This document shows, one piece after another, positions 1-42,846 of a stretch of DNA of 42,846 nt. The position numbers were made by a program, and so were the translations under genes. How positions within the stretch are numbered: the first letter of the stretch is position 1; each line of letters starts with the position of its first letter. The notes below the pieces were generated by a model. The model worked only from the letters and a program-made list of their open reading frames with translations, had not been told where the DNA came from and made no database searches. The stretch comes from Pseudogymnoascus verrucosus (taxonomy: Eukaryota), in the NCBI GenBank assembly GCA_001662655.1, contig KV460269.1; one strand, 5' to 3'.

Positions 1-523
1 GTTTCAACCCGGAAGCGGGCCTCGACTTTCCTCGTACCTTTGTGCTGTAATCCCGAGCGAGTTCCCAGCCGAATAAAGAATAGGTTCAAATGTTCAATCG
101 ACGACGGTTTGATGTAGGGGGCCAGATTGTTGATTGATTTTCGATGTCTTTCGTGATGGCGGACGCTCCCGGACCCTGGTGCGGGGTTTGAATGGGCGGG
201 GCTGACGTGCCAACTGTGGGTTTTGCGAGTTACAGTATTATCGGTAGCGCAGAGCGAGTGAAACTCTTGTCGCGAACAGTTCGAGTTTGACGGTGAGGAT
301 AGAAGAGGATGAAGAGGATCAAGGGATGATGACGAGAAGTCAAGATTTTACTTGTCAGTCTTTTTTTTTGGAGGAGAGAGAAGCACGACGACAAACGGCA
401 GAGCGGCCGTACTAGCGAAGACGAGCGAGGGGGATGGGGGGGGTGGGATATATGGGGGCTGAGACGAGGATGCCGAAGATGGGATGAATGATGGTTTCGA
501 AGAGGTCGATGATCCCCGTCGGC

Positions 524-570
524 CTGGTCTAAGTGGTCTAACTGGTCTAACAGGTCCAAGTTGGTCTAAC
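524..570. repeat. Degenerate ~9-bp tandem repeat (unit ~CTGGTCTAA, about 5 copies)
   Basis: Directly visible: ctggtctaa gtggtctaa ctggtctaa caggtccaa gttggtctaac. Confidence 0.8.
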
Positions 571-844
571 TTGCTAACTGGTTGGGGAGGTGGTTGGGTG
601 TGATTTTTGGTAGTTGATGCAGGTGCAGGCAGAGCATTGACGGCGTACTGGTGGTGGTGTAGTACTGGATGCTGTACGGGGATGCTTGTCCCCTGTTGCT
701 CTGCCCCTAGACTGGCTGGACAATTGTGGACAATATGTGATACTCAGATACTCTGATACTTGGAATAGACAAGCTGCGACCTAAAACAGATAAATAGGGC
801 TGCTTCGAGAAGTTCGGCGCATACAAGGAGTTGGTCTGAGTAGC

Positions 845-876
<32 letters not shown>
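845..876. repeat. (TAGT)n tetranucleotide microsatellite, about 8 copies
   Basis: Directly visible tagttagttagt... run. Confidence 0.95.
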
Positions 877-2080
877 GCTCGGAGTATATTGATCAAAGCG
901 GTATAGAGAAAGAGAACAGACTTCTAGCCAGATCTATATATAAATATACGGTTTCAAGGTATAAAGCTATAAAAGTATATAAAGGTACAAATACAAAATA
1001 GAAATAGCTCATAAGGCACAGAGCGAGCACCAAAAGAACCAACAAGCTTCACTTCGGCAGATGGTGATAGTGGTAATAGAGAGATAAACGAAAGGGGTCG
1101 CAGAGATGGTCGCAGTAGTCCAACGGTACCTTAAAGTACATACAATAGACCACATTAGACAAGGTACCAGAAGACGGATAGGATGAGACGGACGGCGGGA
1201 CGATGGGACGATGGGACGAAAAGACCCTTTGAAGCCAAGCTGGTGACCAACCCACTATCTACCAGTCCCCTACAAGTACAAAAAAGTCCTAACAAGCCCA
1301 CAACGCCCACAACGCCCACCATCCCACTAACAGCAACCTGCATCCCCCCAAAACCACATACAACGAACCTTGACAGGCCAACAAACCCCGTCATCCACCA
1401 GTGATTCCCACTCCCTCAATCACCCCCAATCCCACACGCTGATAGGTCCCCTAGCCGCCCGGCGCCGTTGCCATCACAGACCACCGAAAAACCGTAGGCT
1501 AGCTAGATGGTGGGGCATCGCCAACGGGGGGGGACACGGGCGGCCAACCACGCGGGTGTTTCAGTGAGGGCCTTGCGCGGTTTCAGTCATGTCGCGACCA
1601 CGACATCGTGAGACTGCGGGTGCCGCTGAGGAGAGTGGGAAGTGGGAAAGAGTGAGGAGTGCAGGGAGCGAGATGGGGTCGATTAGACATAGCACGGGGG
1701 TGTTAGACAGAGCACGGGGTTGTTGGATGGGGCCAAGGAGGGCACCGCGGCGGCACAGAGCGCACACACAGCCTAGATGGGGGGAGGGGGGGGTTGGCTG
1801 GTTTCGTGCGGCACCATCCATACGGAGTACAAAACGCCTCCACGATACGGATCCAGAGTGTCGGGTATGATATCTATGAACAGTTCGACTCCGTCGTACA
1901 TACAGTAAAGTAAGGTAAGCAACATTCCCTCCCCTCCCCCGTGCCAATGCGCCTCCAACCTCCCAACCATCCCATACCCCCCAATCCTACCCAGCCACCC
2001 CCCCAACACACCACCCAATCCAATCCGCTCCAACCCCGCCATGCACCACGAACGCACCCATCACGAACGAAACTCCATCC

Positions 2081-4157
2081 CTAATCGTCCCACACCTTGA
2101 CGTTATCCGAGTACTCCAAGATCTTGCTCGTCACCTCGTCCTCGATGTCATCGCCCCTCCCCGCCGCAATGCGCAGGATCAACTCATTCAGGCTCGCGCG
2201 CCCCAGGATGTCAACGTGATCGCCTGTGTTGGGGCCACCGCGCGGACTAAACCGGTCCGGCTCGTGCGCCATCTCGCGGACTACGATCTTCGTCCCCGCG
2301 GGATTGTACCGCTTCATCTTCCACCCCTTGTTGCACATGTAGCCCATTGATAGGAGGTTCACCGTCCCGTCGCCCTCGGAGAGCACGATCCCATGGTCGA
2401 TGTTGCCCTCGTTGATCGCCGTGTCTATCGTAACATTAAGGCCCGGGTGCGCCGAAGTGTCATGGTAGAAGTACGACCGCTCGGTCGGTTTGCCCGTGCC
2501 TGTTTGCGCGCCAGTCGTTAGTTCAATGCATCAAATCAACGCCGCCGTGCCGCGCCGCGCCGCGCCAGCCACCAACATCCAACACGCCGGAGCTAGAGTA
2601 GGAGGGTGTGTCTTACCGTAGAAGCAGAAGATCTTCAGGTTCGGAGCGAGCGGTAGCCGCGTCTCGAGCGGGTTCACCCACTTCCGCGGGTCCTTCTCGT
2701 TCGCGTCCACCTCTGCCTTTGAGTGCGCCACCCCGTGCGAGTAGCTCCCCTTAACTGCATCCTGGTACCACGGCTCCGTCGTGTTCATTAAAAACTCCAG
2801 GCTCTCCGTAACTGTGAGGTTGCGCGCGGGATGCGTGATGTTGTTATCCTTGAAATTCAGGAATGGTCCGAAGCTTACCTCCTGCCCGGGTTGGTCGTCT
2901 GGTGCCCATGTCGAGTTGCCCCAGACGGCTTCTCCGCCCATGGGCAGCATGGATGAGATTCCCGGCATGGCGCGGAAGATCTCGACGCGCTCTTCGCGGC
3001 TGAGGAAGCGCTCGAGTCCGTATACGGCGAAGGCGTTTAGTTGGGCTGTGTCCTTCATCTCGCCGGAGAGTACCGCGGGGAGCCCCTTTAGAGCACCCAG
3101 CATACACCCACTCACGTTGATCCAGGAGTCGATGTGGTCATCTACCCAGCTATCCCCACCGTTTCCGCCAAGTGGTGAGGCCACCCAGTGGAAAAAGTAG
3201 AACATAACCTGTCCGCCCATGCTGTGACTGACGAGCGCAATCTTTTTATTTTGGACACGGTGAGCCATCTCGATGTGTAGCTTTAGACGCGTGAAGTATT
3301 GATCGCGAGCCTCGAGGTTGGAATAAGAGAGGCGCCAGTCGTAGGATGCGGTGTAGCTGTTCGTCGGGTCGTAGCCGATCGACGCCAGATTTTCGAGGAT
3401 CTTGCTCCAGATCCAGTAGCCCGTGATGAAGAAATCAGTTGCATCGAAACCTTGGGCTGCGCGGACTTTGATGCCAGGGGGATCAAGACCAGTGTATTTG
3501 TCCAGCATGATATGTCTCTTCCACTCCTCCTTGTCCACTACCAGCGCGCGCATCATAGTCCAACTGCCCCATAGGCGCTTTCGAAAGTATGGTCGTGATA
3601 CATTTGATGTTCCCCAAGACTCGAGGCCCGACGATATAACACCTGGTATCATAACAACAGGATGGGTCGCTTCGAGGCCTTCTGCGGCCAGTTTCAGACC
3701 TACAGAGAAAGCATCGTAGTTCAGAGCCTCACGCTCTCCGCCCTATAGCTTGTCAGTAAGACAGTCGCGTAGAATACCTCAAGCTACTCACCTTCAATTC
3801 CCTTGCTTCCTGTAGAAATCCCGCCGGAAGCACCTCCATCAAGCCAGTAATATTCAGATCCGAAATCAGATCCGCGAACTCCGGCAGCTCGAAGAGGTCA
3901 TTCTTCTGCGCAAAGAAGCCCGCCACCAAAATTCCAAAAATTCCACCCAGGAAGAAGACGAATCCACCCCTCCTCTTCCTGCCCTTCGGCTTGCTGTGTT
4001 TGGTGAGATGCTTAATCGCAGATTTTGGCACCAGCGTCAACTCCTCCGAGATCTCGCTGCTTTCCGCTGATAGCGAGATCTTCGCGCCTTCCGGCGCTGC
4101 AGAGGGCCCTGACCGAGCGCCATCTTTCGCCGCCCGCTTTCGGACCGAAGACGCCAT
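2081..4157 (-). CDS. LRO1: Phospholipid:diacylglycerol acyltransferase (PDAT, LCAT family)
   Basis: Exons 4157-3792, 3742-2617, 2499-2081 join in frame via GT-AG introns. N-terminal basic stretch plus TM helix; LCAT motifs PGVISSGLESW, YDWRL, SHSMG nucleophile elbow, GDGTV, HVDILG. Confidence 0.95.
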
Positions 4158-4404
4158 GTTTGCACAACTGAGCGGCTTCTTTTCACCGATCGAGAACGAG
4201 CGTAAGCAACTGGCGCAGCCGTTGCTAGTGAGGGCACATGTTCCTAGAAACATCAACATTCGGACTCACCGCCTTACTGCTACGTCATATGCCGAATATT
4301 CTGCCGGGGTCCCTTTGACTTGGCGTTTTGGGCCCAGGCACAATCATGTGATTTCTGATTCTTCAAACGACATTGGTGGAGGCAACTTCACCTTCTTCAA
4401 GCAA

Positions 4405-4981
4405 ATGGCAATGGGAGAAAGGATAGCAGAGCTTCCTCCGGACTTGCAATATATCCAGTATGAGCACAGTCTAGAGAAACAGTACCTGCCGGCCATTCGG
4501 AGCTTGATATCCAAGGATCTCAGCGAACCGTATAGCATCTATGTCTACCGTTACTTCCTCTATCACTGGGGCGACCTGTGCTTCATGGTGGGTAGACTCT
4601 CTCGTCACAAAATAAACTTTCTGACAACTCCGCCAGGCAATTGATCCCAAGACCTCCGCGCTCATAGGCGTCGTCGTCAACAAACTTGAGATCCACCAAT
4701 CCCACTCCCCACCCACCCTCCGCGGCTACATCGCCATGCTCGCCGTATCCTCGTCATATCGTGGCCACGGGATCGCCACAACGCTCGTTCAGAAAGCCAT
4801 CGATGCAATGATTGCACGTGATGCGGATGAGGTTATCCTTGAGACGGAGGTCTCGAACACGGCGGCCATGAAGTTGTATGAGCGCCTCGGGTTCCTACGG
4901 AGCAAGAAGCTGCATAGGTACTATTTGAGCGGGAGCACGGCGTATAGACTGGTGTTGCAGTTGAAGTCACAGTTGGGTTGA
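4405..4981 (+). CDS. MAK3: N-terminal acetyltransferase C catalytic subunit (NAA30/Mak3, GNAT)
   Basis: Intron 4588-4636; motifs DLSEPYSIYVYRYFL, RGYIAMLAV, RGHGIA, LETEVSN, LYERLGF. Start ATG 4405 or 4411. Confidence 0.95.
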
Positions 4982-5296
4982 GGTTTGGTGGCGTCGAGAT
5001 GGGGGTTTAACGAAATGCGTTATGACACAAGCGAAGACTATCACGGTTTTTCGGATTTGATCAATGAATATACCACATTCAACTGTCTCCTCTTGTGTGT
5101 TATATCTTATACAGATGTTTTTGGGGGGCTCTCAAGTTTCTAACGGGCAATCAAAGTCCCAATCTCGAAGAGTGGCCGAAGGGTGGTTCAACTGAATGAT
5201 ACGCAGATTGGCATTTGTATGATGGTAGTGGCACCACAGACACTACAAAGGCAAAACAGGAAGACAGTCAAATTAAGAATACTCGAATATCTCTGT

Positions 5297-6297
5297 TTAA
5301 AAACCTCTGCTGTATTTGAGCTCATCCTCGCCATCTACGTGGGGTATAGCTCTTCCCATTCTGAGCAATTGTATGTGTTGCCCAGTTGTTTCCCTACAAC
5401 ATACCTTGCGAGCTGTATAGCGACGGCCGAATGTCCCATCTGTTGCCAGAGAATATTTCGAGGTATGTGTAGGCGTCTATTTCGTTTCAATCAGATGTAT
5501 TCATCGCAACGAGACAGTCGATATGGCTTACCGCACTTGTAGTATATCGGCGTTTCGTTTCGTCGAACGAGCCCAAGATCTCTCAGTGTGTGCAAGACTC
5601 GTATGACATCCTCTACATTAGAGAAATCATAGGTGTAAATGCAGATAAGTTTGCGCCCAGTTTCCAGATGGCCGAGTTTCGGCGACACCTTCGCACCAAG
5701 GCCCAGATGACCTGTGGCTACAGCATGGGCAACAACCGACCAAATGTGGTTCACTCGGTCTAGAGGCGGGAATAGCATCCACTATTGGTTGTTAGCGAAA
5801 TTCTGTACCAAACTCTGCTTTGTGTCCTGAGTATTTTTGGAGTGTGAGGCATGGATGAGGCTCCTGACCTTCCCATTAGTCATTTCCTTTGTGATGGCCA
5901 TATGATGTATAGCCGCAACGGCTATGTCTCTCTCAAAGCACATCTGTCTGGTGACTATCGCCGCTGATAGCTGAGCAATATTTTGCTCCAAGGCAAACTT
6001 TGTCATCTCAAGATGATGTAGTATGCCTCTTCCGTGCATACGCAGCATTGGTATTTTGGAGACATGCTCCATCCATTCATCCCGTGGAATTCCGTCAGGG
6101 TCAAATTGAGGGGGAGGCACATGGGGGTTGCTGATCCAAATCCATTGCAATTCTCGAGAACCTTCGGTTGTTGCTGGTGGAAGGCGTTGCAGAAATTGAT
6201 CTACAGTCTCCCAGTATTGACGCGCAAACTGCTTTCCATTGAATTGATGGGGGTGTGCCGCCGCCGGAGAAATCTGCCCGCAGTAGTCAGCCGCCAT
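5297..6297 (-). CDS. DUF1917 family protein (C11orf68-like, eIF4E-like fold)
   Basis: Three GT-AG introns give GKWMLF...AKVSP...LICIYTYDF...IYYKCDAYTYLEI...SLYSS, which I recognise as DUF1917. N-terminal ETVDQFLQRLPP and WIWISNP are typical of fungal members. The 5' end is uncertain. Confidence 0.8.
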
Positions 6298-6489
6298 ACT
6301 ACTCGGCGTCCAATTCTCTCCTAGATGGAATACGGATCCTTTGCCCAGCTATTGCTGCTCCGTTAACAGAAACTAAAGCGTTTAAGTTGTAATGTCAGGG
6401 CTTGTATTGAGGATTAAGTAGCTGCGTCCCGGTTATAGCTATAAGAAGTAGGTGCGAAGCACGTCGGTCGAGCCGTCGCGCTTGCTTGT

Positions 6490-6725
6490 TATATGATAAT
6501 GAGTGTGAACTAAATACTTGTTTTTTTATAATCAACAATCTTAATTGTGATAAATTCCTAGGATAATATAAAGTTGAACATTTAAATATAATAAAATGGA
6601 ACAACCTAACCTATATAATCATAGATAATCGCAACTTTTAAATAAGCGTTCCTTAGAAGCTTATGCACGCTCTATATATTCAATAGGTATACTATATTAA
6701 TTTAACAAAAAATGATAATAAACTG
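6490..6725. other. AT-rich island, possibly a RIP-degraded repeat relic
   Basis: Abrupt GC drop with many TpA dinucleotides inside a roughly 50% GC context; no terminal repeats recognised. Confidence 0.4.
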
Positions 6726-6929
6726 ATGTGCATGGGGGCAGCGATAAAGTTTCGTGGTCGAAAGAAGGTTTGAGACCAGGGACCCGGCGTAGATCGAGTC
6801 GAATTAATTGCCCCACGCCAGAATTTCAAAAACTCCCCCGCTTTTATTCTACATCCTATTCACACCCCAACCCACTCGCAAACCATACGTCAAACAACTT
6901 GGTAACTCTTTGTCAATTTGATATTCAAA

Positions 6930-8323
6930 ATGGACGAAGGCTCTTTGAAAAACCATGCCGTCGCTACCACTCTAGACCTCCCGCCGAGCTGCATAGAGTT
7001 TTCGCAGGCGTCACCTGAATATTTTGTGGTTGGCACGTATAACTTAGAAAAAGGAGAGACAGAGGAGGCGACACATGATCAAGAAAACGATGAGGATGAC
7101 AAGCCCAAGAATGAAGTAAAGGCACAAGAGAGAAATGGCAGCCTCATTCTTTATAAATTGGAAAACGACGAATTGTATGTTGATTTCTTGCCGCCCGAAA
7201 ATAATGGCATTTTCTTCCTCCTCCACACAGTCCCTATTCACATATCTCCTATAAAGCAGCGGTTTTATGGCCCAGATTATTACTATCAAATACTAAATCA
7301 TAATTTAGATCCTTAACTTATACCGTGACGCACCCCGCGGCAATTCTTGATCTTCACTTCTCGCCCTTCTTCCCTCAGATCATTGCCGTCGCATCCTCCA
7401 CCGGCTCAATAAGTTTATACAAACTTGAACAGACACCAAGACCCCACCTTGCCCTTCTTCAAACATTCCAACTATTTCCAGAATCTACTCTCGTTTTGTC
7501 TCTGGCATGGCATCCGTCGCATTCTCAGCTCCTGGGATGTACGTTGAATACATCTACAGTGGCGCTACTCTCTCTCTCGCCTGATTTCACCCAATGCACC
7601 GTACTCAGAGATGAGCTCAGTCCGCATGATGATCTAGAAGCTTGGACACTTGCTTTCTCGCCAGCCCGGCTAGATGGAAAGACAATGCCCCAAGCGCTAT
7701 ATTCGGGCGGCGACGACAGCAAGCTACGATGTCTCGCCTTTTCATCTCTGGCTTCCTTGAGCCATCCCCTCCCAGAGATCACAGCTGCATCTCCCGGTGG
7801 CAACCGTGGAATGCGAGGTCATGAAGCTGGAGTTACTGCAATCCTTCCTCTGCCTCTTGGGACCGAAGCCGGAAAGGATATATTACTGACGGGGAGCTAC
7901 GATGACACCGTCCGCGTGTTTGCTACTTACGACTATCGCAGTGGCCAAAATTCAAATTTTAAAGTGCTCGCAGAAAAGAAGCTAGGAGGTGGCGTCTGGA
8001 GGCTGAAGTTCATGGACAAGGAATCGGAAAAGGTTGCGGACGGGGAGCGGTGTTTCAGAGTGCTGGCATCGTGCATGCATGCGGGTGCAAGAATCCTCGA
8101 AATCCGAGGTTCGAAGGAGGGAGAATGGACTATTGAAGTGCTGGCCAGATTTGAAGAACATAAGAGTATGAACTACGGGAGCGATGTCCAGCCATTGAAG
8201 AGAAAGGATTGGAGAGGCAACAAGAACGACGGTGAAGGAGGAGGCTATGACGATGCCAAGGAAAGGATTATTGTGTCTACAAGCTTTTATGATCGCCTGC
8301 TTTGCGTATGGAAATATCCTTGA
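6930..8323 (+). CDS. DPH7: Methylated diphthine methylhydrolase (WD40; Dph7/Rrt2/WDR85)
   Basis: Intron 7175-7308 joins in frame; motifs LDLPPSCIEF, VVGTYNL, YSGGDD, LLTGSYDD, GGGVWRL, LASCMHAG, HKSMNYG, STSFYDRLLCVW. Confidence 0.92.
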
Positions 8324-9653
8324 GGGTACTTCTGGTATATACTTCAATGCGAAACATTGTTGATCATCACCCGTTTCATTGTTTGAATATGTGACATGTT
8401 TATTGTTTTGTCACATTGCATTGATTAATGAGCTGGGGACCTCGGTGTTTTATCCCACTTTCTCCTAACCTTGCAACAAGTTCCATGGGCACGGACCGTT
8501 CACAATGATGAGCAGTGTGGCGCACGCGTTTGCCATGTTGCCATACCATATATGACGAGAGTAAGAATTGTGATATATTATAGATATGGATTCTGCAATA
8601 ATGGGTTGGGTACAGAGTAAGATCGGATAGGCGCCGGTCGTACCCTACCCTTGATTCGAACCCTTGTTTTCCGTTCTCCCCGCAAACGCGGACCACGCAC
8701 TGTCTTACTGATCTAAAACCGTATCAGGTGGCAAAGTGGGGGGCGGGGCTGGCTGGACCTAGATATTCTCAGATCCCGATAATAATTAATGCCATTCAAT
8801 CACCGTATATTCCATATTATCGGATAAAGGGACAAACTCGGCCTGCTATTCCGTACAGCATGGTCCTATAATCTGCAAACATTGCCGTACAGCGTTAGAG
8901 CTGAGGCTGTCTTAAACGTGCCGAGGACACGGACTTTCCCCACTAGGATCGTCGCGGACATAGCGCACCCCGATCCAAACGGCCTTACCGACAAAACAAA
9001 GCGACATCTCCCGTCGATTTCCAATCACCACCCACAAATCCTATCGGTCACGATCCGGATAGACCTGGCTCTTTCTCCCATTCTGTCCCCAACACGCTCT
9101 CTATCTTTGAGGAGACGCCGCCGCATGTATATATGAGAATCAGTCTTCAAGGCGACTATCACAAGCCAAACGAAGCCCAACTAAGTGGTAAGTATAATCC
9201 GGCACTTGACATCACAAGTGGGCCATATCTGCTCCACCTTCATGACTTCCTTCCTTTTGGGAGCCCCATGTGTGGATCTTGGTGTGTTTGGTAAACTCCA
9301 TACAGTCCGGAGGCTGATGATAGAAAAAGATCCCCAAGGCACACTTCACCGTGCAACTACTCTCGCTAACCCGCCCCCCGCCACTCTCACGCCCTGCATT
9401 GAAGACATTGGCTTCACGTCAAGCAGACAAATAGTGCAAGGCAATTGCCCTAACAGCTCTTAGCGAGTCAGGTTCTCCGCTTCCTTCTGCAGGTTGGGAA
9501 GCTGCATGCATGGCCCACGTGGCACATGCGAAGTAAAGAAGGCAGTCCGAGAAGGCATCTCGCCCGGACCGCGAGTACCTGCAGGATTCCTGTTCGACGT
9601 TGATGGGCTGAGGCACCCAGGAATCTTTCATTCTCGTCAAAGCCGCCTTCAAA

Positions 9654-12026
9654 ATGGTGTACTGTGGCAAGCCATCCAGGGGATGTCAGATGTGCCGGAC
9701 AAGACGAATAAAAGTATGCAGGACTCTCTGTCACCGCCTCATTTGCTTTAGCATCTAGCATATGATATATGTCTCCCAAGAGAAAGACTGATGAAACTTA
9801 CTGACTATTTTTGTCTGACAGTGCGACGAAACAAAACCCACGTGCACACAATGCCGCAAGTCCAGGCGAGAGTGCCCTGGCTACAAAGATGACTTTGATC
9901 TCGTCTTTCGCAATGAAACGCAGGCCACTGAGAAAAGGGCGAAGAAGCCAACTGCCAAAGCAAGGAAAGCTGCATCTCAAGCAGCAGCTCCATCGAACCG
10001 ACCGTGGAACTCTAATGCGGCACCCCCTGGCGCAAACCACCCCGACTCTTCATTGGTACCCAGCTCGAGACCAGCACAAGTGCCTGCTACCATCTCTATT
10101 CCAGTAGAGCAAGTTGCATCACATTACTTCTTTACCAATTTTGTCGCTACGTCAGACAATGGCGCTTCGATAGGACTCACGGATTATATTATACCGCTTG
10201 CCAATGCGAGTCCATCGAACAAGCATTTATCACTCGCCTTCAGTGCAGCGTCATTGGCCGCGTTTGGCAACCGTCCAAGTGGGAAATCACTGTTAACGAA
10301 GGCACAAGAGCAGTATAGCAAAGCTATACGACATGTAAACGATGCACTACGGGACCCAGTGGCGCAAAAGACGGATGAAACCCTCGCATCTGTGATGTTG
10401 TTGGGGATGTACGAGGTAAGCAGCTCATTATCGTTGACCAACAGCTTGTGTCTGACCTGCTTCAGACTATTCTATCTCGACCTGTAGCTATGGCAGCCTG
10501 GGGCTCACACATAGACGGCGCGGTGATGCTAGTCAAGCTCCGAGGGAAGAAGCAACTTCGGACGAGGGTTGGGAGCGCACTCTTTATTGCCGTTAGGAAC
10601 CTTATGGTACGATTGCCGATTTTCCCCTTGTAATTGCATTCTAACACCTTTAGTCCATTAATTGCCTGTCGACAGGCAAAAGGCCGGACTGGGGCATCGA
10701 CCCGTGGAAATATGACGGTAAAGATGGCGACGTAAGAGAGGTTGTAAACCAGCTAGCCCTTCAAATGGCAGAGTTGCGATATGAAATTAACGGGCTCATG
10801 ACTATCGCAGAACGTACACCTGAAAATGTTAGCAAGGTCCAAGATGCAATGAGGCGCTCCTGGGAGATGGAGCACAAGATCCAAGATTGGATAGCCAAAC
10901 TACCAAACGCCCTACGTTTTAAAACTGTAGCCTGGGTGAAGAGCATTTCTTCTGATGAAATTCTAGACAGCGAGGTGTACCCGGGAAGAATCGATACCTT
11001 CCCGGATGTTTGGATTGCAGGTGTGTGGACGCTTCTTCGTGTTACACGGCTGTTTATCTCAGGCGCTGTGGTACGTTGCGCTGCATGGCTGAACACTTCC
11101 GTGGATTATCGCACGACACCAGAATATGCAGCGGCTGCAAGGTTAGGAACAGATTCGGTCAACGACATAGTCGCAGGCGTTCCGTACCATTTGGGCTGGA
11201 AAGCGAACAAAGGGCCTTTGCAGCGCTTTGCTGTGGCAGGTGACAATTGTTTTGCCTTCGGTGACAACCAAAATACACCAAGGGCATTGGGATCATACCT
11301 TTCTACCTGGCCAATTTTCAGCGCATCTTGCAGCGACTTCGCAACAGATGCCCAAAGGACATGGTTGAAGGGTAGGTTACACTACATAACAGATGTCATG
11401 GGGATCAACCAAGCTGGCACATTAGCTCTCGTGAGTTTCACCCCCATCCATATTTATTCCAAATTATGTCAGATGAGTATGTGAATTGTGCTAATGGCCC
11501 ACAGTATCAATTACGCCTCCCATCTATGACAATTAAACGCGACTTGATGAGCAGAGCCGCGCTGTTGACAAATCAGCTTCCTAACCAGGCCTTCACCCCG
11601 CCATCTACTGCCTCTGTATCCCCTCCGCATTCAACCAGCACAGTTCCATCATCGACGAGCTACACCACACCTCAAGGCACCGCTTACCCTTCCTCGACGT
11701 CCTCCCCACCCACGAGCCTCCCGCCCAACTACCCCTCCGCCTATCCCATGCCTACAAGCGCGGCCCCAGGCCACTTAGTCAACGCACCTCAAATACCGCC
11801 CCAATTCGCATACCTCCTGCGCCAAGAATCCCCACCCGACGAGCATCTCCTCGCAGCCATGGAGAGCTCTAGCCAGAAACAGTGGGACCAATGGGAGCGA
11901 GAGCGCAGGAAGCGAGAGCTCGAACGAAAGAAAGAGGCCCTGGTTGATGAGGGGACTGGCGGGGATGAGATGTTAGCGGAGCTGCTTAAGAGATATTTCC
12001 AGGTGGGTATGATGGACAAGGACTGA
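9654..12026 (+). CDS. Zn(II)2Cys6 transcription factor with probable Fungal_trans_2 (DUF3468-type) C-terminal region
   Basis: MVYCGKPSRGCQMCRTRRIK|CDETKPTCTQCRKSRRECPGY gives a complete six-Cys cluster across intron 9714-9821. Further introns 10416-10465, 10607-10653, 11431-11504; LLGMYE and WGSHIDGA motifs. Confidence 0.9.
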
Positions 12027-12874
12027 ATTGGTTGACGGGTTTGGAGAAGATAGGATCGGAGTTGGGGTTGAGCGCTATAAGGCGTATGAGGGATGGGAGA
12101 ATTGGATTGCTATTCTTCGGCCGTTCGGGGGTGGGTAGAAAGGACGGGAGCTGGGCGACTTTACTGTATGATGTGTGTGCACGCGTGCGTGCACCCTCGC
12201 AGGTGGCTTGCCTATGTATTTTTTGCACAAAGTTGGGAACGTGTATCATAACGCCACGTTTACGTATTTATGTTGTTGGTATATATATTTTGCTTGAAGA
12301 ACAATTAAAGAGATACATATTTGATAATTCACTTGTCTAGTAAGGTCGCAAACGGAGACAAGTGGCTAAGTATGGCCATGAGAAAGAGAGGGACCTCAAG
12401 GGGTTGGCCGCTTGAACAGTAGTTTGAAAAGTATTTAGCATATTTGATTCGATCCTTAATGACAACAATGCGTATATCCCAGGCCAAGTTACAATAAAAC
12501 CAATATAACAGATTTCGTCCACTAATTCAGAATAAAAAGGTGAGACACAATAACTTTGCTGTATTTTCCTAATAAAACAAAACAGCGTAAACCCCACCGC
12601 TCGCTTGGCTTGCAGAGATCGACGTACAGATGCGAACCGAAGGGTATCTCTCATGTCTCATTCCGACTTCAAGATCTAACCAGCCACAAAATCGGCTCAA
12701 GAACGTAAACATAAGTGCAACAGGACCAAGCTGCTGTTGGACGCCGTGCCCATCCCATAGATGCACGAAATATATCCCACGCGGTGGACAATGCACAGTG
12801 CCGTCGAGGCAGCTGTGACGAACCGATCACGACCAGCCGGGAACACTAGAAGCATCGTTGCCATATCCAATGAC

Positions 12875-13275
12875 TTAATTCGTCTTTCCCTCGTCCTTCT
12901 CCTTGTTCCAGATCTTGGATTTGTAGCCGGGCCAGGTACTCAGGTTCCACGCTTTGACGAGGACGCTCTGCGTCTGGTCAACGTAATCGTCGTTTCTGAT
13001 CTCTTTCACGCCCACTTTCATGCCGTCCTTTGTGAAGACAACGTTCTTCTTTTCCATCTTCTTCGAGGCGGCATCGGAGATCTGCATGATCGAGAGGTAG
13101 ATGTGGTACCCGACAAATGCCAGGCCTCCCAGGACTCCAAAGAGGATAATGAGAGGGACGAGCTTGCTGGGGGCCAGTTAGAAGACGATCAAAGCATCGG
13201 ATATGGAGGAACTCACGCAATGGCTGACTTGGGAGGTGCAGGGGGTTTAGGAACTTTCGCGCTTCCCCAGGCCAT
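12875..13275 (-). CDS. Small single-pass membrane protein of unknown function (~117 aa)
   Basis: Intron 13216-13167 (GTGAGT...CTAAC...CAG) joins MAWGSAKVPKPP... to a TM helix (LVPLIILFGVLGGLAFVGYHIYL) and KKNVVFTKDGMKVGVK...YVDQTQSVLVKAWN, which resembles a conserved Pezizomycotina hypothetical family. Confidence 0.8.
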
Positions 13276-13568
13276 GATGGAAAGCTTGTTTTTAGGAGAT
13301 TGAGCTATTAAGAGCGATGAAGGTATGAGTTCAGGTTTGAGAGGTCGCAGAGCGTCAGAAAGCTTGAATAGAAGAAAACTTGGAAAGAAAAGTGAACGAT
13401 TGATAAAGAATTGGGTATCAGAGAAAATAATAACGAGAGTTTTAGAGCTGAAGTGCACACATCAAGCAAGCTTGTGATTGCGGCTGGCTGGACACGCAAT
13501 TACGAGGTAGTAGCGCGGGGGACGAGGCTGGACAAATCAAGGCGCCTGCGCCCCATGGCAACGCACTG

Positions 13569-13651
13569 GCCAATAGGCGGGTCTAGGCACGTGATTGGAG
13601 CCTCGCTTAATCTCAGTCGTCGTCCAAGCTTCTACGAACACAGTGTCCCGC
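13569..13651. promoter_or_regulatory. Divergent promoter elements: CCAAT box, CACGTG E-box flanked by ATTGG, UPRE-like CACAGTGTCC
   Basis: gccaataggcgggtctaggcacgtgattgg and cacagtgtcc lie between the small-protein gene and SEC24; motif match only. Confidence 0.35.
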
Positions 13652-13909
13652 GCCAGGAATGGGGAGCTACTCGGGACAGCTTCATACCACGTACACTCAT
13701 ATCAATCTAGGCTCATAGGTGACAGCGAACCCAATCTTGCAAAGCTACAGCTTGTTAAAGTCCCTGGGCGGCCTTTGCACAGCATATTCGCATTTAAAAG
13801 TGGTTGCAGAGTCTCATTATCCACCTGTCTGCCCGCTTGACGACACCAATACATTCGCGCCCACGACGTCTAGACCGGTGACAAAAAGGAACCCAACTCG
13901 ACCTCAGCC

Positions 13910-16900
13910 ATGTCGGCCCCTCAAGAAGGTTATCCACCGCAAGGTTATCCGCAACAGGAGCAATATGGGGAGCAGCAACCACAACCTGGCTTCGGAGCTG
14001 CTGCACCACCTCCGGCCGAGGAGCACCATGACGGCCATGGCAAGAAAAAGAAGAGAGGATACGCTGCGCAAGCATACGATTTTGGCGCTGGCGGTAACGC
14101 AGCTCTAGGAGGGCAACCGCCAAACCCAGAAAACTTTGCTCCAGTTGGCGCCCCAGCTTATGGTGGTTACCCTGCTGCTGCCGAGCAGCCAGCTTATACT
14201 GGGAACCAGCCATACACCGACGCCCCTCAACCGTCAACTTTTGGCCAGTCTGCCCTCGGCGGCCTTGGAGGATACCAGGCACCACAACAACCAGCTGGGT
14301 ACCCGGCACCTGGAGCCCCTCCCGGTGGTGATGTTGGAGGTATCACGCAGGGAATGGGCCAGATGGGAATTGCGCCTCAAGCTGCTGCGCCAGGCGCTGG
14401 AGGTGCACCGAGGGTTGCCCTGAACCAGCTATATCCCACCGATCTTTTAAACCAGCCATTTAATGTTGCTGAAATTGAGCTGCCTCCGCCACCAATTATC
14501 CTCCCACCAAATGTAAGCTGGGCATTCCTAACTGACAGAAATTATTTGGCTAATTTGCTTAAAGTCGAGCGTCACACCGTCACCGGACGCAAACAGCTCC
14601 CACAAATACGTGCGATCTACCCTCAATGCAGTTCCAACAACCAACAATCTCTTAAAAAAGTCGAAGCTTCCATTTGCCCTCGTCATTCAGCCATACACTT
14701 CCTTACATGATGCGGACGACCCAGTTCCAGTTATCCAAGATCAGATCATTTCTCGTTGCCGAAGATGTAGGACGTATATCAACCCCTATGTTACTTTCCT
14801 CGACCATGGACACAGATGGCGCTGTAACATGTGCAATCTGACCAACGATGTCCCACAGGGATTTGATTGGGATGCTGCAACACAGCAGAGTGTAGACAGG
14901 TGGCAGAGAGCCGAACTGAACCACGCCGTTGTCGAATTCGTGGCTCCACAAGAGTACATGGTTAGGCCACCGCAGCCTCTGGTGTACCTCTTCCTCTTCG
15001 ACGTAAGCTATAACGCTGTGAACAATGGCCTCTTGGCTACCAGCGCACGCACAATCCTCGACAGCCTCAACAGGATACCCAACGCCGACCGCAGGACGCG
15101 CCTCGGCTTCATGGCTGTGGACTCGAGCTTGCACTACTTCACAATTCCAAAGGATACCGAAGAGAACGGAGAGACAAATATGCTTGTGGTTAGCGACTTG
15201 GATGAGCCGTTTTTGCCAATCCCCCAAGAGTTGCTGGTACCCCTGTCGGAGTGCAGGACAAATATCGAGGCATTCCTCACCAAATTACCGAGCATGTTCC
15301 AGAACAACGTAATCACCACATCGTGCATGGGATCGGCATTGCGCGCCGGTCACAAGCTTATTTCACCGCTTGGTGGCAAGCTTGTGGTACTGACGGCTAC
15401 GCTGCCCAATGTTGGCTATGGAAAGCTCGACTTGCGTGAAGATCCAAAGGCTCTCGGAACCAGCAAGGAAGGCGCCCTGTTGCAAACCCAAAACAGCTTT
15501 TATAAAAGCTTTGCTGTCGAGTGTTCCAAGAACCAGGTTTCCATCGACATGTTCCTCTTTTCTTCACAATACCAGGATGTGGCATCGCTGAGCAACCTGC
15601 CCCGATACACCGGAGGGCAAACCTACTTCTACCCAGGATGGAGCGCTGTGAGAAGCGAAGATGCTATCAAATTTGCCTCGGAGTTCAGCGACTACCTCTC
15701 TTCTGAAATCGGTTTGGAGGCCGTTCTACGTGTCCGTGCGACCACTGGACTGAGAATGAATACCTTCTACGGCAACTTCTTCAACCGCAGCTCTGATCTG
15801 TGCGCGTTCCCAGCGTTCCCTCGTGACCAGGCATATGTCGTTGAGGTCGCTATTGACGAAACCCTCACGAAGAACTTCATCTGTATGCAGGCCGCTGTGC
15901 TCCATACAACGAGCAATGGGGAGCGCAGAATTAGGGTCATGACACTGTCTCTCCCTACGACAACAATCCTAGCCGATCTCTACGCGTCAGCGGATCAATG
16001 TGCGATCACTACTTACTTCAGTCACAAGGCAGTCGAACGCGCCCTTAGCAACGGCCTGGAGTCCGCGCGTGAATCCCTGCAGTCGAAGCTCATTGAGCTC
16101 CTCCAAACGTTCAAGAAAGAGCTTGCTGGAGGAAACATGGGTGGTGGCGGTCTTCAATTCCCAGCTAACCTCCGCGGCCTCCCTACTCTTTTCCTGGGAC
16201 TGATTAAGAACCTCGGTCTACGAAAGTCGGCCCAGATTCCGTCCGATCTTCGTTCTGCCGCCCTTTGCCTGCTCTCCACGCTGCCATTACCGCTGATGAT
16301 GCAGTACATCTACCCACGCCTTTACTCTTTGCACGACATGCCCGATAATGTCGGTATCCCAGACCCAGAGACCAGCGAGATTGTCCTCCCGGCTCCGCTC
16401 AACCTCTCTTCCGAGCGCCTCGTTCCATATGGTCTATATCTTATCACCGATGGCCAAACTCAATTCCTGTGGGTTGGCCGCGATGCTGTACCGCAGCTCC
16501 TGGAAGACGTCTTTGGCGTGCCTGATAGGACACAAGTCAAGGTCGGCAAAGCATCACTGCCAGAGCTAGACAATGACTTCAATGAGCGCATTAGAGCTGT
16601 CATGCTGAAGTGCAAGGATTACAGATCCAGGGGTGTTGGAAGCATAATCCAGCCACACCTATATATCGTCAAGGAGGATGGAGACCCAAGCTTGAAGCTG
16701 TGGGCGCAGACAATGTTGCTGGAGGACAGGGCAGACCAGGGGATGAGCTTCCAGCAGTGGATGGGGACACTGAGAGAGAAGGTAGGTTAATCGTACATGA
16801 CCTTTTAGCCTTTGAAAGCCCGGCTCTGTGCAGAGGCGTTAAGGCGTGTTAAATCGGACTCACGTGCTGATGTATGCTTTGCGTGCAGGTTATGCAATAA
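13910..16900 (+). CDS. SEC24: COPII coat subunit Sec24
   Basis: Pro/Gly/Gln-rich N-terminus; Zn finger [11 protein letters not shown]...WRCNMC; trunk motifs [15 protein letters not shown] and [12 protein letters not shown]; introns 14513-14564 and 16782-16888. Confidence 0.97.
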
Positions 16901-17361
16901 GTGCTAAAGCACACAATGACTCGAAAGCGAAATATACGACGGTGGCCACTGATGATGAAATGAGCGTGCTCTAGTGGGCAGGCGGGGTATGAAGGAAATA
17001 ACGATACGTTGATAGCAATTTTGATAGGGGAGCAAAGAGTTTACGTATAGACTGAGTGTGAAGAGAAGCACTGTTGATTAATATACATCGTCCAGTAGCT
17101 GAGCCTCTAGCATTATATCTTCTGCAATTTGGAGTCTATTGATGGATGCACTTCATGTTAAAACCTAGTTACAGTAGCAACGTGTAACTTTCTAGCGAAT
17201 AAAAAATGTCAAACAACACGGAATAAGTCATATAACATGACAATCTATCCACTATTTCCAAATCCAAGACTTCGTCATTCAATATGCCAATAGCTCACTG
17301 TTTTGTTTTTTTCTACATCCTGCACATTCAATATTATAATTTGGCCTTCACGTTTCTAAAT

Positions 17362-17400
17362 GCACGTGACCAATTGCTCATAGATTCTCGCTGAGTCAGC
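17362..17400. promoter_or_regulatory. CACGTG E-box, CCAAT and palindromic AP-1/CpcA-type site GCTGAGTCAGC upstream of COG6
   Basis: gcacgtgaccaat and gctgagtcagc (TGAGTCA 17392-17398) about 100-140 bp upstream of the ATG; motif match only. Confidence 0.4.
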
Positions 17401-17503
17401 ATTATATTGTAAGCAGCCAATGACAACCACCGACAACCTCCTGAACCATCTCCCAGGAACTCTATGAATCCCGTGACTAGAACGCATCATTAGTTACGAA
17501 GAG

Positions 17504-19669
17504 ATGGCAGCTGGTTATTTCCCGACCAAGGGGCAATCGCCGGTAGATAGCCGCGTTGCTTCTCCCGCCCTGTCCAGTACTGGCCAGGCGCCCATACGTT
17601 CTAATGCGCTGTCGTCGAAGGTCAACAGTGTCCTCTCGGCATCATATGCAGACCTTGAGATCAGAGATGCCTTGCAATTACTTGATGAAAGAGGAGTTGA
17701 GAATACAGTGGAGACAAGACGTCAGCTGAGACTCGATATTCAGAAGGATGTCATTGACAGCAATGGGCTGGTGATCAAGGAGTTCGGCCATGTCGCAGAG
17801 GTGGGTTGGCTGCATTTTCGACTCTCCGATATACGGGCCAAACTGACACGTTGAAAATAGCAACTCAGACGCATCGGGCAGAGTATTGCAAATCTGAATC
17901 AGGGATGTGAAGAGATGCGGAGGCACATTACGGCCGCTCACCAGGAAACCGCGCCAGTGTTGGATGAGGCGTCTGATCTGATGGCGCGCAAGAAGGATGT
18001 TGAAATGAAGCAGAAATTGCTTCAAGCTTTCAGCGCCCATTTTGTCATGTCCGACGATGACATTGCGACTCTCACCTCTACCGCGGAACCAGTTAATGAC
18101 GAGTTCTTCATCGTTCTTAACCGCGCTAAACAGATCCAAGTGGACTGTGAGATCCTCTTGAGCTCTGAGAACCAGAGGCTTGGCCTGGAGATTATGGAGC
18201 AAATCACGACAAACCTCAATGGCGCATTTCAGAAGTTGTATAGGTGGATCCAACGCGAGTTTAAGTCACTTAATCTGGAGAACCCCCAAATCAACGCCTC
18301 CATACGAAGGGCGCTGAGAGTATTGGCAGAAAGGCCAACACTGTTCCAGAACTGTCTTGATTTCTTCGCCGAAGCGAGGGAGCATATTCTGTCAGATTCG
18401 TTTTATACGGCATTGACTGGTTTATCGGTAACCGGAGATGAAGATAAGACAGTGAAACCTTTAGAGCTTGTGGCACATGACCCCCTGCGCTATGTTGGTG
18501 ATATGCTGGCGTGGACCCATTCTGCTACTGTCAGTGAAAGAGAAGCACTTGAGGTGTTATTTATCTCCGACGGCAATGAGATTGCCAAAGGCATTCAAGC
18601 TGGTAGAGATAGTGAACCGTGGAATAAATATACTCGGGACGAAGAAGCAGACACTGTTTTCGATGGCCACAAGGCCCTGAATGATCTCGTTGACCGAGAT
18701 GTCGCTGGCGTAGCGCGCGTGCTGAAACAACGCATTGAGCAAGTTATACAGAGCCACGACGAAACAATCCTAGTTTACAAGATCTCGAATCTGGTTAACT
18801 TCTATCGGGTCATGTTTACAAAAATCCTGGGCGAAGATTCTGCGTTGCTAAGCACACTTCAAGGACTAGAGGACTTTGGCTTACGCCAGTTCCGCGTACT
18901 GATGCGAGACCATATTGCCAGCTTGCAGACTGAAACGCAGCAGGCACCTGCAGACTTGGGCCTGCCGATTTTCTTGCAAGAAGGGCTCAAACAGCTCACT
19001 GAGATTATGAAAACCTACGACACATCATTTACCAGCGCGAAGAGCCGAGAAGAAAACTTCAAAACAGTTCTCGAGGATGCCTTTGAACCATACATCAGGG
19101 GTATAGAGACCATGGCAAAAGATATGGAGATGCCATCAAATTCGATATTCATCATCAACTGCCTCCTATCTTGCAAGACGGCGCTAGAATCGTACCAATT
19201 CACAGCCGACCGCGCCGAGGAGCTCGGAAAGACAGTAGAGCAGCACTCAATTGACCTTATTGAGTATCAATATGCCTTTTTCTTGCAGAGCTCTGGACTA
19301 CAGCGTCTCGTCGACACGTTGCAATCCATGGGCAATGAGCCAGACCTGAAAAAACTCGTATCCACCGAGGCTTTCCAGCCACAAGCTCTTAAGGATGCCA
19401 GCCAGATACTAGACGACTTCTTGCCATCCGCTCTCATGGACGCGTTGGATAATTTGAGGAAGCTTCAAAGTTCAAGGTTAGCACGGGAAATCACTGAAGA
19501 GGCGGCCGATAGGTTCTGCGAGGACTTTGAGGTGGTGGAGGAGAGGATTACCCAGGCCGATGGTGTTGCGGAGAGGTCAGAGGATGAGGAAGAGGAGGAC
19601 GAAGAGATACTTGGACTCCGAGCTTTGTTCCCACGAACTAGCGGGGAGATTCGAGTTCTACTGACGTAG
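17504..19669 (+). CDS. COG6: Conserved oligomeric Golgi complex subunit 6
   Basis: Intron 17801-17860; motifs [37 protein letters not shown]-terminal [12 protein letters not shown]. Confidence 0.95.
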
Positions 19670-20275
19670 AGAGGGAGCAGATATATCTTGGGATATTGGC
19701 AACTTAACTTCGGGAATCCGCATAATACTGTGGCCCAAATATAGACGATGAGACATGCAACAGTATCCCTTAACAAAAGCTGCGGTGACTACATTCCGTG
19801 ACGTTTGACAACGGCTCATTAGCGCCTCAGTTTGGTATATATACAGTATGTAGTTGTGACGGAGGCGATCGACAGCTGTCTGGCGCATGCGGAAGCGTAG
19901 ATTGTGGTGGGGATCCTTGCCAATCAAGTGCCACCCCGCATTTCCCACTGTGCCAGCCTCACTGGTGATGTGTGCTACCCTGTTCGTCTCTACTTTTGCC
20001 ATGAGCGTCATAATTAATATCTTGTATACTAGAGGAATTATGGCCTTGTAAAGTTTCCTTATCGTCTTGATTGTAGTCTGGAAAAGTAACTGTAATATTT
20101 CTGGTTTTGCGCGGCAAGCACAGGTCCCACTATCAGACATCGACGTCATTTTGCACCTGTACGAACATCAATCAGCCCTGCCACAACTACGGTCATCCCC
20201 AACATACGAACAACAATACTGCGAATTAGCCAGGCATCAACCCTGTGGGATGTGTCGGCTGTTAACTAAGAAACC

Positions 20276-23002
20276 ATGATGCGGAATAAGAATTTCTCGT
20301 CACTGCAAAAGACGTACGATGAGTGTTACTTGATATGCTCAACCGCAGTGTACTTCGAGAGTCAGGTATGCGCAAGACAACCCTGCCGGCGAAGACCCCA
20401 TGCTAGGTCTTCACTCATTGAAGTTTATATTTACTAACGTATGGCCAATAGGGCAATGAAAGCGAGGCCTTGCGGTCATGGCGGTCAGCCCTCGACCAGA
20501 TTTACTTCTTCAACGCACGAACACCTGCCGATCTGCGCCCACGGTCAGAAACCGAGAAAGCATTGAAGGATAGTCTGAGGGATATGGAGTTGCAATGCAA
20601 AGAGCGGGTTGAACTTCTAGAGGCTCTGAGCGTTTCACGAGGAGATAAAGCGTCGGCGGACGAAGGCGCGGGCGTCGGGTCATCATCTCAACAGTCGAGC
20701 ACAGCGAACAAGCTCTCGAAGAGCCCTATAACTCCGCGCCCGTCAAACGAATCCGAAGCACCTGTTAGAGGATTTATTGGAGATGGTACTATTCCTGCTA
20801 TGAGCTATCCGGATCTCTCTCGGCCTGCTCGTCCTACACCATCCCCAAGACCAAGGCCACCAGTCCCTCCAAGGAATATATCCGACCGTGCGGTTGTTGG
20901 ACGGAACTCGTCAAGCACGACAGTATCGAGCGATACTGCTATAAACGCTGCTCAGGCTCAAGTGCCTTCTTCTGGGCCAGACAGCTTAGTTCCACCAAAG
21001 AAGGTATCCAAAAAGACGTCTAGGAGCAGAAGTCCACAGAAAGAGCGATCCATGCTTACTACACTACGATTCAACAAGGGAGAAAAGCGACCTACTAAAC
21101 CGGCACGGGTTTCTTCGAATACCACTGATGACACTGTGACTAGCAAAGCAGCAACTCTGGCATGGAACGCTCTCCGAAAAAAGCCGTCACCTAAAGATGA
21201 TGGTGGCAGAACACATGCTCTAGGAGTGGCTGCAAGCGCAACTGCGTTGGATAGCAGTCGCAAACAAGGAACAGCAGAACGACCAAGTTCCGATAACCAG
21301 GAAGTCTACTACAACAGTCATTCCAGGAGACTTGTCACTGGCCGGCCAAAGAGCAATAGCCCGCCAGAATCTACAACCCGAGGTGAATCATATTCTACTG
21401 GCGACGGTCCTGAATATCCATTTCCGTCTACAAACCCACAACAGCAGGCAGCTGGGTCTGAACCGATGCTAAATTTTCCTACAGTCTCCGAAATTCAGAA
21501 CCTTCCACCCATCGCTCCATCATCAGATCCCGAAACCACCTCTAGGTTTAAGTTTAGGACTCCGCCTCCGGTTCCACCAGCCAAGCCCGCAAAGTTCGAC
21601 GCTCCATCATATCCTACATACCTAAGGGAATACCCAGAAACTACTGCCAAGAAGAATGCTGTGGAAAGCCGAACCATGTTGCCACTCCGTAGGAGATCGC
21701 CCGCTAAGCCAAGGACCTCTGGGGAAGAGAGAAATCCGGAAGCAAACGGCTCGTCTTCCCGCAAAGACGCACGCCATGTAGGAAGAACGTCCCTCGATGA
21801 TGATAGCTCCTCCCCTAGTTATGATGAAAGGTCCGGTCGACCCAGGAGGCCCCGGAGGAAGATTCCAAAACAGAAGGAGAAAGAAGATGCCATTTTAGCA
21901 GACGCCGATGCACCGAAGGTTGAAGAGTCTGATGACTCTGCGGATAGGCAGGAGCAAGATGATTGGGCAAAGAAAGTCAAGTACATGATGAAGCATCTGC
22001 CCAAAGGCTGCGACGAGCTTGCCGCCAAGCAAATCTTCAATGAAATTGTTGTGAAGGGCGATGAGGTTCATTGGGACGATGTGGCTGGACTAGATGCTGC
22101 AAAAAATGCCTTGAAGGAGGCTGTGGTGTATCCATTCCTGCGGCCGGATCTTTTTATGGGTCTCCGAGAACCAGCTAGGGGTATGCTCCTCTTTGGCCCA
22201 CCGGGAACAGGCAAGACCATGCTTGCTAGAGCCGTGGCAACGGAATCCAGGTCGACATTCTTCTCGATCTCGGCGAGCAGTCTCACAAGTAAATATTTGG
22301 GCGAATCCGAGAAACTTGTCCGGGCGCTTTTCGCGCTGGCAAAATATCTCGCGCCTAGTATTATCTTTGTCGACGAGATTGACTCTCTGCTCTCTAGCCG
22401 TGCCGGTGCTGGCGAACATGAGGCTACTAGAAGAATCAAAACGGAGTTCCTCATCCAGTGGAGTGACCTCCAGCGCGCTGCTGCTGGCCGAGAACAGACT
22501 GATAAGGAGAAGGATGCGGGTGATCCCACTCGAGTGCTTGTCTTAGCTGCCACCAATATGCCCTGGCTAATTGACGATGCCGCGCGGAGAAGGTTTGTAA
22601 GGAGACAATACATTCCACTGCCGGAGGGTGATACCAGGGCCGTCCAGTTAGCAAATCTGCTTGGTCACCAGAAGCACAATTTGAGCGTGGAAGATATCCA
22701 GAAGCTGGTCATGATTACTGAAGGTAAGCATTCTGAAATTATATACGCCAAGCACCCATAGTACTTTGCTAACTATTCAAGGCTTTTCTGGCTCAGATAT
22801 CACGGCCCTGGCTAAGGACGCTGCTATGGGTCCTCTCCGTTCGCTTGGTGAAGCGCTCCTTCACATGCCCATGGACCAAATTCGCCCATTCCAATTTGAA
22901 GACTTTATGGCAAGTCTGGTGAACATTAGACCTAGCGTGAGTCAGCAGGGTCTCATGGAGTATGAGGCGTGGGCGAAGGAATTTGGTGAGAGAGGCGGTT
23001 GA
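20276..23002 (+). CDS. AAA+ ATPase of the spastin/fidgetin clade (yeast Sap1/Yta6-like)
   Basis: Introns 20366-20451 and 22724-22781; WDDVAGL, Walker A GPPGTGKT, Walker [24 protein letters not shown], Vps4_C-like tail; long disordered linker. Confidence 0.93.
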
Positions 23003-23295
23003 TGCATTGTTATTATAAGGGCCTGGTATTCTCGGTGTGGGGACAGGGGGCGTTCAAGGCGGCATCACCAATGGGGCAACGGATCACTGTGGTCTCCATA
23101 GAGTATAGTAGGATGCGCAGTATTGATATGCGAATGCACGACTATATAATACACATGGTTACTTAGTACATATTTTACAGTCTCTCCGCCTCCTCGAATC
23201 TATATCACAGCCTCAATGTCGCAGAACGCCCCAAAAATGCCCAAACCCTCCGATCATCAAAACAATCCCCGAGCAGGTAGTTTCTCTCCAATACC

Positions 23296-23792
23296 CTACG
23301 CATTCTCCTCAATCTTTTCCTCTGTGCCAATCTTCGCTCTCCTTAATTGTTTCGCCTCCTTCTTCAACCTCCTCTCCTCCAGACGCTCCACCTCGGTCAT
23401 CACTGACGGTCGCGCCTCGATGGGCTCTCCAAAGGGCGCGATGATGCGGCTTACGACGTGGCGCACACTCTTGCTTACACGCCATCCGGAGCTGATCTCG
23501 ATAATATCGCCTGCGCGCAGGGATGAGCGTGGATCGTGGACCAAAACCGTTTGCGGGTAGTTGAAGTACTAAAGCTTACTGTCAGCATTGGTATTCTTTG
23601 TCACAGAGGCTACTTTAATGCGACATAGCCGGGTGGGCAGGAGGAGCTCAAGGCGAGTGATATAGAGAGGAAATTTACCTTCCGGACGTGCTTGTTCCAC
23701 TTCTGACCCCCGATGCGGACCTTGACGGTCTTCTGCATGAGGCCTGCCGTGAGCACGACGGCGTTTATAACGCGCGATTGGGGGGCCGACAT
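23296..23792 (-). CDS. MRPS17: Mitochondrial small-subunit ribosomal protein uS17m
   Basis: Intron 23678-23569; AGLMQKTVKVR...LVHDPRSSLRAGDIIEI...RVSKSVRHVV matches the S17 OB-fold pattern. Confidence 0.85.
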
Positions 23793-24937
23793 AGTTGGGT
23801 TTCGGCGCTTTGAGCGCGGTCCAGACTGGTCGTGCTGCGAGTTCAATTGAGCTGTATTGACTGCGGGAGAGGAAGAGCGGTTACGGAGGCCGAGGATGTG
23901 AGGCGTAGATTTGACATCGTGAGGGTCTTCCGAATTGGACGAGGTTCGAGAGATTTTGGTGGAGTGTTTGTCATGTTTGCTCGGGTACAGGGGTGTGCTC
24001 GACAACTTTATAGAAACCCAATCTGCGGTTACTACAACAAAACAGAAATTGGGCCAGACCAAAATAGTGGCAGATAGCTTAGTATATTTTTCTCTGGTTT
24101 TCTTATTCCAATATAGATCAATTATTGATGTATCTGTGGCTGCGCCCTGTTTTGTTCTACGGCTAATATTTGTCTGGAGAGATTTTTGGATATGTAATCT
24201 CCCCGACCAAAACGAGTTTCCCCAAGTGATACTCAGATGCTTTATTTTTATATTTTTCGGTATCACTTTCTTATTTAGACTACGTTTTAAGCCGGTATGT
24301 TGCTCTACACTATCCCGTACATCGCAATGTAGGAATATCCAAAGATGGATAATATACCACAGCCCTCAAATATATATTTACAAAGTCGCATCCCTAGGCT
24401 GAGTCGACTATCATCCTTACTTACGAAACATATAAGTCGAGAACTGCAATTGAGAAGAGACGGAATGTACCTGTGGGCGTTGATGAGAAAAGGAGGCGGT
24501 GGGGTGAAAAACTACAGCGGCGGCAACAGGAAGGGGGTCCGGTGACGGAACGCCTCGCGGTGAGCGCCAAATCGTCGAGAGACAGCCATAGTTCTCGATT
24601 CTCCTTGACGATTTCTACTCTGGCCTTATTATCCTCCACAGATCTGCCTGTCTTCTGCTTTGCGACCTCGTCCTGGACAATCTATAGCTGCGCAGTGACT
24701 TCCCGGAGCTGCATACGCAGCGAAGACAACAGCAATCACTAGCAACGAACGTATATATACCACATATTCGCTCGAAGAACAGGCTACAGGCTGTAGTGAG
24801 AGGATATGGTTATAAAAGTTCGATATATTGTCAACAAAGGCTTAATAAATAAATTTTGATATGCACTCTTGTGGTAACTCAATTGGTTCCATTACATATA
24901 TACAGAGTTCAGGTGCCCACGCCATTCATCCATCCCC

Positions 24938-25496
24938 TTATTTCGAAATCCCTTGAGGCGTCGCTGCGAATGTAGGTCGCACAAATCTGCAATAGATGTC
25001 AGTCAAACGTGAAGAGGAGGCCCATCAAACTCGGGATGATCGTACCTATCGGAATTGTATGCGCTCGTAGTCTTGCCCAGCAGCTCCTTCTCTCTGCTCT
25101 GGTCGGCCAAATGCCTACGGACAAGATCTCTATCCTCCTCTGCCGTCAACATCGGAATCAGGTAGATTCTCGACCACATCTTCTCGCGCGCAAGCTCACT
25201 GGAAGTACCGTTAGCACTCCATCTCCACAACCACATTCCAGCTCCCTGTCCTATCGCATGTTGGTAATCGACATACTTTTGTTCTCTGATTCCCTGTCCA
25301 ACTCTCCAGAAGCCGTAGGTCATCAATGCGCCCATTCCGAGAAGCAGATATGCCGGGCGGAAGCCTCTGGCCGGCAAGTTGCGCTATTCCGCCGTTAGCA
25401 CAGTATAGAGACAGCCGAATCATCCAATTGATTGAGAATATATACCTTGTACTGGACGGCATTGTAGCCACCAACTGGAGGCAGGTCTTGAGGCAT
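24938..25496 (-). CDS. NDUFA13: NADH:ubiquinone oxidoreductase subunit A13 (B16.6/GRIM-19)
   Basis: Four exons: MPQDLPPVGGYNAVQYK|RNLPARGFRP...|ELAREKMWSRIYLIPMLTAEEDRD...|FVRPTF. Confidence 0.95.
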
Positions 25497-25762
25497 CGTG
25501 ATGTGTTTGGCAGCTCTATGGTGGTTCACGCGTGGTGAGCTTCCAGGTGAGGTGAAAGCGGTGAGTTGTCGGGTGATCACGTGATATATTTGCAACCTAA
25601 GGCACACATAACTGTGCCTTTTCCAGGGCCGAGACTAAGCCTTATACAGCGATGGTGGGGTTTTCTGCCATTGATTCCAAGAGCAGAGGACGCACAAGGT
25701 GCTGACCCAGGTCAATTTCAGTAACTGCACCGGCGAACTCAGAGTGGCGCATAACAATCAGG

Positions 25763-27178
25763 ATGGCGGAAACAGAAGAGCGTCCCTCAAAAATGAGGAA
25801 GCTCGAACCTGTCAACGATATTAGTATCTCCCAGACGGATGGGCAAGATGACATTGAAAACGATTTAAAAACCTCACAACAATCTATTGAGAAACACGAA
25901 ACTGAAAGCGCCGTACCCTCGGACTCAGAACATGAAGAGGAAGAACAAGATGTTAACAAAAACAAGACAGCCGGTGGTCTTGCGGGCGACTCGGGGACTC
26001 CCTCTATGTCCAAGAACCAATTGAAGAAGATTCGCAGAAAGGCTGCGTGGGAAGCCGGCAAAGACTATCGAAAGGAACAGAAGAAGGCCAAGATAACTGC
26101 GAAGAGGGCACAACGAGCAGCAGATAAGGCCGAATTGCTTGCGAGTGGCATTGACCTAGCCGCCCTGGCGAAACCACGTCCGACACCATCAACACAAGTT
26201 CCCGTAACGCTACTATTGGATTGCGATTTTGATGGCTATATGACGGACAAGGAGGTTATGAGCTTGGGTCAGCAGATTACGAGGTGTTATAGCGACAATA
26301 AGCATGCAAAATACCGAGCGCACCTGGTTGTTAGCAGCTTTGGCGGGCGACTAAAAGAAAGATACGAGACGGTGCTGTCGAACCATCATTTAGGTTGGAA
26401 GGGCGTTACATTTTCGGAGAAGTTCTTCGTCGAGGCAGCAAAAGATATCCATGATGTTATGATTGGGTCCGAAGGGGGAAGGGTGAAGGGTGCATTGCTA
26501 GGCGCTTTACTTCCAACAGACAACATTCCGGTACTGGTTCAAGAGCCAGACACGAGCGATAAAATCCAGCAACCAAACGAACCAGCCTCGGAGCCAGAAA
26601 AGCAAACTACAGCTCAACCCGCCCAGGCCGCGAATGGTTCTGAGTCATCAATCCCTTCTGAACCAGTATCGACGCCCCAAATTCCCGATATTCCAATTCC
26701 AACTACTCCCCAAATCGTGTACCTCTCTTCCGACTCCGAGCACACCCTTGACTCACTCTCACCATACACTACCTATGTTATCGGCGGCATTGTAGATAAG
26801 AACCGCCACAAAGGGCTATGCCACAAACGGGCCAACGAGCTCGGCATCCCGACAGCGAAGCTACCCATTGGAGAGTATATGCAGATGCAGAGCCGCACAG
26901 TACTAACAACGAACCATGTGGTTGAGATCATGGCGAACTGGCTGGAAACTGGGGACTGGGGGGAGGCATTCTTGAAGGCGATTCCAAAGAGGAAGGAGGC
27001 CGTCTTGAGGAAGGGTGGAAAGAAACAGAGGCCAGAGAATGGAAAAGAAGGTGAAAATGAAGGCGAAGATGATGTTCTGGAAGAAGATACGATGGAGATG
27101 GATGAAACGAATAATGATGAAGCTACACCCAAAGATTCGAAAGGGCAGAATGCTGCAGCGGTTGATGAGACAGTTTAA
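25763..27178 (+). CDS. TRM10: tRNA (guanine-9-N1)-methyltransferase (SPOUT)
   Basis: Single 471-aa ORF; MSKNQLKK, SLGQQITRCYSDN, VYLSSDS, YVIGGIVDKNRHKG, TAKLPIGEY, VLTTNHVVEI, IPKRK. Confidence 0.96.
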   Translation: MAETEERPSKMRKLEPVNDISISQTDGQDDIENDLKTSQQSIEKHETESAVPSDSEHEEEEQDVNKNKTAGGLAGDSGTPSMSKNQLKKIRRKAAWEAGKDYRKEQKKAKITAKRAQRAADKAELLASGIDLAALAKPRPTPSTQVPVTLLLDCDFDGYMTDKEVMSLGQQITRCYSDNKHAKYRAHLVVSSFGGRLKERYETVLSNHHLGWKGVTFSEKFFVEAAKDIHDVMIGSEGGRVKGALLGALLPTDNIPVLVQEPDTSDKIQQPNEPASEPEKQTTAQPAQAANGSESSIPSEPVSTPQIPDIPIPTTPQIVYLSSDSEHTLDSLSPYTTYVIGGIVDKNRHKGLCHKRANELGIPTAKLPIGEYMQMQSRTVLTTNHVVEIMANWLETGDWGEAFLKAIPKRKEAVLRKGGKKQRPENGKEGENEGEDDVLEEDTMEMDETNNDEATPKDSKGQNAAAVDETV

Positions 27179-27702
27179 GAAACTGCTAGATTTGCTGGAA
27201 TATTCTTGTCCATGCTCATTCTAATTGTAGGCTCGGGACCCTGTTAATATTTTCTATGTATATACCAGGAGCGTCAGAAAAGTTAACATGCGCCCGACAT
27301 CAAAGAGTACTATAAAGGAGTTAGAGTCTATGCTAAGGGTGCGTGAGAATTATCGCCAGAAGCAATTTCTAGAAGCAGATAGATTCTTCACCACAGCTTC
27401 TTGCACTTTAATGTCTTAGTTTTCGAGATGTCGCTCACTCATGGGTTTTCTGGAAAAGTATATTGGCTGCACCTCGATACTTATGTACTAACAATACCTG
27501 GTCCGCTGTCTGTTAAATACGTCGTCGGAATAAACAAGCTCATTTACTTCAGAGAGTCACGAAAACAAGTCCCACCGCCGTGTTATCGTACGCCATCCTG
27601 CCCAGTACCGACTCGAATCCAACGTGGCACTCCAACACAGCGCTTCTGGATCTCAGAACCTATCGTTGACCACATCCTGGTACCTACAACTTCACAAGAG
27701 CA

Positions 27703-28002
27703 ATGACCCACCCTGTTCTCGCTCTCCTCAGCATCGGGCTCTCGATATGCATCGTCCTGCGCTGGCAGTCAACGGGCCCCTGGACGGACTTCTTCCAGCT
27801 TATCATCCTCGCCGCACTCTCCATGAAGGTTCTTGCTTGGATAATTTGGGCCTCGCTGTGGGAGGGCTGGGAGTGGGTGGAGGATGATGATGATGAATAT
27901 GAAGACGAGGAGAGAGAAATAAGAGAATACTGGCGTATGAGGGATGAGGAAGAAATGAGTGGGATGGTGGGAAGCGTGATAGATGGGGAGGAAGGAGAAT
28001 AA
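27703..28002 (+). CDS. Putative small orphan membrane protein with two hydrophobic helices and an acidic tail
   Basis: ATG-initiated 99-aa ORF with two TM-like segments and an EDDDDEYEDEE tail; no family recognised. Confidence 0.45.
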   Translation: MTHPVLALLSIGLSICIVLRWQSTGPWTDFFQLIILAALSMKVLAWIIWASLWEGWEWVEDDDDEYEDEEREIREYWRMRDEEEMSGMVGSVIDGEEGE

Positions 28003-28430
28003 ATGAAATTGGAGTGGTATACCTTTGGACTGTGCGTGTGTATGAAGGCCAATCCATGGGGATATGATATTTAGATTTGAGATTGTAGAAGGTCATTCTA
28101 ACAGCCCTTTTATCTTTTATGTTTATATTACTATAAGCGGCACATGACATTAGTTGATGGCGCAACCCCGCAATAGCCCACCCCCCGTCCGTTGTTCGTT
28201 TAGTTGCGGGGAAGGGGATCGTTCAGGGCCAGACGGCAGAACCTAACTCGTTACCGGAGAATACGCTCCGATACGTATTTAATCTTACAACCCTACCTTA
28301 CTGTACTTGGTTCGGATTTTACAGGGTTCCCCTCAGGATATTATAATCACTGCGGTAAGGGTCTTAGTTCAATTCTTGGCATACAGTACTGGTCCTCGCC
28401 CACCCCAGAGAAACCGACGACGTTATCCTC

Positions 28431-28478
28431 ATCCTTACTTCTAGAACGCTGCATATCGTAATCCCTACTTCTAGAACG
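28431..28478. repeat. 18-bp direct repeat ATCC(T/C)TACTTCTAGAACG x2 in TF promoter
   Basis: Copies at 28431-28448 and 28461-28478 (one mismatch); each contains TTCTAGAA. Confidence 0.8.
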
Positions 28479-28576
28479 ATACACGACTATCATAATTGGT
28501 TATTGACCGTGGTATATATGGGTGAGCAAGCTCTATAGGCGCGCCCCTAAAAGAACAAGCACATCCTTACTGGCTC

Positions 28577-31013
28577 ATGATGGATCGAGACATGAACTCC
28601 AGCACTAGCGCTCTCGATGCGAACCATCTTGAGAGGCCCTTCAGGTGCCTCGAGTGCCACTACGCATTTAGACGCGTAGAGCATCTCACTCGCCACGCGC
28701 GCAGCCACAGGGCGGAGCGCAACCTAGAATGCAGCTACTGCCGCAAGAGTTTCTACCGACTGTACGCATGGCCCTACAGTCCCATCAATTACGTGATAAG
28801 CCAATCGCTAACAGCGACCCCGCAGCGATGCCTTGAAGCGCCATGAGAAAGTCCACGCTGAGCCAAAGCGTAGCCTGCTTGGGAAAGGGGAAAGAGCATG
28901 TCTTGCCTGCGCTGCGTCGCGGAGAAAGTGCACCGGCGATACCCCGTGCTCGGCCTGTGAGCGGCGCTCCCTCGAGTGCGAGTATCCTGCGGCAGGCAAG
29001 AACCGACGGAGGCGTCCGGGAACGGCTCTTGATGAGTCCTCGAATGGTTTCAGCGCCGAGGATGTGATTACGAGCCCTCGTGAATCCATGATGTCTTGGT
29101 CAAATACCCCGCAGTCACCAGTTGCTGCTGGCCATCTAACTTACCAACCAGTGCTTAGTGATCAAGCTGGTGAAAAGCGGCCACGTTGTAGTCGATGCAA
29201 AGGTCGAAGATTGAGATATGAATATGGCACAACACGGCCGCGAACGATCAGGAGCCAGAGTCCGGCGCCAATTCAATATGATGGCTATGAGCAGTACCCT
29301 AACGATGACTGGACCACCCAGCAAGAGATAGTGCCTGGACACATACATTTCTTGGATGAGCGAGGCTTTGAGGAACTAGAGACGACCTCAACCTATAGTT
29401 ATGACTCGAATGTATTAGGAAATACACGCTCGCCTGTAGGGGATGATGCGACAGATATTGCAAGAAGTCCATCATTAAGTGCCCAGGGAGATGGTTTATC
29501 TCGCTCACGAGTAAATGCTGCCATGACGGCTTGGCCAACTATTCCTCCAATTCTGCTTGAGCTCAGTGTGCCAGCATTCATGGAGTTCTCAGAGAAGAGG
29601 AATAGAAGGGCTTTGGTTGATTACTTTTATAGCGTCTTCTCTCACCTTGTTGTTTTCAGCGAAGACATAGGAAACCCATTTCGACAGCTGATACTTCCCC
29701 TTGCTCACAGAGGATCTCCTGTCATGAATGCTATCTATGCTCTATCGAGCGCACATCTGGAGATCAGGGGCGTTAATACCGAGGAGAAGTCTTCATACTT
29801 TCATAACGAAGCCACACGAGGATTATCGAGGCTCATAAATAATAACGAGGGATTAAGCACAGAGGAAGTGCTTTGTGCAATATTGCTTCTGATTTACTAC
29901 GAAGCGGTTGGTTGACACCTATAGCTGGAGAATTCTTGAAATACTGACCAATCTACAGCTCGTCCAACGAGACAGCTACAATATGGTCATCGGTCACTTA
30001 AAAGGCGCAATGACTGTGATGACAACCTATTCTCAGACATCAAGCCCTACAAGCATGTTTCTCCAACGCGTTAGTAGATTTCCAAACTCAAATAACTTCA
30101 ATCTCACAAGCAGCAGGCTTTTCGATACTATGATGTTATCACAGCACTCTCTTTTGGCACACCGCCCATCTCGTCAGCTTCAACACCTCTTCTCCCATTA
30201 AACATCTTAGGAGCCACACGTCCTTCGCCCCACAACGACGTCGACTCCCTTCTAGGAATGACCACAAATTTTTGGCACATCATTCACCGCCTCTCTCTTC
30301 TCTGCGAACTAAAAGGAGAAATACAAAAGGCAGAAGCCCGCAGTGACGCTATGAAAGTCATGGTCCTCCGTACAGAACTCGAGTGTACATCTCATGCGAT
30401 TGAAAATTTCCTTATACAATGGAAGCCTTCTATTCGATGGCCAAGCGGACCATCGAAATCGGCACCTGATGATACAACTGAAATATGTAACTGTCCCAGC
30501 CCTGCTACTACTTCATCCTCACAACAGGTCCATTCGCCACCTCTCGGGTCATCAGATTGGGACTTTGACTTATCGTCTCCAAGCAATACCGCTAGTTGTG
30601 ATCTCACCGATCCCGATGCTCATATTTGGTCGATTATCAACAACGCGGAAGCATACCGCCAGGGTGCCCTCGTCTTTCTCTATCGCAACATTCACATGCT
30701 CGAGCGCTCTCACCCAAAAGTACAAAAGCACGGATCTCTCTCTCTGGCTGCTTGCGTGCGTGTCGTCGAATGGGCTGGTCCAATGCCCGCGCTGTTATGG
30801 CCAATGTTCATTAGTTCCGTTGAGGCAATAAGTGAAGAGGATCGTAGCATTGCGACGATGGCATTTTCTGGGACAGAGAGGAGACAGGGAATGCTGAATA
30901 TTACTCGAGCGTGGGAGATCGTTAAAGAGGTGTGGCGGAGGGGCGACGAAGGCGAGGAGGTGGATTGGAGAACCGTTTGTAAAGAAAGGGGGGTCAATCT
31001 CGTCTTTGGATGA
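28577..31013 (+). CDS. Hybrid transcription factor: two C2H2 fingers + Zn(II)2Cys6 cluster + Fungal_trans_2-type C-terminal domain
   Basis: CLECHYAFRRVEHLTRHARSH; CSYCRKSFYR|LDALKRHEKVH; CLACAASRRKCTGDTPCSACERRSLEC; NPFRQLILP, LLLIYYE, FRYYDVITALS, AEAYRQGALVFL, LLWPMF, VDWR. Introns 28762-28825, 29907-29958, 30070-30116. Confidence 0.9.
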
Positions 31014-31874
31014 TCTGTAATAAATGATGTTACCATCTTGGAGCTGGCCATCCTCATTACATAGAATTTGCCCGTCCCAAGTTGAACCCACCCACCACGA
31101 TGCTCCCTCCACATGAGAGCTCTCCTATAGTGCCAGGAGGCACTGGCCTTGGAGTTGTCCAATGATGACCTTGGGCCTGCAGATAAAAACTAGATCTCTA
31201 GGCTGCGCCCAGTTCTCTTCTTCTTTCCTCCGTAGCTTTGGATATTTAATTAAACCACCTCTTGACTTCCTAGTTTAACACTACGCTCGTGCACTGCTAC
31301 GGGTAAGACCAACCATTACAGGGCGAGCCCTTTCGGCCCGACCCCTATCCCTTCATGGAGGCTATCACAAGGCTGGGAGTTTCGTAGAGCAGAAATTCCC
31401 AACATCGAAAAGAATCACAGCCCCACTAAGCCACCCTCACATCGTAGAGCCCTGTTGGACCCACTCCTCCCGGAGCACCCGCATCACTGGCTCTAAACCC
31501 CAGCCACTAAATTTTAGCGGAGTTATGGTGGATTCCGAACAAATCAGGAGCGTCTTTACGCTTGGTGAGCATCTTCATCTTCATGGGGCTGTGCAAATTC
31601 GATATTGCAAGGCTGGACTTCTGATATTTGGTCGGGTACGATGCACATGATCCCTACGGCAGTATCTCCCTATCAGTCGGATGAAGATGGCGTGTACGGT
31701 CGGTCTATCCGTCTGCCTTCCCAGCGAGGTGAAAGTTGGCTATTCGTTTTGTCTGTTTTCCACAATTACAAGCTTTAAAAGCCATGTGGAAATACATATG
31801 CTCCGAGTCCCAAGCCTTTCCCATCATTAACACAAAGTCCTGGACCATATTGTCGATGCAGAATATCGTCCACC

Positions 31875-34800
31875 ATGCATTCGACCAGCATAGGTGATGT
31901 ACTGGCACTTCTTAGCTTAGTCAAGACGACCTACGACAACTACACCGATTCGAGGTCGGCATGTTTAGAAGTCAAGGCAGAGTTGGTTTTTCTCCCCGAT
32001 AAATTTATAAATCTCTGACGTTTTATAGTCTCGACATCTTGCTGTCGACCTTGGAGAACGTCGACACAGCCATTCATCAAGCAGATGAGGGAAGCGTGCT
32101 GGCAGAAAAGGTATCTGCGGTCTTAACTAGGACGCATACAATCATCAAGGAATTACAAAACTATCTCGAGCGTTATATAAAACAGCCGGACAATATCTTT
32201 GAGAAGGCTTCTTTAGCAAGTCGTCGAATGTTATTTAACGAGGACAAAATACGACGATTTCACAGAAGGATCAAGCTGAACCTTCTAGAACTATCAGTCG
32301 TCACATCATCCTCCGCCCTAAGAGCGACAGAACGACTGGCGAAAGCACAAAAACATCATGAGATGCTAAATTGGCTCGACGATAGGTCCTGTCCACCTAG
32401 ACCTTCTATTCCACACTTGGAACTCCAGGAAGGCATCGTCTCATGGTTTCACGATACTACTGAGTTTAAGGAATGGTTGGAAGAACCAGGGCGAACGCTG
32501 ATATGCGATGGCAAACCAGGTGCTGGCAAAACTACACTATTGGCTGAAACATTGACTATGCTAGAGCGGAAAGCCGAAAAGGAATACGGCGCAAGGGCAT
32601 TCGTATTCTTCCAGCAACATAACAGAGATCAACAAAGGCTCCAAGATGTTCTGCGCATTTTTGTTCTGCAGTTGTGCAAAGCGGCTGAATCACTCCCAGA
32701 CCCAAGCGCCTCGGAGGAGCTCGAGAAGCTCTTTAAGAAATGCAGATCGGAATATTCTCCAAGCGCCGATGATTTGATGAAAGTACTCCAATCAATGGTC
32801 AAGAAGTTTCCAAGAATATACTTTGTCTTAGATGCTATTGATGAATGCTCCGACACTGATAACGTTCGGGACCATCTACTCAGATATCTCAGGACACTCC
32901 AACTAGAGGCTGGGGCTGGGGTATCCATTCTTATATCCTCTCGTCACGATCATCCACATCGAAACTTGTTTAATAAACTTGGAAAGCCGGCTTTCTTGAG
33001 AATAAGTGCAAGGGACGATGATATTCGATCTTACGTGAACAATGAGCTCGAAAGCTCATCTGAACCTATCGTTGAGAACATCTGCAAGGAAGGTAGTAGA
33101 CTTCCCGAGGAGATTGTGCAACTTCTCATTACTTCGTCATCTGGGATGTGCGTATACCATTGATATATTATGCTTGTGTGTAGGCTAAATTGCTTCCAGG
33201 TTTCTGATTGCAAAATTGGGCATTCGAATGTTATTAGCGCAGCTTAAAATTTCTGAACTTAAGTCTGCAATGCACAAAGTGGAAGCAGGATTGGCAGATC
33301 CTTACGATCAGATGTACGACCTCAATATCCAGCGAATCCAAAATCATCGCGAGCGTGCATTGTCCATTCTCGCAAGACTCGTGGTTACAAAAAAGGCACT
33401 TTCTATTAGAGAGCTCCAGGAGAGTCTTGTGATGAATGATGAGCCGGAAGCTATGGATTTTGATGAGTCTGACTTCATTCCCGCCAAGAACATTCTCAAC
33501 ATATGCGTCGGCTTAATTGTGGTGGATGAAGCTTCGCAAAATGTCAGTCTTGTTCATTCCACTCTACGGGGGTATGTACAACGAAAGCACGCAGACCTAG
33601 TCGAAAGGGGTCATATTCAATTCGCAACTGCCAGTCTACGATACTTGTGTCTAGGGCGATTTGCCGATACACACAATCCAGCCGAGATCCAGTCGGGCGA
33701 TATTGGTCAGATCATGCCAGCCAGAAATGAGAAGTACAAATTCTTGAGATACGCGGCAACGTACTGGGCTCCCCACTTCAGAAGTACTACCACCACTGGA
33801 AATACTAAAAGTCACAATGAAAGAGAGTCCGACCTTGAGCGACTTGCACTGGCTTTCCTCGGGAGCAGTACACTTGTTGCTAGTGCCAGCCGGGCAATGT
33901 TCTTCCCGGAGATCTTCTTTACCGAAAAGTCGAAGGAAAACATGACCGGTCTCCACTTAGCTTCACTTTTCGGTGTTGACAGTCTAGTTGAGAAAGTAAT
34001 AGATTTAGGGCATTCAATTAATGCCGGAAACGGGCGCGGCCAGACTCCATTGCATATGGCAGCTATATCACGCCAGACGAGTGTTGCTAGAATGCTATTG
34101 GCATCTACTGGCATTCATCCTGATGCACGAGATGCGGAGGGCTACACGCCACTTCATGTTGCTACAGCATTAGGGGCTATAGGGATTGTCGGTCTACTAG
34201 CAGTTAGAACTGATGTTGATGTGAACGCCGTCGATGAGGTAATTCCGGGGCCTACTTTTACCATTATCCCAACTGGACTCCCAGGTCACTACATCGCTCT
34301 CGATCTAGTTGGGCTGTTAGAAAAATTTCATGCAGCGCGAGTTTCCGCTGATCCTGATGAAGGAAATGTTATGGACCCATCGACGACATCAAGCAACACG
34401 GCTGCTACAGGCTTGCAATTGCCTCCTGTTAATGAGGGACCCTCCTCCGGGAATGACTCTCTTGTTTCAGTACCGCCGAAAGTCATCGGATCTCGGGCTA
34501 CTCTATCATACCAAGATCTACTTCCTACCTCTAACTTAACTCGTCCTCACGGTCGAACAGCTTTGCATTATGCAGCGAGGATTGGAAACACCGATATCGT
34601 TAAAATGTTGTTAGATAACCCATCCATCCCGATCGATATCAAGGATGGCCAGGGAATGACCCCATTGCACAAGGCTGCCAAATACGGCCACTTATCGATT
34701 GTCAAATTGCTAATGGAGCGAGCTGGAGTAACCGCCTGGGAGCATTCTACTGAGCAGACCGGTCGCTTGCCCATCCATCTAGCTGTAAAATATGGTCACA

Positions 34801-35135
34801 TGCATGTGGTGGCTTTCTTTGTCTCTCAAGATAAGGATTTAGTCAATGCTGCAGACAAAGATGGGAGTACGATAGTGCATCATTCAATCTACCATGATAC
34901 TACAACGGTCATTGAGGACATCCTGAAATACGACAATGTCATGCCTGATGTCAGAGACAAGCGCGGAAGGACGCCGCTATGGGAGGCCATAGAAATCAAC
35001 AACATCCCTATGGTCTCAATACTGCAACAGCTCTCTGGTGTTAATCAAGACCCTACGGACAACGAAGGCCGTCGACCGAACAAGGCGAGAAGCGAAGAGA
35101 AGGAGCAAGTTCCACTAAGTAGTACCTTGCATTAA
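31875..35135 (+). CDS. Fungal NLR-like STAND protein: HeLo-like N-terminal domain + NACHT NTPase + ankyrin repeats
   Basis: Exon 1 MHSTSIGDVLALLSL (31875-31981); introns 31982-32028 and ~33148-33199. Walker A GKPGAGKT, Walker B YFVLDAIDEC, SSR sensor, GMFLIAKL, LVHSTLRGY, FLRYAATYWAPH, and multiple GxTPLHxAA ankyrin repeats. Confidence 0.9.
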
Positions 35136-35159
35136 TTAGTATATTATATTGTGGAATTC

Positions 35160-35330
35160 TCACTTGCGCACTCTCACTTAAACTCCCATTTCCCCTCGCA
35201 CTCAGGCTCACGCTGAAGCTCCCACTAAAGCTGGTTCCTAGACTCGAACTCGGACTGAAACCTAGTTTCAGTCTCAAACCTAGAACTGGGTTCAAATCTA
35301 GGTTCGGGCTCGCTCTCGCTTTCATCAACT
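35160..35330 (-). repeat. Degenerate ~6-bp-periodic low-complexity repeat (GAG/GAA-NNN), possibly part of a decayed ORF
   Basis: One minus frame reads VDESESEPEPRFEPSSRFETETRFQSEFESRNQL*WELQREPECEGKWEFK*. Confidence 0.45.
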
Positions 35331-35740
35331 TATAAGTAGAGGATTAGATCCCGATCCTCGAGAGGAATTGGGTTGCTAGCTCAAAGAAAAGAAGAGCCTT
35401 TACTCTCTTCTTCTGGGGGCGCTCTTGTTTCTAGGCCTCGACCCCCAACCCTTGAAGTTGTCTACAGGTCCTGTACATGGCGATTCCGGGCGGAGCTCCT
35501 GGCTCGACAGTATCCCATATGCCTGCCTCCTCTTGGAAGTATGGGAGCAATACGGATGTGTTCAAAATTGGTTATGAATACAGATATACAGTTTGGTGGA
35601 GTATAAACGCCATTTCAATCTCTTCAAACTCAAAATAGGTGGTTTATTTCTCTTTGTATCATCTTCAGAACCCTCTTTTCGCCCTCTTTGTAATTTCCTA
35701 AAGATAGCTTTAGCCCCTAGCAACAATGTTCTAAATATCC

Positions 35741-37943
35741 CTACAACCTCGCCCTTCCCTCCTCGCCCATGAGCTCTTCCACCCTCGCAAAGCGCTCAAA
35801 AAACCCAAGACACCCAGCATTCGCCAGCGTCGCGCTGGCCACCACCCTCTTCTCGCTGATAATCGCCTTCACCGGCACCTCAACCTTCTTTCCATTAATC
35901 GTCATCGGAAGCTCCGGACACTCGAATATATACTTCGGCACGTGGCGCGCGCTCAGTGCCTTCCTGATCGCGGCCCTGATCTCAGCCTCGAGCTCCACCG
36001 TGAACTTCGCGCCGGAGCGCATCTGCACGAAGAGAAACACGCGCTCGTCGCTGTCGCGCGGCCGTCGCTGCCCCACGCAGATGCTATCCAGGATGGCGGG
36101 GAAGTGCTGGACGACAGAGTAGATCTCGGCCGAGCCGAAGCGCACGCCCGATGGGTTGAGGACTCCGTCGCTGCGCCCAAGGAACTCAACACCGCCGGTC
36201 GACGCAACGATGCGGATATAGTCGCCCTGCGTCCAGACGTCGGCTAGCTGCGAGAAGTATGCTGAGTGGTAGCGTTCGGCACCACCATCGCCCCAGAACA
36301 TGACGGGCATACTGGGGAAGGACTTGCAAACGACGAGCTCGCCGGGTTGGCCTCGCGGGACGGGGACACCACTGGGAATTCCACTGCTATTTGTGGAGGA
36401 GGATGAAGGCTCGAAGACGCCGATATCCATGGCCAGTGCCGGGCGTTGTAGTTCGCCAGCGTAGACGGGGAGGGTGGGAACCTGGGCCGCGAAGCAGCAT
36501 GCCGTGTCTGTACCACCGGCAGAGTTGGCAAGCTGGACGTGAGCTCCGAAGGCGGTGCCGTAGAACCAGGCGTACTGCTGTGGAAGGAGGGCCGCGCCGG
36601 TGCAGTTCACCATTTCCAAGGCGGAGAGATCGAATTGCTTCTTCGGCTCAACCCCGCGGCGCTCGAGTTCTTCAAGGTAGCGGGGGGAGATGCCGAGATG
36701 AGTGACCTTGTGCTGGGCGGCAATCTCTAGGAGGACGGTGGGGGCGGTATGGAAGGGCGAGCCGTCATAGGTGATGATATGGGCGCCGGTAAGGAGGGAC
36801 GTGATGGATTTATTATACATGGCCCAGGAGGTTGTGGTGAAGATCATTTGCGTGGACGAGGGGCCGATGTTGTAGTGGAGGAGAAGTTCTTTCTTTTGAG
36901 AAATGAGAACGCCGCCTGCGCCATGGACGATGCATTTTGGCTGACCGGTTGTTCCGGAGGAGTAAGCAATTAGATAAGGTGTGTCGAAGGCGTGTTGGAA
37001 GAAAAGTTTCTCTCGTGTTATAGGCCTCGCCGTAGCTAAAAATGTAACAAGGGACTGGCTCTTGGAAATTTGCGAGATATCTCCCACATCTGCACCTCTC
37101 GGGCAAACGATGAACTTCTCAAATTCCGGCGTGCCCTTCAATGCATTCGCCACTTCGATGGCCTTTTGCTTGAGATTAGTTTTCTTTCCCGCATACACAG
37201 CGAGGTCCTCCATCAGCACGATTCGCGGCCGGACCTGTAGCAGCCGGTCAAGAATACCCTTCGTCCCCATGTCTGTGCTAGTGCTCGTAAAGATTGCACC
37301 GAGCGCCGTCACTGCGAGAAAGACGAGCATCGTATTGAGCGTATTCGATGCGACAATGGCGACGCGGTCCCCAGGGTTTACTCCCGCATTCCGGAACGCT
37401 GAGGCGTAGCGCGCGACAAGTGTGCGCAACTCGTCCCAGGTCACGGAGCGGACATCCGTGTTCCCTTCCCGGATGCTGGTTACGGCGAGCTTGTTAGGGT
37501 CCCGACCAGGGCCGTAGAGAATGTTTTCGGCGAGGTTGAGTCTCACACCGTCGAACCACTTCGGGATGCTGTGCATGGGAGCGGAAGTATCGACAACCTG
37601 GTTGCATCATTAGAAGATTTATCGTGAAATACGGGTCGGAAGAGTACTTTATTGTAAACGCCCGTGTAGATAATATCAGAATAATGGAAGACATCGTCCC
37701 AGAAATCGGCATAGCGAGATGTGGAATATTCATGAATATCATCGTATGTCTATCCTGAAGTATTAGACGTTCATCTCCTAAAATGATGCAACTTTTATCT
37801 CCTCATAACGAATGTTTGCTCACCTGTAGGCTCAAATTATGCCGCCTATTGACGTAGTGACGGAAGCGTTCGAGATATGTTGTTTCTGGATGCGGATGCT
37901 GCCAGAGCACCTTGGGAGGAACGATAGTGGCAGTTTGTGACAT
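35741..37943 (-). CDS. Acetoacetyl-CoA synthetase-like acyl-CoA ligase (ANL family), C-terminal PTS1-type ARL
   Basis: Introns 37823-37750 and 37647-37598; LWQHPHP, WFDGVRLNLAENIL, YSSGTTGQPKCIVHGAGG, GGTD, WTQGDY, GRSDGVLNPSGVRFGSAEIY, SARHVP, INGKKVEVPVK are AACS subfamily hallmarks. Confidence 0.92.
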
Positions 37944-38706
37944 GATGAGGAAGCACGGAAATCAATGTAATCTGAGTTGGCAAATCTAGAGAAAGGATCG
38001 CTAAAGAGAGTATAATAGGTAGGAAAGTAATAGAGCCAAGGCAGACCAGGGCCTCGGCGGTACTACATACCGAACGACGCTACTCACGATGTTGACGATT
38101 GTCCATGTGCCTTATTCCCCAATCCTATGCCGAGGAGTATGGACTTGGTGTAGGAAGCTGCACGAACCCAGGAAGTGTGCTGTTAACGCTAAGCTGCCGT
38201 GGAAAGACATTACCGTGTGAAGACATTGCCGTGGGAAGCTGGTCCGGCGGTTGTAGAAAGTAGGAACTAGTTCCCACCTTGAGCTGGGGAGGAGCGGGGT
38301 ACCGGACCGCTCCCTATTGGCACTCCTGTCCCTGTTATTGCCTTAGCGTTCTTTAATGTTACCCCGTTACCCCGCACATAAGGCCCCACTTCTCCAATAT
38401 TTCCCCAAGCTTCCGTCCCGTGGAATTGACTCCGTGAAGCTTTTCGGCTTCTTCTCCACCCGTAACCAGCCGACTGTATAGAAATTTATGTGGAGATTCT
38501 TGCTTGGTTTGTTAAGTTCTGTGTAGGAACATGTTTGTGAATCTCTTTCCTTGACCTCGTCGCAGAAGCATACTACCAAAAAGGCTGCTCTTCTTACACT
38601 TTTCGCCCCTTCTTTTAATCCCATTGCCACATATTTTCTGCTTAGCTTCTCTGGTTTCTGTATTTCCATTGTTGAAATTAACTATTTGTCTAATAAGCCA
38701 TTCATC
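37944..38706. promoter_or_regulatory. Divergent promoter for ligase and MDR with FarA-type CCTCGG sites, SYGGRG CreA-type sites, a CGG-N9-CCG inverted repeat and TACCCCG copies
   Basis: CCTCGG 38052-38057; CCGAGG 38130-38135; CTGGGG 38284; GCGGGG 38294; GGAGCGG...CCGCTCC 38291-38313; TTACCCCG x2 38359-38374. Confidence 0.55.
38196..38238. repeat. 16-bp tandem repeat (RCCGTGNRAAGACATT, ~2.7 copies)
   Basis: gccgtggaaagacatt accgtgtgaagacatt gccgtgggaag. Confidence 0.85.
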
Positions 38707-39908
38707 ATGCCTAAAGCAATAGTAATGGATGAGCAGCCTGGGAAACCAGGAAAAGTCTACTGGCCGTATGTCCCCTGTTGCTCCTGCCACTCACAAACTA
38801 ACTTCCCTCAGGCTCAAATCCATCACCGTCCCCCTTCCAACCCCCGGACCCAACGAGGTAGTTGTTCGCATACTCTGCGCAGCTCTTAACCACCGTGACC
38901 TTTTCGCGCGGCAAAAGCTCTACCGCGGTGCAGCAGGAAACATCCCCATCCTCGCAGATGGCTGCGGCATCGTCGTGTCAGCCGGCTCATCCGACAATGA
39001 GAAAAAGTGGCAAGGGAAACGAGTGCTAATTGCACCGGCGAGAGGGTGGAACGCTGATCTTAGGGGCCCAGAGAGGGAATTTGCGATTCTGGGGGGCACG
39101 AAGCAGTATCCTGATGGTACTTGCCAAGAATTCATCTGTGTCCCCTCTTCCCAGGTCCTCGCCTGCCCACCGCATCTGTCCGATGCCGAAGCAGCTGCCA
39201 TTCCTCTCGCAGCTCTAACTGCCTGGCGTGCAACAATGGTGAAGGCTGTTGTTTCTTCAGGGCAACGCGTGCTCGTCACTGGCATTGGTGGAGGCGTCGC
39301 GTTATTTGCTTTGCAATTTGCCGTTGCTGCTGGGGCAGAGGTGTGGGTTACGAGTGGCTCCGCAGAGAAGGTTGCCAGGGCCGTTGAGTTGGGGGCGAAG
39401 GGAGGAGTGAGTTATAAAGAGAAGGACTGGGCACAGAAGTTGTTAAAGCATACGAGTAAGGGGGGGAAAAGTGGGCTGTTCGATGCGGTAATTGATGGCG
39501 CAGGCGGAGATGTGATCACAGCGGCAGTCGTTTTGCTGCGAACCGGGGGGATTGTGGCGAGTTATGGAATGACTGTGGGTCCAAAGGTGGTTTTTCCTAT
39601 GCCGGCGGTGATGAAGAATATTGAGGTGCGTTTATTTCTTTGTTTCCTTCTCCTTCTTCCATGTCGTATTTTTATAAAGACATTGCCAATGTTGACAACA
39701 TTTCCACTCACAGATGCGTGGCTCCACAATGGGCTCACTCGCCGAACTGGCCGATGCCGTACGCTATATTTCTTCGAAACGTATCGTACCCGTGGTTGAT
39801 TCTGTGCACTCGCTACCTAACATCGAGGATGCGTTTGATGTTATGAAAGTGGGCAGGAATTTTGGGAAGATTGTGGTGAGGGTGCAGCAGGAAAGCGCAA
39901 AAATCTGA
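38707..39908 (+). CDS. Medium-chain dehydrogenase/reductase (quinone/enoyl reductase-like), C-terminal PTS1-type AKI
   Basis: Introns 38766-38811 and 39626-39713; ALNHRD, ADGCG, AAAIPLAALTAWRA, Rossmann VTGIGGGVA, GSTMGS, FGKIVV. The classical ADH GHE and structural Zn Cys lobe are absent. Confidence 0.9.
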
Positions 39909-40156
39909 TGCGAATTGATAGATTGTGAGATATTGTCTCAGAGGGCGGATGGCCCACAGGACAGCATAGGGAAGATCAAAGAAGCGATACAAGGCTTAAT
40001 TAGTAGGAGTCGACTTTCCAGTAGCTAGTCATTTGCTATCCATTTTATATACTGCCAGATACTAAACAGAATACTCCATGAAAGTTCCATGAAAATTCTA
40101 AGAAGATTATAATGGAGACTTATCACCCTCGCATTGATTATATGCTAAATACTATA

Positions 40157-41277
40157 CTAATGTGCTACAAGTCCGCCATCGATACACAAATCCGTACCCG
40201 TCGTGTACGCACTCGCCTCGCTCAGTAACAGGACCACCGCACCCTTCAGGTCCCGACGGTCGCCAAGTTTACGCATCGGCACGTTTTCTTCGATTTCAGC
40301 GATCACATTAGGACGCTGGTCGATGTTGCGGATGGTCATATCGGTTAGGATATATCTTTTCGGCGCCATGTATTAACTTCTGTGACTCATATTTCTGTTG
40401 TTGTCTCTTCTACCTTGAACAGCCAAGAAGGATTACCATTGTTACCAAAAAGAATGAAGAAAATGCAGAAGGAAGAAAGAAAATAAAAAAAGACAAACGA
40501 ACCCAGGACTAATCGAGTTTACACGGATATTCCATGGGATCAACTCATCAGCCATTGCTCGCGTCATCGCCAGCACACCACCTTTCGTCGCGCAGTACCC
40601 AGCAATCAACTTCCCAGGCACAGCGCAGTGTGCTCCGACCGAAGCAACGGTCAGGATAGAGCCGCCGGTGCCTTGGGCTTTCATGTGTTTGGCTGCTATT
40701 TGCACGGTGAGAAATGTGCCGAGGACCTATTTGATATTAGAGGATGCTCGTGGGGTCTTGATATATTTCACTGAAGGATGAAAGAATAGACAAAGGATTG
40801 ATCGGGTGCGATGTACATTAACCATAAGCAGAGATTTCAGTTCCTCCGTCGTCGTCTCGAGGAATGGCTTCTCCATACCAATTCCCGCTGCTGTGATACT
40901 TTCGCATTCGTTAGCACACCTCCATCAACTTTCTGGGAAACCTCTCACCAACAATCCACACTCCCGAAATCTCTCTTCACATTCTCAAACGCTGCCTCTA
41001 GCCCTGCCGCATCGGTGACATCAACATTGTACAACTTTGCCTTAGCACCGCACTCGGATTCTAGCAGCGCAAAGTCCGAGTGGGGTGTGTCCAGACGGTC
41101 GAAGGCGGCAATGTTGGCGCCTACTTCGGCACAGGCTCTGGCAAAGGAGAGGCCGAGGCCACGCGCACCGCCGGTGATGACTACGGTTTTGGAGGCGAGA
41201 GAGAGAAGCTGGGAGACATGCGTTTTGCGGTATGCGTCCATGTCCACAACAACTTTCGGGGAAGCGGGGGACGGCAT
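40157..41277 (-). CDS. Classical short-chain dehydrogenase/reductase (sorbose reductase/arabinitol dehydrogenase-like clade)
   Basis: Four exons; TGGARGLG, DVTD, ITAAGI, catalytic S and YCATK, IRVNSISPG|YILTDMT, DGG. Confidence 0.9.
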
Positions 41278-41775
41278 TATGATGGATATGGCTAGAAGGG
41301 CCAGAGAATGGATTCGTTTGCTGAAATGAGTATAGAAGAGGGAGATGAGATATTGAAATCGAGATAGAACCGTACAGAGAAGATACCCACTTTACTACGT
41401 AAACCTTGGCTCAGGACTTACCCCGTAGTGCCGATGTCCCGCGCTAAGTTTTATCACATTTCCGTATGCTCTTGTGCTCGGCTATAAGTTGGGTAGTTGG
41501 TGGTTATCTGCGATGTTGTTTGGGGTTGAGATGCCGATTGCAACAGGGGATGACTGGAAGGACGGCCTACCAATCATTTAGAATGTGGAGAACCCCACCC
41601 ACCATCCGACATAGTGTGGGGAAACGCAACCCCCCTTGCGACCTTACAGTAGCTGTATACAATCTTATAATCTTAACATAGCTATAGAACATGGCACTTT
41701 TGCAATCAAACATCCATACCAAAGATACTTTAAGGGATATCGCAAAGATATTGCTTCAGCTTGTCATTCTCTACA

Positions 41776-42714
41776 ATGTCGTCTCTCTCACCAACCTCTC
41801 CCCCCCCGGCTCAGTCCCATGCTCTCCTCTCCTATCCCAGCCCCTCAATCCTCCTCGTCACTCTCAACCGACCCCTGGCCATGAATGCTCTTCCGTTCCA
41901 AGCACACTGGGACCTCTCTGAACTCTGGTCCTGGTTCGACGACTCCCCCACTCTCCTCGTCGCCATCCTCACCGGCGCCGGTTCCGCCTTCTGCGCCGGC
42001 CAAGACCTGAAAGAAGTCCAAGCTAACCGACTGCAACCACCCTCTCAGCCATATCTTAAAGGAAGGCCGCCGTCTGGATTTGGCGGAATGAGCCAGCGGA
42101 AGGGGAGGAAACCGATTATTGCCGCTGTGAACGGAGTTGCGTTTGGAGGAGGGTTCGAGATGTGTTTAAATTGGTGAGTTGAAATCGGATAGACAGAATC
42201 CAACTGTACAGTCTCTGTTGCTGTGGGATTGCTATATATTTGAAAGGGAGGCTGACACATCGTTTGGTATAGTGATATCGTCATCGCAAGCCCACGCGCA
42301 CAATTCGCGCTGCCGGAAGCCCGACGCGGACTCTATGCCTCTGCAGGCGGTCTACCGCGCCTCGTGCACGGTGCTGGGATACAAATTGCATCAGAAATTG
42401 CCCTGACGGGGCGGTCAATCTCAGCCGAAGAAGGAATCCGATGGCTATTCGTGAACCGGATATCTAAAAGCCAAGAGACGCTATTGGAGGAGGCTATCAC
42501 GCTGGGCCGGGAGATTGCGCGGTTGAGTCCGGATGCGGTGATTGCAACTCGTGGAGGGCTGAGAGATGCGCATGAGATGGCAGGATTAGAGGAGACATGG
42601 GCGAGAACAAAGGAGAGGTATGAGAAGAAGTTGTATGGTGCACCGAATATGCTAGAAGGGTTGGCTGCGTTTATGGGCAAGCGGGAGCCGAAGTGGGTTG
42701 TGTCTAATTTATAG
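41776..42714 (+). CDS. Enoyl-CoA hydratase/crotonase (SidH/CaiD-like), C-terminal PTS1-like SNL
   Basis: Intron 42174-42272; TLNRP, AFCAGQDLKE, KPIIAAVNGVAFGGGFE, FALPEARRG (both catalytic Glu present), EGLAAFMGKREPKW. Confidence 0.92.
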
Positions 42715-42846
42715 TTAAGGGGAAGAAGTGCGTAGATGGGGAGCAAATTTGAGTTTAATTATATCCTGAACTTTGAATAAAATCAAGCGAGATTTTCTCT
42801 CAGTCAACCCTCAGGGGGACTAAAACAGTGTTGCCCGAGTACTACT

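What the first reader, a model, noticed from the sequence alone, without database searches (positions are those of the whole stretch)
35741..42714. Candidate undescribed peroxisomal acyl-CoA pathway cluster: ligase + SDR + crotonase + MDR in two divergent pairs
Seen: four adjacent enzymes arranged as two head-to-head pairs (AACS-like ligase/MDR and SDR/crotonase). Established: CoA ligase, ketoreductase, dehydratase and enoyl reductase are the chemistry of one reductive turn on a 3-oxo acid (3-oxoacyl-CoA to 3-hydroxyacyl-CoA to enoyl-CoA to acyl-CoA). Ligase+crotonase+MDR is also the domain set of trifunctional propionyl-CoA synthase, and ligase+crotonase parallels fungal peroxisomal SidI/SidH. 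Inference: a co-regulated module that catabolises or detoxifies a short oxo/hydroxy acid, or makes a specialised acyl-CoA. I do not recognise it as a described cluster. The substrate is unknown and the cluster may extend past the right edge.
Basis: partly seen in the sequence, partly recalled or inferred. Interest (0 to 1): 0.8.

Follow-up and report, generated by a model that had tools for sequence, protein, structure and literature searches.

The report
Conserved fungal peroxisomal acyl-CoA gene cluster
Four neighbouring fungal genes for a CoA ligase, a double-bond reductase, a dehydrogenase and a hydratase form a real cluster that is kept in a few fungal lineages, probably processes a small organic acid inside peroxisomes, and has no known substrate.

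Summary
Window 35741-42714 carries four intact, intron-bearing genes in two head-to-head pairs: an acetoacetyl-CoA-synthetase (AACS) paralog, a zinc-free MDR reductase, a classical SDR and a SidH-related crotonase. Three of my spliced models equal the deposited Pseudogymnoascus verrucosus proteins VE01_09429, 09430 and 09432.

The ligase and MDR each belong to a small, strongly supported clade set apart from the widespread family copies. Both clades hold the same kinds of fungi: Pseudogymnoascus, one unnamed JGI contig and Chaetothyriales. Gene order is the same in seven Pseudogymnoascus genomes. Ligase and MDR lie four genes apart in two Cladophialophora genomes. Ligase, MDR and crotonase relatives sit on contigs of the same length in the JGI data.

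The three CoA-ester enzymes end in PTS1-like tails (ARL, AKI, SNL), and most of their relatives end in SKL. The SDR has no such tail. The MDR's nearest solved structure is the trans-acting enoylreductase PhiaB. The ligase has clade-specific changes at acyl-pocket positions.

Most likely this is a lineage-restricted peroxisomal module for a short oxo- or hydroxy-acid other than acetoacetate. Substrate, direction and right-hand extent are unknown. I found no description in print. Interest is moderate.

The parts
35741..37943 (-). AACS-paralog acyl-CoA ligase gene (VE01_09429). It has 3 exons (37943-37824, 37749-37648, 37597-35741), encodes 692 aa and ends in ARL.
   Evidence: The gene model is and is identical to P0121. 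The protein scores 606.3 bits on NCBIfam TIGR01217 (cut-off 520.9) and 639.6 on NF002937 (cut-off 639). It matches PDB 4wd1, an acetoacetate-CoA ligase, at 8.9e-117. It sits in an 11-row clade with support 100, apart from 39 canonical AACS.
37944..38706 (.). 763-bp divergent promoter region shared by the ligase and the MDR.
   Evidence: The sequence was read. It holds two CCTCGG sites (38052 and 38130), but that motif is not enriched in the window. It also holds two of the window's three TTACCCCG copies, a pattern I picked out after the fact.
38707..39908 (+). Zinc-free MDR, a putative NADPH enoyl-thioester reductase (VE01_09430). It has 3 exons (38707-38765, 38812-39625, 39714-39908), encodes 355 aa and ends in AKI.
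   Evidence: The gene model is and is identical to P0001. It matches PDB 9mc1 at 5.3e-69. The AF2 model has pLDDT 90.1. Its best structural match is 9mc1, 'Trans-acting enoylreductase PhiaB', with Z 46.9, rmsd 1.8 A, 341 residues aligned and 46% identity. It sits in an 11-row clade with support 100.
40157..41277 (-). Classical SDR (by position VE01_09431). It has 4 exons (41277-40949, 40898-40817, 40726-40503, 40355-40157), encodes 277 aa and ends in VAH, which is not a PTS1.
   Evidence: The gene model is. Pfam finds adh_short and adh_short_C2 on three exons. The spliced protein aligns almost without gaps with P0329 (47% over 264 columns). The alignment at the end of strand beta-2 shows Asp-Arg where NADP-dependent relatives have Tyr-Arg.
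41278..41775 (.). 498-bp divergent promoter region shared by the SDR and the crotonase.
   Evidence: The sequence was read. It holds one TTACCCCG copy and no CCTCGG site.
41776..42714 (+). SidH-related enoyl-CoA hydratase, a crotonase (VE01_09432). It has 2 exons (41776-42173, 42273-42714), encodes 279 aa and ends in SNL.
   Evidence: The gene model is and is identical to P0304. It matches PDB 7oeq, the mevalonyl-CoA hydratase SidH, at 2e-67 over residues 9-278. Both catalytic Glu positions are conserved in that alignment. It sits in a 10-row clade with support 100, outside the SidH-proper group.
28812..31013 (+). Zn2Cys6 transcription factor gene 4.7 kb left of the ligase. It is a possible regulator, but membership of the cluster is not shown.
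   Evidence: Pfam finds Zn_clus 1.4e-07 and Fungal_trans_2 1.6e-17 and 8.7e-30. A NACHT-ankyrin gene (32003-35135) lies between it and the ligase.

Best explanation
This is a genuine, co-inherited metabolic gene cluster of Pseudogymnoascus, built from diverged paralogs of enzymes that in most ascomycetes are dispersed in the genome and carry a PTS1.

Proposed mechanism:
1. Inside the peroxisome, the AACS-type ligase (ending ARL) uses ATP and CoA to activate a short 3-oxo- or 3-hydroxy-carboxylic acid that differs from acetoacetate. Its acyl pocket is remodelled, so the substrate is probably bulkier or more polar, roughly C5-C7 and possibly 3-methyl-branched or carrying a second polar group.
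2. The SidH-related crotonase (ending SNL) interconverts the 3-hydroxyacyl-CoA and the 2-enoyl-CoA.
3. The zinc-free, PhiaB-like MDR (ending AKI) reduces the enoyl-CoA double bond with NADPH.
4. The SDR has no peroxisomal signal and an NAD-type Asp. It most likely interconverts a hydroxy and an oxo group on the free acid outside the peroxisome, before activation. Less likely, it enters the peroxisome with a partner and acts on the CoA ester.

Shown: gene structures, family assignments, conserved catalytic motifs, PTS1-like tails, clade structure and linkage across genera.
Inferred: peroxisomal location, substrate class, order and direction of the steps, and the role of the SDR.
For: Gene models: all four are intact, and three are identical to deposited proteins.

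Ligase:
- It passes the AACS equivalog cut-off (606.3 against 520.9).
- It lies in an 11-row clade (5 Pseudogymnoascus, 2 JGI, 4 Cladophialophora; support 100, stem 0.45) apart from 39 sampled canonical fungal AACS. That canonical set includes the Pseudogymnoascus copy V502_02032.
- 16 positions that are at least 90% conserved in 109 canonical AACS are replaced in at least 6 of 7 clade members.
- These include I333A, which aligns with Acs Val310, and I433S/S434A, which lie next to Gly435, the position of the Acs 'Trp wall' W414.
- The passages I read of PMC9426453 give the Trp-to-Gly pocket logic and show that a canonical fungal AACS is selective for acetoacetate.

MDR:
- Its 11-row clade (support 100, stem 0.31) draws on the same lineages: Pseudogymnoascus, the JGI contig, C. 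psammophila and C. bantiana. It also holds Exophiala mesophila, Hyphodiscus hymeniophilus and one unnamed Logan protein, for which no ligase relative was seen.
- Its best structural neighbour is the trans-acting enoylreductase PhiaB.

Crotonase: 2e-67 to SidH, with both catalytic Glu kept.

Linkage:
- Locus tags run crotonase, one untagged gene, MDR, ligase in 5 Pseudogymnoascus genomes (VE01, VE02, VE03, VF21, V501).
- VE04 shows the same order with the ligase taken.
- V499 shows crotonase and MDR only.
- In C. psammophila and C. bantiana the ligase and MDR accessions differ by 4 and lie on the same contig.
- JGI proteins P0242 (ligase, 67%), P0008 (MDR, 66%) and P0249 (crotonase, 64%) all come from a contig of 225,370 nt.

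Peroxisomal tails: relatives end in SKL in 90 of 120 MDR hits, 72 of 120 AACS hits and 33 of 52 crotonase hits. Section 6 of PMC3709128 states that ARL and AKL variants are functional PTS1 signals. It also lists SidH orthologues ending in SNL with positive PTS1 scores.
Against: - No expression, localisation or activity data exist, and no RNA run was listed.
- The ligase scores as well on the bacterial AACS models as the canonical fungal copy does (606 against 586 bits), so it may still use acetoacetate.
- The SDR was not shown to be conserved with the others outside Pseudogymnoascus. Its best full-length relative is only 47% identical (Phialophora macrospora).
- No close crotonase was seen in the two Cladophialophora genomes that link ligase and MDR. 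Only a 51% C. immunda protein outside the clade turned up, in a low-sensitivity search that scored 1,370 candidates.
- E. mesophila, Hyphodiscus and C. immunda each appear in only one of the two clades.
- The crotonase clade also holds six Onygenales proteins, and no clade-type ligase or MDR from Onygenales was seen.
- AKI and SNL are weak PTS1 variants.
- Adjacency on the JGI contig is inferred only from equal contig length.
- The two promoters share no more 8- or 9-mers than shuffled sequence does (13 against a mean of 11.1; 3 against 2.96).
Confidence: 0.42

Rival explanations
1. The four genes are the left end of a larger secondary-metabolite cluster that runs past the right edge of the window. 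On this reading the ligase supplies a starter or acyl unit. The MDR acts as a trans-acting enoylreductase on a carrier-bound chain, as PhiaB does. The SDR and crotonase act as free-standing ketoreductase and dehydratase or as tailoring enzymes.
For: The nearest solved structure to the MDR is PhiaB, named by its depositors as a trans-acting enoylreductase of phialotide A biosynthesis (Z 46.9, 46% identity). The window ends 132 bp after the crotonase stop, so the right flank cannot be seen. The patchy, lineage-restricted distribution is typical of fungal biosynthetic clusters. One MDR relative carries a source's name 'putative secondary metabolism biosynthetic enzyme' (P0060). A Zn2Cys6 factor lies nearby.
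Against: No PKS, NRPS, terpene synthase, P450 or transporter domain was found in the 21 largest ORFs of the 35 kb to the left. That stretch holds housekeeping genes and an NLR-type gene. PhiaB is no closer to the window MDR (46%) than the ordinary SKL-ending family members are (52-57%). PTS1-like tails on three proteins point to free CoA esters in peroxisomes rather than a cytosolic megasynthase, although peroxisomal biosynthetic steps are known (SidI, SidH and SidF).
Confidence: 0.2
2. This is an oxidative, beta-oxidation-like auxiliary pathway for an unusual unsaturated or hydroxylated short acid. The ligase activates the acid. The MDR removes an awkward double bond, in the way acryloyl-CoA or dienoyl-CoA reductases do. 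The crotonase hydrates the 2-enoyl-CoA. The NAD-type SDR oxidises the 3-hydroxyacyl-CoA to the 3-oxoacyl-CoA for a thiolase encoded elsewhere.
For: The SDR has Asp-Arg at the end of strand beta-2, where the NADP-dependent mannitol dehydrogenase and quinuclidinone reductase have Tyr-Arg. By the rule I recall for classical SDRs, that favours NAD and so a catabolic direction. The MDR hits acrylyl-CoA reductase models weakly (TIGR02823 1.2e-17, NF041172 1.2e-16). The crotonase hits the 2,3-dehydroadipyl-CoA hydratase PaaF and short-chain hydratases. The host lineages are soil and oligotrophic fungi.
Against: The SDR lacks any PTS, so it would be separated from peroxisomal CoA esters. No thiolase, acyl-CoA oxidase or acyl-CoA dehydrogenase is visible in the window. 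All the model scores cited are far below their curated cut-offs.
Confidence: 0.2
3. This is a chance neighbourhood. The four oxidoreductase and CoA-enzyme paralogs sit side by side without any shared pathway, and synteny within one genus reflects only recent common descent.
For: Seven of the genomes that show the full order belong to a single genus. The SDR and crotonase are not shown to be linked in Cladophialophora. The crotonase clade has a different taxon range (Onygenales) from the ligase and MDR clades. No shared promoter motif rises above chance.
Against: The ligase and MDR clades draw on the same lineages (Pseudogymnoascus, the JGI contig and Cladophialophora) and branch in the same order among them. 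They also stay within four genes of each other across two fungal classes. All three CoA-ester enzymes occur on a JGI contig of the same length, at matching identities of 64-67%. 0 of 34 long-flanked loci of ordinary MDR relatives show such neighbours.
Confidence: 0.1

Closest known systems
SidI / SidH / SidF, the peroxisomal anhydromevalonyl-CoA branch of fusarinine-type siderophore synthesis in Aspergillus
   Same: Both involve an acid-CoA ligase and a crotonase-family hydratase acting on a short 3-hydroxy acid CoA ester inside peroxisomes. The window crotonase matches SidH at 2e-67. PTS1 variants such as SNL occur in true SidH orthologues.
   Different: The window crotonase falls outside the SidH-proper group. 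In Histoplasma the published SidH is EEH07298.1, while the member of the window's clade is EEH05219.1. The ligase here is AACS-type and ends in a PTS1, whereas the paper describes Aspergillus SidI as carrying a PTS2. No SidF, SidA or NRPS gene is in the window. The siderophore pathway has no MDR or SDR step.
Acetoacetyl-CoA synthetase (AACS / Kbc1; TIGR01217; PDB 4wd1)
   Same: The ligase has full-length similarity to AACS and scores above the equivalog cut-off. It has an N-terminal ACAS_N domain (precomputed Pfam). It has Gly at the Acs 'Trp wall' position (PMC9426453 passages). Most fungal AACS also end in a PTS1.
   Different: It forms a separate clade on a long stem. It carries 16 clade-specific replacements at otherwise conserved positions, several of them at or beside acyl-pocket positions. 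A canonical AACS exists elsewhere in Pseudogymnoascus (V502_02032, 48% identity).
PhiaB, trans-acting enoylreductase of phialotide A biosynthesis (PDB 9mc1), and the YogA-like zinc-free MDR family
   Same: The fold and domain order are the same, with 46% identity, Z 46.9 and rmsd 1.8 A over 341 residues.
   Different: No PKS partner is visible here. The window protein ends in a PTS1-like AKI. It belongs to a distinct 11-member clade that is linked to an AACS-type ligase. I could read no paper on PhiaB: 'phialotide' occurs in none of the papers searched. Only the PDB title is known to me.
Propionyl-CoA synthase (Pcs) of the 3-hydroxypropionate bi-cycle, a fused ligase-dehydratase-reductase
   Same: It uses the same three catalytic families in the same chemical logic: acid to acyl-CoA to enoyl-CoA to saturated acyl-CoA. 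This rests on established knowledge that I recall. PDB 6eqo appears among the ligase hits at 1.1e-13.
   Different: Here the three activities are separate genes and the host is a eukaryote. The ligase is AACS-type rather than ACS/Pcs-type. The similarity to 6eqo is weak. The enlarged pocket argues against a C3 substrate.
Clostridial-type reductive conversion of acetoacetyl-CoA to butyryl-CoA (Hbd, Crt, enoyl-CoA reductase)
   Different: That pathway starts from a thiolase rather than a ligase. Its enoyl reductases belong to other families. Here the SDR lacks the targeting signal that the other three enzymes carry.

Membership tests
Acetoacetate-CoA ligase (AACS, NCBIfam TIGR01217 / NF002937) | Whole-protein HMM score above the curated cut-off | tested here: met
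   P0121 scores 606.3 bits (cut-off 520.9) and 639.6 bits (cut-off 639).
Acetoacetate-CoA ligase (AACS, NCBIfam TIGR01217 / NF002937) | Small residue (Gly) in place of the Acs 'Trp wall', opening the acyl pocket | tested here: met
   Acs W414 aligns with Gly435 of the window ligase. The Trp-to-Gly rule is taken from PMC9426453 passages.
Acetoacetate-CoA ligase (AACS, NCBIfam TIGR01217 / NF002937) | Orthology with canonical fungal AACS and the same pocket-lining residues | tested here: not met
   It forms a separate 11-row clade with support 100. It has 16 clade-specific replacements, including I333A (Acs V310 position) and I433S/S434A.
Acetoacetate-CoA ligase (AACS, NCBIfam TIGR01217 / NF002937) | Activity on acetoacetate | not testable with these tools
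   This needs an enzyme assay.
SidH (mevalonyl-CoA hydratase) | Crotonase fold with both catalytic glutamates | tested here: met
   ECH_1 is found on both exons. The alignment to 7oeq keeps both Glu positions.
SidH (mevalonyl-CoA hydratase) | Orthology: groups with SidH proper | tested here: not met
   In the 51-row tree it lies in a 10-row clade inside a 37-row group, apart from the 14-row Eurotiales/Onygenales SKL group. The Histoplasma SidH named in PMC3709128 is a different protein from the Histoplasma member of the window's clade.
SidH (mevalonyl-CoA hydratase) | Genomic co-location with siderophore genes (sidF, sidA, NRPS) | tested here: inconclusive
   None was found among the 21 large ORFs of window 1-35135. 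The right flank lies beyond the window.
PhiaB-type trans-acting enoylreductase / zinc-free MDR | MDR fold closest to a solved enoyl-thioester reductase | tested here: met
   9mc1 matches with Z 46.9, rmsd 1.8 A, 341 residues aligned and 46% identity. The next hits are two putative ADHs at Z 41, and crotonyl-CoA reductases at Z 38-39.6 tie with ordinary alcohol dehydrogenases.
PhiaB-type trans-acting enoylreductase / zinc-free MDR | Partner polyketide synthase encoded nearby | tested here: inconclusive
   No PKS domain was found among the ORFs scanned in the window. The right flank is unseen.
Classical SDR | Rossmann Gly motif and Ser / Tyr-x3-Lys catalytic residues | tested here: met
   The spliced protein shows the Gly-rich motif, a Ser and Y-C-A-T-K. 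Pfam finds adh_short on exons 1 and 3. The motif definitions are recalled.
3-oxoacyl-CoA reductase / 3-hydroxyacyl-CoA dehydrogenase | Specific similarity to characterised CoA-ester SDRs | tested here: inconclusive
   The exon hits are spread over mannitol dehydrogenase, quinuclidinone reductase, FabG and 3-hydroxybutyrate dehydrogenase at similar weak E-values. The atlas gives only generic SDR clusters.
PTS1-targeted peroxisomal matrix proteins | C-terminal tripeptide of SKL type | tested here: met
   This holds for three of the four proteins: ligase ARL, MDR AKI and crotonase SNL. Relatives mostly end in SKL. PMC3709128 names ARL and AKL as functional and lists SidH orthologues ending in SNL. 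The SDR ends in VAH and does not meet the feature.
PTS1-targeted peroxisomal matrix proteins | Actual import into peroxisomes | not testable with these tools
   This needs tagged proteins.
Fungal metabolic gene cluster (co-inherited) | Linkage kept beyond the genus | tested here: met
   Met for ligase plus MDR: their accessions are 4 apart in C. psammophila and C. bantiana. For ligase, MDR and crotonase, a JGI contig of the same length holds all three. Not shown for the SDR.

The most novel reading that the evidence does not exclude
The cluster encodes a PKS-independent, peroxisomal 'reverse beta-oxidation-like' route. A neofunctionalised AACS captures a free 3-oxo or 3-hydroxy acid, for example 3-oxoadipate, a mevalonate-type 3-hydroxy-3-methyl acid, or a C5-C6 keto acid. 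A SidH-type dehydratase and a PhiaB-type reductase then turn it into a saturated, specialised acyl-CoA. That product is either a building block for an unseen product or a new salvage pathway. The module would have moved as a unit between Leotiomycetes and Chaetothyriales.
Probability: 0.15. Interest if true: 0.7.

Novelty: new variant of a known kind. Interest (0 to 1): 0.45.

Why it matters
If the reading is right, fungi have a small, mobile peroxisomal module that couples a re-tooled ketone-body ligase to a dehydratase and an enoyl-CoA reductase. That combination is known as a fused enzyme in bacterial CO2 fixation and as separate steps in clostridial fermentation. I did not find it described in fungal peroxisomes.

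It would also give a first function to two large, almost uncharacterised families that carry PTS1 tails across Ascomycota: the YogA/PhiaB-like MDRs and the non-SidH crotonases. It would provide a defined test case for how AACS specificity is changed.

The practical stakes are modest. This is one of many orphan fungal clusters, and nothing yet points to an unusual product.

Tried and rejected
- Whole genome: none is held for this window, so the right flank and paralog counts could not be checked.
- Earlier findings of this scan: three look-ups returned nothing.
- RNA evidence: no RNA holder was listed, and read laying was not used.
- Metagenome scan for the MDR clade: it returned only relatives of at most 56% identity. 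The 225,370-nt JGI contig was not among the 80 loci, so adjacency there could not be read.
- SDR orthologues: a full-library search with exon 1 gave no representative above 53% over most of the exon, apart from two short fragments (76% and 60%). Names of the top ten showed no Cladophialophora neighbour of the ligase or MDR. The atlas gave only generic SDR clusters.
- FarA/FarB-type CCTCGG motif: 28 sites against 20.7 expected in the window, and 6 of 100 shuffles reach 28. Two sites lie in the ligase-MDR promoter and none in the other. Not used as evidence.
- SreA-type ATCWGATAA: 17 matches with one mismatch allowed against 20.9 expected, and none exact. This gives no sign of iron regulation.
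- Shared promoter words: no more than in shuffles. TTACCCCG occurs three times in the window, all in the two promoters, but I picked this out after the fact.
- Identity of 9mc1: four paper searches found nothing. The title came from the structure search. 'Phialotide' occurs in none of the papers searched. PMC10921412 was read in passages and concerns FMN-type trans-acting ERs of another family.
- PTS2 in the SDR: I saw none on reading its N-terminus (consensus recalled).
- Bacterial operon origin: the bacterial-looking loci among the 80 had no ligase or crotonase, and only 3 had a 28-30% SDR.

Full report
**What is there.** Stop-to-stop ORFs and hand-built splice models give four genes in window 35741-42714.
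- A 692-aa ligase on the minus strand, with 3 exons.
- A 355-aa MDR on the plus strand, with 3 exons.
- A 277-aa SDR on the minus strand, with 4 exons.
- A 279-aa crotonase on the plus strand, with 2 exons.

All eight introns are GT..AG and 46-147 nt long. The spliced ligase, MDR and crotonase are identical to database proteins P0121, P0001 and P0304. Their sources name these as VE01_09429, VE01_09430 and VE01_09432 of Pseudogymnoascus verrucosus. The SDR model aligns almost without gaps with a 272-aa homologue (47% over 264 columns). Pfam confirms the four families. Ligase and MDR are head to head across 763 bp, and SDR and crotonase across 498 bp. MDR and SDR converge, with 248 bp between their stop codons.

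**Surroundings.** To the left lie a NACHT-ankyrin (NLR-like) gene (32003-35135) and a Zn2Cys6 factor (28812-31013). Further left are housekeeping genes: an LCAT-family acyltransferase, Sec24, COG6, an AAA ATPase and a tRNA m1G methyltransferase. No PKS, NRPS, P450 or transporter domain was found among the 21 large ORFs scanned. The window ends 132 bp after the crotonase stop, and no whole genome is held, so the right side is unknown.

**The ligase.** It matches the solved acetoacetate-CoA ligase 4wd1 at 8.9e-117. It passes the curated AACS cut-offs (606.3 against 520.9, and 639.6 against 639), scoring slightly better than the canonical Pseudogymnoascus AACS P0164 (585.6 and 619.3).

It is nevertheless not the ordinary fungal copy. 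Of the 120 listed hits, three are Pseudogymnoascus proteins at 95-100% identity, one JGI protein is at 67% and two Cladophialophora proteins are at 60%. The other 114 are at 47-51%.

I built a FastTree tree of 50 rows. It used 11 clade candidates and every third canonical hit plus P0164, leaving out rows under 590 aa. The 11 candidates form one clade with support 100 on a stem of 0.45.

I then compared 7 clade members with 109 canonical AACS of at least 640 aa. The window ligase keeps 195 of the 241 columns that are at least 90% conserved. Sixteen such columns carry a different residue in at least 6 of the 7 clade members.

The alignment to Salmonella Acs places three of these changes at or beside the acyl pocket.
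- A333 lies at the position of Acs Val310. Canonical fungal AACS has Ile there, and 4wd1 has Met.
- S433 and A434 lie directly before Gly435, the position of Acs Trp414.
- T407 lies at Acs residue 386, with the clade-specific A409 two residues on.

That these Acs residues line the acetate pocket is recalled knowledge. The Trp-to-Gly point, and the selectivity of a canonical fungal AACS for acetoacetate, are stated in passages of PMC9426453. I infer an altered, probably larger or more polar, acyl pocket. The protein may still accept acetoacetate.

**The MDR.** Its best sequence match in the PDB is 9mc1 at 5.3e-69. An AlphaFold2 model built from 44 aligned sequences (pLDDT 90.1) matches 9mc1 at Z 46.9, rmsd 1.8 A, 341 aligned residues and 46% identity. 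The entry is titled 'Trans-acting enoylreductase PhiaB involved in the phialotide A biosynthesis pathway'. Next come two putative alcohol dehydrogenases at Z 41. Crotonyl-CoA carboxylase/reductases at Z 38-39.6 are effectively tied with ordinary alcohol dehydrogenases.

Where zinc alcohol dehydrogenases carry the His of the 'GHE' motif (recalled), the window protein reads Ala-Asp-Gly. It is therefore of the zinc-free type that reduces C=C bonds.

Of 120 listed relatives, seven are at least 89% identical; five of these are named Pseudogymnoascus proteins and two are unnamed Logan proteins. One JGI protein is at 66%, Exophiala mesophila at 63% and Cladophialophora psammophila at 61%. The rest are at 52-60%. 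In a 66-row tree, an 11-row clade with support 100 and a stem of 0.31 holds 5 Pseudogymnoascus proteins, the JGI protein, E. mesophila, C. psammophila, C. bantiana, one Logan protein and Hyphodiscus. It draws on the same lineages as the ligase clade (Pseudogymnoascus, the JGI contig and Cladophialophora) and branches in the same order among them. E. mesophila, Hyphodiscus and the Logan protein appear only here, and C. immunda only in the ligase clade.

**The crotonase.** The full-length protein matches SidH of Aspergillus fumigatus (7oeq) at 2e-67 over residues 9-278, with both catalytic glutamates in place. The next PDB hit is at 2.9e-40.

In a 51-row tree it lies in a 10-row clade with support 100. 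That clade also holds one Logan protein, the JGI protein P0249 and six Onygenales proteins. It sits inside a 37-row group of mostly SKL-ending proteins and apart from a 14-row Eurotiales/Onygenales group. Section 6 of PMC3709128 lists the Histoplasma SidH orthologue as EEH07298.1, whereas the Histoplasma member of the window's clade is EEH05219.1. So the crotonase is a SidH relative, not SidH itself.

**The SDR.** It has the classical Gly-rich motif, a Ser and Tyr-x3-Lys. Its exons hit many SDR models at similar weak scores. In the alignments, the NADP-dependent quinuclidinone reductase and mannitol dehydrogenase have Tyr-Arg at the end of strand beta-2, where the window protein has Asp-Arg. 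By the recalled rule for classical SDRs, an acidic residue there favours NAD.

The protein ends in VAH. I saw no PTS2-like motif at its N-terminus, judged against a recalled consensus. A search of the full library with exon 1 found no representative above 53% over most of the exon, apart from two short fragments at 76% and 60%. The best full-length relative is Phialophora macrospora PV04_05410 at 47%.

**Peroxisomal signals.** The ligase ends in ARL, the MDR in AKI and the crotonase in SNL. Among the listed relatives, SKL ends 90 of 120 MDRs, 72 of 120 AACS (with 21 more ending in AKL, 11 in SRL and 7 in ARL) and 33 of 52 crotonases. All three parent families are therefore predominantly PTS1 proteins. 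PMC3709128 states that ARL, AKL and PKL are functional PTS1 variants. It also lists SidH orthologues of three Aspergillus species that end in SNL with positive predictor scores. Import itself was not tested.

**Linkage.** Locus tags and accession numbers give the following picture.
- Crotonase, one untagged gene, MDR and ligase run in consecutive numbering in VE01, VE02, VE03, VF21 and V501.
- VE04 shows the same order.
- V499 shows crotonase and MDR two tags apart.
- In C. psammophila the ligase is EXJ68024.1 and the MDR is EXJ68028.1.
- In C. bantiana the MDR is KIW95431.1 and the ligase is KIW95435.1. In both species the two genes lie on the same contig.
- JGI proteins for the ligase (67%), MDR (66%) and crotonase (64%) each come from a contig of 225,370 nt.

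As a contrast, I examined 80 metagenome loci encoding ordinary MDR relatives. Of these, 34 have at least 8 kb of flank. None holds a ligase or crotonase relative at E no greater than 1e-10, and three hold a 28-30% SDR. The linkage is thus a property of this clade, not of the family.

**Reading.** The simplest account is a lineage-restricted module of re-tooled peroxisomal CoA-ester enzymes. Activation by the ligase, dehydration or hydration by the crotonase, and NADPH-dependent saturation by the MDR would all take place in the peroxisome. The untargeted NAD-type SDR would act on the free acid.

A biosynthetic role feeding an unseen synthase, and an oxidative auxiliary beta-oxidation role, are live rivals. 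The substrate is unknown. Candidates worth testing are listed under next steps.

**Print.** These searches found no description of this cluster:
- Six locus tags.
- AACS, enoyl-CoA hydratase, gene cluster, peroxisome and fungus together.
- AACS, PTS1, peroxisome and Aspergillus together.

The library lacks most subscription journals, and no supplements were consulted.

**Verdict.** The cluster is real, conserved and undescribed, and it is built from known families. It is a new variant of a known kind. Interest is moderate.

Noticed in passing
window 32003-35135 (+): An NLR-like gene has an NPHP3_N/NACHT domain (7.4e-30 and 1.8e-11) followed by ankyrin repeats (Ank_2 8.3e-44). It is split into two ORFs at about 33163-33189, presumably by an intron. 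It sits between a Zn2Cys6 factor and the cluster.
   Followed up: no
window 28812-31013 (+) and 9819-10487 (+): There are two fungal transcription-factor genes. One has Zn_clus plus Fungal_trans_2, and the other has Fungal_trans_2 only. The first lies 4.7 kb from the ligase and could regulate the cluster.
   Followed up: no
relatives of the three CoA-ester enzymes (P0001-P0298): Across Ascomycota, canonical AACS, the YogA/PhiaB-like MDR family and SidH-like crotonases almost all end in PTS1 tripeptides. This points to a dispersed, largely uncharacterised set of three peroxisomal enzyme families, of which this cluster is a linked, diverged copy.
   Followed up: partly
window 38358-38385 and 41415-41430: The 8-mer TTACCCCG occurs three times in the 42.8-kb window, and all three copies lie in the two divergent promoters. 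I picked this out after the fact. The overall count of shared words is at chance level.
   Followed up: partly
hit lists: No protein named as Pseudogymnoascus destructans appears among the close relatives of the ligase, MDR or crotonase, whereas seven to eight other Pseudogymnoascus genomes do. The cluster may be absent from the bat pathogen. This is weak evidence, resting only on hit lists.
   Followed up: no
crotonase clade, P0250-P0255: Six Onygenales proteins (Coccidioides, Histoplasma, Paracoccidioides, Polytolypa, Emydomyces and one unnamed) share the window crotonase's clade. Five end in unusual tails (SML, SSL, PNL) and the Emydomyces protein ends in FGP. No clade-type ligase or MDR from Onygenales was seen.
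   Followed up: partly
window 2531-3742 (-), 14532-16790 (+), 17861-19669 (+), 20452-22761 (+), 25706-27178 (+): The left part of the window holds ordinary housekeeping genes: an LCAT-family acyltransferase, Sec24, COG6, an AAA ATPase and a tRNA (guanine-1) methyltransferase.
   Followed up: no
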